A stretch of DNA of 63,019 nucleotides, the filler included, from Chrysochromulina tobinii (lineage: Eukaryota), in assembly GCA_001275005.1 (NCBI GenBank). It is 6 parts of 6 records of this genome, joined end to end, with 100 filler letters (N's around TTAATTAATTAA, not from the genome) between each part and the next. Parts side by side here need not be neighbours in the genome. Positions count along the whole stretch, not along the records: positions 33,902 to 54,467 come from JWZX01001010.1; 5 more parts are not named here. One strand, written 5' to 3'. The position numbers were made by a program, and so were the translations under genes. The notes under the pieces are model-generated. The model made no database searches. It saw nothing but the letters and a program-made list of their open reading frames with translations, and was not told the origin of the DNA. Every line of letters starts with the position of its first letter. The first letter of the stretch is position 1. Positions 1 to 63,019 of this stretch are shown here, one piece after another.

Positions 1-209
1 CGGCCCCCGTGAGGGGTGTGACAAGGGTGCCCCGGGCGCGCGGCCCCCGTCGCCTGACGCCAGCGCCGCGCGCCCCATTGCCGCGCCGGCTGCTGGCCAG
101 CCGGACGCCTCGCTGCTACGAGCTACTACGCAGTCGTCTGAACCCTTTGCACCCGCCAATGCGCCTCATGCACCCACCTTTGCGCACCCGAGAAGTCATC
201 TCCATGCTC

Positions 210-1478
210 TCATGCGTCGAATTCGGGCGTTGTACCGGGCGCATTGCCGTTGGCCCAGGCGCCCCAGTAGGAGACCCCCATCGAATGCAGCTCGCCTGGG
301 AGATTGCCGCGGTAGCCCACGGCCGATGAGGTCGCCAGCTGCGAGACGCCGTGGATGGGCGGGATGCGCTCGTGCTGCAGGCGCGTGCCCGAATGGTCGC
401 GCTGGCTGCCTGTGGCGCGTGGGTCAGCCTGGGCCACCGAGCCACCAACCACAGCGGAGCCAAAGTGGTGTTGGCTGGACGGGATGTGCCCGGCGTAGCC
501 TGCTTTGACGCCACCGACCACATGCTTATAGGTCTGTTCACTTGGAGTCCCTCGCTCAAACGATGGGCGCTGCCAAGAGCCATCCGGCGACGAGGGCGAC
601 TGCTGCTGGGGGCTCACGCTGCTCGCAGAGCCTCGGCTGTGAGGGGACGCGAGAGCCAAGTACGCAGGGGCCGCGCCTTTGGGCGACGACTTCTGGTAGC
701 CGATACGCACACGCGAGCTGCCGCCCGTGGGCTGCGTCGTGGGCGTCTTGGCGCCCACGACCGTCGGACGACCGCGCTCAGAGGGCGGCGCGCCCGAGAG
801 GAGCGGATTGAAAGTCTGTACGTTGTCCGTCACCTCGCTGTCGACGATGTCGCGCGCGCCGTAGCGGTGGCCGGCATAGCCGGGGATGTCGCGCCCGGTG
901 CCGCCGCGCTGCGAGGGCTTGGACGGCGGCGACGACGCCTTGGGCGTGAGTGGACGCGAGGACGGCGGCGTGTAGAAGCGATCGGAATACTCGGTCATCG
1001 CGCCCTCGTCGCCGCCTCCGAGTGTCGTCATGTTGCGTGGCCACTCGTCCGAGCGGATCGCGCTGGTCCCGTTCCACTCGTTGGGATTGGGTGGATGTGC
1101 CATGATGGGTGCGCGCTGGGACTGGTGGTGGTAACCGGGGTGCTGGCGCTGCTGCTGCTCGAGCATGGCCAGCCGCCGCTGCTGCTCCTCGAGGGCCGCC
1201 TCCTGCTGCCTGATCGCCGCCTGCAGCTGCTCGCGCTCGTTGAGGCCGGAGAGCGTCTGCGGCCGTGACGGCGATGACGATGGCGGTTGGTCGTAGCCGG
1301 CCGAGTAGCCGCCCCACAGTGGTACTCCGCCGATGTGGCTCGAGCCGTGGTGATCCTGCGCCATCGGCAGGTGGCCACTGTAGCCAGGAACCTTGCCGCC
1401 GGACGAGTAGGCATACGATTGCTCGGTCTTGTCGGTGTGGTCCCACGAGGGACGGTAGGAGCCGGGCGTTCGACGCAT
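210..1478 (-). CDS. FAM166/CIMIP2-like (DUF2475) ciliary microtubule inner protein
   Basis: Four GYxGxxP-type repeats (VPGYSGHLP, IPGYAGHRY, KAGYAGHIP, VGYRGNLPG) in a disordered P/S/Q-rich ORF. First in-frame ATG at 1478. Confidence 0.6.
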   Translation of the reverse strand: MRRTPGSYRPSWDHTDKTEQSYAYSSGGKVPGYSGHLPMAQDHHGSSHIGGVPLWGGYSAGYDQPPSSSPSRPQTLSGLNEREQLQAAIRQQEAALEEQQRRLAMLEQQQRQHPGYHHQSQRAPIMAHPPNPNEWNGTSAIRSDEWPRNMTTLGGGDEGAMTEYSDRFYTPPSSRPLTPKASSPPSKPSQRGGTGRDIPGYAGHRYGARDIVDSEVTDNVQTFNPLLSGAPPSERGRPTVVGAKTPTTQPTGGSSRVRIGYQKSSPKGAAPAYLALASPHSRGSASSVSPQQQSPSSPDGSWQRPSFERGTPSEQTYKHVVGGVKAGYAGHIPSSQHHFGSAVVGGSVAQADPRATGSQRDHSGTRLQHERIPPIHGVSQLATSSAVGYRGNLPGELHSMGVSYWGAWANGNAPGTTPEFDA

Positions 1479-1748
1479 AGCGATCTCAGGGCGGGACCCC
1501 TGCGACCCTTTCAGCGACCACAAGGTGCCCGTCGACAGCGCGCAAGTTTGCCAATTTTCATGTTGGCAACATGTTCTGGACGAGATCGATTCCGTTTAGC
1601 GGACGAATTTGGGAACGTGTATTGTGGCGCGCTTTCATTACCCCGCGTATCGAACATGGTAATTTTCGAAACCATTCCAATTTCCGCGATGGATCTCGGC
1701 ACCAGATTCCTTTCTCGGGCACTCTGCACTGCGGGCGATTCGCACGTC

Positions 1749-3313
1749 ATGGCGTCCTTGGAGCTCGTCGGAGCTCCGTCGAGTTCGCACGTGTGCGCAG
1801 TCAACACCTGGCTCGCCACATGGCTGTTTGACCTTGGCTTCGAATCGTGCAACCGCGACTGCTTGGGCTCGGCTGTCACCGATGGCATGCTGGCTGCGCA
1901 TGCTCTGTGGTCCGCCTGGCGGCTTCGCTCGTGGCTTGCTCGTACCCGCCAACAGCAGGTGCAGCGTGAAGCCATCACGAGGGCAGCCACCCAGAGCCAT
2001 TCCACCGGCCCGACTGGCTGCTCCTACGCGACGCAGCCCAGCATGCTTCTGTTGACCAGAGAGGACAGCCGCTGGAGCTTTGGCACGCTCGCCGTAACCC
2101 TCATGGCCACGAATGGCGTCTGGGCATCCGTGGGCGCGAGCTACTGGCTACAGCCGGGTGGCCAGCGATGGCCTACGCCCGAAATCTTTGAGGTGCTTTG
2201 GCGCATCAACTCGCTATGCCAGGCACTGCTCATCTACGTCGCGTACCTGGTGGCGCTCACGATCATCCGTATCGGGGGCGTTTGGCCCGCAGTGGCGCGG
2301 CACGAGCCGCTGCTGCTGCGGCTCGCGCTCGTGCACGCGGCGATCTTCGGCCTCGTGTGCCTCTGGCCCGGTCTCTGCGCGCAGCGTGACTACGTGCTCT
2401 GGGGCGGGGTCAACATCATGCCGCCGCTGCTTACGCAATGGGGCGCCATCGTGACCCTCGTGCTCCGCCACCGGCTGCACCGCAGTCTCGAGAGCCTGGC
2501 GGTGCCGCGCCGCGACGGCACGGTCGCCTTCGGCCTATGGCTGCCGCGCCACGCCCTCTTCGGCGCCGCTGCCTCTGGTATCTGGTTCTGGCTGGGCAAC
2601 TCAGCCATCTTTCTCGGCCGACATCAAGGGCTCGCCCTGTGGATGCGTCAAGCCGCGAGCAGGCTGCTGCGCCTTGACCCCGAAGGGCTCGACCCCGAGT
2701 GCGTGCCACGCCCCGGCTCCAAGACCCCCCTCACCCCACTCGCACGCACCTCGCAAGCAGACGCGCCCTCGCCCCTCCTCTCCCCCCGGCCCCCTACCCT
2801 TTTCCCCTCCCCTATCCCGTCCAACGTGCTCCACGACGGCGCCCCACCTGCCACGCCCACGACGGCGTCCCTCCTGCCACACCTTGCACCTCGCTCGCTC
2901 ACGCGTGCTCGTGCTTGCTTTGTGCTTGCTTTGTGCTCCTCAGTGGCGGCGTACCCCCTACAGCCTTCGAGGAGATGGCCGTCTTCCACATCTTCGGCAT
3001 CGTGGGTAACGAGCTTCTGTTTCGGGCGTATGGGTGGATCGCCATGCTCGAGGCGAGCCTGCCTCTGAGCCCGACGCCCAGCCGGACGCCCAGCCCGACG
3101 TCCACGCCGCCGCTCAGCTCCCGGCGCAGCACGAGCCCAAACGCCGAGGAGGTGGACGCATGCCCGACGACAGCTGAGGCCGTGGGCACCAGCTGGCGCC
3201 CCCAGAGCCTCACCGGACGGCGTTCCCCGCCGGTGGTGGTGATCGACGAGTCGTGGCTGGCCACCATGCTGGCTGGCAGCAGCGCCACGCCCAAGAAGGC
3301 CAAGGCCGCCTAG
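1749..3313 (+). CDS. Multi-pass membrane protein, possibly DUF6962-like; 2 exons (1749-2698, 2944-3313)
   Basis: Several hydrophobic helices, AVTDGMLA near the N-terminus and MAVFHIFG near the C-terminus. A GT..AG intron at 2699-2943 joins ORFs 1287..3068 and 2699..3313 in frame (GA|T = Asp). Start codon uncertain. Confidence 0.55.
2699..2943 (+). other. Spliceosomal intron
   Basis: GTGCGT donor, C-rich body, pyrimidine tract ending CTCCTCAG. Removal restores the frame. Confidence 0.75.
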
Positions 3314-3887
3314 CCCGACCGACGCTCTCTCGCATCATCCCCGTCGGCTGGGCGACGCTCAGCCCAATGCATGCACAGCGTGGGTACGCACCGCGCGCTC
3401 GAACGCTTCCTCGCTGCACCGTGTACGTTTGCCGTACCACAGCATGAGTCAGTCACAGCATGCCATGAGTATGAGGCTGTTGTGGGCTGGCACCACACCT
3501 GTCCACTCCGCGGGAGGAGCGCGCGCGGGCAGTACCGTAAAAGATCGGCGGAGTGGAACGTACACGGGCTGCGGCTGGCGGACGTATCGGAACGAAACCG
3601 AAGTACCAAACGGTGTGCTCGGTGGCTCTGGCTGGTTGGATGGTCTGGTGGTACACGGTGATATATCGTCTGATAATTCTCAGACGGTACACAAAGACCT
3701 TTCCGAGTCGCGACGCTCCTAATAACCGCCGCGGCGCGGCGCGCGGGCTGCCGGCGCGGGGACGGTGGACGGTTTTCACCGCCCCGCTCCCCGTCACTTA
3801 CGGCCGCAGGTCTTGTAGCTCCTCTTTCCGGAAGGTAGCGCCACTTGAAGACGCGGCTCAACAAGCCTCGACGCTGACAAACCTTGT

Positions 3888-5030
3888 TCACGCATAGAAG
3901 GGCTCGGCACGCGCCCACCACATCTCCGGATCGACGGCGCCTGACGCGCGAAACACGACGCCCTCGCCCTCGAGTCGTGTACGTTGCGTATCGCCCCCCG
4001 CACTGACCGGTAGGCTGCTCTTGCCGGATGCGCCGATGACGCGCCACCAGGGCAAGCCACCCGCACACAGCCCCTCTTTGAGTAGGTGGCCCACCTGGCG
4101 TGCGTTGCGCGGCGCACCAGCGAGCGCGGCCACCTGACCGTACGATGCGACGCGCCCCGGGGGGATGGCACTCACCACGTGCAGCACGCACCGGGCAAAC
4201 GCACCCCCCGAGGTGGAAGCAGGCCGTGGGCGGGGTGCTGCCGGCGGCGCTGTCTCTGGCAGTGCAGCAGCTGGTACCACGGGCGTGCCCACGCTCTCCA
4301 CAGCTGGTCTCGCCGAACTGCTGCGCTGCACAGCGGCGGTTGCTCCCATGTTGTTCTTTCGTGGCTTCGCTGAGGGATCCTTCGCCTGCATGGTCAAATT
4401 GTACGCGCACGCGTGCTCAAACCACTTGCGCAGTTGCACGTCACCCCGGTACTGCGCCGGTTCGACCAGCAGCGTGCCCGGGAACACGCGAGAGGCACCC
4501 GGCTTCTCTGAAGCGCAACGGCGGACGCCCACCGGATGCGATGCGAGGAGCCGCTCGACGGCGGGCTCACCAACACGAACGAGCAAGGTGTCCGAGGTGA
4601 CTCCGACGCCGAGAAACATGTGGCCACGCACGAGCCACATGCACATCCCAAACATCGTGCGTTCCTCGAACGTGTGATCTTCGGGAAGGTACTCCTCTAT
4701 GAAGCGGCGCACATTGCCGATCATCACCGACTCGGCAGCTGCCGGAGTTGGACGCGTGGTAGCTCTCCTCTTCGGCGCCGGCGGCACGTTGGTCGGCTCT
4801 GGCGACGAATCGTCATCGTCGTCATCGTCGGGAAGGGGCAGCGGTTCGGGCGCCACCTCCCGTCGGACGCGCTTCGAGGCCCGTGTCGGCTCAGCCTTTG
4901 CCTTCGCAGCCTTGGGAGAGCGCGGAGTTGGAGCAACCTTGGGTGGCACGACGGTCTCAAGTCCGAGCTCGACCAACCGTGCACGATTGCGTGCGATGTT
5001 CACCTCACGCTCAAGTTCGTAGGCCGACAT
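3888..5030 (-). CDS. Fusion: CDCA7-like N-terminal helix + TfoX_N domain + alkyltransferase-like (ATL/MGMT family) domain
   Basis: N-terminal SAYELEREVNIARNRARLVELGL. TfoX_N-like ERTMFGMCMWLVRGHMFLGV...LLVRVG...LRKW. C-terminal IPPGRVASYGQVAALAG..NARQVG..LPWWRV..Q..RLEGEGV. Confidence 0.8.
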   Translation of the reverse strand: MSAYELEREVNIARNRARLVELGLETVVPPKVAPTPRSPKAAKAKAEPTRASKRVRREVAPEPLPLPDDDDDDDSSPEPTNVPPAPKRRATTRPTPAAAESVMIGNVRRFIEEYLPEDHTFEERTMFGMCMWLVRGHMFLGVGVTSDTLLVRVGEPAVERLLASHPVGVRRCASEKPGASRVFPGTLLVEPAQYRGDVQLRKWFEHACAYNLTMQAKDPSAKPRKNNMGATAAVQRSSSARPAVESVGTPVVPAAALPETAPPAAPRPRPASTSGGAFARCVLHVVSAIPPGRVASYGQVAALAGAPRNARQVGHLLKEGLCAGGLPWWRVIGASGKSSLPVSAGGDTQRTRLEGEGVVFRASGAVDPEMWWARAEPFYA

Positions 5031-5102
5031 CGGAATTGCTCTCCTTCCACTAAGTCAAGTCAATGTGTTAAAGTTGTAGTTGTAAGTTGTACATGTAAGT
5101 TC

Positions 5103-7149
5103 TGTGAGAAAGGGGACTCGGCGACTCGCTCTACGTGCTGTCGAGTACGTCCGAAGGAAATGCCTGAGGCTATCCTGAGGCTGCCCTGTCAGATGGTCCC
5201 TACCGTCTTGTGCTAGTGTGTGCCCCCTGTGTGTGGCCCTTATCCTGGCTTGCGGCCCCCGGAGCGTGGCACCGCGCTCCGATTTCCTAATCGGGCGCGC
5301 GCTCGCTTCCCTTGAGGAATTGCGATCGCTTCCCGCGGAGCGCGCTTTTCTCCTCAGGCGTGAGTCGGGGGCTGCTCGTCTGTCGAAGCTCTCTGTGCAC
5401 TCCGTGTGCGACGCCTAAAGTTACTCACTACTACTCAAGTAGTCACTCTTTCCCACGTGGTATCGGTGGTGGCCCGGACTACCTCCTGCCCATCCAACTT
5501 CGACCGATCGAAAATGTCAACGCTATCCGCTGCAACGACGCACGACCATGAGTCACCGTCAACACCGACCTACTCAAACGGCGAGCCCATCCTCTACACG
5601 GGCAATCCCGCCGAGCTCACGGGCATCCTCGAGGCCCTCGACGAGCATTTCATCAACAACGGCCTCTTCCAGCCGCTCCTCACGCACGGCGCGGTCCTCT
5701 TGCGCAATGGCAAGGTTGCCGTCGATTCCTTCACTTCCGCAACATTTCTCACCGACCCGGCCTACGCGGCAGGCGTGGGCTCGTTCGCAGAACCGTACGA
5801 ATCCGCCGCGAAGAGCGTCGCCAAGTACAACGCGACCCCGGCCGGCAAGAAAACTGCGCTCACCGAGGTGACGACCAAGCCGACCGACTTTGACACCCAG
5901 TTCATCGTCTCGCCCGAGATGTGCAAGGCGGAGGACAACAAGCTCCTCAAGACCGTGCTCAGCATCATCCCCAACGAGACCATCGCCGGGCGCCTCCGTA
6001 CCGCCGCCAAGGGCAGCGGCCGGACCCTTCTCAACCTCCTCCGCACGGAGTCCACCAAGGCCAAGCCAGCTGACACGGCCCTCGTGGAAGCGACGTTCAA
6101 CGCCCATGTCCTCAACAAGCTCCACGGGGCCCCGATCACCGCGGAGAATCTCGCGGCCTTCGTCGAGAAGTACAAACAACTCGAGGCCATGTTGCCGAGC
6201 AAGATGAGGAAGCAGCAGACCGACGGCACCAGGCTCGAGATCATCAACCAGCTCGCGCAGGTCGACCCCAACATCTGCGAGCAGTATGAGCTCCGGATGA
6301 CCGCGTTGGGCACCAGCGCGCCCTCCAACATGGACGACGCCGTCGCGCTCATCGAGGAAATCCTCCGCACGAGAGCAGCGCGCGCCAAGCTGGCCGCACT
6401 GTCCGGCGGCGCCAAGCAGCTCGGCCTCGTAGCCGGCAACGCGACCGTCGCCGACCGCGACCCAACCAAGAACAAGCCCGGCGACGACAAGAAGACCAAG
6501 AAGTCCAAGCCGCCCCGCCGCCCCGACGGCAGCAGGAAGGGCGAGCTCATCAAGTGGGTCGAGGGCATGGACCTCTGCAAGTGCGGCGGCAAGCACCTCT
6601 ATCGCGACTGCCCCGACCCGAAGACGAAGGCCTGGTTCGACGCCTCCAAGGCCAAGAAGGACGCCGAGAAGGCGAAGACCGCCCTCGCAGCCGACGCCGC
6701 GCCGGCGGCCGCACCAGCATCGGCTCTCGTGTCCGCTAGCGGAGGGGTTGGCGCCACGACCATGGTGACCATCTCCGGTGATCACACGACCGACGAGCGC
6801 GCCCTCCTTGCCCAACTTTCCGGCTTCCTCAACTCCGCCGCGCCGTCGAAGGTCGTGCACTGGAGCGAGACCACGAAGGCCGCGCACTCCGCCAATGTTG
6901 CTAAGACCAAGGTCATTGACGGCGTCGTGCAACTCGTCGAGCCATCTCCAGACGAGCTCTCCCTGGCCGCCGCCCTTGGGATCACCACCGCCGACTTTGA
7001 TCAGAGCAACACCCGTTGCCCCGACTTCGTGCCTGGGTGCTCGGGCACCTGCGCCCGTCAATACGAGACCGATACCGCCGACAGCGCGAGCTCCGACGAT
7101 GAACCCGATCCGGCCCCGCGCTGCGAGGAGTGTGCCGACAACCCCGATG
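5103..7149 (+). mobile_element. 5' part of an LTR retrotransposon (probably Ty1/copia), truncated at contig end
   Basis: Putative LTR at 5103-5457 with imperfect terminal inverted repeat (TGTGAGAAAG...CTTTCCCACG), directly followed by a TGGTATC PBS-like site at 5458 and then a gag ORF. Confidence 0.7.
5514..7149 (+). CDS. Gag-like polyprotein (partial)
   Basis: Long ORF after the PBS, with a Lys-rich region and zinc knuckle variant CKCGGKHLYRDC. Runs into the N linker. Confidence 0.7.
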
Positions 7150-7249
7150 NNNNNNNNNNNNNNNNNNNNNNNNNNNNNNNNNNNNNNNNNNNNTTAATTA
7201 ATTAANNNNNNNNNNNNNNNNNNNNNNNNNNNNNNNNNNNNNNNNNNNN
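7150..7249. other. Artificial contig linker
   Basis: N44-TTAATTAATTAA-N44, which puts stops in all six frames. Confidence 0.98.
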
Positions 7250-9658
7250 CGCTGCCGCGCCCGCTGCCGCGCCCGCTGCCGCGCCCGCTGCCGCGCCCGC
7301 CTTGCCGGCTGCCACGCCGGCTGCCACGGCCGCTGCCGGCCGAGCGGGCGCGCGCTTCTTAGCCAGGCTGCGCTGGGCGATCGGTTGCTCGTCGTCCTCG
7401 GAGCTCACGCTGTCTGCCGAGAGCTGATCAAGCGTCAGATCGAGGGCGAGATTGGTCGCGAGATTGGTCGCCTTCGCTGACGCCCACGCCGGTCGGTTGG
7501 GCGCCGGCGCGGGCGCGGCTGTCGGAGCGAGGTCGGCAACGGCAGTGGTGGCGGCGGCTGTCGACACGGGACCACCCCCTGGCCGGTGCCCTGGCCGGTG
7601 AGGCGAGTGGTTCTCCTTGGCAGCCCCGATGGTGCCGCCCGCTGGACATGCCGCGGCCCCAACGTCGCCGCCGTCGCCGCCCGCCCGCGGTCGAATGCCC
7701 GCAAGGACGTTGCTACCATCGCATGAGGCTCTCTTGCTGCCGCCAGCGCTGCCAACGCCGGCCGCGCCACAGCCGCCGGCCCCGCCGCCGGCTCGTGCTG
7801 CGCCACGTCCAAGGTCGACCGTGTGCATCTCGAGCTTTTGTGGATCGTCTACCGGTAGGAACGGTTTCGATGGCTGGTGCAGCTGCAGGCCACGACCGGA
7901 GCTCATCGCGTCGCTCATCCGCTCGGCGAGGCGCGTGGTCTCGCGATGTTTCCGCTCCTCCGCCTCCGTGAGCAGCATGAACACCTGCCCCGCCTCTTTT
8001 CGACCGGTGCGCCCAAGCCGCTGCACCAATCGGATGGGCGAGTCGACGGCATCGAAGAAGACGACCAGGTTGACCTCGCCTATGTCGAGACCTTCCTCAG
8101 CGACTGACGTGGCGACGAGGACATTGTACACGCCCGATCGGAAGTCGTCGATCGTACGCCTCTGCTCCAGCTGCCCCATGCCGCGCGCACCGGCCCCATG
8201 CCCCACGCGGTTCGATCGTCCGACAAATGGGGCCGCGCGTACGAGCCCTCGGAGCCTCGAGCTTCCCGCCAGATGCGCACACAGCGCCGACACATTCGCA
8301 CGCTTGTTGACGAAGGCGATCACGCGCGAGTGGGTGTCCGCTTGCAAATGCGCCTCGAGGAGCGTGCCGAGGGTCGCGAGCTTTGGCGCGATCCGTTGCT
8401 CCCATTCCATCGCGTGGCCGCCAAGCCGACCTAACGCTCCCACGGCGCTTGCCGCTTCGGAGGCGCGCGCACGTAGCGTGGCGAGCGGCTCACCGGTGAC
8501 GCCCGCCGCCTCGACAGCGCCCAGCAGAGGTTCGAGTTGCTCCAGCCGCGCACGCTCGTCGGCGTCCTCGGCGACATCCTCATCATCGCCAGCCTCGCCA
8601 TCGTCGCTGTGCGCGTGAGCCTCGATCTGGGCGATCGCCCCTTGGTCGCCCGCACCGGCCGCTTTGGGCCGGTCGCCCTCGGCCGCATCGGCCAGAGCGA
8701 CGAGCGCGCTCAGCAGCGTGTGGCACTCGTGCAGCGTGCGCACCTGCGAAACTGACGCCCCACCGAGCATCGCTGAGCCTTGCGCCGCCCTTGACAGCAT
8801 GCGCTCCAAGTTGGTTCCACAGAGCTGCATGGCGGCCGCATCGAGCTGACCGATGGCGACCGGGTCCAGCGCCTTCGCGTCGCACAGCCGTCGCAATGCC
8901 GAGATGCCTGGCTCCATGAGCATCTCGCGGTACGAGAGCGGGCGAGCGTCGCTGCCACTGCCGGCGGTGGGCACGCGGTGTGTGCAGATGGTGCGTCCGT
9001 GCAGAAAGGATAGCAGCTCATGCTCGGTGCGCGTCTCGAGCTTGGCGATGTGCAGCATGTTGATGACGCTCTGAACCTGCGCGAGGGTCGAGCCCGCAGT
9101 CGCTGACAGGCCCAGCACGCGCGCACCCGCGTGCTCGTCGGCCCGTTGCGCCTCGCGCACGTGACGGGCGACAAGCGCATACGCCTCCTTCTCGCTCCGC
9201 GCGTGGTGGCATTCATCGAAGACGAGGCAGCAGATGCGCGTCGGATCGCACAGGCCATTGCGCATGTCATTGTGGAGCACCTGCGGCGTACAGAAGATGA
9301 GCCGGGCGGCCGTGTGCGCCCACCGCTCCTTGCGTGCGGCGGGTGGCTCCTCGCCTGTGAGCAGCTGTGCATCCACCTCGGGCGAAAGACCCATGTAGGC
9401 GCAGCACGCGCCGACCTGCTGCTGGACGAGCGCACGGTTCGGGGCCATGAAGATGCACAGCCGGGTCGGGCACCACTGGAGGAAGTTGTGCAGCACCGCC
9501 GCGGCGACAAGCGTTTTGCCCGTACCTGTCGGCAGAGCAACCAGCGTGTTGTAGCACAAGGCCGTGCGCACGATCGCGCTCTGGTAGCACCGGTAGTCGT
9601 GCCCCTGCGGGTGCGGGAAGATTCCCACGCGCGCATGAGGCAGGTAACCACCCGGCAT
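7250..9658 (-). CDS. FANCM: FANCM/Mph1/Hef-family SF2 helicase (C-terminus truncated)
   Basis: YRCYQ..IV..AL..NTLVALPTGTGKT, FCTPQVLHND, DECHHA, LGLSATAG, GMGQLEQ, NVLVATSVAEEGLDIGEV, SPIRLVQRLGRTGRK. Confidence 0.92.
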
Positions 9659-9822
9659 GCGTGCGTGCGTGCGTTCGGCGCAAGAGCGGCTGCGTGTTGT
9701 GTGAACGTTAACACGTGCAAAAAAACGAGCGTGGGAAAATGAAGCGGGAATCCGGTGTTCAAACGGTGTTCACAGGCTCTCTACATGTTAACACAACATG
9801 TTGAAACTTAAAAACCTAATTC

Positions 9823-12561
9823 ATGAACTCAGTTGTGAAAATGGAGCCAGCACAGTTGACAGGACCAGAGACAGCTGGTGGCCACGCGGCCGACGGCGAT
9901 CCCGAATCCGAAGACAATGAGGACGACGATTTCGAGGACGACTGCAGCTCCAGCCACTCCTCCTCCAAGGATGTCGAGTTGATACGAGAGTTCCGAAAGC
10001 AGGCGTGGGAGCCCACACAAAAGGTGGCCGTACTCTTGCTAACTGGTTCGTTGCGGCGGCGGCCACAAGACGCCGAAAAGGACCTGCGCGCGCGGCTGGA
10101 GCGGAAGACACGCTCGCGCCTCGAGCTGTGTGGCGTGCCCCGGAGCCTCCTGGGGCGGGACAATCCGATAGAGATCAAGTCTGTCTTCTGGCCAGCGGCC
10201 TTCGCGACAGCGATGCCGCTGCTGCACGGACGAGACGGCGCCGACGCCACGTCTTCAGAGCACACGGGGTTGACGCAGCGCATTCTGCATGATGTGATCA
10301 CGTTCAACGCTGCATACCGATGTGCTGCCGGCGACACGGCAGCCTATCGCCCCACCTCGCCGAGCCCGGCGGCTGTCGAGGCTCATCGCATTCTTGAAGA
10401 TGCGTTGACCGAGCTTTCCAGGCAGGCCGGCCCGAACTCTCCGCTTGTGGTGGTCGCTCATCATCTGGGCTGCGTGCTCGCGTTCGAGCACCTGCGCCGG
10501 CTGCAGGCGGCTGCGACCAAACTGGACGGTACAGCCCTCGATGCGGCCCTCGAGCGCGCGGAACCACCCGAGCCAGTGCCGCCGCCGCCAGTGCCGCCGC
10601 CGCCAGTGCCGCCGCCGCCAGTGCCGCCGCCGCCAGTGCCGCCGTCGCCAGTAGTGCCGCCGCTGCCAGTGCCGCCGCCGCCCGTACTGCAGCCGGAACA
10701 GACCGAAGACGCGGTGCCCAGCGCTCCCGTGCCAGCAGGATCCATACCTCCGCTACCTGCCGAGGAGGAGCTCACATCGAGCGTCTCCATACAAACGCCG
10801 CCCTCGCCGCGGAATATGTCCGGGCGCGAGCTGCGCGCAATCACGCTCATCAAGCGTGATGGGGGCACCTCGGGGCTCACCCTCGAGCGCACGCATCTGG
10901 AGGGGCTCGGCCACTGCGTGCGCGTCGCAGCCGTTGAGCTCGAAAGCCATGCCTCTTCGAACGTCGATCTTCTCTTGATCGGGGACGTGGTGCTGAGCGT
11001 CGATGGTGCTGCGGTCGACAAGCCCGCCGAGGCTGCCACGCGGCTCGATGAAGCTACCGGTACGGTAGAGCTCGTCATTTCGAGATGGTCCGCAGAGCAC
11101 AAGGCTGCGGCACAGGCTAAGGCGGCAGCCGAGGCGAAGGCGGTAGCCGAGGCGAAGGTGGCAGCCGAGGCGAAGGCAGTAGCCGAGGCGAAGGCGGTAG
11201 CCGAGGCGAAGGCCGCGGCCGAGGCCAAGGCGGCAGCCGAGGCCAAGGCGGCAGCCGAGGCGGCGAAGGCGGCAGCCGAGGCGGCGAAGGCGGCAGCCGA
11301 GGCTAAGGCGGCAGCCGAGGCGGCGAAGGCGGCAGCCGAGGCAGACTGGGCGGCCCGCACTAATCTCGAGAAGGGGTATACCCTCGCGGCGTTCGTCACG
11401 ATGGGTTGCCCGATGCCAGTGCTGCTCCTCGCACAGGGGCACGGCTCGCGCCGCGCCGCCTCTGAACTACTCGAGCGGCCAGTGCAGGTGCCGTCGGCCC
11501 ATTTTTGGCGATGCCTGCCGCTCCGACCGGTAGCAGAGCACATGCCTCGCGCGGAGCTCCGATGGACGAATTATTGGCACGCGGCCGACCCCCTCGCCTA
11601 CCCTGTGCAAGGGCTGCTCGGGCGCGTGAGCGTCACTGACGTTCTTGTGAAGCTCGGGGGCAGCAGCGGTGGCAGCGGCAGCGGCAGCGGCAGCGGCGAG
11701 GTGCACCCACTCGATTACCTGGGCCATCACGGCTCACGCGAGATCTTGTCTCCAATCGCGCACACGCTCACGCTCCTCTGGCTGCATGCCAACCCGCACA
11801 TCGATGCGGACACCACGCAGCTCGAGCAGCTCGCGCTGCACGGCTCCGGCACGCGTGCCAAGCTCGCACGGCGCAAAACCCAGACGAGGGAGGCGTCCAG
11901 CAGGCAGGCGCGCAAGGCCGCTGCCAAGGCGAGCGAGGCAGCCGCCCTCGCCAAGTCCAAGGCGACTGCGATCCTCGAGAAGGCGCAGGCGGCAAGAAAG
12001 AAGACACTCGAGGCACGCGAGGCGCGCGCCGCTCGCGCCACCGGCACCAGTACCATACCTACCGGTACCATACCTACCGGTACCATACCTACCGGTACCG
12101 AGCTCGGTGACGACCTGAGCACCAGCGCGCAAACCTTGCGCCTGTCGGCAGCGACCGCCCATGGTGACGCCCATGGTGGCGCCCATGGTGGCGCGCTGGC
12201 GGAGATGCTCACAGATACAGTCATGTGCGCCGAGCGCGCAGTGTCCAACTCGAGCGAGCCTGGGCGGAGCGCCGTACCGAGCAGCGCCTCCCCGCCCGAG
12301 TCAGCCGACATTGCCTACTCCTCCCGAACCAAATCTGTTGATGTACTGCAGCGCTTCACGCGGCATGCGGCGTCGCGCACTTCGGCGACGATTTCACGAG
12401 CCTCGTCGAGCCTCGGGTCTAGCCTGGGCGCCGTTGCGGGCGCTGCGGCCAAGCTCGACCACGTTGTCCGCGCCAAGCTGCGCGGCAGCGGGACTTCCAA
12501 TAATGCCAGCGCGATGGGCGTCCAGAGTCATGCGGATGGTGCGCCTGATGAGACGCCGTAG
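9823..12561 (+). CDS. Alpha/beta-hydrolase (DDHD/PA-PLA1-like) fold protein with inserted PDZ domain and Pro- and Ala/Glu/Lys-rich repeats; probably catalytically inactive
   Basis: SPLVVVAHHLGCVLAF (nucleophile elbow, with His in place of Ser), FVTMGCP, WTNYWHAADPLAYP. PDZ-like GLTL...LLLIGDVVLSVDG. (PPPPV)n and (AEAKAA)n repeats. Confidence 0.6.
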   Translation: MNSVVKMEPAQLTGPETAGGHAADGDPESEDNEDDDFEDDCSSSHSSSKDVELIREFRKQAWEPTQKVAVLLLTGSLRRRPQDAEKDLRARLERKTRSRLELCGVPRSLLGRDNPIEIKSVFWPAAFATAMPLLHGRDGADATSSEHTGLTQRILHDVITFNAAYRCAAGDTAAYRPTSPSPAAVEAHRILEDALTELSRQAGPNSPLVVVAHHLGCVLAFEHLRRLQAAATKLDGTALDAALERAEPPEPVPPPPVPPPPVPPPPVPPPPVPPSPVVPPLPVPPPPVLQPEQTEDAVPSAPVPAGSIPPLPAEEELTSSVSIQTPPSPRNMSGRELRAITLIKRDGGTSGLTLERTHLEGLGHCVRVAAVELESHASSNVDLLLIGDVVLSVDGAAVDKPAEAATRLDEATGTVELVISRWSAEHKAAAQAKAAAEAKAVAEAKVAAEAKAVAEAKAVAEAKAAAEAKAAAEAKAAAEAAKAAAEAAKAAAEAKAAAEAAKAAAEADWAARTNLEKGYTLAAFVTMGCPMPVLLLAQGHGSRRAASELLERPVQVPSAHFWRCLPLRPVAEHMPRAELRWTNYWHAADPLAYPVQGLLGRVSVTDVLVKLGGSSGGSGSGSGSGEVHPLDYLGHHGSREILSPIAHTLTLLWLHANPHIDADTTQLEQLALHGSGTRAKLARRKTQTREASSRQARKAAAKASEAAALAKSKATAILEKAQAARKKTLEAREARAARATGTSTIPTGTIPTGTIPTGTELGDDLSTSAQTLRLSAATAHGDAHGGAHGGALAEMLTDTVMCAERAVSNSSEPGRSAVPSSASPPESADIAYSSRTKSVDVLQRFTRHAASRTSATISRASSSLGSSLGAVAGAAAKLDHVVRAKLRGSGTSNNASAMGVQSHADGAPDETP

Positions 12562-13208
12562 ACGCTCTGAACACCGTCGACGGACGCGCCTCTAAGTTTT
12601 AGCGAAATTAGATTACACCGTTTGTAACCTACCAGATCGGCGTCGCCTCGTGATTCAAACCGCTCATTCGTATTGGTGTGAACCCGGTTCGGAGCCTCGT
12701 TTCTACTCGGCACCTAGCGCACCTTGCCGTACACACATATCTCCCATATATTATCCCGATCATCGGTCGTCATACCTTGGGAGCGCCACCCACCTGAGCC
12801 CGCGTGTGAGCGGTAAGGTTCGCGTCGAGGCTCGAGCGAGGAGCGGCTGCCGGGCTCCGGGGCACCTTGTCGCCAAGGTTTTTGTTAAGCGGGTTTGTGC
12901 CCCGCGCGGCGGGGCCCGCCGGCATACCGTACGAGCGTACGTTATTCCTCCCTCCCCCGAACCCGCGCAGGCCAGGCAGTGAGAGGAGCACCAGAGCCGC
13001 CGGGAGGTCAAGTTGTGAACGTCGATTACCGTCATGACCGCTATATCGGCTCGTCATGTACAGCCTCGAAACAGCCTCGACATTCGTTGCGCCGCGCACA
13101 TCAACCCACACGACTCCCACAGTCGCGCATCGTCGTGGCGCAGCCGGCGCGCGCGGCGGCGCACAGCTCCACAAAGTGGCCGGAATTCCTGCGTCGGGCT
13201 GCCCAGCA

Positions 13209-14576
13209 TCAGGCTGCACGAGGAGGCTTGCGGCTCCATCCAGGCTCCGGCTGACCGGTATCTGCCACCCCAAGGCATGCCGTAAAGCACTGCAGTAACG
13301 AGCTCGGCGGACCCATTCGAAGCACCCCAATCAGTCTTGTACCTGCATGCTCGGACGCCGGTACTCGAGTGCCGCTCGCTCGGCTCGGCTCGTGTGCCAC
13401 GTAAAGCTCGAGGTCCGCAGTCACCGGGCGGTGGTCCGATGACTTGAGCTGTTCACACCGCCCGTAGCTCACCAGAGTCACCAACTCGCTCTCGCGCCAC
13501 AAGATTCGATCGCACCACGCGGGCGCTCGCTTCTTGTGGCTCGTGTCGTACACGTCAGTGCCGCGGTCGTACTTGTACGTCGGGGCGAAGAGGAGTGGAG
13601 CTTCCTCGTAGCCCGCGAAGACGCGTCCAGCAAGGCGCTCGAAACGAAGCTCATCGGCGGCCGCGAGCTCGGCGAGCGGCGGCGGCGTGGCCGTCATAGC
13701 ACGGCGCACGCCTTCGTCAGCCATGCGGATGCGGTAGTTCATGTCGCCAAGCCACACGACAAACTCGTGCTCGCCGATGGTTGCCGGCCCAGGAGGCCGC
13801 ACCACCAGTCCCGGGATCGTGCGCGCGTCGGGAAACCGAAGTCTCTCATGGAGCCGGCCCACGTCCTCGTTTCGCGCCAAAGTATTCGACGTGCCGGATG
13901 CGAGGTGCACACCGACGAGGCACAGGGAACTCCCGTAGAGCTGCAGGCTCACTGCGACGGCGCCCTTGTTGCCCAGTCCGAGCGGACCCGTGCCCAGCGC
14001 GCTCACACGTGCATTACAGAAGGGAAGGTGCTCGAAACGCACAAAGACGAAGATGGTCATGCCAACGAGCGCCTTGCGAGCGACAAGCTTGTAGCCGCTC
14101 AGCACTTCAAATAGCAGGTGCTGCCATCGCAAGACTTCGTCCATCACGCCATCGTTGAGGCCGTCCACTGCGGCATCGCCACCGCCGAATGCCGAGTACG
14201 CCATGTGGCCAGCATATGCGCCGAACCCATTGATGTCAACCACCTCCTGCAGGGCAATGGCGTACACATCACCATTCAGCTCCCCCTCGCCCACCGCAGC
14301 GTCATCGTCCTGCTCAACTGCATCAGCAGCACGGGCACGACGCCGAGGTGTTCGCAACAACGCTCTGAGTTGATCACACGACGGCGGCGGTGTGGCACAG
14401 ACATTCCACGTGCGCACACAAAGCTTGACAGCAGTTCGTCGCTGACGCTCACTCGGCGAGAGCATCGCGTCCACCCTATCCGCAATGGCCTGCATTTGCA
14501 AGCTTATCGACTGCTGAAGCGTGTCTATCACGCTCGGAGAGATCGCAGCGGTGTCTGTCTCGGATCCCACATCCAT
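13209..14576 (-). CDS. Inositol polyphosphate 5-phosphatase
   Basis: TWNV, IALQEVV, GNKGAV, VHLASG, WLGDMNYRI, FAPTYKY, RAPAWCDRILW, SSDHRPV. Confidence 0.93.
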   Translation of the reverse strand: MDVGSETDTAAISPSVIDTLQQSISLQMQAIADRVDAMLSPSERQRRTAVKLCVRTWNVCATPPPSCDQLRALLRTPRRRARAADAVEQDDDAAVGEGELNGDVYAIALQEVVDINGFGAYAGHMAYSAFGGGDAAVDGLNDGVMDEVLRWQHLLFEVLSGYKLVARKALVGMTIFVFVRFEHLPFCNARVSALGTGPLGLGNKGAVAVSLQLYGSSLCLVGVHLASGTSNTLARNEDVGRLHERLRFPDARTIPGLVVRPPGPATIGEHEFVVWLGDMNYRIRMADEGVRRAMTATPPPLAELAAADELRFERLAGRVFAGYEEAPLLFAPTYKYDRGTDVYDTSHKKRAPAWCDRILWRESELVTLVSYGRCEQLKSSDHRPVTADLELYVAHEPSRASGTRVPASEHAGTRLIGVLRMGPPSSLLQCFTACLGVADTGQPEPGWSRKPPRAA

Positions 14577-14878
14577 CGTGGATGGCGCTTTTACCGGTAC
14601 CGGGTACCGGGTACCACACTCGAGCGCCGTTGGCGGCCGACGGAAGGGGGGGGGGGGGGGTCTCACGCCCTCTCACTCTCACTCTCACCTCCGTCAAGTA
14701 TTAATTAAGGTCAGCCAGGGTCGTCGTCAAAATAGCATGGAGTCAAGCATGGAGCCAATGCGCTTTGGTACCTCTGATTAGAGAAGAGGACGGGGCGGGG
14801 ACGCACACAGTTCACAGTCACGCCGGAACACCATTCAATGTGAGTCGGCCTTGTGAACCACGAGCTGCCAAGGCCGTG

Positions 14879-15826
14879 TCACTCCATCGTCGGTGGCGGT
14901 GGGCCACGCAAGAAACGTGAGATCGACGCTAAGGTGGGCAGCACGAGCGGCACGCTTTTGACGTAATGCTGGTAGTTCGGGTCGGCGCCATATTTCTTGT
15001 CGGCGAGCTTGACAGCGTTGGCGATGACGTCGGTGGCTTGAGCGTAGAAGAGAGCGAGCAAGAAGAGCGGCGACAAGGCGGCGCCGGCCAAGCGTCCACC
15101 ACGCCGCAGCCAGCCAGCACCCAGTGGAGACGCGGCGAGTAGCGTAGGCGCATTGAAGAGGAAGATGCCCGTCCAGACCATGAGGTTACCCAGCCAGTTC
15201 GGGTGCTGCGAGATCTGCCACACACCGGCATCGCAAAACTTGTTGCGTGTTTGCGGATCCCGCTTGAACATCCACTTCTGCGCATCGGCCGCCGTCTCAA
15301 GGGCCAGCCCGATGACGTACGCTGCCATGCCTGTGTACGTGACCCACCCGCCGAAAGCGGGGCGCCCGGCGAGTGGCACGCCGCAGGCGATTGTGTGCGG
15401 CAGGCTGACGATGAAGCCCCAGAGGAAGGAGATCATCCAGAAGCCAAAGGCGCCCGTGGTCGTGGAGAGCGTCTCGTCTAGTCGCATGTCCCGTTTATTC
15501 TGCAGCGCGCGGTAGAAGAGGAAGCTCGACAGCTTCGTGGCCCAGATGGCAACGCCCACTGACGAGATCGACTGCCGCAAATCGCCACGGCCACCAACGG
15601 TGAGCGCAGCGACCGCGAAGACGCCCGTGCCGATGAGGTCCAGGTGGTAGTGCCAATTCGTGGCTGCGCTGATGCCAAACCCCACCGTGTTCGCGGCTCC
15701 GAAGACGAGAGCCGACTGCGCGAGTGCCGGTACTCCGCCGCCAGTGGAAGCGGCGGCCGCGGCTGATAGTATGGGGCTTGTGGAAAGCGCCCGCGACGCG
15801 ATTGCAGCGAGCGATCGCAGTGGCAT
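14879..15826 (-). CDS. DUF1295 / steroid 5-alpha reductase-like membrane protein
   Basis: DMRLD, ETAADAQKWMFK, GVWQISQHPNWLGNLMVWTG, KYG.DP.Y..Y. The N-terminus looks like an organellar transit peptide. Confidence 0.88.
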   Translation of the reverse strand: MPLRSLAAIASRALSTSPILSAAAAASTGGGVPALAQSALVFGAANTVGFGISAATNWHYHLDLIGTGVFAVAALTVGGRGDLRQSISSVGVAIWATKLSSFLFYRALQNKRDMRLDETLSTTTGAFGFWMISFLWGFIVSLPHTIACGVPLAGRPAFGGWVTYTGMAAYVIGLALETAADAQKWMFKRDPQTRNKFCDAGVWQISQHPNWLGNLMVWTGIFLFNAPTLLAASPLGAGWLRRGGRLAGAALSPLFLLALFYAQATDVIANAVKLADKKYGADPNYQHYVKSVPLVLPTLASISRFLRGPPPPTME

Positions 15827-16114
15827 GGCGGCCGCACGTGAAGATGATGGAAGTACTGTTGGACTGGTGAGCTCGCGCGGAGATTTCGTGAAGCAGAAAA
15901 ATACTTCGAGCAGCCGCACTGCGCAATTACACAACCATGCTGTTGCTCCAAATAGCTCTCCATGCCTCGTTATATGGTTATATGGTATGCTCCATGCATG
16001 GTAGTCTGCCTGTATGATTAAAATGCGGCCGCCAAATCAAGAAATCATCCAAGCCAGCGCCTCCGCTCCTCATCCTAATCCCTCACGGGTTTACGTCCTT
16101 CGAGGCATCCGATC

Positions 16115-17438
16115 TCATGAGATCTCATTCTCATTCGCCTCGAATGACGAGGCATGGTGCATGCAGCTCATCTGGTACTGCGGCAGCCGGTTCCGTAGCG
16201 GACGGAGGCGCAGGACGAGGTCGCGCGCGCGGTCGGCGTCGAGGGCGGGCTCGTTGAGGCGCAGGATGAGCCGTCTCAAGCGCGAACCGCTCACGCCGCT
16301 CGACATCTCCGCCTCGTCGGCGCTCATCATGCCCCCGGCGGCGCTCGTGCGCAGGCGCAGCGGTTCACTGGGCGGGGGCATCGCTCGTCGCACGGCGGCG
16401 AGCGCCCGGTCATCGAGCCCAAAGTAAGCGGCGGCGCGCTGCAGCCGGCCGGGCAGCACGACCGACGAGAGGCGCGCCGCCCACTTTTGGTGCCGCGGCT
16501 GGTCGTCCGAGCAGTGGCGCTGCGCGAGCTCCGCGAGCTCTGAGCCCACCTCGTGCGCACCCAAGTAGTGCGCGAGCGGCACGAAGACACGCGCCGTCTC
16601 CTGCGCCTTGCGCGCGCGCTTGTGCGGCTTCATCGCCGAGAGCGTGCGCATGTTGTGAAGCCGGTCCGCCACCTTGAGCACCGCCACGCGCCAGTCGCCC
16701 GCGCACGCGTCCAGAAGCTGCAGCAGGTCGCCGCTCTCCAGGCAGAGAGCGCCCATGCCCATGAGCTCAAGCTCGGCGACCTTCTCCTCGGGCAGCTTGG
16801 AGACGCGCGTGACGCCCTGCACAAGCGTGCGGACCTCCTCGCCGAATTTGGCCTCCACCTCGCCAAAGGTGAGCGGCGTATCCTCGATGGCGTCATGCAG
16901 GAGCGCGGCCACCACACACGAAGCGTCCATCCCCCAGCTCGCGACCAGCTCGGCGACGGCGACAGGGTGCGTGACGAAGGGCGACCCATCGCGACGCGTC
17001 TGCCCTGAGTGCACCTGCGTCGCAAGCTTGAGCGCCTGGAAGCACGTCGCGCGGTCCTCCTCGGGCAGGTACCTGCATTTGAGAAGGGCGGGGAACGTCA
17101 GATGAGGGATGGGCATGTGGAGAAGGGGGTGAGTGGGGCACTGAGGGCACCGAGCGCGCGCGAAAGGCTCACAACGCGATTGTACTGCCGAGCAGGGGGC
17201 AGCCCCGCGCGCCTCTCGCTGCGCACGCCAGCAACGGGACGGGGGAAAACTGTTTTCCCCCCTAAGTGGGCGTTTGGCCGCACAGGCTTGAAGCGCACCT
17301 TGTAGCCTGCGCAAGGGAGCTCTCCCAGAGCTGGCTGGGCGGTTTGGTCGCCGTTGGCAGCCCGCCCGCCACCCAGCCCGCCTCAACTGTGCCCAGGAGG
17401 AAAACGGCAAGCACAGTGAATAACGACCTCGTGGCCAT
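16115..17438 (-). CDS. RelA/SpoT-family (p)ppGpp hydrolase, HD domain only, with N-terminal signal peptide; 2 exons (17438-17299, 17072-16115)
   Basis: HSGQTRRDGSPFVTHP, ALLHDAIEDT, LKVADRLHNMRTL, ETARVFVPLAHYLG. Exon 1 MATRSLFTVLAVFLLGTVEAGW... joins in frame through a GTGCGC..TGCAG intron at 17298-17073. Confidence 0.82.
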
Positions 17439-17565
17439 CTTCTTGAAGCGCGAGACCTCGATCCAGATGACAAAACGAGGTTTCGTTGAAATTTCTTGAT
17501 TCCGCACAGCCGGGCCACGTTTGGAAAACGAGAATCCAATCTTACTCGAGCATCCTTTCAATAGG

Positions 17566-18596
17566 TCAAAGTGAAACGTGAAATGAAGGAGTGATGGCCG
17601 CCGGAGCACCGCTTGCGCCCGAGTACGCTGAGTACTTGGACAGCGCGCGCAGCGATCGCTCGAGCGAGAACTCCTTGGCGCGCAGCGCCTTGGCCTTGTT
17701 CTTGTAGTCGGCCAACGCATCGGAGACAGCGCCGTCTGGCTGCTGGGCCTGTGGGGGGCGTTGCAGCTGGGCGGTTTCGAACGAGGCGGGCGCCGGGTAG
17801 AGTGCGCTCGTGACGGCGCTCGCGAGCCGGCTCGTCGATTGGCTACGCGAGACGCCCGCAGTGGTGGTGTCGTTCACGTCCGTCGAGCCCGTCATCGTGA
17901 TGAATCCCCTCGCGACGGGTGGCGCGGGCATGAGCGGCCCACCGGCACCGTTCTCGAAGGCGACCGAAGGGACCAATGGGGACGTCGAAGCCGTCGAATG
18001 AGATCCTGCGGGCGCGGGCGCCGTCGGCGGCGAGTGACCGAGCCCGAGCGAGACACAGACCGTGCGCTCGGCCGCGTTGCCGTTGGACGACTCGGACGGC
18101 GACGGCGCGGCTCGCTGCTTCTCCGCGCCCACCGCGCCGCCCGTCGCGCTCAAGCTCGCGTACCAGGAGCCTCCGCCGGACCGGTGCTGTGACGCGATGA
18201 CGTCGGTCGCCGAGAAGGAGGCAAGGGCGCGCAACTGCCGCTCGAGGGCGACCTCCCGCTGCGAACGGCTCCCGCGCGGCGGTGAGGCGCCGAGCTCCGC
18301 CGCCTCCTCGGCGGGCGTCGCCGGATCATGATACGGTGCCGGGGCATCGTACGCAGCCGATAGCTCATGCACAAGTGCCGGCTGCGGACGCGGCGCCACA
18401 CCTCCTCCGACGGGGGCCCCCGGGGGGGGCGACATGAGCGAGCCGGCTGTGGAACCGTCACCCAGTAAGCTCCCGAGCGAGATCGTAACGGTCCGAGGTT
18501 CGGCCGGTGCCGGCGCCGTACCGGGCGCTCGACCCGGCGCGCTCGGTGGGGTGCTCGCTGCCCAGTGGAGGGCTCTGTGCACGTCCATCCGCGCCT

Positions 18597-18633
<37 letters not shown>

Positions 18634-20680
18634 TGCCGCCGCCGCCGCCACCTGCGCATCGTACTCACGCGGCGTGGGGAGCGCTGCCGCCACCGCAGCC
18701 GCGTGCCCACCGGTGGCCCACGAAGGAGCGGGGGGGGGAGGGACTGGCGGGGGCGCGGGGGGCAGCAGCGCGTACGCGGGCAGCCGGAACGCAGGCGCGT
18801 CGTACATGCTCGGGGCAGGCGCGCCGCTGTTGGGCGCCGCGCGCGCCAAGCGCTCGAGATGATACTGCTGCCGATAGCGGCTCGCCTCCGTGCGCAGCCC
18901 TCGCACCTCCCGGTGCAGCGCGGCGGTCGACTGGTAGTACCACGGCGCCCCGGAGCGCTCGTCGGAGAGCTGCTGCTGCTGCTGCTGCTGGGATGACGGC
19001 GGTGGCGCGGGCAGGGGCGCCGTGGGAGCGGAGGCTGGGCGCGGCGGTTGCGAAGGCGCAGGCGCCGTGGCGGGCGCCGGCACGGGCGCCCACTGCGCCC
19101 ACTCGCGCCCGCCCTCGTACCTGTCCTCATGACCGTTGCCGAAACTCGCTATGGAGACGGATCCGTTGCCGTGGCCGCGACGCGCCGAGTCGGGCGAGTA
19201 GCACGCGCTCGGCGGCGCGCTCGGCGGACGTGGCCGCTCACCCCCGGAGCTGTGAATGGAGTGAGACCGCTCGCCGCCGGAGCTGTGAATGGAGTGAGGC
19301 CGCTCGCCGCCGGCGCCGCCCGCGGTGGCAGGGGTGGCGGCGACGGTGGGCAGCCCGTGCGCGATGAGGCGCGTGTTTGAGCGCTCGAGCTCGCCTTGGA
19401 GCTGCGCGACCTTGGCCTTGAGCGTCGCCACCTCGTCCCGTAGGCGCAGGATGAGCTGTTCCTGGGGATCGAGCTTGACCACCGGCTTGTTCCGGATGGC
19501 GCCCGCCGAGCACGCGTAGTGCAGCGTGCGGATCGACTCGTCCGCGTACGCGAGGAAGGGCGAGCAGCACGCGATCATGAGCGTGTGCGCCGAGCCACCC
19601 AGGGAATCGGCGAGCAATTTGGTGAGGGTCGAGTCGCGGTATGGCACGTGAGCGGGCACGCGGGCGAGACCAGAGGGCTGGCGGGACTCGGGGCCGTTGC
19701 GCGCTTCGAGGGCAAGGGCCTTGATCACCTGGCCGAGCGCAAAGAGCGATTTGTTGATCGAGCCCGCCTCCTTGAGCCCCGTGCCATGCGAGTGGGTCGA
19801 GCGCACGTTCTCGGAGCCGGCGAGGTCGAGGAGCGAGATCTTGCCGTAGCGCGCCGCCGCCGGCCGGCCCGTGCCGTCGTCGTCGTCGAGTGCGTCGATG
19901 TACACGGAGAAGATGGCGTGCGAGCGCGACGAGTCCAAGTTCATCTGGTGAACGCCGCGCGACCGGTGCTCGAGCCCCTTGGCGATCACGTACTGTAGAT
20001 CGCGCAGCCCGCGGCACTGGACCACCGACAGGTCCTCGACGTAGAAGCCGCCGTTGACCGAGCCGCGTACGGACAGCGGCGCGCCCGGTTCGATGAGGTC
20101 CACCACCTGCTCGTTGTAAATCTCGAGGTACGTCGCGCGCACCGTGTGCTGCACGCCCGAGCGCCGCCCGATGGCCTCGTACAAATAGTGAGCCGCGCGC
20201 TGCATAAGGCCGGCGGACGCGGGCAGCGGGTCGGCGTTGCCGGGCATCGCGGAGACCGACGAGGTGGCGCGGGTGGCCGTCGGGCCGGAGACGGTGTACT
20301 GTCTTGCCGCTGCCCGTCTGGCCGTAGGCGAAGACAGTTGACATGTAGCCGTCGAGCGCTGCGTCGAGCATCTCGCACATCCCGCAGCCGTCGAAGAGCT
20401 CTGCCTGCGTCGTCGGCCGGTCGTGCACGGAATCGAAGTTGAAGGAGCGCACGCGCGGACCACGCACGGCCCAGGAGGCGGCTGCGTTGCCGGCATCGGC
20501 GCCGGCGCTGCCGTCGAGATCCAGCATGAGCGTGTGGCCGTCGTCGCCACAAATGATGCCCTCGGGCGCTCCCGCGCGGTCGAGCGGCGGGCGCACGCGC
20601 ACAGCCACGCGCACGCGTGAACCGGTGATTGAAGACGGCGCCTCGGAGACGAACGACGCGCGCGTCGAAGGACGCGACAT
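17566..20680 (-). CDS. Kinesin, KIF12/kinesin-16-like, with a 1-nt insertion frameshift just after the P-loop (~20300)
   Basis: RVAVRVRP and FAYGQTGSGKT in one frame; YTVSGP, YLEIYNEQV, SSRSHA, DLAGSE, HVPYRDSTLTKLLADSLGG in the next. The sequence reads AAG ACA G TAC. Confidence 0.85.
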
Positions 20681-21664
20681 TGCCAGCTGGTACCGGCGCA
20701 GTGATTGGCGCAGTTCTCGGGTGTTTTTGTCGCGCATGCAGCTGCTGGGGGGAGGGGGGGAGGGGGGGGAAGTGGAAAGGTTGTATAGGGGCATACTATA
20801 TGCTGCACGATCCAACTCGTGCTCCTCGACGCCGATCAGGCGCAACAACTCAATCCCTTACACTTCCTCCTTGCTGCTCGCGTTTCCCGCCCGCGGCCCG
20901 CCGCGCCGTGCTCGAAGCCCAGCACCCGGGGGGGCACCACTAACGCGCTTCCGCGTCGCTCACGCCTCAGCGTACGCCTTGGGCCGCCACGCTAAGCCAG
21001 GGTACGCCACGCGCCCCCGGCCTCACGTGACTCGTCGACCAACTTGAGGCGCGGGTGTAGGCCCAGCTCTTCTCAAACGAGCCTATCAACACGTCGGGCC
21101 CCCGGCCACTTGATTTGAGGGCACGTGATGGGCGCCATCTGCAGAGAGCGGGATGTGGCTACCGCTTACGAGAACAATCCTGTCTACTTCGCTCCTGCTG
21201 CGCAGGTAATTGTCTAATTGAGCACCTGGGTGTACTAGTAGCGCAGGACGATAAGTCGCAGGCGGTCCTCGCGAGTGTCATTCCTCATCGTATTTATGCC
21301 GGTGAGGATGCAGCAAGTGCGCCCGCAGTGGGTCTTTGCCCACCACGTACCGCATGCGGGCCTTCGCCCACTTTCGGTTGACATTGGGCCAAAAGGATTT
21401 TTTTCACACATCAGGTGCGAGCCTGGAAAAGTCCAGCTGCTCGTCACAACGAAGCCTTGACCACTGCTGCTGCACTTGCGCTGTCGCCAAGCCCCAAGTG
21501 TTCCTAATCTGAATACCAAAGCAACGCTGCATCGCGTCACATTCGCCGCGGTCAAATGAAAAGCCCACGCTTTGCAGGCTTCGCTCGGGCTCACAAAGTT
21601 GGGTGCGCATGTATCCCTCGTCTGCCATCAACGAAGCTCCTCGCGTAACTGCACAAGCTCGCGT

Positions 21665-22160
21665 TCATATCGTCGTAACGTCGCGGATGCGCCCCCGGCT
21701 GCTCACGCCGCCGCGCGCGCTCTCCGAGCCGGCTAGGTCCACAAGGCACAGCTTCGCACTGTGCGACGGCGGCGGGTGCGGGTGAGCGGGTGCGGCGGGT
21801 GCGGCGGGTGAGGGAGCTGGTCCGGGCTCCGGGTGCTCCAGGCGCAGGATGAAGATGGCGTGGGAGCGACTTGAGAGCTCGTTGGCGTGCATGGCCGCCG
21901 TGGCGCGCGCTGCGTGCCCGCGCTGCAGCAGCGCCAGCACCTCCACCGAGCTCACCACGACCTCGCTCAGCCCTTCCACGTACACACCGCGCTGGATGGC
22001 TGCTTCGTAGGGTCTCTACGCGCCTGTCCTTTGGTTATGGGCGAGTAGATCGGATCTCTGTGCCTCGTCGGCGCGATTCGTGCTGGTAGACGAGTGACGG
22101 ACGACACGCTGCAGCTGCGCGGTGGTTGCCTTCCACATACACGCCGCGCTGGATGGCGCG
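21665..22160 (-). pseudogene. Kinesin motor fragment (switch I/II region only)
   Basis: QRGVYVEGL, NELSSRSHAIF, LCLVDLAGSE, then an early stop. No P-loop found upstream. The RGVYVEG-coding sequence occurs twice. Confidence 0.65.
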
Positions 22161-22431
22161 ACCTGCATGGATGTGGGCCGCTGCGGCTGAGGCCATGCAT
22201 CGTCTTGCGCAAGGCCCTGGCATCAAAGTCCCACCCGAAGAAGCCCAGTACAACGCGTCGGGCGCGCGAACGACGAGAACGTCGACGAGGACGAGCGTTC
22301 GGACGCGGATGCGAACGTAATCGGCTCCCTGGACTCAGAAGACTATCTCGTGAACGCAGGGTCAAACGAGGCGAGAAAGAGAATGAGAGACACCATGGCT
22401 CCACTCAACAACAAAACACAAACATCCACGT

Positions 22432-22531
22432 NNNNNNNNNNNNNNNNNNNNNNNNNNNNNNNNNNNNNNNNNNNNTTAATTAATTAANNNNNNNNNNNNN
22501 NNNNNNNNNNNNNNNNNNNNNNNNNNNNNNN
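22432..22531. other. Artificial contig linker
   Basis: N44-TTAATTAATTAA-N44. Confidence 0.98.
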
Positions 22532-23878
22532 GGCGGCAGCGGCACCGGGGGCGCCTGCGCCCGCTCGGGTAGAGAGCCGATCCGAGGTGGGCCGTCCGAC
22601 GGCGGACTCGATGGGTGCCGATGGAAGCGCGGTGCTCGAGGCGGCGCTCGAAGCGGCGCCCGCTACGGCGCCATGAGTGAGCATGATGATGGCGCCCTCA
22701 AGGAGAAAGCTCGAGGTGGCCGCCGCCCGCGCCGCGGCGGCCATAGGGACGACCATATTAGGGACGACCACGCCGCATGCACCGTTGCCCGCGAAGAGGG
22801 CGGCGTCGGTTGCGGCCGCGGCGGACGCTGAAGTGGGCGCTTGCAAGTCTCCTCCGAGGCTGCCAACGGTGCTGCTGCTGCTGCCGTCGAAGCGTTCTGC
22901 ACCGACCAGCGCGCTCTCTGAGCCCTTGGGGCCGTTAGAGCTTCCCGACGCGGCCACCCGAACCCACTGCCACGCCGCCCGCAGCTGGCGTCGATCGCGC
23001 ACGCTGGTAGCGCTGGCGGCGTGCTCGAGAAGTTGAAGGTTGGTTGGCGCGTTCAGGGCGTAGCCTTTCCCCACACGCCAGCGCATGCATAGAAGGATGT
23101 CACTCGCGTCCGACTCGCCGCCTTCAGCGCCAAAACCACCAGCCGATCCGAGCGCCGTGTCGAGCGCCTCCCCTAGAGGCGCACGGCGCCAGTGCGGCCT
23201 TGCGGCGCCTGGGCCCGCGCCCGCAACGACGCCCGCGCCCGCGCCCGCACCGACGTCCGCGCCCGCACCGACGCCCGCGCCCGCACCGCCTGTGGGGCTG
23301 GCGCATTTGGGGGATGGTGAGCAGGATACAGCGATGGTGAGGAGCTGCCGATGGCGGGAGACGTGGGCGAGGTGGCCCAGGGGCGACCAAGTGAGAGGGG
23401 GGGCCTGGTGCAGGCGCAGATCACGCAGCGTCATATCGGGCACACTGCCGCCGCTCCCGCTCGAAGAGCCGCCTGTGGCGCCCGCTACAGTGCCACCCCC
23501 CCCGCTCAGCAGGACGAGTCGAGAGGGATCGGTCGGGTGCCATGCCGCCGCCGCCGCGACGCCGTCACAGTTGTACGCGCTCTCCCATCGAGAGAGGCGC
23601 GCGCTCGGCACGGGTTGGCCCGCTTTGGCCGCAGCGGCGAGGCTACCTGCCAAGGTCGCCGCGGAGGCTGCCGTACCGGCGATGGCAGCAGCCGCGCCGA
23701 CCGCGCCACCAGATGCGACCACAGCGGCGGCGGCAGTGGCGTCGAGCTGCTCGGAATGGACCGCGAGAGCATGGTCGACATCCCACATGCACAGGGTGTT
23801 CGATCCCTCGACGACGCTCGAGAGCAGGCCTCGGCGCGTGGGCGACCAGCCAACATGCACCAGGCCCGCTCCCGCCCG

Positions 23879-23925
<47 letters not shown>

Positions 23926-24940
23926 CCTTGGAGCCGCTGGTCGTGATCTCAAAGAGGGGCGTATTGTCGCGAAGCGCGCGTACGTCCCATCCCTTGATCA
24001 GCCCATCGGCGTCCTCGGAGTGCGTGGCGAATCGCGTGGGCTGATGGGGATCGACGCACACACCGCACACCGCCTTGGCATGCGCATAGCAGGAGGCGAC
24101 GGGCGAACCGTTTGCGCTTTCTCGCGCGCGCAGGTCGTACAGCCGGACCCAGCGGAAGCCGGTGCCCACGAGCAGGCACGAGGGCGAGTCGCCCGCCCAC
24201 GCGATTGACAGCGCTTGTTCTGAGTTCCCCAGTTGGCAAGTCGGTTCGTCAACCGTGGGCACCGCGCCCATCGCCGACAGGTCGAAGCTCGTACACGACG
24301 AGAAGTCGGGCACGCCGCGCCTGGCCTGGGTGGGCAAGGCGCTGAGCGCCATTGGCTGCCCTGTGAGCGCACCCAGGCTCGGCAGGCTCGATGCCCTCGC
24401 ACTCACTGCCGACGACGCGGCCTCGAGCGTGCCAGCCGCGCCTGCGCACGTGGTCGATGCGGCGGCCGCGCGCGTCACATCCCACACGAGGACGCCAAAG
24501 GCACCGCGCACCTTGTCGAGGCCCGCGGCGACCTGCAGCGGCTGAAGCGGATTCCACGCTGCGGAAAAGCACACGCGCGGGCCGATGCGCGGTACAAACT
24601 CGCACACTGCTGTCGTGGGCCGGCCGCTCGCACTGCTGCCGAGCGTGTTGCCTGGCGTGCAGTCGTGGAGGACGAGGCGGCCCGAATTGGTACCCACCGC
24701 AAATGTCCACGGATGTGCGACGTGCGGGCACCACGCCATGCACTTGAGCTGCATGTCAGCTATGCCGCCGAGGAGCTGCACGCCGAGGTGCTGGTCGCCG
24801 CCGTCGTCGCCAAGGCTGTGCTCGCCGCGGTCCTCTCCGGAGAAGCGGTAGAACCGCAGGTGCTGACCGTCGCTCGACCCGATGGCAAATGTGTCGCGCT
24901 CGTGCGGCGACCAGAGCAGTTGCGGGTGGCGTCGCGACAT
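22532..24940 (-). CDS. MIOS: GATOR2 complex WD-repeat protein Mio/Sea4 (C-terminus truncated)
   Basis: WSPH, KCMAWCP, R.C...AWNP, AAGLDKVR, VLVWDV, RLYDLR, KAVCGVCVDP, WSPTRRGLL, DI...MR.R...GY. Confidence 0.85.
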
Positions 24941-25131
24941 GTTCGGAGTCCGACCAAGGTGACGACGGTGTTGGGGGCACGCGACTTCACGCGGAAGACT
25001 CGGGGACCCTGCTGTGAATTCACCTCGCCTCTCATTCACAAGTGACAAGCGAAGCGGCATTGCCCGGCGTCAAACAGTGGGCGGGGAAAGAGAGGTGTTC
25101 AAAAGACAGACAGGGTCCTAACGAGGACGCG

Positions 25132-26772
25132 ATGAGCACACCTAGCACCTCGTTCCCGCCCTTTCGGCCCTCGACAGAAGCACGCCGGCCAGTAACAGTC
25201 ACCTTCACCTTGCACGCCAGCAGCCCACCTGCATGCCTAGCACGCCATCATGATGCCACGCTCCAGTCGTGGTCAGCATGGCTGTTCTCAAAACGAGCAC
25301 GAAGGGATGCGCTGGCAGAGGTTGAGCACGACCTACTCATGCTCGATCTGATGCTGCCACTGCCAGCAGCCGAGACCGAGCAGCTTGAACGAGAGCTCCA
25401 AGCGAGGCTACGCCTCACACCGTATTTCACGATATTTTCAGTTGTGCGTGCAGACGAGGCTTGGACTGCACCTCCGCTGCCTCTCGTCTTGCTGCACGGG
25501 CTGGTGGACCCGGAGGAGAGCAGGTGCTCCATGAGCTTGCTCGTGCGTCCCATCATGCAAGCCCGCGTCGGCTTCACCATGCCGTCTTCCGAACCAATTC
25601 CACTCGATGCGCTCCTCGCCCGTGACGCGTCTGCGGGGAGGGCGTTACTCGCACGTCTCCGCCGCGACACGGTGGTGCGGCTCGTTGTGGGCAGCGACCT
25701 TGCGCGCGCCATCGCCGAGTGCATCGCGCACATGCCCTCGTTTTTTGCGCAGCCTCCAGAAGCCAAGGCTCGGATGCACTGCAAGCTGCGGCCCGCCAAC
25801 CCCTCGTGTCATCAGTATGCGGGCGTCGGTTCGGATGCGGGGCGTGAGTGGATCCAGCTTCGGCGACGAACGCACGGCTTAGCAAGTGGAGTCCTTCCGA
25901 CGGACGCGCCGCCGGCCTTTGCGACGGCCTTCGATAGTCTACGCCAGGCTGCTGCGGCATGCGTGCGCGCGCTCGCTGAGAGCCTCTCCATGTCTCCAGC
26001 CACGTGGCTCAAGCTCACCGATCTCGAAGACGAGATTGAGGGCGAGCTTGAGGGTGAGGTTGTTGGGGCCGAGCTCTCCACTGCAGATGGGCGCACGTGT
26101 GGACCTTCCGTGCTCCGCCTCTACCAGTACCGGTCCGCTGAGCGGCGCGGCGTCGGCTGCCACGCGCATGCAGATCTGGGCATGCTCACCATAGCACCTG
26201 CCGCTCGCTTCTGTGTGCTGGCTGGCAAGAGACCAGGTGGCGGCGAGGGTGAGAGGAAGGGCCAGGGCGGTAGCGGCGCAGTCAAGGGCGGCGCCGTCGA
26301 GGATGGCCAAGGGGCCTTGAGCCTGGGCGGCGGGCTGCATGTTTTCGATCCCGAGTCACTCAGCTGGCGAGATGTGGAGCTTGGAATGGGGTTGAACGAA
26401 CTGACGCTCTTCTGCGGCGAGCAGCTGGCTTTCCTGAGTGGTGGCGCGCTGCCCGCACCCATCCATCGGGTGCCTCCGCCCCCCGAGGCGCACGGGACTC
26501 GGTACTCAATGCCCTTCTTCGCGCGCGCGCACCCAACCGCTACTTTGACGCCCTCCACGCTGCCGCACGCGCCTCACTCCATGTCTGATCGTCGGATGGA
26601 GGGGCGACGCAGCGGTGGGCACGCCGAGCAAGTGGGTGAGCTACATGGTGCACTAGCCCCCCTCGGCCTCGCACCGCAAGGCTGTGAGGAGTTCGTGCTG
26701 CACACCCTCTTCCGAAGGCGGCCGTGGCGACCGAGCGTCCCCTTCGATTGCAGCAGCACGCCGGATTACTGA
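25132..26772 (+). CDS. 2-oxoglutarate/Fe(II) dioxygenase (IPNS-like)
   Basis: LRLYQY, HADLGMLT (HxD), HRV (distal His), RYSMPFF (RxS). Confidence 0.88.
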   Translation: MSTPSTSFPPFRPSTEARRPVTVTFTLHASSPPACLARHHDATLQSWSAWLFSKRARRDALAEVEHDLLMLDLMLPLPAAETEQLERELQARLRLTPYFTIFSVVRADEAWTAPPLPLVLLHGLVDPEESRCSMSLLVRPIMQARVGFTMPSSEPIPLDALLARDASAGRALLARLRRDTVVRLVVGSDLARAIAECIAHMPSFFAQPPEAKARMHCKLRPANPSCHQYAGVGSDAGREWIQLRRRTHGLASGVLPTDAPPAFATAFDSLRQAAAACVRALAESLSMSPATWLKLTDLEDEIEGELEGEVVGAELSTADGRTCGPSVLRLYQYRSAERRGVGCHAHADLGMLTIAPAARFCVLAGKRPGGGEGERKGQGGSGAVKGGAVEDGQGALSLGGGLHVFDPESLSWRDVELGMGLNELTLFCGEQLAFLSGGALPAPIHRVPPPPEAHGTRYSMPFFARAHPTATLTPSTLPHAPHSMSDRRMEGRRSGGHAEQVGELHGALAPLGLAPQGCEEFVLHTLFRRRPWRPSVPFDCSSTPDY

Positions 26773-27138
26773 AAGTTCGTCTTCGGGTGCAAATTCGTCT
26801 TCGAGAGGCGCCGCGTCCACACTCACAGCGCACAGGTACAACGGTGGCACCGCACGTTTCGTCGACGTGCCACGCGCGTCCGCGCCACGGTCGCCCCCAC
26901 CACAGAGCGCGGGGAAAACGCGGGGAGGCGTTCCCAGCCGGTTCGCTCATACATCGGAGGACGTCGAGGCCGGTTCGTCCCGGGCAAACTAAGCGTGTCG
27001 ACGTGGCTAACGCAACTTGCGAGTCGGTAAACCGGGTCCGGGACGTTCCGGTCGCATGCACGTAGAGTTACGTCAAGCGCCGTCCCGGTGAAAGGGCGCG
27101 CGGGTTTTCCGCGCGCGGGTCGAAGAGTGTTTGTCCAG

Positions 27139-28670
27139 TGGTGACATCTAAGAACCTCTTACGGACTTCGACCCGCTCTAGAGAGGTCAGGCCTACACGC
27201 CGGACCTTCCAAGCGGCATGCAAGGGGTCCTGGAGCCAGGGGCTCCCGTTCCCATGGTAGCGAGTGGTAAGTCAACGAACTACGACGATCAACGGGCTAT
27301 GCCCGAATCACGTGCCGGAACCAAGGCACGCAACGAGACCTTCACGTACGACGACGACTCGTACGAAGAGGCGGACACGCAGGACGGTTCGTCCACACGC
27401 CCAAGCGCAGTGCCCAAAGAAGCGCACACCGTACGGCAGGTTCAAGCACCCGGTGCGGGTCAACATGCCGAAAAAATGTGGGCACAAATGCAAAACTCCC
27501 CGAGACTTCTCGAGACGATCGATGCGACGAGACACGGACGTCCGCAATACTCCGGCACCCTGTGGTCCCGCAAGTTGTCGACTGACGAGGAGTCAGAAGA
27601 CGCCGACGAGAGCGCGGCGATCGACCGCACGGAGCGTGCGCTTCTAGCAGAGCTGCAGAGAGTAGCCGAGCGTCGTCGCTCGCTACGCGCAAGCCTGGGC
27701 GTGAGTCAACCGACCGAAATGGCCATCGCGGACGAAGAGCCGGAGACCACGGTCGAGGAGATCATGCAGCGCGGCAAGACGCGCGAGCGGCTCGCAGCGG
27801 AGCGAGCCCAAGCTGAGGCGATGCACGTCGAAGGCGAGCGTCAAGAGGCGTTCGCGAAGCAGCGGGCGGCCGAGGCAGAGGCCAGAGAGCGGCACATGGC
27901 ACAAGAGCTCGAGCGCATGCGGCTCACTCTGGCGAGCATGCACCACAAGGAGTCCACCTCGCGAGACGCAGTACTCGTCGCCCTCATGGAGACGATGAAG
28001 CAGCTCAAGCCCGAGCCGCGGGAGCTCAAGGTCTATACGCCCAAGGACATCCGCGACGGAATCGTCCCGCCCTGCCCGATGGACAAGAACGCCACTGAGA
28101 TGCGCGAATGGGCGACGACGCTCGCAGGCGCGGCGTCGGGCCTCAGCGCCAAGGCCAGCGAGCTCGTGGGCATGACGCTGCGGGCCGAACCGTACACTCT
28201 CTCCAAGTCGCACTCGACGGACGAGTACGTCGACGCGAACAGATGGCTTGCACGGCAAGTTCTCGCGTCCATCAAGCCAGAGACGGACGCCGCGCGCGTG
28301 TTCCTCAAGGAGGTGCGCTCCGACATCAACCTCATCGAGTCAGGCGTATCGCTCATCGCCATGCTGCTCAAGCAGGTAGCGTCGACGGACTCTCTCAAGA
28401 TGGAGAGCGCGGAGACGCGCTTCCAGACGACGGTCTACTTCAGGGGGGGCATGACCCACGACCAAGTGCGGCTCGCAGCGGCGGCTTTCAAGGCGGACTA
28501 CAACGCACGGCCGTTCTTCGACAACCGCACGTACGCGCTGCTCGCCGCGATGCTCAAAGAGCTACCGCCGTCCCTCAAGGAGCCCTTCGTGCGCGACGAG
28601 CTCGACAACCTGCTCACCCTCGAGATGAAGGGCCAGCGCGACGGTACGGACTTGATGCCGGCGTGGGATG
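27139..28670 (+). mobile_element. Truncated retrotransposon: possible PBS (TGGTGACATC) plus gag-like ORF starting at 27218
   Basis: CA-G-TGG junction at 27136-27141. The ORF has a coiled-coil and copia-gag-like segments (SGVSLIAMLL, MLKELPPSL). No pol sequence follows. Confidence 0.45.
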
Positions 28671-28986
28671 GCTTAGGGACGCGCCGCTCGAATTCGACGA
28701 AACCACCGCGGCCGCGCTCGGCGCATCGCGAGGGGCCATCGTCACCTTCGAGGCTGAGTCGACGCGCCATAGAGCTGCTGTCACGATTGAGAAAGCGCTC
28801 GCCGCAGCGCGCATCGCCGTCTCCGTGTCGCCGCCGACGCACTCGTTTGATGAAGCGCACTGGGCGCGGCCTTCGGTCGTACGAATCAGCCCACATCATT
28901 TCAATACGATCGCGGATGTGGACGCAGCTCTCGAGGTGATCCGTGATACACTCGCGCCACCGGACATTGGGCAGAGCGAGTCATGA
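28670..28986 (+). pseudogene. C-terminal fragment of a class V aminotransferase / cysteine desulfurase-like protein
   Basis: GAIVTF...IAVSVS...VVRISPHHFNT.ADVD in a different frame from the gag ORF. The PLP-binding region is absent. Confidence 0.7.
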
Positions 28987-29389
28987 ACGTCTAGCCCGCG
29001 CGCGGCGGGTGATCCGATCCGTTCAGCGTTCGAAGACCAGACCAGAGTAAGACGCACGCGAACGGAGTTTATTGTTCGCCTTAGCTGTCCTCAGCACCCC
29101 CGGCCGCGCGGGGCCGCGGCCTCGGCCCGAGGGAACCCGTGAGCGGGGAGGCTCCGGTCGCGGCGCTTAGTCGCGCCGTGCCGCCTGGCCTGACCGTGAT
29201 CGTGATTTGTATCTGATTTGTTCGGGTCGAATGGTCCGGGCACAGCTGTTATGGGTTCCTACAAAACAATGTTCAAAAGCATTCAGCGGGCACAGCGGTA
29301 TGGGTTCCTACTGCAATACACATACGATCAATATTACAATAAGCTCAAGTTCTGAAGCAAAACGCGGCGAAACTCAACAAATGGATTGC

Positions 29390-32300
29390 TCAATAGGGAC
29401 GACCTCCGAGGCTGGTGGTCAGGCCGGCGATGGCCTTTTCGAAGAGCCCTTTGGGGACCAGCGCCTCGGGGATGCGGGTGGGCGGCGGTACCTCCGTGAC
29501 CACCTCCGCGTCCATTCCGCGCTCTTCGCAACGTGTGAGAGGCACGCGGCCGCCGCTGCCAGGGAAGGCGAGCGAACGCCGGGCTCGCGGCGGCGGCGCG
29601 TCGAGCACCTCTTCGGGCCAGCGCGAGATGTCTTCGCACGGCGGCGATGGTGACGCTGCAGCCTTGGGAGCGGCCTCGACGGCGGCGGCGTCCTCAGCCG
29701 CTTCGATCGCCTCCCTTGCGGCCTCCTCAGCCGCTTCGATCGCCGCGGCCGCCGCGGCCTCGAGAGCGAGCGCCTCGGCGTCTGCGGCGGCTACGGCGGC
29801 CTTCTCCTCGGCAGCCGCCGCCTGCCGGCCAGGCGAGCCCCTGCGCGACGGGAGAGGCGAGGCCCGGGGCGAGGCGTAGGGCGAAGTGTAAGGCGAGGCG
29901 CGAGGCCGGTCAAAATAATGATGCTCAAAGGCCCCAAAGCGGGGCGAGGCGGTAGAGGCAGGTGCCGAGGCGGCGGCGGCTTCAAAGAAGGCAGCGGCGG
30001 GCGGGATGGCGGAGGTGGCAGGGACGGAGGGCAGAGCGGCTACAAAGGTGCTGCTGCGCACAGACGGAGCGACGGGCGCGGAAGCGGCCGCGCCGTTGGC
30101 ATCGAACCCGTGGAGAGCGCGCATCAAGTGATGGGGAACGCTCCCTTCCATGAGGGGGTAGCGTGCGATCACAGAGTCGAACAGCCGATCCGATTCGATC
30201 GCCGCCGAGGAGAGCGCCGCGAGCGAGTACGGCCCGGGCTCCCCGTCCAGCTGGTGTGAAGGCCCTGGTGTGAAGCTGGCTAGCGGAGGAGCACGCCCCG
30301 AGCGAAGCGGCGACTGGTGTGAAGGCCCTGGTGTGAAGCTGGCTAGCAGAGGAGCGCCGAGATGAGCGCGCCCCGAGCGAAGCGGCATCGCCATGGCGCC
30401 GAATCCGCCGTTACGCAGATGCGGCGAGGCGAGGGGGGGGTGGTTGCTGGTGCCGTGCTGGGCGCCGTGGTGCGGCGACGGCGACGGCAGCGGCGCGAGC
30501 GGCGGTGGTGGCAGCAAGTGCGGCGAGGCAAGGGGCGAGACGGGGGCGGTGCGCGCCGAGGGAGGCGGCGAAGGCCGATCGGATGGGCGCTCATCTCGGC
30601 GCTGGCTGTGGAAGCCCACCGAACGCGCGCTCGTGCCGGGCGAGTCCGACCGTGCCGTGCGCTGTGTATCGGTTCCGTTGCGGGCCGAGCTCAGCCGAGA
30701 TCGGGCCGAGCTCAGCCGAGATTGCGAGCCCTGGCGCTGCCGGGCCGACGGCACCGAGCGCGAGGTGGACGAAGAACGGGACGTGGACGAGGGCGACGAG
30801 CGCACCGTGCCGCCCTCCTTGTCCAGCCCGCCCGGCACGGCGCGTTTCGCCCGCTCCGGGCTGCGGGCGACGGCGGCACGGTTCGACGGCGACGGGCGCC
30901 GAATCCGGCTAGGCGTGCTCGCCTTGGCGCTCGACACGGCGCTCGCAGACTTGGGCATCGGGGTGTGAACCGAGGTGTGAACCGAGGCGCCTGCGCTCGC
31001 GGCATGGGCGGCGGCGGCTGGCGGCGTGGGCGGCGGCGTGGGCGTCGTCGTGGGCGGCGGCGTGCTGTTGCCGGCATGCGAGGGGGCAAGCGGCGACTTG
31101 CCAATAGCAGCCGTCGACCGCTTGGGCTTGGCGTGGCGCAGCTCGCCACCTGCCCCGCCACCAGCCCCGCAACTGCTCTCCCATCGCGCCGCACGCGCCG
31201 CACGCGCCGCGGCGCCCGTGGCGACGGGCGTGTCGTTCGACGAGGGGTCGTTAGGGGTTCGTGGGGGCGACGTGGAGAGGGAGGCGGCGGACGGCGAGGA
31301 GCCGCTCGTGGTGACTGGCGAAGAGGAGGGAGAGATGACCACCGATAGATGGGCGGGTAGAGCTGGGTACGGCCGTACCTCCGGGGACGCGGGCCCACGC
31401 GCACCGCTGGCTTCCTCGGACGCCGCCGCCCAAGCCGCCTCCACGTCCCGTGAGTTTCGTGACGTGCGGCCCGGTGTCTTTGTGCCGGAGCGGCGCACTG
31501 GGATACGGCTCGGCGTCTTGGGGCGGTTCGTGGCCGGCGCGAACGCACGTGGCGACTTTTCGTCGTCCGCCGCCACCCGGAAGAGGCAGCGGCAGCGGCA
31601 GCGGCATCGGCCACTGCAGAGGCCGCGGTCGCGGAGGCGGGAGGTGCCCACCACGGCGCTTTGGATGGCGTGCGCGGCCCCGCTGCCGAGGCGCCGTGGT
31701 GGGCGGCGGCGGCGGCGGCGGCGGCTTCGGCGGCGATGGCGGCGGCTTGGGAGCCCTCGCCCTCGAGCGCGGCAGCGGCGGCGAGGGCGGCCAGCCGGCG
31801 TTGCCGGTGCTCGATGACCGTGGGGTGGCCCACCACCCCAGCCGTGTCGGTCCGTGCATCGAGATCGATTTGAAGCATCGAGGCCACAAGGTGGTGCAAC
31901 AGCGGCGAGTACTTTGGCGATAAGGGCGCGAAGAAGCCGGCTGTGATCTTGAGCGCGAGCTGCGCCAGGTTGCTCGCGTCGAACGGGTACCGGTTCGACG
32001 CCATCTTATACAGCAGTACGCCCAGGGACCAGACGTCGGTCTTGTAGTCGTACTGCGCGCCGTGGATGATCTCAGGCGAGATGTACGTGGGCGAGCCGAC
32101 GACGGTCTGCGCGAGCTCGATGGAGGTGGTGAGGCAGCGTGCGATGCCTAGGTCGCCGATCTTGAGCACGCCGCCATCGTATACGAAAATGTTCTCCGGC
32201 TTCAGGTCGCGGTGCAGCACCTTTTTCGCATGGATGTGCCCGAGCCCATCGGCGAGCTGCACAAAGTGGCTCATCACTTCGTCCTCATCGAGGAACTTTT

Positions 32301-32667
32301 TGGAGTCGGCGGTCGCCTTGTCCCATCGCTTGGCGAGCAGCTGGGCAAAGTTGCCATGCGGCCCGTACTCCATCAGGATACAAAAGTGGTTGGCCTCCGG
32401 CCACGCCGCATAGTGGCGCACCACGTGGACGTGCATCAGCCGGTCGAGCGCGCGCGCCTCGAGCTGGACCTTGTCTCGATCGGGCTGGCCGGCGGAACCG
32501 AATGCGGTGCGCTTGAGCGCGTACCGCTGCCCCGTGACGCGGTGCTCCACGAGCCGCACCTCGCCGAAACGGCCTCGGCCCAGCTCCTTAGCGGTTGTGA
32601 AGCTTGCCTCAAAGTCCTCGGCGCAGGTTGGAAGCGGATCTGGCGGCGCGTTGGAGGACGCCAGCAT
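29390..32667 (-). CDS. NEK (NIMA-related) kinase with long disordered tail; probable 1-nt frameshift at ~31577
   Basis: LGRGRFG, ALK, HRDLKPEN, DLG, GSPTYISPE, YDYKTDVWSLG. The tail continues in ORF 29390..31654 if one G is added to the GGG run. Confidence 0.85.
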
Positions 32668-33715
32668 CGTATCTCACAGCGGGTGCCGCCGGAGGCACGC
32701 GCGTGCGTAGGGCGATGACGCCCTGGCCTGCTAGACCTACAACCCGGCTTTCCTGTTGAGAGGCGACCCGTTGAGAGATTGGGCCCGTCGGAGGAGCTCG
32801 CCTTCGCGAACCGCCTTGCAGTTACGCCGCTTTCACACTTCCGAGAAGTAAAGCCCAAGCCAAGTCAAGTCAAGGCTTCTCTCGTTCTGTACCCAATTTT
32901 CTTTGTCTTCGCTGGAGCGGGACGTACATTCGTACATGTACCGCGGCGCGGCTCGCGGCTGCCGGGGCGGCTGCAATGGAGTCAATGGGCGGCTGAGTTG
33001 CCGGTCGAGGTGGTTGTGTTGGTGCTGCACGCGCTGGGGCTGGACCTGCGATTGCAGAGGCCCAGTCACAGGGTGGTTCGCGGTTCGACTGCGTGTGTGG
33101 ATGAGGAAGTTCTGGCACTTTTCTACTGTGTTGCCGTGTTGCGGGTCGTGCAATTGGGGTCGTGCTCATGTGGCCGGAGAGCTTATTGCGAGGTCCTGGA
33201 GAGAGAATTCATTGTGATGCCAAAGCGATTGGACTGCTGAGCAGGCTGACACTCCGAAGGTAGAAACTTGGACGTCGGTTTCACCCAAATTTGCGGGTCC
33301 AAAGTGAATCCGTTTTTCGGAGCGTCTACCAACGTAAATGCTGCGAAGCGAAACCCCTTCCCCCTCCCCATGGCGCGCCCAAGGGCGGCCCTTCCAGCGC
33401 GCACACCTCGCCCAAACGCGCACACGGCTTCCCGGCACCCCTTGTTTGGCATCCTCCAGCCGAAATTCCGGCCGCGCGCGCGCCCGAGGCGCGCCCCCAG
33501 CACGCGCGCACGACGGGGTTCTTCAAGCACACCCTACTCCGTGCCAAGCAACTCGAGGCACCGCGCCCCCCACTTCTGCTACCACACGCGCACCACCGCC
33601 ATGCGTGTGCATGATGGCTGCGACGGCTTGCCCCACTCCCCGCTCGTCTCCGCACCTCCTTCTCTCCCACTCACTTATCGGCCCCGCCCCCCCTCGCAGA
33701 ACTAAATCTTCATAA

Positions 33716-33801
33716 ATGCGTGAGATCGTCGCAGTCCAGGGTGGCCAGTGCGGTAACCAGATCGGCGCCAAGTTCTGGGAGGTCGTCTCCGACGAGCACG
33801 G
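33716..33801 (+). CDS. TUBB: Beta-tubulin N-terminus (truncated by contig end)
   Basis: MREIVAVQGGQCGNQIGAKFWEVVSDEH. Absent from the ORF track. A possible 5'UTR intron ends at CTCGCAG 33699. Confidence 0.95.
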
Positions 33802-33901
33802 NNNNNNNNNNNNNNNNNNNNNNNNNNNNNNNNNNNNNNNNNNNNTTAATTAATTAANNNNNNNNNNNNNNNNNNNNNNNNNNNNNNNNNNNNNNNNNNN
33901 N
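33802..33901. other. Artificial contig linker
   Basis: N44-TTAATTAATTAA-N44. Confidence 0.98.
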
Positions 33902-34231
33902 TGTCTGGTTCCATGATTGATACCGTCCTGTAATCTGGCCCTTTCACGTTGGGTTCACAGCCGTGTAACTTTGGGCGTCACACGGCAGTGCACGAAAAAG
34001 CGAGACGAAATCAAAAACGCATAAACCCCTCTCATGAACTACTGTACATTTGACATCCACCGTTCTCGTTCAGGACCGTCCATGTCGTTACAGAAGTTCC
34101 TCCCAGGGCCACAAAACCACGGGCGTTCGTCCCTCTCTTGACGCCAAATGGAGCTCACGCACGCTGCGATCAGCCCAAATGCTGCCATACATGGCCACTC
34201 TACAATCGCATGGGTCGGTCACTCTGCAGGC

Positions 34232-36369
34232 ATGACCAGCGCGCGCGACCTCAGTCGCCAGCGTCGAGTGCTGGAAGAGAAGACGCAGATGATCCGGCAG
34301 GAATTTGCAGAGGGCGATAAGGAGTCCAACCTGGCACTTGTACTGATTCGAAGCTCGAGCTCGGCAGCTTCTCGCGCACACACACATTACACGCGCATGC
34401 TGATTAGCCGCGCACCTTGAGTCTCGCTTTCGCAGGACTTTGAAGAATTTCTCGCCATGCAACCGAAAGGCATTCGCGAACAACACAGTGCCGAGAAAAT
34501 CATGGAGTGGTTCAAGGCTGCAGACTCGGACGGTGATGACAAGCGTGCGTGAAAGAAGTTTCGAACTATAGCACGTCAGTAGCGCTCCTTTCATCCTGCT
34601 GACCCTTGGCTTGGTGCTCGCGCTGCGCCGGAGCAGTCTCGATCATGGAATTCTTCAAATACTCCATAGGGCCTGCCTCGCTGGAACACGGCTCCGCGGC
34701 GCTCGATGGCGTCTTCAAGCAGTTTGACAAGGACGGGGATGGTTCGCTCGATTTCAAAGAACTGTCAGATGCCGCCGACACGATTGGTATGGGCGGATTG
34801 GCGAACGACATCTTGAATGCCTTTATGCAAACCGATCGTGACCGGTCTGGCGGGATCACGTACGGCGAGATGCTCGAGGAGCTGCGCCGAGCGTCGCGGG
34901 CCGATTCGCGCACCATTTTGCTGCTGACGACGCTCATCTGGGGCTCGGAGAGCTCGAAGCCGGAGCAGTCATGCAAGGTGCTCGAGCTCGCCAAGACGTG
35001 GCGGATCAAGTCGCGTGACGCCCCGGCCCTGCACGCTGAGTTGCAGGAGCTCCTGCGCGACACCGGTTGCCACGTGGCAGATCTGCTTGCGCTCTTTGAT
35101 CACGACGCACTGGTCGCCCGTTCAGTGGATGATGTGGAGTTCTTGGCAGGGCTCAAGTCCTTCGGCTACAAAGGCTCAGCAAAGGTGGCCTCCGATGTCT
35201 TCAAGATGATCGATAAGTCCGGCGACGGCCAGATTGGATTTGATGAGCTCTTCGAATTCATACGTGGCCGACGCCACTGCCTGGACCGACGCAACGTGCA
35301 GGTGCGCCAGATGAGGCTGCAGCCGCCGCCCGGGGTGAGCTCACTTGAGAACGTGGTATGGGACGTGGAGACGCTGCGCATCCTGCTGCAGCAGATGCTT
35401 GCGCGGTACGGCGTGAGCATTGGCGAGCTCATGAGCTCATGGGACCGAAACGGCGACTTTACTGTGCAAAGGCTCGAGTTCCTCGATGGCGTGCGAGGGT
35501 TCTGCTCCGAGTACGAGCGCGTGCAGCTGTGGGAACGAGAGGTAGCCAAGGTGGCTATGGAGGCATTCACGCGGATCAACGCGAGTCCTCGAGGACGGAG
35601 TGACGCGATGAGCAGACACCGCGCAGACGTGCTCAACGAAGCCATCGAGTGCAGTGAACTTGGGCGTTGGCTCGAAAGGCCGACCCTACGGCCACACTCT
35701 ACGCAGGTGATCACCAAACGGAGAGAACCCACGGCACATAGGGCGCCAGAGAGGAGGAGAACAGAATCCACATTGACCCATCTCTCATCACGCCACGCGT
35801 CAGGCCGGCCCGTGAGCCCGCCTGGCTCCGGCGACGCGCTGACACGATTCGGCCGTCCGGACTGGAGGGAGCAACTTTCGCCGCGGTCGCCGCGGTCGCC
35901 GCTGCCACCGCTGAAGCCCTCGCCAAACTTTCGCCCATGGAGTCCCTCTCTAAATGTGCCTTGGTCGAGGCCGATGACGTCGAGGCCGATGACGACTCCA
36001 TCCTTGGCCTCGGCGCGCGTCAGCTCGACACAGCGCGTCAGCTCGCCCCGTCGGGATGACTTGAGCGCCGTGTCGAGCAGCATGGGGCTGGCGGCCGGGG
36101 GAGTCGGGGCGATTGTAAAGGGACTGCCAACCGGTGGGGCTGGGGCATACGTAAAGCCTGGCTTGTCGCCCGAAGAACAGACTCACATGGAGCTACTGGT
36201 CAACAATGAAACGGAGTACGCACTCATGCGTCAACGCCTCTTAGTCGGCAACGTGCTCGGCGAGCTCGACTGGCCCGATGCCGAAAGGTCCTCAGCTCTG
36301 ATTTCGCAAGCGGCAGCTCTGGCAAGCGTCAGCGCAAGAGGTGTTTCTCAGTCCTCGGGCAAGTGGTGA
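34232..36369 (+). CDS. Multi-EF-hand calcium-binding protein; 3 exons (34232-34339, 34436-34544, 34637-36369)
   Basis: Introns at 34340-34435 and 34545-34636 restore the loops DKESNLALDFEEF and DSDGDDKLSIMEF. Further loops: DKDGDGSLDFKE, DRDRSGGITYGE, DKSGDGQIGFDE. Confidence 0.85.
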
Positions 36370-36565
36370 GCCTGCATGTGAGCCTGACGGCGGTGCATTA
36401 TTCCGTTTGGAGAGCAGAAAAAAACCGTGTGCTCTCTTGTTATAATGAAAACAAGGTTGGTCTTCGATCTTAGATTCACAGCCGAAAAGCGAAAGACAAG
36501 CCTTTCACGAGCTGTGCTTTCTCGTCGGACATGTTCGTGGGCAATCGTGTACTCGCGCTGCTCAC

Positions 36566-37738
36566 ATGCGACTACTAAATTCTATCGCCAACGCGCACGC
36601 CAAGGGCGTTATCTCCGTCGCGGCATGTGGCTCGATCATCGCCAGTGGTGGCTATGACGGCAACCTTCGTTTATGGACTCTCGAGAAGCAATCTCTGAGA
36701 TTATTACACGAGGTTGATGTGGATGTTGCCGCTGATTCAGCGGGCCCCATTTTCTCCGTGGCCCTCGAAGCGCTCGAAGATGGCCACTTGATGCTTGCGG
36801 CTGGCAGCTATTGCCGCCGGCTGCGAGTGTGGCACTGCGACTCGATTAGCGCCTCACCGCAACTCCGATGGCATAGCACCCAGCACACCGGTTGGGTGCG
36901 GGCACTCGCATTGGATTCTCGGCAAGGCTCGCCACCTGCCCTCTATTCCATCGGGTGTAACTTTGTCCTGGGGTGGTCGCTGCCGAAAGTGTCGCCGTCG
37001 GGCGCGCCGTGCACCAGAGACGGTCAGATCGCGATCTACGAGGATGAGCAGCATGTGTTCAGCCACGACGTGCTGTGCCTCGCCCATGGGAACGCCGAGG
37101 AAGCCCTCGCCGCCGGAAGTGTGGACGGCGCCCTGCGTATATGGAGTACGCGCGAGCTGCATGGCGGACCTGCCGAGCTGCCCGAGCGTCGAGCGACGCA
37201 TTGGATAGGGCACAAAGGCCGTGTAGCCGCCGTCACGTGGCTCGACGGACAGCTGCTGAGCGCTGGCTACGACGGCTGGGTGCGCGCGTGGCGACGGCCG
37301 GAGCCGCGTCACGGCACGATGGCGAGCCCCGAGATGAGGCCCGACATGAACCCCGATGAGATGAGCCCCGAGATCCCATGGGAGCTGGGCGGAGCTCTGC
37401 GTGTCGTCACCACCGAAGGCGGCCGTGCGCTGAGCCTCACGAGTGCTGCCGGCGGCTTAGCGATCTGCACGACGAGTGACGGCGAGGTGCTGCTCCTTCG
37501 GGGGAGCGTGCAAGGGCCAACTACGGCGCCTCAGGGCGGCCCAGCGGGGGCCCTGGGGAGCCGCATCGAGTGCGTGGACCGTCTGCGGCTCGGCGCGAAG
37601 GAGGGCGAGACCACGCGACGTGCGACCAGCGCGGCGAGTGTCTCGGGCGAAGGACATGGCAAAGGCGCGGACGATGGGAAGCTGCTGATCGTTGTGGGTG
37701 ACTCGGAGGGCGCGTTGCATGTCGTGAGTGCTGCGTGA
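36566..37738 (+). CDS. WD40-repeat protein
   Basis: ASGGYDGNLRLW, HTGWVRAL, AAGSVDGALRIW, GHKGRV, LSAGYDGWVRAW. Confidence 0.88.
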   Translation: MRLLNSIANAHAKGVISVAACGSIIASGGYDGNLRLWTLEKQSLRLLHEVDVDVAADSAGPIFSVALEALEDGHLMLAAGSYCRRLRVWHCDSISASPQLRWHSTQHTGWVRALALDSRQGSPPALYSIGCNFVLGWSLPKVSPSGAPCTRDGQIAIYEDEQHVFSHDVLCLAHGNAEEALAAGSVDGALRIWSTRELHGGPAELPERRATHWIGHKGRVAAVTWLDGQLLSAGYDGWVRAWRRPEPRHGTMASPEMRPDMNPDEMSPEIPWELGGALRVVTTEGGRALSLTSAAGGLAICTTSDGEVLLLRGSVQGPTTAPQGGPAGALGSRIECVDRLRLGAKEGETTRRATSAASVSGEGHGKGADDGKLLIVVGDSEGALHVVSAA

Positions 37739-38117
37739 GCGCTGTGGGTGGTTGACAGAGCTCATCACAGAGCGGAGCTCATCGCGCGATATGTGATGCG
37801 ATGTAGAGAAGGCTTTCGACCTCGAACCAGGGTCGACACGCGGCGACGACACTCCTCGACCGGACGAGACCGGCGCGAAGCCGGAGGCGCTCTCGATTTT
37901 TTCTAGTAAGCTTAATTGGAAAGCACTTATAATGGTGCTTTAAGCCGAAATGCGAACGATTTACACGACATACTATAGTCGGAGCTCGGACAGATACGGG
38001 CATGGATACGGGGCTTAAGTTAATACGGCTTTATACACCTGCAATATTCTACGCCACCGAGGGCGCCGAACGCACAAACGTGAGACGAGCCAGAGCGCAC
38101 CCTCCCCCCCCGCGCCC

Positions 38118-38165
38118 CACGCGATTAACATGCCTCACGCGATTAACATGCCTCACGCGATTAAC
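38118..38165 (+). repeat. 18-bp tandem repeat x2.7 (CACGCGATTAACATGCCT)
   Basis: Read directly from the sequence. Confidence 0.85.
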
Positions 38166-38173
38166 CTCGGCGT

Positions 38174-40357
38174 TCATAAGTGTGCGTTTACTCGTTGCAC
38201 CCTCTTCAAAACTTCCATTTTGCGCACGTTCAGCATGGCGGCGGTCTCCAGGGGAGGTGCAGCACGGTGTTCGTACTGCTGCTTGAGCTCAGAGACGCGT
38301 GCGCCCAGCTTGCAGGCGGCGAGTGGAGTGGCAACCCTAGCCGCACCCTGCGAAGGTGTAGGGCACTGCCGTGCTGAGGAGGGCTGCTCCGGCCATGCTA
38401 GGCGCACCCCAGCCGTCGGGCCCTCCAGCTTATTCGGCGGCCGTGCCGTTGGCTTCGCGGCGCCAGGCCTGGGCACTCGACGATTGAGCGTCTGACGTTG
38501 TTGGGCAGTAGGGTTGCGCGTGGGCCCTTCCAAGCGACGCTTCTCGAGCGAAGACTTGAACGAATCGATGATCTTCTGCGCCGCCGCAGCTCGTACTTGG
38601 TCTGGAGTTGCCGCGGGCGCGGGCATGTGACGCGCTCGCTGCATCGCTCGCACCTTGTCAAAGTGCTGGCGGGCAAGTACAGCTGCCCGTTCAGCGGCTG
38701 CCGCTCCGGGTTGAACGAGTGGCGTCGAAGGGACGCCTTGCATGCGCGCATTCCCAGTTACGGGCTGGCGGGCAGCAGCGAATGCAGAAGAAGGTCGCAC
38801 CGCTGGAGCTGGCGGCGGCGCCCGGTTATGCGGCAGGATGGCAGCAGCACGCACCGGCCAAGGCACAGGCGCAAGCGGGACGCCCCCCGCCCCCGAGTGC
38901 AGTACTGGGGCTGGCACTGGGGCTGACACCGGGGCAGACACCGGGGCAGATGGCATCCTCTGAGCTGGCTGAGGCTGAACTTGAGCGCGGGCCGACGGAT
39001 TGGCGGCACGGGGTGGCTTTGCACGATCTACATTCGGAGCTTGAGGAGTTCCCCAGCCTCCTGGTGGTTTAGGAGTGATGTCTGCTCGTTCGGGGTGGGC
39101 GAAGGCATCGCTCACTCGATCCATCCTCGCCATCATGGCGGCTCTGGCATCAGCACAACCCTGGCGCACAGCATGAGCAGCCTCGAAGGCTGCACGTCGA
39201 GCGTAGGCCGCGGCAGCAGCATTGGCCTCTCCTCTCCCGCCCTCACCGTCCACGTCGTCTGGCGTCTCTCTGAGCATGAGGGTCTCGTCAACGGCCGCGT
39301 CGGCAACTGCTCCGCCCTCGATCAAATTTACAGTTGCAAGCTGAGCAGCTTCACCCGACTCTGCACCTTTGCTCGACAGAACCAGCCCTCGGCCAAGCGA
39401 GCGTCGGAAGGAGCGTTGAATCGCGTGTGCAGCCACATGAGCATCGGCACCGAGGGCTAGCCCAGCCGCTGGCGTCGGTGGTACTCGATTTGCAGACAGG
39501 TGGCGACGCATCACGGGCCACGAGAGGACAGACGCACACGACGGTCGCTTCGACGGGTCGCGGGTGACGAGCGCACTCAGCAGCGCGCACAGCTCCATAG
39601 AGTAGTGAGCACGCGCCCTGTCCGTGTTCAGCCGTTGAGCACTGATGACGCGCATGACGCCGGCCACGCCGTCGGCGGCGTCACGATGTCCGAGCTGCGC
39701 CATCCACGGCGGGGTGAGGCTCATCAGCTCGTAGAGGATACAGCCAATGGCCCACGAGTCAGCGGCCTGCGAGTATGGCTCGCCCTTGACCATCTCAGGA
39801 GACATGTACAGCGGCGAGCCACATTGTGTCTGTGCCAGTGCATTCGAGATGGGCAGGACCTTCGAGATGCCAAAATCGCCAATCTTGATGCTGCCCGCTG
39901 CAGAGAGAAAGATGTTGGCGGGCTTCAGATCGCGATGGAGGAGCTTGAGGTCATGGTGGCAGTAGGCGAGGCCGAGGCACATTTGATGCAGCATGCTGAG
40001 GAGCTCGGCCTCCGAGAAGCGGGCGCCCATCTTCTTTCGACGTGAGATCAGCCCTGCAAGATCGCCTCCGCTCGCCCACTCCATTATAATGCACAGCTTC
40101 GGATCGCGTCCTTCGACGACAAAAGAGTCGACGTACGAAATGACGTGATCATGATGAAGCCTTTGTAGCACCCGTACCTCGTTCTTGGTGTTGCGGATCT
40201 CTCCGGATGGCATGCCTCGCAGTGAGACCTCCTTCATCACAAAACATTCGCCCGTCGCTGTCCTAGCGACCAGGAAGACGACGCCGAAGGTGCCGCGGCC
40301 GAGCTCCTTGAGCTTAGTGTATGAAAAGCGTTTGCATTCTTGCGCGTGCGCGCTCAT
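38174..40357 (-). CDS. NEK (NIMA-related) kinase with an IQ-like motif
   Basis: LGRGTFG, VMKE, HRDLKPANIFL, KIGDFGISK, GSPLYMSPE, DSWAIGC; AAHAIQRSFRR. Confidence 0.9.
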   Translation of the reverse strand: MSAHAQECKRFSYTKLKELGRGTFGVVFLVARTATGECFVMKEVSLRGMPSGEIRNTKNEVRVLQRLHHDHVISYVDSFVVEGRDPKLCIIMEWASGGDLAGLISRRKKMGARFSEAELLSMLHQMCLGLAYCHHDLKLLHRDLKPANIFLSAAGSIKIGDFGISKVLPISNALAQTQCGSPLYMSPEMVKGEPYSQAADSWAIGCILYELMSLTPPWMAQLGHRDAADGVAGVMRVISAQRLNTDRARAHYSMELCALLSALVTRDPSKRPSCASVLSWPVMRRHLSANRVPPTPAAGLALGADAHVAAHAIQRSFRRSLGRGLVLSSKGAESGEAAQLATVNLIEGGAVADAAVDETLMLRETPDDVDGEGGRGEANAAAAAYARRAAFEAAHAVRQGCADARAAMMARMDRVSDAFAHPERADITPKPPGGWGTPQAPNVDRAKPPRAANPSARAQVQPQPAQRMPSAPVSAPVSAPVPAPVLHSGAGGVPLAPVPWPVRAAAILPHNRAPPPAPAVRPSSAFAAARQPVTGNARMQGVPSTPLVQPGAAAAERAAVLARQHFDKVRAMQRARHMPAPAATPDQVRAAAAQKIIDSFKSSLEKRRLEGPTRNPTAQQRQTLNRRVPRPGAAKPTARPPNKLEGPTAGVRLAWPEQPSSARQCPTPSQGAARVATPLAACKLGARVSELKQQYEHRAAPPLETAAMLNVRKMEVLKRVQRVNAHL

Positions 40358-40633
40358 GGTGGCACGGACGAGCAGAAGAGGAGGTGAGTGCAATGCGACA
40401 GGATGATCCAGTCTGTGTCTCACTGACGCGCTTGACTGGTTGGTTCCACGGTTTTTGACTTCGTCGGCGTTGCCTTTTTGGGTTAGTTTGGAGACTTTTG
40501 CCGCTCAACGGGCGTGTGCCGACTCGGATTTGGGCAATTTTGCACTTCAGTTATACATACAATTTCAAGGGCTGGGCGGTACGTTGGATGTTGCTTTCAC
40601 AGCCAAGGGCCCGCGGGTGGCGGGATGCGCTTT

Positions 40634-41581
40634 TCAAGCGGCCACCACGAATCCTGGAGCCCATCGGATCTCATGTGTAACCTGCGTGCCGCCCTTTTCG
40701 AATCGTGTAATGCTCGTCGCCGGCACGCCGCATCGACGCAGATAGGCGAGCACAGCCATGACCTCAAAGTCGTTTTTGGGTTCGTCACCACGCAGCTGAA
40801 GCACCTGTGCACCCCAAAGCGTCGCGGGCGCGACGAGCGTCCATGCCACACCGGCGCCGCTGGCTAGGGGCGTCACCGTCGAGGTGAGTGCGAACTCGTT
40901 GAGCGTGAAGATATCGGCCACGCGCTGGCAGCCCTCGACAAGCACCGGCGCTCGGGGCAACGCGCTGCTGGTGGGCGGGATCACGGGTCGCAGCACGCCA
41001 TCGTACCGCTCAAGCATCCAGTTGAGCAATCGGTCCCCGACGCGGATCGAGTGCGCTTCGGGCAGCAGCTCGTTTCTTTGCGGCAGTGTCGGGGCGCGGC
41101 TCACGATCACCGACGTGCCGTTCGCGTCGATCAGCTCTTCAAAGATCATGCGGCCCCGTCGCATGCCACTCGCTATCGACGCGTACTGGCAAAAGCTGAT
41201 GAAGTCAAAGTAGGCGGGGTCGGTTAGATCGCCCTGCATGACGGGCAGCTTCTCGCGGTAGGTGTCCCACTCTCGCTGCCGAAAGAGGAATTGCTCCTTT
41301 TGAAACTCGTCCATTGGCATGAAGTCGAGCTCGTCGGCGACGGCGTAAGACGTCCGCATCAGTAGTACCGCAAAATCTTGCTCGAGCCGGCGGCGAGGAA
41401 GAGCGCGAATTTTGGGTCGCATGGAAGCTTCGATCATCTCTCGCGCCCGTGAGCCAACTGGAAGCGAAGTCAGCGAGAAAGATTCAGCATCAGCTGGTTG
41501 GGGTGGAATCGTCGGTGACATGAGCGTGGCCGCGACGATGGTCATTGCACGTCGGGACAGCATACACGATGGAGGCTTCAT
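40634..41581 (-). CDS. Conserved algal hypothetical protein, possibly plastid/thylakoid-lumen targeted
   Basis: SRR..hydrophobic..PADA presequence; FAVLLMRTSY..DELDF, QGDLTDPAYFDFISFCQY. The true 5' end may lie further upstream. Confidence 0.6.
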   Translation of the reverse strand: MKPPSCMLSRRAMTIVAATLMSPTIPPQPADAESFSLTSLPVGSRAREMIEASMRPKIRALPRRRLEQDFAVLLMRTSYAVADELDFMPMDEFQKEQFLFRQREWDTYREKLPVMQGDLTDPAYFDFISFCQYASIASGMRRGRMIFEELIDANGTSVIVSRAPTLPQRNELLPEAHSIRVGDRLLNWMLERYDGVLRPVIPPTSSALPRAPVLVEGCQRVADIFTLNEFALTSTVTPLASGAGVAWTLVAPATLWGAQVLQLRGDEPKNDFEVMAVLAYLRRCGVPATSITRFEKGGTQVTHEIRWAPGFVVAA

Positions 41582-42099
41582 GTTACTGAGGCGCTTGCGT
41601 CAAGCTCACCGCGCACGTCGATCTGAACCGCCCTGGTCATGCCTGGTCGGTGTGTACAGGAAAGTTCACAGTGGCTGTGAATGAGCAGGGCGCGCGCGCC
41701 TGAAGCTTGCCATACGTAACCAGTACCCCAGAGTGAACAGTAGTATTCAGTAGGGAACCGAACATCATCCGTTGAACGAGCCACGGACAGTCGGACACTC
41801 TAACTCAGCGCCCCAGGGCGGAAGTGCAAGTGGCAATTGAACTACGGCTTACAGTCAAATTGAGGAATCCGGTACCTTTCTCCCCCTTACTTGAAGGAGT
41901 TGGTTCTAGAGCCTAGGCTTATCATCACACGGCAGACCACGCGTGCTCGGTTGGTACATATGTACATCACCATCTCGAGCTCCAGCTTTTCGTCGAATCA
42001 AGGATTTCCTTCACGAACGAATCGAGCCGATTGCGATTTTCCTTGACATCGCGCAGCCTGGTGTTGTGGTCACTGAATTCCTTGTAGACCACAGGCAGC

Positions 42100-44421
42100 C
42101 TAGCGTTTCGTGCCCCTATTTGCCTGTCCTTGGCAACCTCGCGGTGTGCAGGGCCTCTTGGTCTCCTCTTCGGCCTTGAAAATCAGCGCGTTGATTCTCT
42201 CGCGCGCTCGCACCATCTCGATCTTCCTGCCTGGAACTTCCTGTTCTTCTTTGATCATCTTTGATGCGAACGTGGCCGCGTCAGGTGCGGATTGGGGTCT
42301 AGGCGTGCCTGGGCCGCGCGGCCATTGTGGGAGGAGCTCCCATCTCGATGGGTCGCCCTGATATGTGTAGGGCGGCAAGCGCCGCACACGAAGCGATTGA
42401 CCCCCCGGCGTAGCGGGTGGACCCTCACCTGCATAGCGGAACGCTACGGGCGTAGTGGCGGAACTCTCGTCGCGTGTAAAATGACCCCTGGCGCGCTTCA
42501 CAAAGCGACCGAATTCGACGAGCTGCACGGTATCCGAGTCGTCCTCATCGATAGCACACCACAGCATCTTCAACTGCGTCTCTGCAAACTCCTTCTTCGT
42601 GATCCCAAACTTGCTGCGCACAACTCGCTGGAGCTCGTCGTACGTCAGCAGGCCCGCGCTGTCGCTGTCCACTGATCGGAACAACCTCAGCCACGCGGTT
42701 GTCACGTCAGCGGGATCGTGCGCAGCAAGCCACTTGCAAAAGACCACGGCAAGGTCCCTCTTTGCGTCGTCATTTAGCGGCGGATGGCCCGCGGCCTCGA
42801 GCTCGGCGCGCATCTTCCAGGTTTGCACCGTGCTCTTGTGGCGATCGAGCAGCTTTTCGCGCTCTACATACGCCTCATACTGAGCAAACTGATTGCGGGC
42901 CCTATTTTGCAGAAGCTGCTGGCGCTTATCGAGCGTGACAGTGGACTCCACTTCGCGCTGCATGAAGCTCTGGAACTCGCCCTGCTCTATGTACCCAGAG
43001 TCGTCGCCGTCCAGCACGCACCACAGAGCCTTCAGGCTCACTGCAGACACCTCGTCGAGGCTCAACTTCAGACGCTGTCGAATGCCCTGCTCAAACTCGT
43101 CGTACGTCATCAGACCAGAGCAGTCGACGTCGACGTCCTTGAACAACCGGTTCCAGCCTTTGGCTCCAGCGCCCAGGATCGCCTCCATCTTCGTGTTGAA
43201 GAGGCGGCTGAGCGCTTTGACCTCATCACTCGTTGGTAACGCTTGTCCTGCAGCTTCAACTTCCTGCCGCAAGAAGGTGTTGTTCGAGCGCTCTTTGAGC
43301 TCCTCGACTGCTCTGGTGCTTCTGGTATTGTCGCGGTGCGCGTGGAACTCGCCAACGTCGCTAGTATGACGGAATTGCTTGGGCGCTTTGTGCTCAAAGA
43401 GTCCTTTGGCAAGCTTCATAAACCGGCCGAAGTCGAGCTGCGTGATGGAGTCGGCATCTTTCTCGTCGAGCGCGCACCACAGCACCTTGAGCTCATCGTC
43501 CGTGAAAGCCTGCTTCGAGACCTTGAGCTTGAGACGCACGACGTTCTTGAGCTGATCAAACGTGAGGAGACCGGAGTTGTCTTTGCCGACCTCGTTGAAC
43601 ACCCTCACCCATGCGATGCCCTGGTGAACGTCAGGCAGGTATGCAGCAACCCACCTCGAGAACTGCACGGCAAACTCCGTCATTTCTTCCTTGGTTGGCG
43701 GCAAGTGACCTTCATCTGCAAGCTCGGCGCGCATACGCCACGTTTGAACTGAGCCGATGAAGCCTTCAAGGTGAAGTTCGCGATCCGTGCGGGCCGCTTG
43801 CATCTCTCGCTCCTCCAGGGCCATTTGCCGCTGTCGCTTCTGATGATCGCTGAGGTTAATGCTCATCTCCTCCTCGCGCCCGATGAATCGTCGAAATTCC
43901 TTCTCTTCGACATAGCCTGAGTCATCATTGTCCAGCACGCACCACAGGGCTTTGAGCGCGACCTCGGGTAAAACATCTAGGCTTATCTTCAGCCGGTGCC
44001 GAATTGAGAGCTCAAGCTCCCTGAAGGTCAGCAGACCGCTCAAGTCATCGTCGAACTCTTTGAAGATGTCTGACCAGTTATTGTAGCGGCCAATCGCCTG
44101 ATCGATGTGGTCATTGATAAGCTGGCTGTACGCTCCGACTTTCGTCGCATCCGGAAGCTTATATTCTTTCGACTCGAGTGCTACGCGCATAGCCTCTGTG
44201 TCCACGGCGAAATCGGCCCGCTTTTTGCCTTTGTCTGCAGAGTTCTTTGGCTGCCACTCTGGCGCCGCTGGCGCTGCAACCTCCGTTACACGCTTCGAGG
44301 TCTCTTTCGCCGGATTTGTAGGCGTCTTGGCTGATCGAGCGCGGGGCGATCTGTGACTCGATGATGGTCTCGCTGGCGGCTGGGGGCGAGGCGTCATTTT
44401 GCGAGGCGAATCAGCCATCAT
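42100..44421 (-). CDS. EF-hand repeat protein (four tandem modules of paired EF-hands)
   Basis: The module F...D.D.SGLLT..EL...R..LK...LKALWC.LD.DDSGY....EF..F occurs four times. Confidence 0.88.
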   Translation of the reverse strand: MMADSPRKMTPRPQPPARPSSSHRSPRARSAKTPTNPAKETSKRVTEVAAPAAPEWQPKNSADKGKKRADFAVDTEAMRVALESKEYKLPDATKVGAYSQLINDHIDQAIGRYNNWSDIFKEFDDDLSGLLTFRELELSIRHRLKISLDVLPEVALKALWCVLDNDDSGYVEEKEFRRFIGREEEMSINLSDHQKRQRQMALEEREMQAARTDRELHLEGFIGSVQTWRMRAELADEGHLPPTKEEMTEFAVQFSRWVAAYLPDVHQGIAWVRVFNEVGKDNSGLLTFDQLKNVVRLKLKVSKQAFTDDELKVLWCALDEKDADSITQLDFGRFMKLAKGLFEHKAPKQFRHTSDVGEFHAHRDNTRSTRAVEELKERSNNTFLRQEVEAAGQALPTSDEVKALSRLFNTKMEAILGAGAKGWNRLFKDVDVDCSGLMTYDEFEQGIRQRLKLSLDEVSAVSLKALWCVLDGDDSGYIEQGEFQSFMQREVESTVTLDKRQQLLQNRARNQFAQYEAYVEREKLLDRHKSTVQTWKMRAELEAAGHPPLNDDAKRDLAVVFCKWLAAHDPADVTTAWLRLFRSVDSDSAGLLTYDELQRVVRSKFGITKKEFAETQLKMLWCAIDEDDSDTVQLVEFGRFVKRARGHFTRDESSATTPVAFRYAGEGPPATPGGQSLRVRRLPPYTYQGDPSRWELLPQWPRGPGTPRPQSAPDAATFASKMIKEEQEVPGRKIEMVRARERINALIFKAEEETKRPCTPRGCQGQANRGTKR

Positions 44422-44491
44422 TAGGTAGATTCTGTTCGATTTCTTCGGTTTCGGACAGCGAGGCTCAGGGCCCAGGCGCCGCGAATGCGAT

Positions 44492-44746
44492 GTGCGTTAC
44501 CGGTACCGGTAAAAAGACACCGGGTACCGGTAAAAAGACACCGGGGGGAGCCGGGACACACACGGGACACACGGGACACGCGGACACACGGGACACGCGG
44601 ACGCACAAAGGCACACGGACCACACAGACGAACCTCGCAACCATCCAAACCCACCAACAACACGCACCCCGCACGTCAGCGCGACGACCGAAGCCGCGGC
44701 CGACTCAACAGCCGCAGGCCCGGAGCCGACCGTGCGTTACCGGTAC
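44492..44746. mobile_element. ~225-bp SINE-like/non-autonomous insertion flanked by 15-bp direct repeats
   Basis: GTGCGTTACCGGTAC at 44492-44506 and 44732-44746. Internal GGGACACAC microrepeats and a 21-bp tandem duplication at 44502-44543. Confidence 0.65.
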
Positions 44747-45212
44747 AGGACGCGAAACCATCGCCACCTCTTACCCGGATTCGTCAAACGTCGGGACATG
44801 TCGGAACCGCCCAAAGCTACGCGGAAGTGAACGCAACGTGAAGGTGCCGTGCGATCACAAGGGACGGTATCCATCATGGAACCTTAAGGAACCAGACATG
44901 GGGATACAGAGTGAGCCAATTGGAGTGAGCCCAGTATGGAGTATGGGGATCTTTCCGCCGTTTTGGGGGACGAAGGGTCCCGTGGAAAGCCTGACTTAGG
45001 CAACCTGTGGGGAAACGGAATGAGAACCGCAAAGTTACGGAACGCTAGTACCGTACGAAGTACGCGCGACCGAAGTTTTCGACGGTTTCAGGCCTTTCAC
45101 GGTTACGAAACCGTCTCATGTCTCATGCAGAGTGAGAGTCGTTAGAGAGTCGGTTGTCTGTGGTGACTTAAGACTTAATTCTGAGAGCTTAGATACCGCT
45201 ACAAAATCTGCA

Positions 45213-46343
45213 TCAGTCGATGCAGGCCTCCGGGAAGAAGGGCGTGGGCAGCTTCTTGAGGATGGACTTCATCCACTCGTCGCGTGCGGGCACGTCGTAA
45301 AAGAAGAGATGGTTACCAGGCATCTCCTCGAGCTCGAAGGACGCAGTGGTGAAGCGCTTCCAGAGCTCGAGGTGGTGCTTCTTGCACCGGCAGTCCTTGC
45401 TCAGGACTCTGGCCTGCATCGGGATCGCGAAGGAAGGGCCAACGTGCGCGGGCGGCGGCGTGAAGCTATACGAGTCGAAGAGGGTGAAATCGTCGCGCAT
45501 CATGCCACTATACTGCTTCCAGTTGGGCTCCTCAAAGATGATCTCGTTGACGTTCCAGCCTCGGCATTCCTCTTGGAAGGTCGCCTCATCCATCTTCTCG
45601 TTCTTGTTCCAGGGCCGCTCCGCTTCGGGGATGTCAGGCGCGGGGAAGCCCGAGACGATCCACATGGCCGGCAACGGGATGCCCCTCTCCGCGCAGAGCT
45701 TGATCCACTCGTAGCTCATCCATGTGCCCATCGAGTGACCGACGATGACGTAGGGCACCTCTTCCTGCAGGAGCGGTGCGAGCACCGGGAAGAGCGCCTC
45801 GCAATACGGCCGCAGCGTGCGTTGGCGCGGCTCCTGCCGGCGCAGCTCACGCCCAGGTAGCTGACACGCGAGCAATTCGCCGCCATGGGCAGCGCAGTGC
45901 TTGACGAAGGCATTGTCAGTGGGCACACGCAGGCCGCGGCCGGTATAGACCGACTCGGCGCTGCCTGCATTGTGGAAGCAGACGATGCGGAACTTGGGAT
46001 TCGGTGCTGGGTGGCGTCCAGCAACTGGGAACCACGCCTTGAAGGCTTCATCGGAGGATTTCGGCATCTTCGGATGTGGCGGCGGTGCCGGCGGTAGCGA
46101 TGATGGTGCGGGCGGAGGCGGAGTGGGTGTGGCAACTGGCTCCGTTGTTCCGCCGGATTCAAAGTACGCCATCGCCTCCTCCTTGGACCACATAGTCATC
46201 TTGTCAAACACGATGTCGATGTCATCGGCCATAGCATTGGCTTGGACCTGCGAGCGCAAGAATGCAAGCGACGGTGGGTGGAAAGACGGTGCAGAGGCGG
46301 GGTCACAACGCACATCTTTCAGCTCCTCGAGCGTGAGCGGCAT
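45213..46343 (-). CDS. Type II (editing) thioesterase with a small N-terminal domain; probable in-frame intron at 46313-46248
   Basis: CFHNAGS, QLPGRELR, VGHSMG, MRDDF, MPGNHLF. The 66-nt GTGCGT..CGCAG segment looks like an intron. Confidence 0.85.
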   Translation of the reverse strand: MPLTLEELKDVRCDPASAPSFHPPSLAFLRSQVQANAMADDIDIVFDKMTMWSKEEAMAYFESGGTTEPVATPTPPPPAPSSLPPAPPPHPKMPKSSDEAFKAWFPVAGRHPAPNPKFRIVCFHNAGSAESVYTGRGLRVPTDNAFVKHCAAHGGELLACQLPGRELRRQEPRQRTLRPYCEALFPVLAPLLQEEVPYVIVGHSMGTWMSYEWIKLCAERGIPLPAMWIVSGFPAPDIPEAERPWNKNEKMDEATFQEECRGWNVNEIIFEEPNWKQYSGMMRDDFTLFDSYSFTPPPAHVGPSFAIPMQARVLSKDCRCKKHHLELWKRFTTASFELEEMPGNHLFFYDVPARDEWMKSILKKLPTPFFPEACID

Positions 46344-46491
46344 CCGCAGTAGGATCGGGCAGGTGTCAGAAGACCGCGTGAAGACGCAGTCTCGCGACGT
46401 TTCAAACTTGTGTGAGTTTCGTCCCATACGGCAACGGTTTTACAACCCGTCTGATATATTTCAGAACAAAACTGTCGGCACCCTTCTGTTC

Positions 46492-47778
46492 TTATTCATT
46501 GTCGAGCAACCATTGTACTATGGTGATGCATTGGCTGGTGAGCATCGGCACGGGACCTAGGCTGACGCGCACGGCGCCCCGAAGCTCGAGGATCTCTTCC
46601 TCAGCTTCCGTGAAGCCAAGGTGATCGCCGAGCACCGTCACCGTCGAATGCGCCGGTACGGCGGGCTGCGGGAGCGCAGTTCCGAGGAGCCGTTGGCCCG
46701 CCTCATGCATCGCGAGTAGACGAGGCGTCTCACCCCGAGGCTCCTCGCCGAGCATGCATGTGCTCACCACGGCGCCCGCACCCGCACATCCTCGTGCCTC
46801 ACCCTGAGGCTCCTCGCCGAGCATGCATGTGCTCACGACGGCGCCCGCACCCGCACATCCTCGTGCCTCACCCAGAGTCTCCTCGCCGAGCTTCGCCTCT
46901 GGCGCGTCGGCAGCGGCGTTCTCGCAAGCTGACGGCTCCTCGAGTACGGCCTTGGCGCACGTGAGCTCGACCAATAACGCCCCCAAGTCCATAGCCTCAC
47001 GCGTGCTCCAGCCGGGCAGCGGATGACCAGCCAGCGCACGCCCGACCGCCGCCGCCAGGCAGCGCTCGTCCGGGCGCAGCCCTTTGCACCGGCCGCCATC
47101 GCAGCAGACCACCCGTCGGGCATCCGCGAGGAGCAGCCACACGCGCGCCTCCTGGCGCACCCCATGCGAGTAGAAAAGGCACGCAGCCAGGCAGCGTGCG
47201 AGCAAGTCCACCCGCCCCTCTGGCAGGTTGTTCAGCTCGAACTTACCACGCTCTGCCAGGGCGCTCGGCGTCTCGTGGCACACGACAACAAACTCGCGGC
47301 GGCCCGGCGGAGGGCGCGGGCGCGTCGAGCGCTCCTGGCCAAACGCCTGCGAGGCGAGGCGCGAGGCGCGCTGGAGCGCCTCATCGGAGCGAGAGCACAG
47401 CTCAGCAGCCTCATACGAGCCGATTATAGACGCTTCGAGCCATCGGCCTCCCACGCGCGTGTGCGAGAGCCCCGCCGCCGCCGCCGCCGCCGCCGCGGCC
47501 GTCGCGGCCGTCGCGGCCGTCGCCGCCGCCGCCGCGTCAGACGCGCTCCATTGCAGGACGGCGGCTCCCGAAGATCGGCCGTCCTTGTCAGCCAGCAGCT
47601 TGATGTGGAGGGCGAGCATGGGCGCCATGGTGGGCGCCCCGGTACTCCCCTTGCGTGAGGCCGTGTGCCCCACGCTCGGCACGGCGCGCTCGAGAGCCGC
47701 GTACACGTCTGCGACGCTCGCTTCCCACGGGAGGCCGCGGAGGTGCACAAAGGTCGCCTCCGCCGCCTCCCGTACCCG
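46492..47778 (-). CDS. trmY: RRM + TrmY-like SPOUT methyltransferase (tRNA pseudouridine54 N1-methyltransferase, DUF358); no ATG before the RRM
   Basis: VHLRGLPWEASVADV (RRM); GRVDLLARC, SHGVR, LRPDER, HEAG, VLGDHLGF, VSLGP..MLTSQCITIV. In frame with DPH2. Confidence 0.8.
   Translation of the reverse strand, partial: RVREAAEATFVHLRGLPWEASVADVYAALERAVPSVGHTASRKGSTGAPTMAPMLALHIKLLADKDGRSSGAAVLQWSASDAAAAATAATAATAAAAAAAAAGLSHTRVGGRWLEASIIGSYEAAELCSRSDEALQRASRLASQAFGQERSTRPRPPPGRREFVVVCHETPSALAERGKFELNNLPEGRVDLLARCLAACLFYSHGVRQEARVWLLLADARRVVCCDGGRCKGLRPDERCLAAAVGRALAGHPLPGWSTREAMDLGALLVELTCAKAVLEEPSACENAAADAPEAKLGEETLGEARGCAGAGAVVSTCMLGEEPQGEARGCAGAGAVVSTCMLGEEPRGETPRLLAMHEAGQRLLGTALPQPAVPAHSTVTVLGDHLGFTEAEEEILELRGAVRVSLGPVPMLTSQCITIVQWLLDNE
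46729..46891 (+). repeat. 69-bp unit x2 plus a terminal 25-bp repeat; carries the introner-like core antisense to TrmY
   Basis: CTCACCCnGAGnCTCCTCGCCGAGC three times, separated by ATGCATGTGCTCAC(C/G)ACGGCGCCC... inserts. Confidence 0.85.
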
Positions 47779-47781
47779 TCA
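47727..47781 (-). promoter_or_regulatory. Candidate stop-codon readthrough signal: UGA-CGG + 5-nt spacer + 17-bp stem (1 mismatch) with 13-nt loop
   Basis: Arms at 47757-47773 and 47727-47743 are complementary at 16/17 positions. TGA at 47781-47779. Confidence 0.55.
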
Positions 47782-49653
47782 TTCGAGCTCGATTGCATCG
47801 GCGATCGGCGAGACCGCCTCCGAGATAAACTCCGAGATGCCGCTGCGCTCAGCCCTGTCACCCTTGCTGGCGTTGCCCTCACCAAGGCCTGCCTCACCAA
47901 CGCCGCCCTCACTGGCGCCCGCGCCCGCACCGGCCTCGTGCGCGCCGCCCTCGCCGGTGAACCCGCTCGCAATGCCCGAGCGGCCCTCGACAATGCGGCT
48001 GGGCGCATGCTCTCCAAGACGAGGCTCGAGCCCACGATATTCACGACGAGCCAACGCCTCGGCTCCGGTGCGCGCCATCGCGTAGTCGCCGCGCCGGGCC
48101 AGCGTGCCGCTCACGCCGCTTGCCACCAGGGTCCCATGGGTGTCTGCCGTGCCGCCAATGCTGCTGCTGCTGCTACCCACACTGCTGCTGACCTCTTCTC
48201 TTCCACCGCCAGCCGCAGACCCCGCGGCACTCATCGCCACTCCCGTGTTGGCCATCGAGCGCTTGGCTATGAGCTTGCCGCTCAGCTCTGAGAACCGCGG
48301 CGCCTCGTCCTCAGAGTCGTCGCCGTGTGCGCGCCCTCTGCCCTCCTCCTCCTCCTCCTCTGGCGCGGCGGCCGCCCGCAGCCGCGGCAGCAGCCGACCG
48401 TAATCCAGCATGTACTCGCCAGTCCATTCGGCGCCCTCGGCCAGCGCGACGTGCAGCTCATATGGCGTCACCACCGGCCGATAAAAGTCCTTGGCGTCGA
48501 GCAACGAGTGCTCCGCCGAGCCGAGGAGCACGTAGACGCCCACCTCGGCGAAGTTGGCCAACTTGGCCGCGTTGAGTTTGCCCATGATAAACACGTAGTG
48601 CTTGCGCGCCGCGCGCCGGCAGAGCGCCTTGAGCGCACGGAGCATCGGCGTGCGCTGCGAAGCGGAGAGCGTGCCTACGAGGATGCCCACCACCTCGGCC
48701 TCGCGCGCTTGCTGCACGAGGTAGTAGCGGCGCATCAGCCGACGCGCCGTTGCGAGCACTAGCCGACGCAGTGTGGGCGGCGCCGTCTCCTCGCACGCCG
48801 CCGCCTCGCGGTCGGAGGCATCCGCACGCGTGGCGGTTTGGGTGGGCGGCTCGTACAGATAGACCTCCGCATTTGGCAGCAGCAGGCACAGGTTCGAGAG
48901 CGTCTGGTCCTCGCTGCCGAGATAGACGAGCGCGGCGCACTGCCCGAGCGCCGCCTCATCGAGTGAGGCTCCAAGTCTCCGACCGAGGAGGAAGCCACGC
49001 GCGAGCGCGTCGGCGGCCGCAAAGGGGTCGGAGGTGCTCGGTACGGCCGCCGCGATGGCCGACGAGGAGGCCGACGAGGCGGTAACGACCGCAGGCTCGG
49101 CTTCGGTCGTTTCGGCTGTGCGCTCCACGTCCGAGTGGCACACGATCGCGCCCGCGCCAAGGCGAGCGGCAAGCGCCTCGGATGCATGCGCGTACGGCAG
49201 GGACGGCACGACAAGTACGCGGCGCGCAGCCTCGCCAGCGCCCAAAACCGGCGCGAATGCTGTCGAGAAATGCGCGATGTCGAGCGCGCGTCGCCCGAAG
49301 ACAAAGCGCACCGGCAGCGGCCCACGAGCCTCGAGGTCGACGGGTCCGTAGTGCACGATGAAGTCGGCGTCAAAATGCTGAGCCGCTACAAAATCGACCT
49401 GAAAGCCGTCGAAGGAGGTGTCGCCGAGCACAAAGAGCTCCACACCTGCGCCATCCAGGGCCTGCTGCAGCCCGGAGACTGCGGCCGATGCGTGCGTGAG
49501 CAACGTGTCTGGAAACTGCAGCGCTACGCGCCGATGATTGCCGCGTCGAATGTGCGCGGCAGTAGCTTCGACATCGAGGTCGAAGGTGGCTGGCTCGGCT
49601 CTGGCAATGTCGCGAGAGATTGCGCGTGCCTCGTCGCTGGAGAAGACCGACAT
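47779..49653 (-). CDS. DPH2: Diphthamide biosynthesis protein 2
   Basis: VALQFPD.LL, FVLGDTSF, VD.VAAQH, IVHYG, RRYYLVQQAR, GILVGTL, GKLNAAKLANF, FYRPVVTPYE, EGRSGIA. Confidence 0.92.
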   Translation of the reverse strand: MSVFSSDEARAISRDIARAEPATFDLDVEATAAHIRRGNHRRVALQFPDTLLTHASAAVSGLQQALDGAGVELFVLGDTSFDGFQVDFVAAQHFDADFIVHYGPVDLEARGPLPVRFVFGRRALDIAHFSTAFAPVLGAGEAARRVLVVPSLPYAHASEALAARLGAGAIVCHSDVERTAETTEAEPAVVTASSASSSAIAAAVPSTSDPFAAADALARGFLLGRRLGASLDEAALGQCAALVYLGSEDQTLSNLCLLLPNAEVYLYEPPTQTATRADASDREAAACEETAPPTLRRLVLATARRLMRRYYLVQQAREAEVVGILVGTLSASQRTPMLRALKALCRRAARKHYVFIMGKLNAAKLANFAEVGVYVLLGSAEHSLLDAKDFYRPVVTPYELHVALAEGAEWTGEYMLDYGRLLPRLRAAAAPEEEEEEGRGRAHGDDSEDEAPRFSELSGKLIAKRSMANTGVAMSAAGSAAGGGREEVSSSVGSSSSSIGGTADTHGTLVASGVSGTLARRGDYAMARTGAEALARREYRGLEPRLGEHAPSRIVEGRSGIASGFTGEGGAHEAGAGAGASEGGVGEAGLGEGNASKGDRAERSGISEFISEAVSPIADAIELE

Positions 49654-49806
49654 TTCCTTCGCTGTGGTGCGGCGACGTCACACGAGACCGCGTGAAATCA
49701 CGTGAAACACACGCGCCCATTCTGATCGAGAGTTCTTTATCTCTTTGACGAAATGACGAAATTCGGTGAACCCGCGGTCGCGCTCTTCTCGCCCGCTTGG
49801 GGGAGG

Positions 49807-52800
49807 ATGACCGTATGGGCCTTGATGGTCGCCGTGGCGGGCGCCGCTCCGACCCGCCTGCGTGCCGACGGTAGCGATTGGCTCTCCTTTCCTCGTTTCG
49901 CCCTCCCGCACATGGCGCGGCCGCTCTTCACCTGGGCACCTGGCTCGCAGACTGCATTCGCCCTCGAGCTCTCGGATGCAGCAGGCCACCTCGTCTGGGC
50001 ATCTGGCAAGCAACTTAGCACGGAGCCATCGGTGCGTTATCCGCCCTCGGCACCGGCTCTCCAATCTGGCACGTACCATTGGCGCGTCGCAACGTACTCC
50101 GACCCATCGTCAGAGCCCTCCCCCTTTGCTTCTGCCGCCCTCCATGTGGCCATCCCGCCCGCCGATTGGTCGATGGCTGCTTGGCTTGGCGGCGATGCTG
50201 TCAACGTGTACACCGCATCCTTCCAAACCGGGCCCAAGTCGGCGCTCGCCAGCGTGGTGCTGTACGTGTGCGGCCTCGGCTACTCCTCCGTCCGCTTCAA
50301 CGGCCAGGACCTGAATGTGCTCACGACGGCGCCTTGGACGAACAACGCCATCGTGAACGGGTTCTCCTCGCTCGATCTGACGCCGTGGTTGGCAGACGGG
50401 GGCGATGCGAACCACGTCATCGTCTCGCTCGGCTACGGCTGGCGCGACACGAATGTCTTCGCAGTGCGGGACGACGACTCGAAGGATCGCCCTGCCTTGC
50501 ATGCAAACGCTCATCACGGCGCCACGGTTCCCCACAGGTGCGGGACGACGACTCGAAGGATCGCGTGGGTGCTGTCGCGCGCATGCTGCGAGCCAAGGTC
50601 CTTGCGACGTTCAACAACGGCTCGACGAGCGTGCTCACGTACACCGGCGACGGGACTTGGCAGGCGGCCGCGGGCCCTAGCACGGCCGACTCGGTCTACA
50701 ATGGCGAGAGCTACGACGCTCGCATAGCGGCGGAGCTCTTTGACAGCGACGGCCGTGCCGCTGCGCGCTCGTCGTCGCGCTGGGTGCCGGCACCTCGCGT
50801 CGACGGCCCGGCTGGCCGGATGGTCCCTTGGTCGGTGCCGCCCGTCGAGGTGCTCGAGACGGCGCCCCACACCTGCGGACCTCTGACGATTGCCTCGGAT
50901 TGCATGCTGATGGCCTCCCTCGTTGCATGCAGGTGCTCGCGACGGTGCCCCCGGTGGCGATGACGACCCCCAAACCCGGCCTTTACTTGTTCGATTTCGG
51001 AGTGCGAGCCTCCGGCGTGACGCGCCTCAAGCTGGTCGCCTGCCCCTCTGGCGCGACTCTTCGGATCCGGCACGCGGAGATCATGCAGCACGCGGGGCTG
51101 CCCGACCTGCAGACGGTGGACCCGACGATGATCTACACTGGCAACCTGCGCTCTGCCGAGGCGACGGACGTGTACACGTGCGCCGGTGGCAGTGCGACAT
51201 GGGCTCCTGCGCTCACTTACCACGGCTTCCGGTTCGCCGAAGTCAACGTGAGTGGCGCCGCTGGAGTCATCCTGACGATGGACAGTGTGGAGATGGTGCA
51301 CTTTGCCTCGGCCGTACCGCAGCGCACGCAGGTCAACTTCACCTCGGCCACGCTCAACAAGCTCCAGGCGATGGCTGTCGGCGCCCAGCGCTCCAACTTG
51401 ATGACGATCCCGACCGACTGCGACCAACGCGACGAGAGGCTCGGATGGTTGGGTGACGCGAACCTGAGCGGCGAGTCGATGGCGCTCAACTTTGACATGT
51501 CGGCGTTCTTCAGCTGGTTTCTGCTGTGCGTGCTCTCGCGGCCGAGATCAGACCCGTGATTAGACCGAGATCGCAACCGAGATCAGACCCGTGATTAGAC
51601 CGAGATCGCAACCGAGATGAGGCCCGTGATGGCCTCGGATGGCCCCTGATGGCCACTGCTGGCCTCGGATGACCTCCCTCATCCACTGATTGCCTCGGAT
51701 GACCTCCCTCATCCACTGATTGCCTCGGATGACCTCCCTCATCCACTGATTGCCTCGGATGACCTCCCTCATCCACTGATTGCCTCGGATGACCTCCCTC
51801 CACAGGTACGGTATCGCGACCGAGGTCGGGCACGGCGTCAACGGCAGCCTGCCCGATGTCGTGCCCTTTCTGCGTTACGGCGGCCGGCCGGCCGATGTGT
51901 CGTGGAGCGCCGCCATGATCACGCTGCTGCACGTCGGATGGAAGCAGTACGGCGACCTTCGCACGTATCGCTCGATGGGCGACGAGGTCGCTGCCCAGTT
52001 AGCGAACGTGGCAGTGCAGGCCGCCGCCGGCCTTGGCAAGATGCACACGCCGTACGGGGATTGGTGCCCCCCGCCGGAGAAGATGGGAGGCGGCCAAGGG
52101 CCCAAGCCTAGCGAGCCTCTTACCTCGGCCTTTTCGTATGTGACGATGGTGAAGCACGCCTCCGAGCTGGCCGACGCGTCCGGCGACGCTGCGGCCGCGA
52201 AGACGCTCGACGACCTCGCGGCGAAGCTCACCGATGAGTACAATGCGGCCTTCTATCACAAGGAGAGCGGCTCGTACGACACGGGCACGCAGACGGCGCT
52301 CGCGCTCGGCCTCGCCATGGGGGCCGCACCGGACACGAAGGTGACTCAGAAGGCACTCCGGACCCTGCCTCGCATGCAAACGCTCATCACGGCGCCCTCG
52401 TTCCCCACAGGCGACTCAGAAATTACTCCTCGACAAGCTCGACGCCAAGGGCACGCACTTTGACACGGGCATCATCGGGCTGAGCCAGCTCTTCCCGGTG
52501 CTCGGTGCGGCCGGGGCGCACGATACGGCGCTTGCGGTGCTCGCGCAGACCGACTACCCTAGCCTCGGGTTTGAGTTTGCGAATGAGCTGGAGAAGACCA
52601 CGACCAACCTGTGGGAATTGCCCGACGCGCCGGCAGAGGGCACCGGCATGAACTCGCGTAACCATCACATGTACTCGTCGTACTCGTCCTACCTGGTGCA
52701 GAGCGTCGCGGGGGTGCGCTCACCACGGCGCCCGAAAGCGAGGCATCTCCCTGCATGCAAGCGCTCACCACGGCGCCCGAAAGCGAGGCATCTCCCTGCA

Positions 52801-53627
52801 TGCATGCGCTCACCACGGCGCCCTCGCTCTGTCAGGTGCGCCAGGTCGCGGGCAGCCACGGCTACAAGCACCTCGAGCTGCGCGCCGCGAGCGCGCGCGC
52901 GCTGCATGGTGCGTCGGCCACGCTCGACCTGCCCTCAGGCGAGCTGAGCTTTCGCTGGAGCCGATCGGGAGGGCGTCAGCACGACAAGGTGAGTGAGGGC
53001 GACAGCGCCGAGTTCGACTGCGGCCCGCGCGGCGGCGTCATCGAAGCGGTCGAGTTTGCGTCGTTTGGCACTCCCGCAGTGCGACGTCGCTCCGCAGTGG
53101 GCGGGATCAGCGAGATGAGCGAGATCCCGCCGCTGGAGGCGCACCCGCTGTGCCATGCGCCCCGCTCGGCCGAGGTACTCACGTCCGCCTGCGTCGGGCG
53201 CCAGCGCTGCTCCATGCTGGCGACGCGCGAAGCTCTTGGACTGGACGCTTCCAAATTTGGAACGGAGCTCCTCGCCAACTGCTCCGCGGCGGCCAAGCGC
53301 CGTGGTGGGCGCCTCGCCGAGTGGTCCGACCCGCTGCGCTTCTGGGCGACGGTGCGCTGCTCGGTGGCCGCAGAGTCCCTCGACGTGAGCACCACGATCC
53401 CTCTCGGGGTGAGCGCGACGCTTGTGCTGCCTCTGCGCGACATGCGCAACCCTGTCGTCGTCGACGCGACGAGCCAACCAACCATCTTCCCACAGCGGAC
53501 CTTCCCCAGCTTCGTCAATGATGCGCTTGTGCTGCTGGACGATCAGGAGTTGGGCCGCGCGCTCGCTCTCGAGCTCAAGAGTGGTGAGTATACGCTTGTC
53601 CTCCAGGACGGCGCTGTCGAGGTGTGA
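49807..53627 (+). CDS. Secreted alpha-L-rhamnosidase (GH78) with a SUEL/Gal-lectin-like domain; 6 exons
   Basis: Signal-like MTVWALMVAVAGA; YHGFRF, IPTDCDQRDERLGWLGDA, YGDWCPP, TTNLWE, NSRNHHM. Introns at 50464-50537, 50850-50932, 51526-51805, 52341-52410 and 52714-52835 each restore the frame. An alternative ATG lies at 49753. Confidence 0.9.
50464..50537 (+). mobile_element. Introner-like intron A
   Basis: First 27 nt are identical to the first 27 nt of the next exon. Last 48 nt match intron D at 44/48. Confidence 0.75.
50850..50932 (+). mobile_element. Introner-like intron B
   Basis: First 19 nt match the next exon start at 17/19. Shares GATTGCCTCGGAT and CCTCCCTC with intron C. Confidence 0.65.
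51526..51805 (+). repeat. Intron C, filled by 35-bp x2 and 30-bp x4.7 tandem repeats
   Basis: (CCGAGATCAGACCCGTGATTAGACCGAGATCGCAA)2; (TGCCTCGGATGACCTCCCTCATCCACTGAT)n at 51661-51800; GTGCGT..CACAG ends. Confidence 0.85.
52341..52410 (+). mobile_element. Introner-like intron D
   Basis: Starts GTGACTCAGAA versus next exon GCGACTCAGAA. 3' part nearly identical to intron A. Confidence 0.75.
52714..52835 (+). mobile_element. Introner-like intron E (45-bp unit in tandem)
   Basis: GCGCTCACCACGGCGCCCGAAAGCGAGGCATCTCCCTGCATGCA twice plus a partial copy. Same core as introns A and D. Confidence 0.7.
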
Positions 53628-53656
53628 AAGGACCCTCGGGTGTGAAAGGACCCTCG
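53621..53656 (+). repeat. 18-bp tandem duplication spanning the GH78 stop codon
   Basis: (GGTGTGAAAGGACCCTCG)2. Confidence 0.8.
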
Positions 53657-54467
53657 GGGTTCGGGAGGGGAGTGGGCTGGAGGGGTGCCGCGCTCTGTTG
53701 AGCTGTGTGTCGGTGGCTGTGTTCTGTCGTTGTGGCCGGGCGGGGCGGCGTGGCTCCGCTCGCTGGTTGGTGTGGGCTGGCCGAACGACGTTCGTCGCGC
53801 TTCCGTGCGGATACCTGGCGCGCGGTTGACCGCGCGTGCTTGAGAGGAATCTCAGGGGAGGGCTCCGTCGCCATGTCCGTCGCGTACAGTCCGGTCCGCC
53901 ACGGGCCACTCCCCGACGCGTCAGTCCCCGGTCCGGGGGTCCGAGGACACACGCGCACTGGAGAGGAGACCGCTTAATATACTTATTGATGTACTTATTG
54001 AGATATGAAAAACCGCGGCCCCGCGTCCATGGCGGCATGAAGGAACCAAAACGGGACACCATGTACCGTTTGACGCACAAAATGGCACATAGCCTCACCT
54101 TTCCCTACCCCACCCCATGAGCACCCTCTACCTATGCGCATCCCGCATTGCATGGCTCTTCTTGGGGGACTCGCGGTGCGCTGGTAGGCTGGTAGCAGTT
54201 CCTTCCCAGCACCCTATTACCCGCCTTGTACGGGTTCGATCCAAGTGTCAGCCCTTCCCGGCCTTCTCGACTCTGGTCAGTGGTCGCTTACCCCTGACGG
54301 TACGCTTTGACCTCCGATTTCCCGCATCCTCTCCAGGTCATGCTCCTCTTCCACATTCACCTCGCTCCGAGTATATCGCTCGGATCGTCAAACCCCCTGC
54401 TGCCGGAGCCGCCGCATCCCCCATGTCTATTTGCACCGATCGACATGTGCAGGAGAGCGCCGGAGAA

Positions 54468-54567
54468 NNNNNNNNNNNNNNNNNNNNNNNNNNNNNNNNN
54501 NNNNNNNNNNNTTAATTAATTAANNNNNNNNNNNNNNNNNNNNNNNNNNNNNNNNNNNNNNNNNNNN
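54468..54567. other. Artificial contig linker
   Basis: N44-TTAATTAATTAA-N44. Confidence 0.98.
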
Positions 54568-57500
54568 CCCCTCCTCCCCCTCCTCCCCCTCCTCCTGCCG
54601 CGCACTCGCCCTCTGCTTCTTTGCGGGTAGCTCACTGTCTGGGCTGGGCAGCAGATGGGAGTAGCCCTGTCTTGTCGCCCATTCTTCAAAGGCAGGGTCA
54701 GATCCAGCGCGGTATGAAGAGTCAGCTCCAGCGCGGCACGAAGGAAAGGATCCGCCACTGATGGCACCGCCCATCCCAACGCTGCTGCTCGAAGACGGGA
54801 ACCCACCTCCAGAGGCACCTCGAGCTGCATCAACCTTGGCCATCACTCCGAAGATGCCACAAGTCTCTGCTATCCCGCCCGCCCCGCCTAGCAGGCTGTT
54901 GCTCCCAAACCAACCCGATGTGCTATGTGAGTATGTGTTCTGCGGATTCTCGTGGTGCATGGCCTCTCCAACTTGCCGACCGCCAAGCTTGTATAGCGCA
55001 GCGGCAAGCTCAGGGTCTTTCTCTCTTGCCCTCTTTCCTGCTTGGAGCAATTCACCACCTAGCTTCGCCTGCTCCGGGTTCATCGGGGTCTTGCCCTTCG
55101 GCGGCACGTGCACGCGCTCGCCTTGCACGGGCATTTGCGACCGCGGGGAGAAGGAACCGTCCGCGAACGCAGTGCGGTGTGACCTGCCCGGTGGTCCGCT
55201 CGGTGGTCCGCTCGGGACGCTGACACTGCTTCTCGCCGACTGCATGTAGTACATCATATCTACCGTTGGGCTGCATGGGTACACGTTCTTGTCTTGCACG
55301 TCTACAATCTTGCCAACTTGCCCTCCAACCCGTGAACCGGTCTCGATCCGCACCGTCCCTCGGTCGTTGCTCCAATCGACGATTATGCCGTTTTGCCCGT
55401 TGTAAATACAGTCAGCCCCGTACAAGCCTCCAACTTGCACGCGCTCGCCTTGCATGAGACCGTCCGGCGGTGGCGGCTGCTGCAGCTCTGGCGGTGGCGG
55501 CTGCTGCGGCGGAAGCGCCAGTGCTTGTTGCAGCTCATCGTCGTCGTCAGTCATTCTCTGTTCCATGTCGTCAGGAATCTCCTCATATGACCCAGGTCTC
55601 CCATCCCGTCTCATGATATGACGAAAATGCTCGACGTTGTGGTCGAGACTAAGGCTCTGCGGCCGAGCCGCCGGCAAGCACCACTCCTCTCTGCCGAAGA
55701 GAGGCTCCTCGGTGCCCTGCAGCGCTCTGAGAACATGGCAGCTGACTCGCTTCTTCTCACCTAGGAGCACAACGTGGATCCAGAGCCTATCTTGATCGGT
55801 GTTGACCATTTGCAGAGCACGCAGGCCACACGGATCTTCACGGAGCAGGCTGTGAGCCCTCACACGAAGAGCATCTCGCATTCCAGGGTCGACCAATGCG
55901 TCGAACGCCCGCTGCTTATCATCAGCGGGCGTGTATCGAGGGCCAATCATGCCTTGGACCGCCGCCTCACGCACATTCCCTTCCGAGTCTTCGAGCCTTG
56001 CGACGATCGCGGGCGCGTGCTGAGAGAGCGTCGCCGCATCCAGCTTGCCAAGAGTCGAGACCGCCGCCTCACGCACATTCCCTTCCGAGTCCTCGAGCCT
56101 TGCGACGATCGCGGGCGCGTGCTGAGCGAGCGTCGCCGCATCCAGCTTGCCAAGAGTCGAGACCGCCGCCCTACGCACATCCCGATCGGAGTCCTCGAGC
56201 CTTGCGAGCAGCTCGGCCTGACTCGGCACAGGGCTGGCCAGCGCCCCAGCGCCGTCTTGCAATGCCTCCGACGCCGCTTCGTGCGTCTTGCGCACGCAGT
56301 CCTCGATGCCATCTCGATCATCTAGCCGTGCCACATGATCTCCGAGCTTGCAGCACCGAATGCCCTCGTCTAGGAGCGGTGCGCAACGCTGCCGCGCGAG
56401 CTGAAAGAGCGCATGCGCCGCAACTGGATGCATCAGCAACACGAGCAGGACCGACCCGCCACGCTTCCACACCATGTCGATGTCATCCACACCGACACCA
56501 GAAGGCCAGACGCTTGACTCTGTCAGCTCCTTCACTTTGGCCTCGATGATGTCCTCGACGGATGAGGTGCTGCTGCTATCACTTGGTGTCTCGGAGCCAA
56601 GGGTGACGACCATACTATCATCCCGAAGCGACGGGCTGATCGCGATTAATATTTCGCAGTTGCGGGTGCCCACCCGCGCCATCCGCCTCCTTCCAGGATG
56701 GTAGAGCTCGATCTGTACGAGTCGATAATCACCTTTGCAGATCTCGTCATCCAACAGCCCGGCCAGCACTTTACGCAGCCTCAGTACGCGCGCATCGTCA
56801 AAGGCGGAGATGTCTCCTTCAATGCACAGCGTGATCATCTCATGCGGTATCTTCGACGGCGATGTCAACGTGGTGCTGGTGCCGTCGGTGCTGGTGCCGG
56901 CGCCGGTGCCGGGGGTGTTATGGAGTAACATAGCTTGAGACAGCCAGTGCTTCGTAATCGGCTGGGCTCCAGGCATGTCGACGGGAGCTGGCAGGTGATA
57001 CGTCGCCATGGATTGCTGCAGCAAGTACTGCTTCAGAGCGGCTGCCTGCATGTCGATGGACGCGAGCTCAGCCTGACAATGTTGTGCCTTCCAGCTCTCT
57101 GATGCCGCCAGCTTGATGGTTTCCGCCGCCTGCTGCACATCAACTGCACTTGAGCTCGCAGCCGATGCGGCACAGGTGGCCCTATCGGCAGAGCTAGTCG
57201 CATCGACTGCGGCAGCATTCGCGCCCATGGTATGCAGAGCCGCATCTTGCTCGTGCCCGCGCGCCTCGGCCGCTGCTGCGCGTGCCTCATCCCGAGCCGC
57301 CAATCCTTGCTCCGCGTTGTGCATGGGGCGGCTCTCCAGCTGCCCTCGGAGACGTTCGCGAGCAGGTCGTCCGATGGGCTCGCACTGGATGTGATCGAGG
57401 ACCGCCCTCAAGGGCTTCTCCAGAGCCTCAATGGGCCGTGCCTTGCCATTTGGCCCCAAGTCCCCCCGAACACTGTGCACCGCCCAGCCGACCACAGCCC

Positions 57501-58290
57501 CGCTCGATGCGTTGACGACCGGCCCGCCGCTGTGTCCCGAGTAGATCGTCACCCCCAATTTGAGCCAAGCTCCAGAAATGTCTTTCTCGAAGCGGCCAGC
57601 GTAGTGTCCACGACAAGTGGTGGACGTGCGCTCAGCACCGAAGCCCATATCATTTCCTCCCTGGTGGCTGCCCTGCCCGTACCCAAGCAGCACGAGTTCG
57701 TGGCCCTCGACAAGCTCAGGTTCTGACGTGCGGCCCAGAGGCAGTGCGCCAGCAGGCTCACCGTCTCGATGCCATGGAAGCTCAGATGCGAGCCCTTGGA
57801 GCGGCCCACCCGTCCACTCACACAGCTGGAGAATGGCAAGGTCGATCCTCTCGTCGTTGTACACGATCATCTCTCGGGCTTCGGCAGCAGCAGACCAGGT
57901 CGATGGGATCGGGTGGGGATACCTGGGCTCGAGAGGCGGCTGGCTAACAAGCAGCAGCTTTGCGCGTCGAACCCAACGCACTCTCTCACCGATGCCGACG
58001 CCAATGGCAACGCCGTGATCCTTCGGGTCCAAAGGCGATGCGTGGAAACAATCGATAGCGACGTGGGCGCAGGTGCACAAGAGCCCACGATCCAGATCAA
58101 CTATCCAGCCGCTACCAATGAGAGCATTATCATCGGGTGCAAGGCTCTTCCGCACACCAATTGCCACCACGCCGCGCTGCCAGTGAGGTACAGTTGAGGA
58201 CATGAGCCGAGGTTCCCCCTTGTGCGGAACTCCACTGCAGAACTCCGTGGGCCTCCTGTGGAGCTCCGACGCGGGGTGATAGGCCGCCAT
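54568..58290 (-). CDS. Multidomain protein: trypsin-like serine peptidase + Ala-rich coil + TRADD-N-like domain + HEAT repeats + unknown domain + SH3/KOW-like segment (C-terminus truncated)
   Basis: Triad motifs TCAHV, DLAIL, GHSGGPVV. 34-aa HEAT repeats (ARLEDSEGNVREAAVSTLGKL). First in-frame ATG at 58290. Confidence 0.75.
55957..56207 (-). repeat. 102-bp coding tandem repeat (~2.5 copies, HEAT)
   Basis: Units start at 55957, 56059 and 56161 on the + strand and are nearly identical in nucleotide sequence. Confidence 0.9.
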
Positions 58291-58735
58291 CTCTTGGTCC
58301 GCCACGGCAGCGATGTGAGTTGTCGGTACTCCATGGCAGATCGCGCTGTGTTGGGCACGGTGTACAATTGTATTCGATGACCCAGGACGGCTTCGACCGT
58401 AAGTCGTGACGACGTCGACGACGACGCAACAATTCAATTCAATTCAATTCAAGTCGCAATTAACAATCGCACCTCGCGACCGGCCGCTATAAAACAGCCC
58501 CGCGCCACTCCGCCACACCACGAGACCTCGAGACAATCACAGTGGATCACCGGTACCGGGTACCGTGCACTGTGCACACATCTCTGGTGGATGGCACCCC
58601 CATGGCAGCGGTCCACTCCCCTCTACAAACAGCCGCGCGGGCTGACCAATATCCATGAATACCCTCGAGCCTCGAGATCAGTCATCAGATGTGGAGGGCA
58701 TGCGTGGCTCAGGTGAGGCTGACGCTACCCTACCC

Positions 58736-60109
58736 TTACTCCTCATCAAGCGCGCGCAGCGTCTCTCGATATTGAGCCAGCTCGGCGCGCACGCGTGCGA
58801 GGCGTGCTGCAAACTCCTCTCGCGCCTGCCCCCTTGAAGTAGGTGCTTGGTCCACCGCGCTCAGACTTCGGTAGCTACCTTCGTCGTCGGGCGTCAGAAG
58901 ACGCTCCCAAATGCTCCAAATCTGGTCGAAATCCAATTCCAAGAGATCGTCAGTTGACATGTCCGACTCGGTGAATGTCATCATCATTTGGTTGGCCTCC
59001 GCGGAGCCATTTCGTAGAATCTTCGGCCTAGGTTCGAGGCAGCCGGGTATCTCCTCATAGTCGTCCGGCCCAGCCTGACTCATGACATGACGAAAGCACT
59101 CGACGTTGTGTTCGATGCCATTATTCCTCAGCAGACTCTTATTCGGCAAGCACCACTCCTCTCTGCCGAAGTCGCTACCCTGCAGCGCTTTGAGTACGCG
59201 GTAGCTGACTCGCTGCTTGTCCGGCTGGAGTACAACGTGGATCCACAGCCGTATCTCTGTTTTCCGCTCTGGATCAACGGTCGAAATTTCGACCATTTGC
59301 AGCGCACGCAGGAAACAAGGATTAGCATCGAGCAGCTTGCGCGCTCTTTGACGAAGAGCATCTCGCATTCCAGGGTCAACCCATGCGTCGAACGCCCGCT
59401 GCTTATCATCAGCGGGCATGTACCGTGGCCCTGGGCCAGGAATCACGTTCATGACTGGGCTGTGATCGACCGCGCGCTTGGAACTTGCGGGCGCGGGAGC
59501 GGGCGGATGACTTGGCATCCCCCCCGAGCGGGCGCTGCTCCACATCTCTTGGTCCGCCTTGGCAGCGATGTGAGCTGCCATGTTATCTGCCGCAATGTCC
59601 GGAGCGAGCACGCCGTAATCGATGCCGGCGTCGTGTGCGCCAGGGGCGGTGACCGGCGGCGGCGGCTGCATCTCGCGTCGGCGCAGGGACGGCTGTGAAT
59701 CGTGATGCCATTCGCTAGCAGCAGCACCCTCTGCTGACGTTTGGGCAGCTTTGAGCGACCTAGGAGGGGGCGACGGATATTCGCCCGTTGGCACAACGAT
59801 TAGAAGATCATCTGTGGAGATCTCCTCGAGGGCGTCCATCTCGACGCGGCCCGCCTTGGAGTCCATAAGAAGAATGATGTCGTGGCCGTCACTGCTCTCG
59901 ATACCCAACTTTTCAGCGCACCGTGCCTTGAAGGCTGCAAACGATGCATCCGCACCCAGCATCACGACCTTTGATTGAGCACCATCCGCAGCCAGCCGCA
60001 CAAAGCACCGAGCCGCCATGGCAAAAGTGGGCCGAAAACTTGGCCCCCCCCCCGAGCGGGCGCTGCTCCACATCTCTTGGTCCGCCTTGGCAGCGATGTG
60101 AGTTGCCAT
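58736..60109 (-). CDS. Protein with a ubiquitin-like (KHA/PB1-like) domain, the unknown domain shared with the neighbouring protease, and a C-terminal coiled-coil
   Basis: SKVVML..ASFAAFKARCAEKLGI...EMDALEEISTDDLLIVV; GPRY.PADDKQRAFDA.VDPGMRDALR...FGREEWCLP. Start uncertain. Confidence 0.65.
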   Translation of the reverse strand: MATHIAAKADQEMWSSARSGGGPSFRPTFAMAARCFVRLAADGAQSKVVMLGADASFAAFKARCAEKLGIESSDGHDIILLMDSKAGRVEMDALEEISTDDLLIVVPTGEYPSPPPRSLKAAQTSAEGAAASEWHHDSQPSLRRREMQPPPPVTAPGAHDAGIDYGVLAPDIAADNMAAHIAAKADQEMWSSARSGGMPSHPPAPAPASSKRAVDHSPVMNVIPGPGPRYMPADDKQRAFDAWVDPGMRDALRQRARKLLDANPCFLRALQMVEISTVDPERKTEIRLWIHVVLQPDKQRVSYRVLKALQGSDFGREEWCLPNKSLLRNNGIEHNVECFRHVMSQAGPDDYEEIPGCLEPRPKILRNGSAEANQMMMTFTESDMSTDDLLELDFDQIWSIWERLLTPDDEGSYRSLSAVDQAPTSRGQAREEFAARLARVRAELAQYRETLRALDEE

Positions 60110-60313
60110 GTTATCTGCCGCAATGTCCGGAGCGAGCACGCCGTAATCGATGCTCTGAGCCGTCTGCACTTGCACTTGCAGCGCGCGAGCGATTTGCTGC
60201 CCGACGAAGGGGTGTGGCGCTGCGTATTTCAGTGAGTCCGCTTTCGTAAGAAACTGCGATGCACGTGTTCACAGCTTGGACACTTACACTGAGCCTTCGC
60301 TTCTCGCAGCTAA

Positions 60314-60413
60314 NNNNNNNNNNNNNNNNNNNNNNNNNNNNNNNNNNNNNNNNNNNNTTAATTAATTAANNNNNNNNNNNNNNNNNNNNNNNNNNNNNNN
60401 NNNNNNNNNNNNN
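60314..60413. other. Artificial contig linker
   Basis: N44-TTAATTAATTAA-N44. Confidence 0.98.
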
Positions 60414-60512
60414 GGGGGATTGGGGGAGAGAAAGAGGGGACATAAACGCCTCGACTGAAGAGCTCGAGGCCGGTCGGCGCCGCATCGCGCTCAAGCATGT
60501 AGAGGGTATGTA

Positions 60513-60657
60513 GAGGGAGCACGATGGGATCAATCCGGCTGCGCAAGCGCTGCTAGTCCCCCGGTAGTAACAAGTGGTCGGCCGCAGCCAGTGAAGCCAA
60601 TGAGGGAGCACGTTGGGATCAATCCGGCTGCGCAAGCGCTGCTAGTCCCCCGGTAGT
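60513..60657. repeat. Two 56-bp direct repeats separated by 33 nt
   Basis: 60513-60568 and 60602-60657, one mismatch. The second copy abuts the stop codon of ORF 60658..63009. Confidence 0.9.
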
Positions 60658-63019
60658 TCATGTCGCCTTGTAGCCGTACTTGTTCGGCTTGCGCCGCCCG
60701 GCCTTGAATTCCTTGGTCCCTCCGCGATGCCCGCGCTTCTTGATGCCGCTTGTCGAGCCGCTGCCCCCCTCCGGACGCTGCATCGAGACGTTCTCGTCGC
60801 CCGCCGTCACCTCGTACTCGTCGTCACCCTCTGCCTCACACGCCGCCATCGACGCCTCCTGCTCGGCGCCGTCGACGCCCACACAGCCCGTGACGACGCC
60901 GTCGTCGCCGCCCTCGAGCGCTCGTGCAGCCCCGCTGCCGCTGCCGCCCGCGCCGACGTCGTCACGCATGGCACACCCTACAGACACCTTCTCTCTCTGC
61001 TGCTCCCTCTCTGCGACCTGCGCCTGCGCCGCCGCTGCGGCATCCATGCTACTCGCAAGCACGTCATGCGCATCACCAAACATCATGTCACTCATGCACT
61101 CAACGTCCTCTCTCGTCGCGCTCGACTCGCCCGAGAGCTCGTCATCCATCTCAAGCCCGCACGCTGCCCATCTTGCCGCGAGTGCCCTCGGGCTCTCTGC
61201 CATCGGCGCGTCGGGCCAGGCAGATCGTCGCACTGCCTCCTCATCGTAGTCCTCATCATCATCGCCCATCTGCGGCAGGTCGTACTGTTGGGTCGCATGC
61301 CAGGTTGGCGCTCGGCGCACCGCCTCGTCGGCCTCAGCATCATCCTCGTCGTCATCATGCGCCGCGCCGTAGCTCTGCGTCGCCTGTAGCGGTGGCGCTG
61401 GCGCATCGTCAGCATCCATATCGTCGGGATCGCTGCCGAGAAAAGCCCGCGCCGCGTCGACGCCGCCCTCGTCCATGCACTCGTCGGCGCAGTCCGTAGT
61501 CTGCGCTGTTCCCGCCGCCCCGCCGCCATCCGGCATCAACCACGCGCGCGCGCCCACCGCTGACGCCTCGCGCATCAGTAGCGCCGCCCGCTCGCGCCCT
61601 CCGTCGAGCAGCAACGCGCGCTCCTCCTCGTCAGGCTCCGCCAAATTCTCGAAACCACGCTCGATGCGCCGCTCGACCAGCTCGCCCAGCTCGCGCTCCT
61701 GCTCGAGTCGCGCGTACCTGAAGCTGCCCTCCTCCCTTGCGAGATCCGCCGCCGCCTTGGCGCTCGCGCGCCTGCTAGCCTGCGCCTCGTACCTGCTCTC
61801 TGCGGTGCCGTGCGTGCACGCGATCGTCTCGCCGCCCACGATGCGCACGAAGCGGCCCGGCCGCATCTCGTCGCTCTTGTGCCCAGCCTTGAAGTCGGCG
61901 AGGCCCATTGGCACGGCCACGCTGCCGTCAGTGGGATAGAAGGTGCCGCGCAGCTGCTCGTCGCAGACTCGCTCTTTGCCGCCCATGAAGTGGCTCAGAT
62001 AGTCCTTTCCGTATGCGCCGCGCAGCCCAGCGTGCCCGCGCCGCAGGAGGTCGACCCATGCGCTGTACTCGACGCGCAAGTGATCGATGACGACGGTGTT
62101 GAGCGCGATGGCCCTTTTGACGTACCACCGGTTGAAGTCGCGCCGAGCTCCGGCGCACTGCTCGTAGTCGAACTCGCCCGAAGGGCGCGCCTCCTCCCAC
62201 ACCTCCTCTCTCTCGTCGTCTTCGCCCTCGACCGCGTCGTCGTCCTCAGCAGCGCTCGGAACCGCGCCTGCGCGCAGGCTGTCCATGACGGCCTCCTTTA
62301 CTGAGGACGCCGCTGGCAGCGCAAAAGCACCAGCGAGTGCCTTGGCGGCCAGATATCTGCGGTATCGACCCAGCTCTCCCGGCTGCCGCTTTGCCAGCAT
62401 CGCGACCCTTGCCCAGGCAAGCTCGATATGCAGATCGCCCTCGCCCTCGCCACCTCCTGCGCGCGGTGCACAGAGCATGGTGGCGTGCTGCTCGAGAGCG
62501 CTGCAACACGCCACCCTAGCCGCGTCGCTCATGCCGTGTGAGCACTCAAAAAAGTGAAAGAGGTCGCACCGACACTCTTGATGACACGCCGAGCACTTGC
62601 ACAGCGGCAGCGTCTCACCCTCGACCTGCGAGCCGTCGTCGATGCCGTCGCCCAGCTCAGGCAGGACGCTCTGCGTGAAATTGCGCAACAAGTGCCGCAT
62701 GCCGACGCGCGTGTACTCGAACTGCCCGCCAAACCCGCCGCCCCTCTGCATCGCGAGCGGGCCCTGGATGCGCCGGTCGAAGATCTGCATGCCTCTCGTC
62801 GGGTCGAGCCCTTCGCCGCCGTAGTCGAAGAAGGGGGTAGCGTACAGTCTGCCCTCGATGAGCTCCGCCGATAACTCGCCGTCCGCGAAACAGCCCAACT
62901 CGTACTTCGCCTGCTCGAAAAGAGCCTTGGCCTGCTTGCACGTAGCATCCTCCAGAAGCTCTTCGCCGAGCCCAGCGTGCAGTGAGCCCCTGGACAAGAA
63001 GACGAGCACGTCGATCTCC
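60658..63019 (-). mobile_element. C-terminal part of a long ORF, probably a retroelement (LINE-like) protein
   Basis: Cys/His cluster CKCSACHQECRCDLFHFFEC resembling a LINE ORF2 C-terminal zinc knuckle, an acidic tract, a basic tail and 3' direct repeats. No RT domain within the window. Confidence 0.45.

What the first reader, a model, noticed from the sequence alone, without database searches (positions are those of the whole stretch)
3888..5030. TfoX_N-ATL fusion with a CDCA7-like N-terminal helix
Seen: one intronless ORF joins SAYELEREVNIARNRARLVELGL, a TfoX_N-like domain and an ATL domain. The ATL keeps the Tyr (SYGQ) and Arg finger (NARQVG) but has PWWRV in place of the catalytic PCHRV. 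Known: ATL proteins flip O6-alkylguanine without repairing it and hand it to nucleotide excision repair. TfoX_N is mainly prokaryotic, and a similar helix in CDCA7 binds the remodeler HELLS/DDM1. Inference: a eukaryotic alkylation sensor built from bacterial-type parts that may recruit a chromatin remodeler. I do not know of this architecture being described.
Basis: partly seen in the sequence, partly recalled or inferred. Interest (0 to 1): 0.7.

Follow-up and report, generated by a model that had tools for sequence, protein, structure and literature searches.

The report
Alkylation sensor with remodeler-docking helix
This algal gene encodes one conserved protein that joins a cysteine-less domain likely to flag alkylated guanine, a bacterial-type domain that likely binds DNA, and a short helix predicted to dock on the chromatin remodeler HELLS, so it would bring that remodeler to damaged DNA, a link not found in the papers searched.

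Summary
Window 3888-5030 (minus strand) is one 380-aa ORF from a Chrysochromulina-type haptophyte, covered by overlapping RNA contigs with no splice joint. The C-terminal domain is an alkyltransferase-like (ATL) domain: Tyr and Arg finger kept, Trp in place of Cys in all 51 family members where the motif is readable. The middle domain is a divergent TfoX_N/YjbR double-wing domain (below Pfam's cut-off, but supported by its relatives and fold). The N-terminal helix plus a downstream RxSxR motif is a mobile eukaryotic module, also found on SRA, HRDC and DDB2/WDR76-like proteins. A complex model docks the helix on haptophyte HELLS at CC2 plus SNF2_N, the site CDCA7 uses (score 0.73, best control 0.00), through the helix's invariant residues. 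Limits: no CDCA7 sequence could be compared; only one remodeler was modelled; the Emiliania ortholog is TfoX_N-ATL without the helix; nothing was tested at the bench. Best reading: an O6-alkylguanine sensor that recruits HELLS, a damage-reading counterpart of CDCA7. It is not a member of the CDCA7 family. Verdict: new variant of a known kind.

The parts
3888..5030 (-). Whole gene, 380 aa, intronless ORF
   Evidence: RNA contigs without joints
4953..5030 (-). N-terminal helix (aa 1-26), predicted HELLS-docking helix
   Evidence: 11 invariant columns among 11 orthologs; AF2 helix 3-21, pLDDT 91-95; complex model
4869..4883 (-). RxSxR motif (RASKR, aa 50-54), candidate nucleosome acidic-patch anchor (inferred)
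   Evidence: R50, S52, R54 invariant in 30 rows; 19 of 19 orthologs and 30 of 45 non-ortholog helix proteins against 39 of 700 background windows
4353..4730 (-). TfoX_N/YjbR-type double-wing domain (aa 101-226)
   Evidence: Pfam E 0.0013, below cut-off; relatives pass the cut-off; VIA Z 10.7 to 2a1v, 10.2 to 2od0, 7.1 to MotA-CTD 5jlt
3891..4208 (-). Alkyltransferase-like domain (aa 275-380): Tyr297, Arg311, Trp328 in place of Cys
   Evidence: Z 14.3 to 2kim, rmsd 2.5, 101 aligned

Best explanation
The protein is likely a chromatin-tethered O6-alkylguanine sensor whose N-terminal helix is predicted to bind the remodeler HELLS/DDM1 at the site CDCA7 uses, so it would bring HELLS to alkylated DNA. 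SHOWN in sequence and tools: one conserved haptophyte protein with helix, RxSxR, TfoX_N-type and Cys-less ATL parts; a host-lineage HELLS with intact CC1/CC2. PREDICTED: the helix docks on HELLS CC2 plus SNF2_N. INFERRED from family knowledge: the ATL flips and holds O6-alkylguanine without repairing it; RxSxR anchors on the nucleosome acidic patch; the double-wing domain adds DNA contact in place of the AGT N-terminal domain; helix binding relieves HELLS autoinhibition so that the nucleosome is moved and excision repair or fork protection can reach the lesion.
For: ATL hallmarks are kept; 0 of 53 family ATL domains have PCHRV (38 PWHRV, 12 PWWRV, 1 PWYRV, 2 without a readable motif). Complex model: score 0.73 (0.73/0.73/0.75), best of 3 controls 0.00; runs share at least 81% of contacts; partner pLDDT at least 70; the mark was reached by 51 of 78 solved and 2 of 108 mismatched microbial pairs, and by 39 of 65 and 2 of 126 eukaryotic ones. 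The interface is HELLS 78-92 (aligned to human CC2) plus 138-142, 168-170, 276 and 304-305 in SNF2_N, as described for CDCA7's HLBH (PMC11343034 section 11). Helix interface positions are more conserved than the rest (0.85 vs 0.64, p 0.013). The same helix sits on two WD40 proteins, one with DDB2 as best PDB hit, i.e. WDR76-like by inference; WDR76 binds the Neurospora HELLS homolog MUS-30, whose mutant is MMS-hypersensitive (PMC4714748 passages). It also sits on 5 SRA and 3 HRDC proteins.
Against: The Emiliania ortholog (XP_005780844.1) and other 274-331-aa forms lack the helix (0 hits at E<=1 in 16 of 17 helix-less proteins, one at E 0.64), although E. huxleyi has HELLS (PMC10538959 supplement). 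The partner in the model is a 34-residue peptide, a class the tool says is untested; only one remodeler was tried, and a pass does not say which family member binds. The HELLS used (P0284) is from the C. tobinii 90% cluster, not shown to be this strain's. No CDCA7 was among the 45 non-ortholog hits. There is no Arg at aa 338-343 where S. pombe Atl1 has Arg69, which contacts the flipped base (review PMC10779285). MUS-30 is not needed for removal of MMS-alkylated bases. No function is known for stand-alone TfoX_N proteins in what I read, and 0 of 80 bacterial TfoX_N loci had an ATL/MGMT gene within 3 kb.
Confidence: 0.55

Rival explanations
1. The helix does bind HELLS, but as a constitutive tether: the ATL rides with HELLS on heterochromatin or newly replicated chromatin and scans there, or competes with other helix-bearing adaptors; the lesion does not recruit or activate the remodeler.
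For: The same model fits equally. The host lineage has other helix-bearing proteins (C. tobinii HRDC protein P0141). AF2 shows domains on flexible linkers (pTM 0.40), so no coupling between lesion binding and the helix is evident.
Against: In CDCA7, the helix-bearing reader recruits HELLS to its DNA mark (PMC11343034 passages).
Confidence: 0.2
2. An ordinary Atl1-like sensor for excision repair; the helix and RxSxR serve nuclear import, nucleosome binding or another partner (for example a different SNF2 enzyme), and the HELLS model is a family-level likeness.
For: Helix absent in Emiliania and others. Part of the predicted site (138-142) lies in the ATPase lobe common to SNF2 enzymes. ATL domains fuse to many partners (ATL-AlkD; EndoV, review).
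Against: Eight HELLS contacts lie in CC2, conserved in 25 of 28 haptophyte rows. Controls scored 0.00. The helix has 7 invariant positions in 30 family rows, far more than an import signal needs.
Confidence: 0.17
3. The pocket has been repurposed to read a programmed DNA modification rather than damage, like the SRA proteins that share the helix; the double-wing domain adds sequence or mark specificity.
For: The helix is often paired with SRA methyl-DNA readers. No Arg69 equivalent. YjbR-fold domains occur fused to modified-base-reading EVE domains (PMC7641849 passages); weak fold match to McrB-N 3ssc (Z 4.0).
Against: The ATL domain matches vpAtl over 101 of 102 residues and is the most conserved large part (75% mean identity). 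Z 4.0 is in the noise range.
Confidence: 0.08

Closest known systems
Alkyltransferase-like proteins: S. pombe Atl1 (PDB 3gva), V. parahaemolyticus Atl (2kif/2kim)
   Same: Cys-to-Trp motif, Tyr and Arg finger, fold over the whole domain
   Different: Those are stand-alone 108-116-aa proteins; here three further parts precede the domain; no Arg at the Atl1 Arg69 position
CDCA7-HELLS/DDM1 adaptor (HLBH plus zf-4CXXC_R1)
   Same: N-terminal helix predicted on CC2 plus SNF2_N; C-terminal DNA reader
WDR76/Cmr1-HELLS (MUS-30) complex
   Same: Helix plus RxSxR shared with two WD40 proteins, one DDB2-like; DNA-damage context
   Different: No WD40 domain; which part of WDR76 binds HELLS was not stated in the passages I read
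Stand-alone TfoX_N and YjbR/MmcQ double-wing proteins (2od0, 2a1v, 2fki; MotA-CTD 5jlt)
   Same: Fold, invariant MFG and Trp
   Different: Long-branch algal clade (SH-aLRT 99), fused to ATL; no TfoX_C, so not a competence regulator
Known ATL/AGT fusions (ATL-EndoV, AGT-EndoV, C. elegans AGT-2 with histone-like domain)
   Same: Lesion-binding domain fused to another activity (review PMC10779285 passages)
   Different: No nuclease; the partner is a predicted remodeler-docking module

Membership tests
ATL (alkyltransferase-like) | Active-site Cys replaced, usually by Trp | tested here: met
   PWWRV aa 327-331; 0 of 53 family domains with PCHRV
ATL (alkyltransferase-like) | HTH with Tyr and Arg finger | tested here: met
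   Tyr297 and Arg311 align with Atl1 and vpAtl
ATL (alkyltransferase-like) | ATL fold including C-terminal extension, no AGT N-terminal domain | tested here: met
   Z 14.3, rmsd 2.5, 101 of 102 residues to 2kim, above AGTs
ATL (alkyltransferase-like) | Atl1 Arg69 contact to the flipped base | tested here: not met
   No Arg at aa 338-343; vpAtl also has no Arg there in the same call, so it is not universal
ATL (alkyltransferase-like) | Binds O6-alkylguanine without transfer; hands to NER | not testable with these tools
   needs biochemistry
AGT/MGMT | PCHR catalytic motif | tested here: not met
   TIGR00589 30.3 bits against cut-off 46.4
TfoX_N (PF04993) | Pfam gathering score 30.1 | tested here: not met
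   19.2 bits; one algal-clade relative, P0077, reaches 31.8
TfoX_N (PF04993) | Nearest non-algal relatives are TfoX_N proteins | tested here: met
   23 of 23 prokaryote-type hits scanned pass the cut-off
TfoX_N / YjbR | Double-wing (CyaY-like) fold | tested here: met
   2a1v Z 10.7 rmsd 3.8/110; 2od0 Z 10.2 rmsd 3.2/102; the two are tied
TfoX/Sxy competence regulator | TfoX_C domain as well | tested here: not met
   no TfoX_C hit at E<=1
CDCA7 | zf-4CXXC_R1 domain | tested here: not met
   no hit
CDCA7 | Sequence homology of the helix to HLBH | tested here: inconclusive
   0 of 45 non-ortholog hits were CDCA7 in a word-limited search; no CDCA7 sequence obtained; the likeness is recalled, from no call
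CDCA7 (works like) | Helix binds HELLS CC2 plus SNF2_N | tested here: met
   by model only: 0.73 vs 0.00, CC2 mapped
WDR76/Cmr1 | WD40 propeller | tested here: not met
WDR76/Cmr1 (shared module) | N-terminal helix plus RxSxR | tested here: met
   P0165 and P0167 carry both; their WDR76 label is inferred from the DDB2 best hit of P0167

The most novel reading that the evidence does not exclude
This is a CDCA7 counterpart for DNA damage: a lesion-specific adaptor that flips O6-alkylguanine, anchors on the nucleosome and switches on HELLS at the lesion. The helix plus RxSxR would be a general eukaryotic HELLS plug onto which lineages have swapped readers (SRA, HRDC, WD40, ATL), giving the first direct lesion-to-HELLS link.
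Probability: 0.4. Interest if true: 0.82.

Novelty: new variant of a known kind. Interest (0 to 1): 0.66.

Why it matters
HELLS/DDM1 enzymes have repair roles apart from DNA methylation (Neurospora mus-30 is MMS-sensitive yet not needed for methylation), but how they are aimed at damage is open. The review I read on AGT/ATL proteins never mentions nucleosomes (0 occurrences). A small protein that joins a defined lesion pocket to a predicted HELLS-activating helix makes both questions testable in a defined system. It also gives a 25-residue signature for finding further HELLS adaptors that Pfam does not model.

Tried and rejected
No whole genome is held, so whether the host also has a catalytic AGT, and its own HELLS copy, could not be checked. 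The FANCM-like helicase at 7250-9658 is not a proven neighbour: the window is 6 pieces joined by N spacers and the first ends at 7149. Bacterial operon origin: 0 of 80 TfoX_N loci hold ATL/MGMT within 3 kb (profile control positive); in 161 genomes, 1 of 17 TfoX-type matches lies next to an ogt gene (catalytic, reverse order, G079) and none is fused; rejected as support. Viral origin: no relative in viral contigs. Plasmids: 45 records, the 25 listed match the ATL part only. Helix profiles found no meaningful PDB chain. The ESM Atlas gave only unnamed eukaryote clusters under 0.9 and no named hit. The single-sequence fold of the middle domain was poor (pLDDT 54) and was not used. Attempts to obtain CDCA7 sequences failed: supplements held only zinc-finger alignments or figure legends, and a motif scan gave 2 chance phage matches. 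The TfoX tree names no donor. Gaps in RNA cover (3620-3703 in X12, 5048-5131) are not taken as transcript ends. Four primary papers (Tubbs 2009, Wilkinson 2012, Aramini 2010, Kato 2011) were not held.

Full report
OBSERVATION. Window 5030 to 3888 (minus strand) is one 380-aa ORF without internal stop. The window is six pieces joined by N spacers; this gene lies on the first, 1-7149. A protein from the second piece falls in the 90% cluster of a Chrysochromulina tobinii protein, so the host is inferred to be a Chrysochromulina-type haptophyte. No whole genome is held.

ONE GENE. In 6 RNA runs, all kept as contigs, no joint lies inside the ORF. One X11 contig spans 4393-5011 (most of the helix through most of the middle domain), one X13 contig spans 4159-4693 (middle domain into the ATL), and three overlapping X12 contigs span 3740-4774. 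No single RNA contig spans the whole ORF, and contigs cannot exclude DNA in the library. Two DNA runs that may be the source carry the gene on single contigs with no other letters. The stronger evidence is conservation: of 90 family proteins examined, 16 have helix, middle domain and ATL, 36 the last two, 16 the first two, 19 the middle domain only, 2 the helix only and 1 the ATL only; many are short-contig fragments or apparent exon mis-calls, and 5 of the 16 are at least 90% identical to each other. Against 10 distinct full-length orthologs, mean identity is 67% for the helix, 80% for RxSxR, 59% for the middle domain and 75% for the ATL, against 20-37% for the linkers.

ATL DOMAIN (aa 275-380). 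Pfam DNA_binding_1 E 8e-20. Best PDB hits by sequence and fold are the ATLs 2kif/2kim and 3gva, ahead of catalytic AGTs (Z 14.3, rmsd 2.5, 101 aligned). Tyr297, Arg311 and Trp328 match the residues that the review PMC10779285 (passages read) names for base flipping and Cys replacement. Of 53 family ATL domains, 38 have PWHRV, 12 PWWRV, 1 PWYRV, 2 no readable motif and none PCHRV. There is no Arg where Atl1 has Arg69.

MIDDLE DOMAIN (aa 101-226). Pfam TfoX_N gives 19.2 bits, under the cut-off of 30.1. A full HMMER search of 1.84 billion representatives gave 64 hits; I scanned 41 of them, and the 23 prokaryote-type ones (my label, from their grouping with named GTDB loci) all pass the TfoX_N cut-off and none carries an ATL. 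The AF2 model (mean pLDDT 76.8) matches YjbR-type 2a1v (Z 10.7), 2od0 (Z 10.2; that it is a TfoX_N protein is recalled, and it is the best PDB hit of my TfoX profile at E 0.09) and the DNA-bound MotA C-terminal domain (Z 7.1). PMC7641849 and PMC3424535 (passages) describe this fold as a predicted double-wing DNA-binding motif. The 24 algal-type domains form one long-branch group (SH-aLRT 99, quick tree, no donor). No prokaryotic fusion was seen: 0 of 80 loci had an ATL/MGMT gene within 3 kb, and 1 of 17 TfoX-type matches in 161 genomes adjoins a catalytic ogt. The fusion therefore likely arose in the algae.

THE HELIX IS A MOBILE MODULE. A helix-only profile gave 70 hits at E<=10 among 7996 candidates scored: 25 family members and 45 other proteins, whose named sources are all eukaryotes. 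Among the 45: 5 SRA, 3 HRDC (one from C. tobinii), 2 WD40, 1 SET, 2 EF-hand (one under cut-off), and weak zf-PARP, SPRY and GNAT matches; none has zf-4CXXC_R1. One WD40 protein has DDB2 as best PDB hit, which I read as WDR76/Cmr1 (paralogy recalled). The profile did not include the RxSxR motif, yet RxSxR follows the helix within 70 residues in 19 of 19 orthologs and 30 of 45 others, against 39 of 700 background windows. That is the non-circular sign of one homologous two-part module. Its reading as an acidic-patch anchor is inferred: likeness to the HMGN core motif is recalled, and bioRxiv 2024.06.26.600687 (passages) lists WDR76 and HELLS as acidic-patch hits but finds no general motif.

HELLS TEST. 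A motif scan of metagenomes gave 119 loci. Three resemble the E. huxleyi HELLS seen in the supplement of PMC10538959 (passages and supplement rows read); one was used to fetch 37 proteins. P0284 shares a 90% cluster with C. tobinii KOO23124.1; its best PDB hits are human HELLS and DDM1, ahead of ISWI, and its residues 31-96 align with human CC1/CC2. The complex of P0284 22-680 with aa 1-34 scored 0.73 (0.73, 0.73, 0.75), best of 3 controls 0.00; runs share at least 81% of contacts, partner pLDDT at least 70; alignments were not used. The mark was reached by 51 of 78 solved and 2 of 108 mismatched microbial pairs, and 39 of 65 and 2 of 126 eukaryotic ones; peptides are untested. Contacts are HELLS 78-92 (CC2) and four SNF2_N segments, the arrangement reported for CDCA7's HLBH (PMC11343034, section 11 read whole). 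On the helix they fall on the more conserved positions (0.85 vs 0.64, p 0.013), though any binding face would show that. My helix profiles match no meaningful PDB chain, which makes recall of a solved complex less likely but does not exclude it. No other SNF2 enzyme was tried.

AGAINST. E. huxleyi has HELLS, yet its ortholog (XP_005780844.1, XP_005767629.1; 273-274 aa) is TfoX_N-ATL without helix; loss, later gain or a missed exon cannot be told apart. The core fusion is thus already in databases, named only for the ATL domain. Neurospora MUS-30 binds WDR76 and is MMS-hypersensitive but is not needed to remove alkylated bases (PMC4714748, passages), so a HELLS role may lie in fork protection rather than access for excision.

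LITERATURE. No paper held both 'TfoX' and 'alkyltransferase-like'. Searches for HELLS-binding helix or HLBH returned, as relevant hits among those listed, CDCA7 papers and one HELLS-PRDM9 paper (20 of 28 listed); WDR76 with HELLS and AlphaFold returned 2 papers, neither on this helix in the passages read. Further searches showed nothing on this architecture in their listings. PMC12885070 and PMC12718391 were read as passages. Most subscription papers are not held; bioRxiv supplements were closed, and figure alignments of HLBH could not be seen, which bears on the CDCA7 comparison. Earlier notes of this scan report the same module with SRA, DUF3427 and Tudor parts; they are leads, not support, and show that the module idea recurs while the ATL cargo was not among them.

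VERDICT. Real, conserved, and undescribed in what I could search. It is a member of the ATL family, a divergent TfoX_N/YjbR relative, not a CDCA7, but predicted to work like one with a damage-type reader. Confidence in the full mechanism 0.55; interest 0.66.

Noticed in passing
window about 5140-7149: High-copy repeat (DNA depth up to 30-50 times the flank over 5140-5400) starting about 110 bp upstream of the start codon, followed by a 545-aa ORF (5514-7148, +) with a Cys/His knuckle-like motif and no Pfam hit; probably a retroelement gag.
   Followed up: partly
P0128, P0138, P0152, P0153, P0154: SRA-only proteins, three from named fungi, carry the same helix and RxSxR: candidate CDCA7 analogues for methylated DNA.
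   Followed up: partly
P0139, P0141 (C. tobinii Ctob_014549), P0143: Helix plus RxSxR plus HRDC domain(s): a second candidate HELLS adaptor in the same lineage.
   Followed up: partly
P0131, P0166, P0136, P0149, P0159, P0162, P0164: The module also occurs on large fungal proteins without Pfam hit, a SET protein, a SPRY-like, a zf-PARP-like and a plant EF-hand protein, and on P0164, whose C-terminus recalls DUF3427 (no Pfam hit).
   Followed up: no
L202:1693-2518 (G079): Catalytic ogt directly followed (1 bp gap) by a TfoX_N gene in one proteobacterium; not seen in the 2 other genomes of its family or 50 others of its class.
   Followed up: yes
P0473, P0059, P0069, P0077: Stand-alone algal-clade TfoX-type proteins of 129-234 aa with basic ends and neither helix nor ATL.
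   Followed up: partly
P0052-P0055: Bacterial-type ATL-AlkD glycosylase-like fusions of 338-345 aa.
   Followed up: no
window 5024-5030: A polyA contig of run X13 departs here and reads three extra codons after the start, as in ortholog P0003: a length allele just before the helix.
   Followed up: partly
window 54571-58290 (-): 1240-aa ORF joining a trypsin-like peptidase to HEAT repeats, an architecture more typical of bacterial conflict systems (recalled).
   Followed up: no
window 7250-9658 (-): FANCM/Mph1-like DEAD and Helicase_C protein (family label recalled) on a different piece of the window; not a proven neighbour.
   Followed up: partly

What the first reader, a model, noticed from the sequence alone, without database searches (positions are those of the whole stretch)
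46492..49653. Candidate programmed UGA readthrough fusing DPH2 to an RRM-TrmY tRNA methyltransferase
Seen: the DPH2 stop (TGA 47781-47779) is followed in the same frame by 428 open codons (...ADAIELE*RVREAAEATFVHLRGLPW...). The first in-frame ATG (47628) lies after the RRM's conserved VHLRGLPW motif, and there is no intergenic space and no YAG acceptor between the stop and that motif. The stop context is UGA-CGG, and 5 nt later a hairpin begins: ACGGGAGGCGGCGGAGG, 13-nt loop, CCUCCGCGGCCUCCCGU (16/17 pairs). Known: UGA-CGG/UGA-CUA with a 3' stem-loop stimulates readthrough in alphaviruses, and a similarly placed stem-loop (SRE) promotes UGA redefinition in SELENON. Diphthamide on eEF2 affects translational accuracy. 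Inference: one mRNA gives DPH2 plus a minor DPH2-RRM-TrmY fusion, possibly as a fidelity-sensing link between eEF2 and tRNA modification. Other genes here end in TGA, so this is not global codon reassignment.
Basis: partly seen in the sequence, partly recalled or inferred. Interest (0 to 1): 0.9.

Follow-up and report, generated by a model that had tools for sequence, protein, structure and literature searches.

The report
Leaky stop joins two algal enzymes
In a haptophyte alga, a stop codon followed by a strong predicted RNA hairpin sits in frame between a diphthamide-synthesis gene and an RNA-methyltransferase-like gene whose conserved first part has no AUG start codon, so ribosomes likely read through the stop at times and make a fused protein.

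Summary
In a Chrysochromulina-like haptophyte, DPH2 ends at UGA 47781-47779. 428 open codons follow in frame, encoding a qRRM and a TrmY-type SPOUT domain. The UGA is kept in 6 of 6 close loci and is unspliced in RNA contigs of 4 of 5 RNA runs laid. The first in-frame AUG lies in a loop inside the qRRM, after its conserved strand 1 and helix 1. The context A-UGA-CGG-xxx-xxG matches a viral type II readthrough motif. The hairpin is reached by 8 of 3000 synonymous recodings. One relative (P0011) has DPH2-qRRM-TrmY in one open frame. Seven distant loci have their own ATG, with no DPH2 seen upstream. Best reading: occasional UGA readthrough gives DPH2 plus a fusion (about 0.5). Main rival: a separately started, truncated TrmY from an AUG in ideal context. 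Readthrough was not measured and hairpin covariation could not be tested. The fidelity-sensing idea has no support. The scan had not noted this locus before; it had noted another protist RRM-TrmY gene.

The parts
47782..49653 (-). DPH2 coding sequence, 624 aa, one uninterrupted reading frame; conserved core to about residue 568, then a low-complexity tail
   Evidence: PF01866; TIGR00272
47779..47781 (-). In-frame UGA in context GAA-UGA-CGG-GUA-CGG (candidate readthrough site)
   Evidence: motif from PMC3159437 passages
47726..47774 (-). Predicted stem-loop starting 4-5 nt after the stop, -38.4 kcal/mol; -30.6 if the first 8 nt are held unpaired
47683..47751 (-). qRRM strand 1 and helix 1 (residues 10-32 after the stop), upstream of any in-frame AUG
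   Evidence: AlphaFold model, pLDDT over 90 there; conservation
47746..47748 (-). In-frame GTG (Val11), the start chosen by gene callers; lies in the hairpin's 13-nt loop region
47626..47628 (-). First in-frame ATG (Met51), context ccc acc ATG G, in the disordered helix1-strand2 loop
47419..47754 (-). qRRM (hnRNP H/F, ESRP1-like) domain with an Ala-repeat of variable length
46495..47301 (-). TrmY-like SPOUT methyltransferase domain, interrupted by a disordered insertion
   Evidence: PF04013; 3aia, 2qmm
46729..46891 (.). 69-nt tandem repeat (2.4 copies) forming an in-frame insertion of strain-variable length
46492..46494 (-). Final stop TAA; RNA contigs reach down to about 46454
47582..47782 (-). 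Out-of-frame ATG overlapping the stop (gaATGa), weak context, opening a 66-codon ORF with no tested function

Best explanation
An in-frame UGA followed by a predicted hairpin separates DPH2 from a qRRM-TrmY-like frame, and ribosomes likely read through it at a low rate, so one mRNA would give mostly DPH2 plus a minor 1053-residue DPH2-qRRM-TrmY fusion. Shown: the stop, its context, the open frame, the missing AUG before the qRRM motif, and unspliced RNA across the stop. Inferred: a single mRNA covering both genes, and a near-cognate tRNA competing with eRF1 at UGA-CGG while the hairpin slows termination, as in viral type II readthrough. Readthrough would then be the route to an intact qRRM-TrmY and would set its level as a fixed fraction of DPH2. 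The RNA substrate is unknown; m1-pseudouridine formation is assumed from the family.
For: (1) The TGA and the following 150 nt are identical in 6 of 6 close loci, of which 4 are different strains and 2 are identical to the window. (2) RNA contigs bridge the stop unspliced in 4 of 5 RNA runs laid: X15, X16, X17, X18. (3) Residues 12-34, upstream of the first AUG, show 0 of 23 changed positions in 18 own-species and 13 sister-species proteins, while the next loop changes at 5 of 16; they are 17 of 24 identical to P0010 and form strand 1 and helix 1 of the qRRM. (4) The context xxA-stop-CGx-xxx-xxG is the motif reported as fully conserved in 35 Virgaviridae readthrough sites; 17 of 1545 TGAs in the window match it and 0 of 14 other TGA gene ends do. 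(5) Hairpin statistics; 0 of 7 stand-alone relatives reach -38.4 (range -16.9 to -34.0). (6) P0011 has DPH2, qRRM and TrmY in one open frame with no Met between DPH2 residue 92 and the motif and is sister to this clade at 98/92 support. (7) 20 ATGs lie upstream of 47628 on a DPH2 mRNA, which disfavours leaky scanning. (8) The 100 nt before 47628 are 74% GC, against 52-56% before the neighbouring DPH2, thioesterase and rhamnosidase starts.
Against: No readthrough, peptide or ribosome data. No RNA contig spans both genes, and contigs can merge overlapping transcripts; three of the four bridging contigs end at 47645-47684, before the first AUG, at depth 3-6. Met51 has an ideal context and is unchanged in all own and sister proteins compared. 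The nearest diverged relative P0010 is called with its own Met just before the motif; it may be ATG or GTG. 7 of 7 distant loci with the motif have an in-frame ATG 5-23 codons upstream. The hairpin starts 4-5 nt after the stop, closer than the 7-9 nt spacers in the viral passages read. It could have arisen by a one-off inverted-repeat mutation, and covariation is untested. P0011 is one sequence on one contig, starts mid-DPH2, and its Pro/Ser-rich linker could hide an intron. A search of 750-2140 aa proteins found no fusion (weak). The zero-change test is only suggestive: a more distant spacer (44422-45212) also shows just 1 event in L004.
Confidence: 0.5

Rival explanations
1. TrmY has its own overlapping transcript, or the ribosome restarts, and translation begins at AUG 47628. 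The product would be a 378-aa protein lacking qRRM strand 1 and helix 1; the 150 nt upstream would be a recently silenced remnant.
For: Ideal context accATGg, unchanged in all own and sister proteins compared, while the nearby Met54 varies. Genes here appear to have short leaders, and three bridging contigs end just upstream of this AUG. Sister-species divergence is low enough (about 10% in linkers) that 0 of 23 changes is only modest evidence.
Against: It would remove the central strand of a domain whose remainder stays conserved (28 of 29 in the sister species). Met51 is absent at this place in P0010 and P0012-P0014. No AT-richer promoter-like stretch upstream. It leaves the hairpin and stop context unexplained. 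No start or loose end was seen at the junction in X17 or X18.
Confidence: 0.23
2. The intact qRRM-TrmY is made as a separate protein from a non-AUG start (GUG at Val11) or by reinitiation right after the DPH2 stop on a bicistronic mRNA.
For: It explains conservation of strand 1 and helix 1 without a fusion. Most relatives are stand-alone proteins. Bicistronic mRNAs exist in green algae (PMC11291117 passages).
Against: The GUG has U at -3 and lies within the loop region of a -38 kcal/mol hairpin. 20 upstream ATGs disfavour scanning. Reinitiation after a long ORF is usually poor (recalled, not from a call).
Confidence: 0.14
3. A nonsense change split an ancestral fusion and the downstream frame is no longer translated beyond basal leakage.
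For: P0011 shows an open fusion in the sister lineage.
Against: The TrmY core differs at only 3 of 100 positions in the sister species, against about 10% in linkers. The frame is open in all close loci, and the indels within it are multiples of three. P0108/P0273, 64-69% identical, also end at an aligned ...LE.
Confidence: 0.06
4. A minor spliced or edited mRNA removes the stop.
For: Contigs drop rare variants, and depth was low.
Against: No joint and no changed letter at the stop in 4 of 4 bridging runs. No pyrimidine-rich AG acceptor before the motif.
Confidence: 0.04
5. The UGA encodes selenocysteine.
For: Geometry resembles the SEPN1 element: 16-bp stem, 6-nt spacer. Haptophytes are rich in selenoproteins (recalled).
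Against: The site is in a non-conserved linker with no Cys in P0011. No SECIS family matched in 46000-50000 (Rfam models may miss algal SECIS). RNA contigs extend only about 40 nt past the final stop.
Confidence: 0.03

Closest known systems
Type II viral readthrough (UGA-CGG with 3' stem-loop): VEEV alphavirus, Colorado tick fever coltivirus, Virgaviridae replicases (Firth et al. 2011, PMC3159437; review PMC13517186; passages read)
   Same: UGA-CGG hexamer, the full xxA-stop-CGx-xxx-xxG motif, and a stem of 12 bp or more 3' of the stop that still folds with an 8-nt spacer
   Different: Cellular nuclear gene. Compact hairpin rather than one spanning about 100-140 nt. Stem can start 4-5 nt after the stop. 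No covariation or assay. It would join two otherwise independent enzymes.
SEPN1 (SELENON) redefinition element (passage in PMC3159437)
   Same: 16-bp stem with one mismatch a few bases after a UGA
   Different: No SECIS found; the UGA is not at a Cys/Sec position
Bicistronic green-algal mRNAs read by leaky scanning (PMC11291117, passages read)
   Same: Two ORFs with almost no spacer in an algal nuclear genome
   Different: ORF 1 here is 1.9 kb with 20 ATGs before the ORF 2 AUG, and ORF 2 lacks an AUG before its conserved start
Archaeal TrmY (PF04013; MJ1640, PDB 3AIA/3AI9; 2QMM)
   Same: Sequence and fold match; GRxDLL, SHGxR, PDER and GDHxG motifs present
   Different: Eukaryotic, with an N-terminal qRRM; below the equivalog cut-off; substrate untested. 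The review table lists TrmY for archaea.

Membership tests
Type II programmed stop-codon readthrough | UGA followed by CGG or CUA | tested here: met
   UGA-CGG; 34 of 1545 window TGAs have either triplet
Type II programmed stop-codon readthrough | Open, conserved in-frame coding sequence after the stop without its own AUG start | tested here: met
   428 codons; conserved strand 1 and helix 1 precede the first AUG. A downstream AUG exists at residue 51.
Type II programmed stop-codon readthrough | Stable 3' stem-loop at about 8 nt spacing | tested here: inconclusive
   Stable but starts at 4-5 nt; -30.6 kcal/mol with 8 nt held open
Type II programmed stop-codon readthrough | Covariation or synonymous conservation of the structure | tested here: inconclusive
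   Invariant in the close loci; no diverged adjacent DNA obtained
Type II programmed stop-codon readthrough | Stop conserved in relatives | tested here: met
   DNA for 6 of 6 close loci; protein ends for the sister species and P0108/P0273, DNA not seen
Type II programmed stop-codon readthrough | One mRNA across both frames | tested here: inconclusive
   Contigs bridge the stop in 4 of 5 RNA runs; none spans both genes
Type II programmed stop-codon readthrough | Measured readthrough product | not testable with these tools
   needs Ribo-seq, proteomics or reporter
Selenoprotein | SECIS in the 3' UTR | tested here: not met
   No SECIS family in Rfam scan; sensitivity limited
Selenoprotein | UGA aligns with Cys/Sec in homologues | tested here: not met
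   Linker position, no Cys in P0011 linker
Leaky-scanning bicistronic gene | Few alternative AUGs upstream of ORF 2 | tested here: not met
   20 ATGs upstream of 47628
TrmY (PF04013) | SPOUT/DUF358 fold with intact motifs | tested here: met
   PF04013 90.9 bits over cut-off 25.5; Foldseek 3aia E 8e-14
TrmY (PF04013) | NCBIfam TrmY equivalog cut-off | tested here: not met
   109.1 vs 183 bits
TrmY (PF04013) | m1-pseudouridine-54 formation in tRNA | not testable with these tools
   needs enzyme assay
DPH2 | TIGR00272 equivalog cut-off | tested here: met
   238.8 vs 184.05 bits

The most novel reading that the evidence does not exclude
A haptophyte nuclear gene uses a virus-type UGA-CGG plus hairpin signal as its only way to make an intact qRRM-TrmY-like RNA methyltransferase, carried on DPH2. 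The clade would show three stages of gene fusion: separate genes, readthrough-coupled genes, and an open fusion.
Probability: 0.42. Interest if true: 0.8.

Novelty: new variant of a known kind. Interest (0 to 1): 0.62.

Why it matters
Cellular readthrough usually adds short tails or a domain to one protein (recalled). Here it would link two separate translation-related enzymes and be the route to making one of them. My searches found no paper on readthrough in Chrysochromulina (0 papers) and two listings for haptophyte plus readthrough, neither about such a gene by title or abstract start. It would give a cultured alga in which readthrough can be tested directly, and a snapshot of gene fusion in progress. 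The eukaryotic qRRM-TrmY-like family is itself uncharacterised in what I searched.

Tried and rejected
No whole genome is held for this window, so genome-wide comparison was not possible. A search of longer proteins found no fusion among 7987 candidates (weak). Prokaryotic genomes gave 10 loci, all matching the TrmY part only; viral contigs gave none. Freshwater DNA runs X20 and X21 at 80% likeness gave nothing at the junction. Contig depth was not used to rank the genes. Loose ends at 47620 in X14 and X16 look like a chance match to another gene and were set aside. The single Rfam match (mir-1913, 21 bits vs 105) was rejected. The DPH2 tree was quick, on rows of unequal length, and was not relied on. 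The Atlas feature search gave no usable hit. Sequencing error and global UGA reassignment were rejected: 14 other ORFs end in TGA with short in-frame tails. A +1 frameshift from the overlapping ATG was considered; I saw no pause signal by eye and did not test it. No complex prediction was run.
Full report
Observation. The minus strand carries a 624-codon DPH2 (PF01866; TIGR00272 above cut-off) from 49653 to TGA 47781-47779. In the same frame 428 open codons follow, ending at TAA 46494-46492. That frame encodes an N-terminal qRRM (best solved matches hnRNP H, ESRP1) and a TrmY-like SPOUT domain (PF04013; 3aia and 2qmm), below the TrmY equivalog cut-off. The organism is Chrysochromulina or very close: a C. 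parva gene model, P0315, falls in the same 90% cluster as near-identical DPH2 proteins and ends at the same stop.

The stop is real. A metagenome scan gave 14 loci. Six are close: L001 and L002 are identical to the window over 3501 nt, and L003-L006 are other strains. All six keep TGA-CGG-GTA-CGG and the following 150 nt unchanged. The spacers on either side (49654-49806 and 46344-46491) carry about 27 distinct changes in L003 and L004, but a more distant spacer shows only 1 event in L004, so this contrast is suggestive only. I laid 5 of the 6 RNA runs listed. Four have a contig bridging the stop with no joint and no changed letter there: X15 47645-47876, X16 47684-48135, X18 47559-47850 and X17 47677-47887. 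X14 has no cover there. Cover stops at 49651 and resumes near 49800 in X14 and X16, which looks like RNA rather than DNA. No contig spans both genes, so a single mRNA is inferred.

The start-codon problem. The first in-frame ATG is residue 51 after the stop. The AlphaFold model (35 sequences, mean pLDDT 78.7) places strand 1 at 10-14 and helix 1 at 22-32 with pLDDT over 90, and residues 44-50 in a disordered loop. Starting at Met51 would cut the qRRM. Residues 12-34 show 0 of 23 changed positions in 18 own-species and 13 sister-species proteins, while the loop 35-50 changes at 5 of 16 and the TrmY core at 3 of 100. Against the diverged P0010 the segment is 17 of 24 identical. Linkers differ by about 10% between the two species (5 of 52 in the DPH2 tail), so the sister comparison alone is modest evidence. 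Against readthrough: Met51 has the context accATGg and is unchanged in all these proteins.

Signals. The context GAA-UGA-CGG-GUA-CGG fits xxA-stop-CGx-xxx-xxG, reported as completely conserved in 35 Virgaviridae readthrough sites (PMC3159437, passages). UGACGG defines type II readthrough, and VEEV and CTFV need a 3' stem-loop (PMC13517186, passages). 17 of 1545 TGA triplets in the window match the long motif, and 0 of 14 other TGA gene ends do. The 60 nt after the stop fold at -38.4 kcal/mol: 15 of 6353 coding windows, 5 of 1909 GC-matched windows and 8 of 3000 synonymous recodings reach that; these window counts include the hairpin's own windows. With 8 nt held open it still gives -30.6. Seven stand-alone relatives give -16.9 to -34.0 in other shapes. 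The hairpin could also be a one-off inverted-repeat mutation. Covariation was not testable.

Relatives. qRRM-TrmY proteins form a family; one named member is from Prymnesium parvum. Of 151 proteins checked against DPH2, only P0011 matches. It carries the DPH2 C-terminal core, a linker without Met, the qRRM and TrmY in one frame. It is one sequence on a 4297-nt contig and may hide an intron. In the TrmY tree P0011 is sister to (P0010, (this species, P0009)) at 98/92 support. Seven distant loci with the motif (L007-L013) have an in-frame ATG 5-23 codons upstream. No DPH2 was found in the 8 distant loci, but only four have over 1.5 kb upstream. For the sister species, DPH2 proteins end ...IELK or ...IELE (3 of 14 listed members of one cluster are truncated or divergent at the end), and TrmY proteins are called from the GTG of VHLRG. 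Six DPH2/TrmY pairs share identical longest-contig lengths (12280, 27176, 14656, 11695, 6545, 5371). The same match holds for L003 and L004, where DNA confirms adjacency. P0273 (DPH2 ending VPLE) and P0010 (beginning MEAAASRVVHLRG) share 21156. Adjacency there is inferred, and phase and start codon are unknown, because these callers write M for GTG as well. P0003/P0021 begin at Val2, implying a synonymous GTA-to-GTG change in one strain that would keep the stem by a G-U pair (inferred).

Mechanism. I favour low-level readthrough (0.5): most ribosomes release DPH2, and a minority insert a residue at UGA and make a 1053-residue fusion. Leaky scanning is unlikely with 20 ATGs upstream; in green algae upstream initiation sites limit ORF 2 (PMC11291117, passages). 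A separate promoter is not evident from composition but is not excluded. Rivals: truncated protein from Met51 (0.23), GUG start or reinitiation (0.14), decaying remnant (0.06), hidden splicing or editing (0.04), selenocysteine (0.03; no SECIS family). The fidelity-sensor idea is unsupported: the passage read links diphthamide to -1 frameshifting (PMC8153317).

Literature. Searches showed no listing on this locus or on readthrough in Chrysochromulina. I read passages of five papers (PMC11291117, PMC13517186, PMC3159437, PMC9508554, PMC8153317) and saw only listings for the rest. No supplements were read; supplementary gene tables of haptophyte genome papers, and subscription papers, could bear on the novelty claim. 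The scan's own notes hold nothing on this sequence but note another protist RRM-TrmY gene.

Verdict. A real and unusual arrangement, best read as a new variant of type II readthrough in a cellular gene, unproven. Interest 0.62.

Noticed in passing
window 49651 and 49800-49813: RNA contigs of two runs end exactly at 49651, within the DPH2 ATG, and contigs of the divergent rhamnosidase gene begin within a few bases of an ATG at 49807. This hints at very short 5' leaders.
   Followed up: no
window 46729-46891: The 69-nt repeat in the TrmY insertion varies in copy number among strains. Part of it matches many other RNA contigs that run on with pyrimidine-rich ...CCCCACAG sequence, suggesting a dispersed intron-type repeat captured in frame.
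   Followed up: partly
upstream of 15826, 36566, 46343, 49653: A TTCACG word recurs within 100 nt upstream of several gene starts; possible promoter element, no statistics run.
   Followed up: no
proteins P0116, P0294, P0118: Other haptophyte-like DPH2 proteins end in tails such as VTLRIQARPGG that may be the start of another domain (resemblance to DUF167 is recalled, not tested).
   Followed up: no
window near 7205, 22484, 54520: Runs of N flanked by TTAATTAA; ORFs ending there end at assembly gaps, not true stops.
   Followed up: no
proteins P0127-P0166: A eukaryotic qRRM-TrmY-like family in two clades; several members of one clade have N-terminal extensions that look like targeting peptides.
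   Followed up: partly

What the first reader, a model, noticed from the sequence alone, without database searches (positions are those of the whole stretch)
50464..52835. Family of short introner-like elements whose introns begin with a copy of the next exon
Seen: four of five GH78 introns start with sequence matching the next exon (A 27/27 nt, B 17/19, D 10/11, E 6/6). A and D share their last 48 nt at 44/48. A, D and E share the core GCATGCA(A/T)(A/G)CGCTCA(T/C)CACGGCGCC, and B and C share GATTGCCTCGGAT..CCTCCCTC. In D the exon reads GC where the intron copy reads GT. Known: introners are transposons that create introns, usually with short fixed-length target duplications. Inference: a ~45-nt unit supplies the branch point and acceptor while a long, variable-length target duplication supplies the donor. 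This is an atypical and apparently recent intron-gain mechanism.
Basis: partly seen in the sequence, partly recalled or inferred. Interest (0 to 1): 0.82.

Follow-up and report, generated by a model that had tools for sequence, protein, structure and literature searches.

The report
Intron-making repeat that duplicates its target
Five spliced introns in one sugar-cleaving enzyme gene of a probable freshwater haptophyte alga belong to a high-copy repeat family whose introns start with a 9-46 base copy of the next exon, and new copies are likely made by copying resident introns rather than by an ordinary transposon.

Summary
Window 49753-53627 (+) is a GH78 alpha-L-rhamnosidase gene with five introns: 50464-50537, 50850-50932, 51526-51805, 52341-52410 and 52714-52835. 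RNA contigs skip four of them in 3 of 3 runs and the fifth in 2 of 3. A DNA run shows none of these joints.

The 6/6 match at intron E is not convincing on its own.

The core GCATGCA..CGCTCAYCACGGCGCC is not confined to this contig. Of 106 non-allelic copies, 56 have a clear copy of the downstream exon upstream of the core. Of these 56, 44 start GT or GC (9-46 nt, median 24.5) and 43 end CACAG.

There are no inverted ends. Six daughter copies carry exon-derived sequence of another locus, four of them joined at 4-10 nt microhomology. Two full-length copies have no duplication.

I read this as an introner-like family that likely spreads by microhomology-guided template switching from resident introns. 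Retroposition is the main rival.

It is a new variant of a known kind.

The parts
49753..53627 (+). GH78 alpha-L-rhamnosidase gene with a C-terminal SUEL-lectin domain. It has six exons (49753-50463, 50538-50849, 50933-51525, 51806-52340, 52411-52713, 52836-53627) and encodes 1081 aa from the first ATG. 49807 is an alternative start.
   Evidence: The spliced reading frame is open. Pfam domains Ig_Rha78A_N, Bac_rhamnosid_N, Bac_rhamnosid, Bac_rhamnosid6H, Bac_rhamnosid_C and SUEL_Lectin continue across the junctions. RNA contigs cover the gene. The best named relative is Emiliania huxleyi EMIHUDRAFT_100487.
50464..50537 (+). Intron A, 74 nt. Positions 50464-50490 are a 27/27 copy of exon 2's start (50538-50564). 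Positions 50491-50537 are the element: linker CCTGCCTT, core at 50499-50523, tail ACGGTTCCCCACAG.
   Evidence: RNA joint 50463/50538, GT..AG, with 27 letters fitting both sides, in 3 of 3 RNA runs. Present in a roughly 99% identical environmental strain, L017, whose intron copy differs at 3 positions.
50850..50932 (+). Intron B, 83 nt. Positions 50850-50868 are a 17/19 copy of exon 3's start (50933-50951). The rest holds the 5' module GATTGCCTCGGAT (50888-50900), TGCATGCTGATGGCCTCCCTC, and an acceptor inside GCATGCAG.
   Evidence: RNA joint skipping 83 nt in 3 of 3 runs. The same intron start is seen in L017.
51526..51805 (+). Intron C, 280 nt, phase 2. It holds two tandem arrays: a 35-nt unit x2.5 (51542-51630) that resembles exon 4's start, and a 30-nt unit CCACTGATTGCCTCGGATGACCTCCCTCAT x4.9 (51653-51800), which is the family's 5' module.
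   Evidence: RNA joint skipping 280 nt in 3 of 3 runs. A 61% identical relative, P0195, reads through this junction.
52341..52410 (+). Intron D, 70 nt. Positions 52341-52351 (GTGACTCAGAA) copy exon 5's start GCGACTCAGAA (52411-52421) at 10/11. The core is at 52372-52396 and the tail is CTCGTTCCCCACAG.
   Evidence: RNA joint skipping 70 nt in 3 of 3 runs. The exon's GCG (Ala) fits the ATQ motif seen in homologs. A variant of the intron is read through in P0194.
52714..52835 (+). Intron E, 122 nt. It is GT followed by 2.4 tandem copies of a 45-nt unit (CGAAAGCGAGGCATCTCCCT plus core; 52716-52823), with cores at 52753-52777 and 52798-52822 and the tail CTCGCTCTGTCAG. Only GTGCGC is shared with exon 6.
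   Evidence: RNA joint skipping 122 nt in 2 of 3 runs. The unit matches the exon-derived duplicate, linker and tail type of locus L013/L057.
46729..46891 (+). Two extra 69-nt units, each a core variant flanked by a 23-44 nt direct repeat of the site. They lie antisense inside the minus-strand gene 46492-47778 (Methyltrn_RNA_2). They have no GT..AG frame and add 138 nt in frame.
   Evidence: The Pfam profile is split 2-95 | 129-195 around the array. No RNA contig skips it, and contigs run into it from both sides at low depth.

Best explanation
The five introns are spliced members of a high-copy intron-making repeat family without inverted ends, and new copies are likely made when a polymerase working on an exon switches by microhomology onto a resident intron and then returns to the exon. 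The polymerase would copy the resident intron's 3' part: core, pyrimidine tail and CACAG.

Shown:
- The introns are spliced.
- The family exists at many unrelated loci.
- The duplicates are 9-46 nt long and start GT or GC.
- Copies carry sequence derived from another locus's exon.
- Several junctions sit on microhomology.
- Some copies have no duplication.

Inferred:
- A return upstream of the point of departure would duplicate 9-46 nt of the target, and the first copy of that duplicate supplies the GT donor.
- A return at the point of departure would give a full-length copy without a duplication.
- The direct repeats then allow tandem gain of whole units, as in introns C and E.
- Whether the template is DNA or RNA, and which enzyme acts, is unknown.
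- The branch point is taken to be CTCAC in the core, or CTGAT in the 5' module.
For: Splicing.

Family:
- The best upstream copy of the downstream exon scores 9 or more in 75 of 110 instances. In a control shifted 100 nt it does so in 4 of 108.
- Of 106 non-allelic representatives, 78 have a single core and 56 of these have a duplicate scoring 9 or more. Among the 56, 38 start GT and 6 start GC, 43 tails end CACAG, and 30 duplicates are perfect. The 44 GT/GC duplicates are 9-46 nt long, median 24.5.
- There are no inverted repeats in A or D and no Rfam family.

Copying from resident introns. I picked six daughter copies by hand from the pair list. Each carries sequence that is the exon-derived duplicate of another, unrelated locus, usually with the same tail type:
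- L111 to L115/L083
- L095 to L039
- L094 to L044
- L119 to L091
- L038 to L055
- L013/L057 to window intron E

The junctions overlap by 5 (CCTCG), 0-1, 10 (CGACCGCGCA), 7 (AATACCG, coding in both genes), 0 and 4 (GCGC) nt respectively. L091 and L055 are full GT..AG copies with a target duplication of 2 nt or less.

Duplicate length and linker length trade off (rho -0.72, n=42), so the region from GT to the core stays within 26-52 nt.

In the unbiased repeat search, 48 of 93 unique copies are exactly spliceable. Random insertion followed by selection would be expected to leave mostly unspliceable copies.
Against: - No template switch was observed.
- Later gene conversion between copies could also move parental sequence into a resident intron.
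- GT at the start of the duplicate is both the proposed return microhomology and the splice donor consensus. The data cannot separate mechanism from selection here.
- Two of six junctions have 0-1 nt overlap.
- A fixed 3' end with variable 5' truncation and a variable duplication is also the classic footprint of target-primed reverse transcription.
- Part of the length trade-off is an artefact. Diverged or gapped duplicates are counted as linker (for example L098, L096, L112).
- No whole genome is held. The genic to intergenic ratio and the orientation bias are therefore unknown.
Confidence: 0.45

Rival explanations
1. Retroposition by target-primed reverse transcription. Intron RNA ending in ...CACAG-3' would be reverse-transcribed at a nick just before a GT. 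A second nick 9-46 nt downstream would give the variable target duplication. Incomplete cDNA would give the 5' truncation, with microhomology joining at the 5' end, as for L1/SINE insertions.
For: In spliceable copies the 3' end is fixed: 43 of 56 tails end CACAG. The 5' extent varies (linker 0-42 nt, two outliers of 68 and 88), the duplicates are 9-46 nt, and there are no inverted ends. 5'-junction overlaps of 4-10 nt occur in 4 of 6 pairs. Non-LTR retrotransposon introners are reported, at about 5% of classified families (PMC12130899, passages read).
Against: L091 shares 7 nt of its parent's upstream exon, and L091 and L055 have no duplication. Copies that are not introns have other 3' ends: core plus CAG in L026, core plus CTTGG in L044, and CGCACCCGCACATCCTCGT in the window's antisense array. 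There is no A-rich or LINE-like tail. No reverse transcriptase matched Pfam (E up to 1e-5) in any of the 21 long ORFs of the window that I scanned, which is a very small sample.
Confidence: 0.22
2. Filler capture at staggered double-strand breaks (Daphnia-type NHEJ model). Long 5' overhangs would be filled in, giving the direct repeat, and stray fragments of the abundant repeat would be ligated in. Selection would keep only the spliceable products.
For: Variable direct repeats flank an insert, as described for Daphnia intron gains (review PMC3443670, passages read). Non-intron copies have variable ends, and the antisense in-frame array shows that insertion does not require GT..AG.
Against: Random ends would rarely place AG exactly before the second repeat copy, or GT exactly at the first. 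Yet about half of the unique copies are exactly spliceable (48 of 93). Parent-specific sequence and matching tails show ordered copying from one donor. Copies without any duplication also exist.
Confidence: 0.12
3. A conventional non-autonomous DNA transposon (MITE-like introner) moved by a transposase, as in Micromonas, Aureococcus or dinoflagellates.
For: The general logic matches published introners: one splice site is carried by the element and the other is taken from the target duplication (PMC9860276 Fig. 2B text; bioRxiv 10.1101/2020.10.14.339549; passages read).
Against: The duplication ranges from 0 to 46 nt instead of a fixed 3-9 nt (the 3-9 bp figure is from PMC9860276). There are no terminal inverted repeats. 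The 5' end of the element is variable, and copies carry sequence of other loci.
Confidence: 0.06
4. Reverse splicing of excised introns into mRNA, reverse transcription with template jumps, and recombination of the cDNA with the gene. This is classical intron transposition in its RNA form.
For: The full-length GT..AG copies L055 and L091 have no duplication. Of the 44 upstream exons, 15 end in AG. New units sit exactly at existing intron-exon borders in L122, L090, L040 and L052. The model appears in the review PMC3443670.
Against: Most copies have a duplication and a truncated 5' part, which needs an extra template jump. L091 shares upstream exon sequence with its parent. The antisense and non-intron copies cannot come from sense mRNA.
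Confidence: 0.1

Closest known systems
Introners / introner-like elements of algae and dinoflagellates (Micromonas pusilla, Aureococcus anophagefferens, Symbiodinium, Polarella glacialis). Sources: PMC9860276, PMC11282704, bioRxiv 10.1101/2020.10.14.339549 (passages read).
   Same: A multi-copy family that creates precisely spliced introns in unrelated genes. [quoted passage not shown] A second mode carries the 5' site and takes AG from a copy of the upstream exon (L016, L025).
   Different: Published duplications are short and fixed: 3 nt in Micromonas; 4, 5 or 8 nt in dinoflagellates; 3-9 bp overall. Many published families have inverted ends. Here the duplication is 0-46 nt and variable, there are no inverted ends, the 5' end is truncated at varying points, and copies carry exon-derived sequence of other loci.
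Non-LTR retroposon (SINE/L1-type) insertions. The footprint is recalled from general knowledge. Non-LTR introners are mentioned in PMC12130899 (passages read).
   Same: Variable-length target duplication, an intact 3' end, 5' truncation, and microhomology at the 5' junction.
   Different: There is no A-rich or LINE-matching tail and no known partner. Some copies lack any duplication or share the parent's upstream exon. Non-intron copies have other 3' ends.
Intron transposition and reverse-transcription template switching, as listed in the review PMC3443670 (passages read); fungal introner-like elements.
   Same: New introns are copies of resident introns and include full GT..AG copies without a duplication.
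   Different: Those models predict no target duplication. Here most copies have a long one and only the 3' part of the donor.
Daphnia intron gains flanked by short direct repeats (DSB repair model; PMC3443670, passages read) and tandem duplication of an AGGT-bearing exon segment.
   Same: Direct repeats of exon sequence bracket the new intron, and one repeat lies inside it.
   Different: The insert is always the same repeat family rather than arbitrary filler, and the intron is not made of duplicated exon alone.

Membership tests
Introner (intron-generating mobile element) | Many similar copies forming introns in unrelated genes | tested here: met
Three of the window's five introns carry the core. 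The other two carry the family's 5' module.
Introner (intron-generating mobile element) | Copies are removed precisely by splicing | tested here: met
   All five window introns are skipped exactly in RNA contigs: four in 3 of 3 runs and one in 2 of 3. Homolog alignments have no gap at any junction. Splicing of the metagenome copies was not tested.
Introner (intron-generating mobile element) | Lineage-specific, recently gained positions | tested here: inconclusive
   P0001 (69% identity, 767 aa on a 2715-nt contig) reads through junctions B-E, and P0195 (61%) reads through C. A roughly 99% identical strain has A and B. No empty-site allele was seen, and loss in the relatives is not excluded.
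MITE-type introner (DNA transposon) | Fixed-length target-site duplication | tested here: not met
   Duplicates are 9-46 nt, median 24.5. L055 and L091 have 2 nt or less.
MITE-type introner (DNA transposon) | Terminal inverted repeats | tested here: not met
   No inverted repeats of 7 nt or more in introns A and D. In B the only pair is the internal TGCATGC/GCATGCA.
MITE-type introner (DNA transposon) | Autonomous partner encoding a transposase | not testable with these tools
   No whole genome is held.
Non-LTR retroposon (SINE-like, TPRT) | Variable target duplication, intact 3' end, 5' truncation | tested here: met
   for the spliceable copies only. Non-intron copies have other 3' ends.
Non-LTR retroposon (SINE-like, TPRT) | A-rich or LINE-derived 3' tail and a LINE partner | tested here: inconclusive
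   The tail is C/T-rich and ends CACAG. No reverse transcriptase matched Pfam in the 21 long ORFs of the window scanned. The genome was not available.
Intron transposition by reverse splicing | Whole GT..AG intron copied to a new site with no target duplication | tested here: not met
   This is true of L055 and L091 only. Most copies have a duplication and a truncated donor.

The most novel reading that the evidence does not exclude
Spliceosomal introns in this alga multiply without any transposase. Resident introns serve as templates, and a polymerase switches onto them and back by a few bases of homology. The visible traces are parent-daughter chimeras and a target duplication of 0-46 nt. 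If so, these would be the first sequence footprints of the long-proposed template-switch route of intron gain, in a cultured organism where it can be tested.
Probability: 0.4. Interest if true: 0.88.

Novelty: new variant of a known kind. Interest (0 to 1): 0.74.

Why it matters
How new spliceosomal introns arise is a long-standing open question. Published introners are read mostly as DNA transposons with short, fixed target duplications.

This family is active enough to leave perfect 27-46 nt duplicates. It sits in an organism that grows in mixed culture and already has DNA and RNA data. Its copies keep a readable record of their donor: the parent's exon sequence, tail type and junction overlaps.

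That record makes the mechanism testable by genome-wide parent-daughter analysis, by a search for empty sites, and by experiment. It also warns gene annotators that in such genomes the start of an intron can look like coding sequence.

Tried and rejected
- **Whole-genome motif search.** No genome is held for this window. The record behind L017 is not held either.
- **Alternative intron E using the 8-nt repeat GTCGCGGG (52705/52845).** Rejected. RNA uses 52714-52835, and VAGVRQ-AG is also present in homologs.
- **Viral carriers.** The core has 0 matches in viral contigs.
- **Known RNA families.** None in 46000-54000 at E up to 0.1.
- **L070 as parent of L100/L046.** Dropped. Only CGCCCA is shared beyond the daughter's own sequence, the tails differ, and ...CCCA before the core recurs in many copies.
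- **Non-intron copies as multiples of three.** 19 of 36 'not intron-like' units are 0 mod 3, against 16 of 48 intron-like units. However, the class is contaminated by diverged introns. Nearly every frame is open in this G+C-rich DNA, so coding status could not be settled.
- **Splicing of the antisense array at 46729-46891.** No joint was seen and RNA depth there is low. No conclusion on whether it is translated.
- **Copy number from depth.** Summed contig depth rises from about 120 to 5765 and 12086 at the motifs in X10. The tool states that this is not a copy number.
- **Literature.** Searches 'introner + target site duplication', 'introner + Aureococcus + TSD', 'introner + haptophyte' and 'Chrysochromulina + introns...' listed no paper describing long variable duplications or this family. 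Supplementary tables of PMC9860276 and PMC12130899 were not opened, and bioRxiv supplements are closed. They may list families with such features.
Full report
**What is there.** The window is eukaryotic DNA of about 65% G+C. It has long uninterrupted reading frames for kinesin, MIOS, DPH2, a protein kinase and others. Positions 49753-53627 (+) hold a GH78 alpha-L-rhamnosidase gene with a C-terminal SUEL-lectin domain.

Removing five segments gives one open frame of 1081 codons. The segments are 50464-50537, 50850-50932, 51526-51805, 52341-52410 and 52714-52835. Pfam profile coordinates run on across each junction. An alignment with 19 homologs has no gap at any junction.

RNA contigs of three metatranscriptome runs skip 74, 83, 280 and 70 nt in 3 of 3 runs and 122 nt in 2 of 3, all GT..AG. 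DNA run X10, which is not flagged as the source, has none of these joints.

**The observation.** All repeat figures were reproduced:
- A 27/27
- B 17/19
- D 10/11 (15/19 if extended)
- E 6/6
- the last 48 nt of A and D at 44/48
- the core in A, D and twice in E
- GATTGCCTCGGAT and CCTCCCTC in B and C

I scored each anchored match against 3110 GT-starting 40-mers from elsewhere in the window. The observed score is reached 0 times for A, once for B, once for D and 59 times for E. E alone is therefore not convincing.

C has no anchored copy, but its 35-nt tandem unit resembles the start of exon 4 (13/15, p about 0.012). Three ordinary RNA-supported introns nearby (34340-34435, 34545-34636, 46248-46313 on the minus strand) share 0-2 letters across the joint and have no core. 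The duplication is therefore not a general property of introns here.

In D the exon's GCG (Ala) fits the ATQ motif of homologs. The GT of the intron copy is therefore the derived state, or the copy was imperfect from the start. Six of 44 family members still begin with GC.

**A genome-wide family.** The whole genome is not held.

For each core I searched the 130 nt upstream for the best ungapped copy of the sequence that follows an AG downstream.
- The score is 9 or more in 75 of 110 distinct instances. It is 9 or more in 4 of 108 when the downstream anchor is shifted by 100 nt.
- After merging alleles there are 106 representatives. Of these, 78 have a single core and a tail of 45 nt or less, and 56 of those have a duplicate scoring 9 or more.
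- Among these 56, 38 start GT, 6 start GC and 12 start otherwise. 43 tails end CACAG, and 30 duplicates are perfect.
- The 44 GT/GC duplicates are 9-46 nt long (median 24.5). 42 of the 44 introns are 63-99 nt, close to the 66-96 nt of the ordinary introns.

Examples are L003 and L078 (46-nt perfect duplicates), L070 (36) and L002 (25).

A second mode exists. The element GT(A/T)CGTTGATTGCCACTGATGATCTGCCTT plus core carries the donor, and a copy of the end of the upstream exon supplies the AG (L016, L025). Its TGATTGCC..GATGA..C..CCT part is the motif shared by introns B and C of the window. All five introns therefore belong to one superfamily.

Introns A and D have no inverted repeats. Nothing matches Rfam. 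The core is absent from the viral collection.

**Age.** L017, from a different metagenome, is about 99% identical to the window. It has introns A and B at the same sites, and its intron copy of the A duplicate differs at three positions. P0194 reads through a variant of intron D.

More distant relatives read through the junctions. P0001 (69% identity, 767 aa on a 2715-nt contig) spans B-E, and P0195 (61%) spans C. That these metagenome proteins are uninterrupted frames is my inference from contig length and from how such genes are usually called.

The positions are therefore lineage-specific, but I saw no empty-site allele. The best named relatives of two genes are haptophytes: Emiliania huxleyi for GH78 (57%) and Pavlovales sp. 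CCMP2436 for DPH2 (38%).

**How copies are made.** Four observations bear on the mechanism.

First, daughters carry sequence of other loci. In six cases the stretch between a copy's own duplicate and the core is the exon-derived duplicate of another, unrelated locus, usually with the same tail type. I picked these by hand from the list of non-allelic pairs that share 12 nt or more before the core. The pairs are:
- L111 to L115/L083
- L095 to L039
- L094 to L044
- L119 to L091
- L038 to L055
- L013/L057 to the window's own intron E (unit CGAAAGCG[A/G]GGC+ATCTCCCT+core, tail CTCTG[T/G]CAG)

Donors are therefore resident copies, not a master element.

Second, the junction between own and parental sequence overlaps by 5, 0-1, 10, 7, 0 and 4 nt in these pairs. 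Four of six overlaps are 4 nt or more, where about 0.3 nt is expected by chance.

Third, the duplication is not obligatory. L055 and L091 are full GT..AG copies of their parents with 2 nt or less of duplication. L091 shares AATACCG with the parent's upstream exon, although the two genes are otherwise unrelated and the heptamer is coding in both.

Fourth, copies that are not introns exist. The window's own example is 46729-46891: two extra 69-nt units antisense inside a Methyltrn_RNA_2 gene. They are flanked by 23-44 nt repeats, lack GT..AG, are in frame, and split the Pfam profile 2-95 | 129-195. Still, 48 of 93 unique copies in the unbiased repeat search are exactly spliceable.

A transposase with a fixed stagger does not fit a 0-46 nt spectrum. 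Random filler capture does not fit the precision of the AG|GT borders.

I therefore favour copy-choice. A polymerase leaves the exon, enters a resident intron at a microhomology, copies to just beyond CAG, and returns to a GT-starting site. If the return is upstream of the departure point, the stretch between is duplicated and supplies the donor.

The direct repeats then favour tandem gain of whole units, as in introns C and E and in L052, L090 and L094 versus L106. Target-primed reverse transcription of intron RNA explains the fixed 3' end, the 5' truncation and the variable duplicate equally well. It remains the main rival. It fits the copies without duplication, the shared upstream exon and the other 3' ends less well.

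The negative relation between duplicate and linker length (rho -0.72, n=42) keeps the GT-to-core distance at 26-52 nt. Part of it is an artefact of diverged duplicates being counted as linker. The rest may reflect a minimal intron size.

**Against what is known.** That an introner can carry the 3' splice site and take the 5' site from its target duplication is published (PMC9860276, Fig. 2 text; bioRxiv 10.1101/2020.10.14.339549; review PMC11282704; passages read).

The duplications described there are 3-9 bp and fixed per family, and many families have inverted ends. PMC12130899 (passages read) adds retroelement introners and families of unknown mechanism.

The review PMC3443670 (passages read) lists intron transposition, reverse-transcription template switching and break repair with short direct repeats as proposed routes with little direct evidence.

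My searches listed no paper on long variable duplications or on this family. I did not open the supplementary tables of the two PNAS papers.

**Limits.**
- All runs were contigs, so there are no splicing efficiencies and no rare variants.
- The parent-daughter set is small and hand-picked.
- The enzyme and the template (DNA or RNA) are inferred.

**Verdict.** The thing is a new variant of the introner kind, and its footprints make the mechanism of intron gain directly testable.

Noticed in passing
window 46729-46891 (+), inside minus-strand ORF 46492-47778: A 69-nt unit x2.4 holds a core variant antisense to a Methyltrn_RNA_2 gene. It adds 138 nt in frame between profile positions 95 and 129. 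No RNA contig skips it, so it may be translated as a protein insertion.
   Followed up: partly
window 50317-50333 (+), exon 1 of the GH78 gene: GTGCTCACGACGGCGCC is identical over 17 nt to the core variant at 46829-46845. It encodes the LTTAP motif that is conserved in GH78 homologs. No match is expected by chance in shuffles, and the cause is unexplained. It confuses RNA assemblies: loose ends at 46845 continue with exon 1 sequence.
   Followed up: partly
window 7150-7249, 22432-22531, 33802-33901, 54468-54567, 60314-60413: Five places each hold two runs of 44 N separated by 12 bases. These are masked or withheld stretches of regular shape.
   Followed up: no
window 34340-34435, 34545-34636 (+), 46248-46313 (-): Ordinary GT..AG introns of 96, 92 and 66 nt are supported by RNA contigs. 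They have CTGAT/CTGAC-like branch motifs, no core and no exon copy. The second and third have short sides or a single run.
   Followed up: yes
window 55957-56207, inside minus-strand ORF 54520-58443 (trypsin-like + HEAT): A 102-nt tandem repeat x2.5 (a multiple of three) lies inside a long reading frame.
   Followed up: no
window 44502-44640: A cluster of short tandem repeats. RNA contigs of three runs replace 46 nt (44575-44620) with AACGAT and read A for G at 44637. This may be a strain difference or another repeat family.
   Followed up: no
loci L122, L082, L006: Core-type units sit directly behind another repeat-type intron end (...GATTGCC..CACAG|GT...). New units seem to land exactly at existing intron-exon borders.
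   Followed up: partly
loci L026, L021, L027, L105, L117, L044/L094/L106: Copies without GT..AG frames have unit lengths of 45, 54, 63, 60, 75 and 51 nt, all multiples of three. This would fit in-frame coding insertions, but coding status could not be settled.
   Followed up: partly
proteins P0074-P0097: The neighbouring DPH2 gene has a graded series of 87-100% identical variants in many metagenome sources. The organism therefore belongs to a widespread species complex with no closely related named protein.
   Followed up: no

Follow-up and report, generated by a model that had tools for sequence, protein, structure and literature searches.

A domain that occurs in both large open reading frames (ORFs) of a contig from the haptophyte Chrysochromulina tobinii is predicted to adopt the fold of viral replication (Rep) proteins, and the residues with which such proteins cut DNA are absent from it. 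This domain, which we call X, is undescribed; the two copies share 82 of 139 residues (E 2e-43) and 295 of 412 bases (72%), and no Pfam family matched at E ≤ 1, in agreement with the original prediction of a common, unrecognised domain. X is found fused to a trypsin-like peptidase followed by a middle domain (M), to HEAT repeats, and to phosphatase, SNF2 helicase, ankyrin-CHAT and CHAT-NB-ARC(-LRR) proteins, and its genes lie in tandem beside an ankyrin-CHAT gene. Our best explanation, held at slightly less than even confidence, is that X and the helical tail that usually follows it form a catalytically dead Rep-fold module. As an effector-associated coupler, it would bring together the protease effectors of a cell-death system directed against invaders, among them trypsin-TRADD-N-like, ankyrin-CHAT and NLR-like proteins.

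The window, i.e. the whole stretch of 63,019 nucleotides that was analysed, consists of contigs joined with 100-base spacers. The gene pair fills one contig of 5.7 kb (54568–60313) bounded by N/TTAATTAATTAA spacers, and both ORFs, with all the domains, segments and blocks located below, are on the minus strand. The ORF of protein 1 (54571–58290; 1240 aa) is open into the gap, with no stop before the spacer, and has the order trypsin, TRADD-N-like, HEAT, X, UIM-like, KOW-like. The peptidase domain (57487–58116; Pfam PF13365, Trypsin_2, E 9.5e-14) has H76, D150 and S254 in place, confirming the intact triad that had been proposed, and the HEAT repeats (55957–56211; 102-bp period) were also borne out, with a clear Pfam match and 94.6% DNA identity over 149 bp. 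Between these lies M (56257–56847). The X copy of protein 1 (55555–55944; residues 783–912) is internal rather than terminal and has no helical tail; it is followed by a UIM-like segment (55513–55548; Pfam UIM E 0.22) and a weak KOW/SH3-like segment (55240–55461; Pfam KOW E 0.014), both under the cut-off.

Protein 2 (58739–60019; 427 aa) consists of a possible ubiquitin-like (beta-grasp) domain (59780–60019), a linker, the second X copy (59027–59431; residues 197–331) and a helical tail of ∼95 aa (58739–59026). The ubiquitin-like N-terminus had been predicted, and its match is sub-threshold (OTU1_UBXL, E 0.15–0.18). The coiled coil that had been called in this protein is a long helix and corresponds to the last helix of the tail, which follows X in most relatives at a position like that of the oligomerisation domain of Y1 Reps, a hexamer-forming helical bundle. 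The 90% cluster of a near-identical relative of protein 2 contains a 427-aa gene model from Chrysochromulina parva, and the trypsin cluster contains another gene model from that species; on this basis, the contig would belong to C. parva or a near relative.

To establish where else X occurs, we combined a word-based search, which gave 12 longer relatives among 203 candidates, with a profile search run in full against 1.84 billion representatives, which gave 16 matches, or 15 after one removal. P0020, a plant protein with Rx_N repeats, was discarded as a spurious repeat-protein match. X, mostly with a helical tail of ∼100 aa, ends dual-specificity phosphatases (P0011, P0012), SNF2-type helicases (P0013, P0014), a trypsin-M protein (P0005) and a HEAT protein (P0010). 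It also ends P0009, which is GHKL-like by eye and has no Pfam match. The distant relatives place X at the N-terminus, in the arrangements X-tail-ankyrin-CHAT (P0016, where the ankyrin match is weak and the CHAT assignment comes from 54% identity to the gene in locus L013), X-tail-CHAT (P0023; E 9e-6), X-tail-CHAT-NB-ARC (P0018) and X-tail-CHAT-NB-ARC-LRR (P0019). The His-Gly and Cys motifs of CHAT are present in 5/5 CHAT proteins examined, and the Walker motifs in 2/2 of those with NB-ARC.

The same partners recur as neighbouring genes. An X-tail gene immediately precedes an ankyrin-CHAT gene in L008; in L013, a trypsin-M-X gene sits between the two. X-tail and ankyrin-CHAT are thus separate genes in these loci and one fused protein in P0016. 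With multiple copies per locus (L004, L007, L013), a terminal position in most proteins and fusions to effectors, X shows features of effector-associated domains. The earlier reading of a conflict or cell-death module built by domain shuffling gains partial support here, from X heading CHAT-NB-ARC(-LRR) and ankyrin-CHAT proteins and from the ankyrin-CHAT genes that follow X genes in L008 and L013. Short DNA blocks also recur between genes: a 128-bp linker (59498–59625) is repeated at 60026–60153 (94.5%) and in part at 58288–58322, and also begins the trypsin gene of locus A (described below); a UIM-like block of protein 1 (55438–55566) also opens the ankyrin-CHAT gene of locus B (blastn); and there is an intergenic block. 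P0006 and P0008 each combine blocks of both X types of the contig in a mosaic, although such records could also be assembly joins. In the tree of X, 3 of 12 inner branches were supported and most of it was unresolved; therefore, no direction of transfer was read from it.

On the model of X, the positions of Rep motifs I and II fall on strands 1 and 3 and that of motif III on helix 3. The Rep fold came out with each of two aligners and in each of two libraries, and the Rep matches span residues 5–131, with the extra helix and last strand included, whereas PII-type matches end near residue 108. This agreement and this span argue against the Rep likeness being no more than a common alpha/beta arrangement; on that reading, which we consider quite improbable, X would be a ferredoxin-like adaptor in its own right, or a toxic effector acting by some unknown chemistry, at the head of NLR-like proteins. 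At the sequence level, a profile comparison of X with 87 Rep domains gave an hhalign probability of 0.08%, a Pfam scan of the 15 X rows gave no Rep family at E ≤ 1, and a profile comparison of X with M was negative. X had no PADLOC or NCBIfam family of note and no Atlas match, and its core had no PDB sequence match, the PDB matches being to the helical tail only. The HUH/HUQ motif, a pair of His residues or a His and a Gln separated by one residue, is absent from strand 3 in all 15 rows, and a Tyr in helix 3 occurs in one row, with no Lys at +3 (the catalytic YxxK). Compared with the Y1 HUH Reps (CRESS-DNA virus Rep, pMV158 RepB and the Replitron transposase), as covered in PMC10288648, X is thus alike in predicted fold and in being followed by a helical domain of ∼90 aa, but differs in having no HUH/HUQ, YxxK, motif-I Thr, helicase, terminal repeats or sequence similarity, and in being fused in frame to host genes.

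The fold neighbours of X are DNA-binding Rep and origin-binding domains. X could be a sensor or decoy: by binding invader DNA (single strands, origins or hairpins) in the manner of the E1 origin-binding domain of papillomavirus and that of SV40 large T, or by mimicking Rep, it would directly set off whichever CHAT, trypsin or NB-ARC module it is fused to. K10, R12, R23, K72, W93, R114 and Y125 are invariant in the 15 rows, X is fused to an SNF2 helicase and to NLR-like proteins, and viruses, virophages and Polinton-like elements have reportedly been found in C. parva, all of which would suit such a role. Against this, X has no net positive charge, with K+R about equal to D+E in most rows (21/21 and 20/22 in the two contig copies), and the N-terminal slot of NLR-like proteins usually holds an effector or adaptor. 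X also differs from the E1 and large T domains in being cellular, without an SF3 helicase, not basic overall and fused to proteases. Pattern scans, which reach close relatives only, found no X relative in viral contigs (6 and 52 pattern matches) or in bacterial and archaeal genomes (144 pattern matches). On balance, we regard a sensor or decoy as somewhat unlikely.

Alternatively, a Rep-encoding element (Replitron-, Helitron- or CRESS-like) may have left X behind as a relic, selfish or without function, which recombination spreads in an unstable genome and which is tolerated at gene ends. A Rep-like domain with a helical domain of ∼95 aa follows the Replitron/RepB layout, and PMC10288648 reports one Replitron locus for C. 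tobinii; X is also fused to unrelated genes, has mosaic copies and is under weak purifying selection. However, no transposon ends of Replitron or Helitron type were seen: the homology of the SNF2, phosphatase and protein 2 copies does not extend past the stop codon, and beyond it they have neither DNA nor a terminal repeat or poly(A) in common. Every X copy is in frame, SNF2-X and phosphatase-X are each kept in two diverged lineages (90% and 85% identity) in clusters of 27–76 members, and X is conserved to about 27–43% identity at the head of CHAT and NLR-like proteins, making a relic unlikely. A transposon-derived domain was one outcome that the original prediction had set against itself, and X leans partly that way, its predicted fold being that of virus and transposon Reps. 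Another such outcome was a chimeric contig, and that is probably what we have.

Both ORFs of the proposed tandem pair are present in the sequence, but the contig is probably a composite, each part of it matching one of two other loci exactly. In a metagenome scan, 22 of 238 pattern matches encoded X and 18 loci were obtained. In locus A (L001–L003), a mannonate dehydratase gene is followed by trypsin-M-HEAT-X-KOW, and protein 2 is absent. Locus B (L013–L015) carries protein 2, then trypsin-M-X without HEAT repeats, then the ankyrin-CHAT gene, and the X of its trypsin-M-X gene shares 97% DNA identity with the X of protein 2. The contig matches L013 at 3415/3415 bases from 60313 to about 56898, and L001–L003 at 2497/2497 bases between 57067 and 54571. 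Every diagnostic column in 57068–58320 has the B allele and 19/19 from 56898 downward have the A allele, so that the switch falls in a stretch (56898–57068) where the loci are identical, and protein 1 has a 5′ half of locus-B type and a 3′ half of locus-A type.

The halves of the composite were seen separately in 3 + 3 other assemblies, and in none of the 18 loci does protein 2 adjoin a HEAT-bearing trypsin gene. At 7 further columns (57762–58017), L003, L014 and L015 carry alleles of the other locus; therefore, assemblers mis-phase in the shared part. One DNA run contains both allele sets, with contig depths of ∼81–105 in the shared part and ∼50 in the unique parts (depth does not equal copy number). 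Most likely, the assembler joined loci A and B and so produced the exact gene pair of the contig. In the named C. parva gene model P0095, a B-type linker is combined with HEAT repeats, and such recombinants are therefore on record; a true A/B recombinant in the sequenced strain, which would bear on the arrangement only, is nevertheless fairly unlikely given the complete identity of both halves to separately assembled loci, the separation of A and B in 6/6 long assemblies, the allele swaps and the run with both allele sets. The attractive architecture of the contig should thus be treated with caution, as probably a collapsed-repeat join. The tandem X pair as such is retained by locus B, and L004 and L007 have it in other forms.

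M has a predicted RRM-like beta-alpha-beta-beta-alpha-beta fold, as does TRADD-N, with a low-confidence insert. The turn between strands 2 and 3 holds a Ser in 8/9 rows and a Cys in 1/9, preceded by Gly or Ser (Gly-Ser, with Ser613, in protein 1). The uS motif of TRADD-N is likewise a Ser, sometimes a Cys, in this turn, according to section 8 of PMC8195603. M is single-copy between constant and variable domains: trypsin-M is followed by HEAT, X or PUB-ankyrin, and there is a DEAD-M-PARP arrangement. The top Atlas cluster (PF13820, 32%; PF20694, 19%; score 0.85; 150 features) is a lead only, and TRADD-N was absent among the 50 matches listed for M, which carries no weight against a TRADD-N reading. 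The TRADD-N resemblance first noted by eye fits in fold class, turn motif, position and Atlas lead; Pfam gave no match for the 9 rows or their sub-segments, and we describe M as TRADD-N-like by prediction.

The conflict systems of bacteria and animals with effector-associated (EAD), Death-like and TRADD-N domains, as set out in the main text of PMC8195603, show the same features: a small domain that occurs several times in a locus, sits at protein termini and is fused to peptidase effectors; a single-copy TRADD-N-like domain between a constant and a variable part; and caspase-like, trypsin, STAND, ankyrin and PARP partners. The present proteins differ in their host, a unicellular haptophyte, in having an alpha/beta Rep-fold rather than a helical Death-like bundle as the repeated domain, and in the ∼60–85-aa insert of M. 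The word ‘haptophyte’ does not occur in that main text, although its source tables might list haptophyte TRADD-N proteins.

Returning to X as a dead Rep-fold coupler, we suggest that it was acquired from a Rep-encoding virus, plasmid or transposon, and may have lost nicking activity and retained self-association. X-bearing proteins would assemble around a sensor of the repeat or NB-ARC type, the switch of the trypsin from a closed to an open state would be made by M, and proteolysis by trypsin or CHAT would kill or arrest the infected cell. New domain combinations would arise by recombination between short shared blocks. More speculatively, and with considerable doubt, a Rep endonuclease of viral or transposon origin may have been domesticated in haptophytes. 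It would now serve, catalytically dead, as a sensor-adaptor at the head of caspase-like NLR proteins, and its recombination onto effectors of the trypsin-TRADD-N type would give a unicellular eukaryote an antiviral death system that diversifies and resembles an inflammasome. The X-CHAT-NB-ARC-LRR architecture and a repertoire diversified by shuffling are shared with plant and fungal NLRs with variable N-terminal or integrated domains and with the candidate ROCO immune receptors of brown algae, as described in PMC11378527; here, in contrast, shuffling is inside long single ORFs rather than one-repeat exons, and the N-terminal domain is undescribed.

Six RNA runs contain 45–57% of the words, and contigs from the three metatranscriptome runs examined cover both genes. 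Contigs of three runs also cover ORF-poor DNA of L013, and the RNA evidence was therefore rejected as proof of transcription.

Viruses end haptophyte blooms, and virus-induced cell death has reportedly been seen in haptophytes. We found no literature naming haptophyte antiviral receptors or executioners, and, within an incomplete coverage, no description of X or such proteins in haptophytes, or of a Rep-fold domain in cellular immune-type proteins. The X family gives concrete candidates, i.e. CHAT-NB-ARC-LRR, ankyrin-CHAT and trypsin-TRADD-N proteins linked by one new domain, in a cultured freshwater alga with isolated viruses. It would take the logic of TRADD-N and effector-associated domains past bacteria and animals, and would be a case of a Rep-fold domain serving cellular immune-type proteins.

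At window positions 56213–56225, one and the same codon joins the trypsin and TRADD-N-like middle domain (M) to HEAT, X or PUB-ankyrin modules across different records, X being the domain common to proteins 1 and 2. This position is a precise exchange point between modules. The alanine-rich linker (window 57099–57191) differs in length by 72 bases between locus A, which has the HEAT-bearing trypsin gene, and locus B, which has protein 2, a trypsin-M-X gene and the ankyrin-CHAT gene; this difference was present in contigs of both DNA and RNA runs. Outside the window, the protein P0076 (18 members) has the architecture DEAD/ResIII helicase–M–PARP–EF-hand, and its PADLOC match to HamB was weak.

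Immediately upstream of protein 2 in the locus B metagenome sequence L013 sits a segment of ∼4.9 kb, rich in repeats and poor in ORFs, which is flanked by direct repeats (L013:712–888 and L013:5768–5944) that match perfectly over 177 bp. The end of the contig that carries proteins 1 and 2 falls within this repeat, part of which is window 60226–60313. The repeat pair and the DNA it encloses are possibly a non-autonomous LTR-like insertion, or else an assembly repeat.

In the next contig, a 786-aa open frame (window 60658–63018, minus strand) gave no match in a Pfam search at E ≤ 1, and its C-terminal half is acidic. An intron-containing gene on the plus strand (window 49726–53627) was judged by eye to be alpha-L-rhamnosidase-like; its introns contain short tandem repeats.

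Adjoining the ankyrin-CHAT gene, on the opposite strand, an ankyrin-repeat protein and its neighbouring ORF (L013:13099–17142) have in common a 288-bp block with 94.8% identity, and are a further shuffled pair. The last helix of the tail, the ∼95-aa helical segment that follows X, has 85–96% DNA identity between copies that elsewhere show 70–75% (L009:10654–10700 and L016:5976–6022). The copies may have exchanged this helix recently, or it may be under strong constraint.
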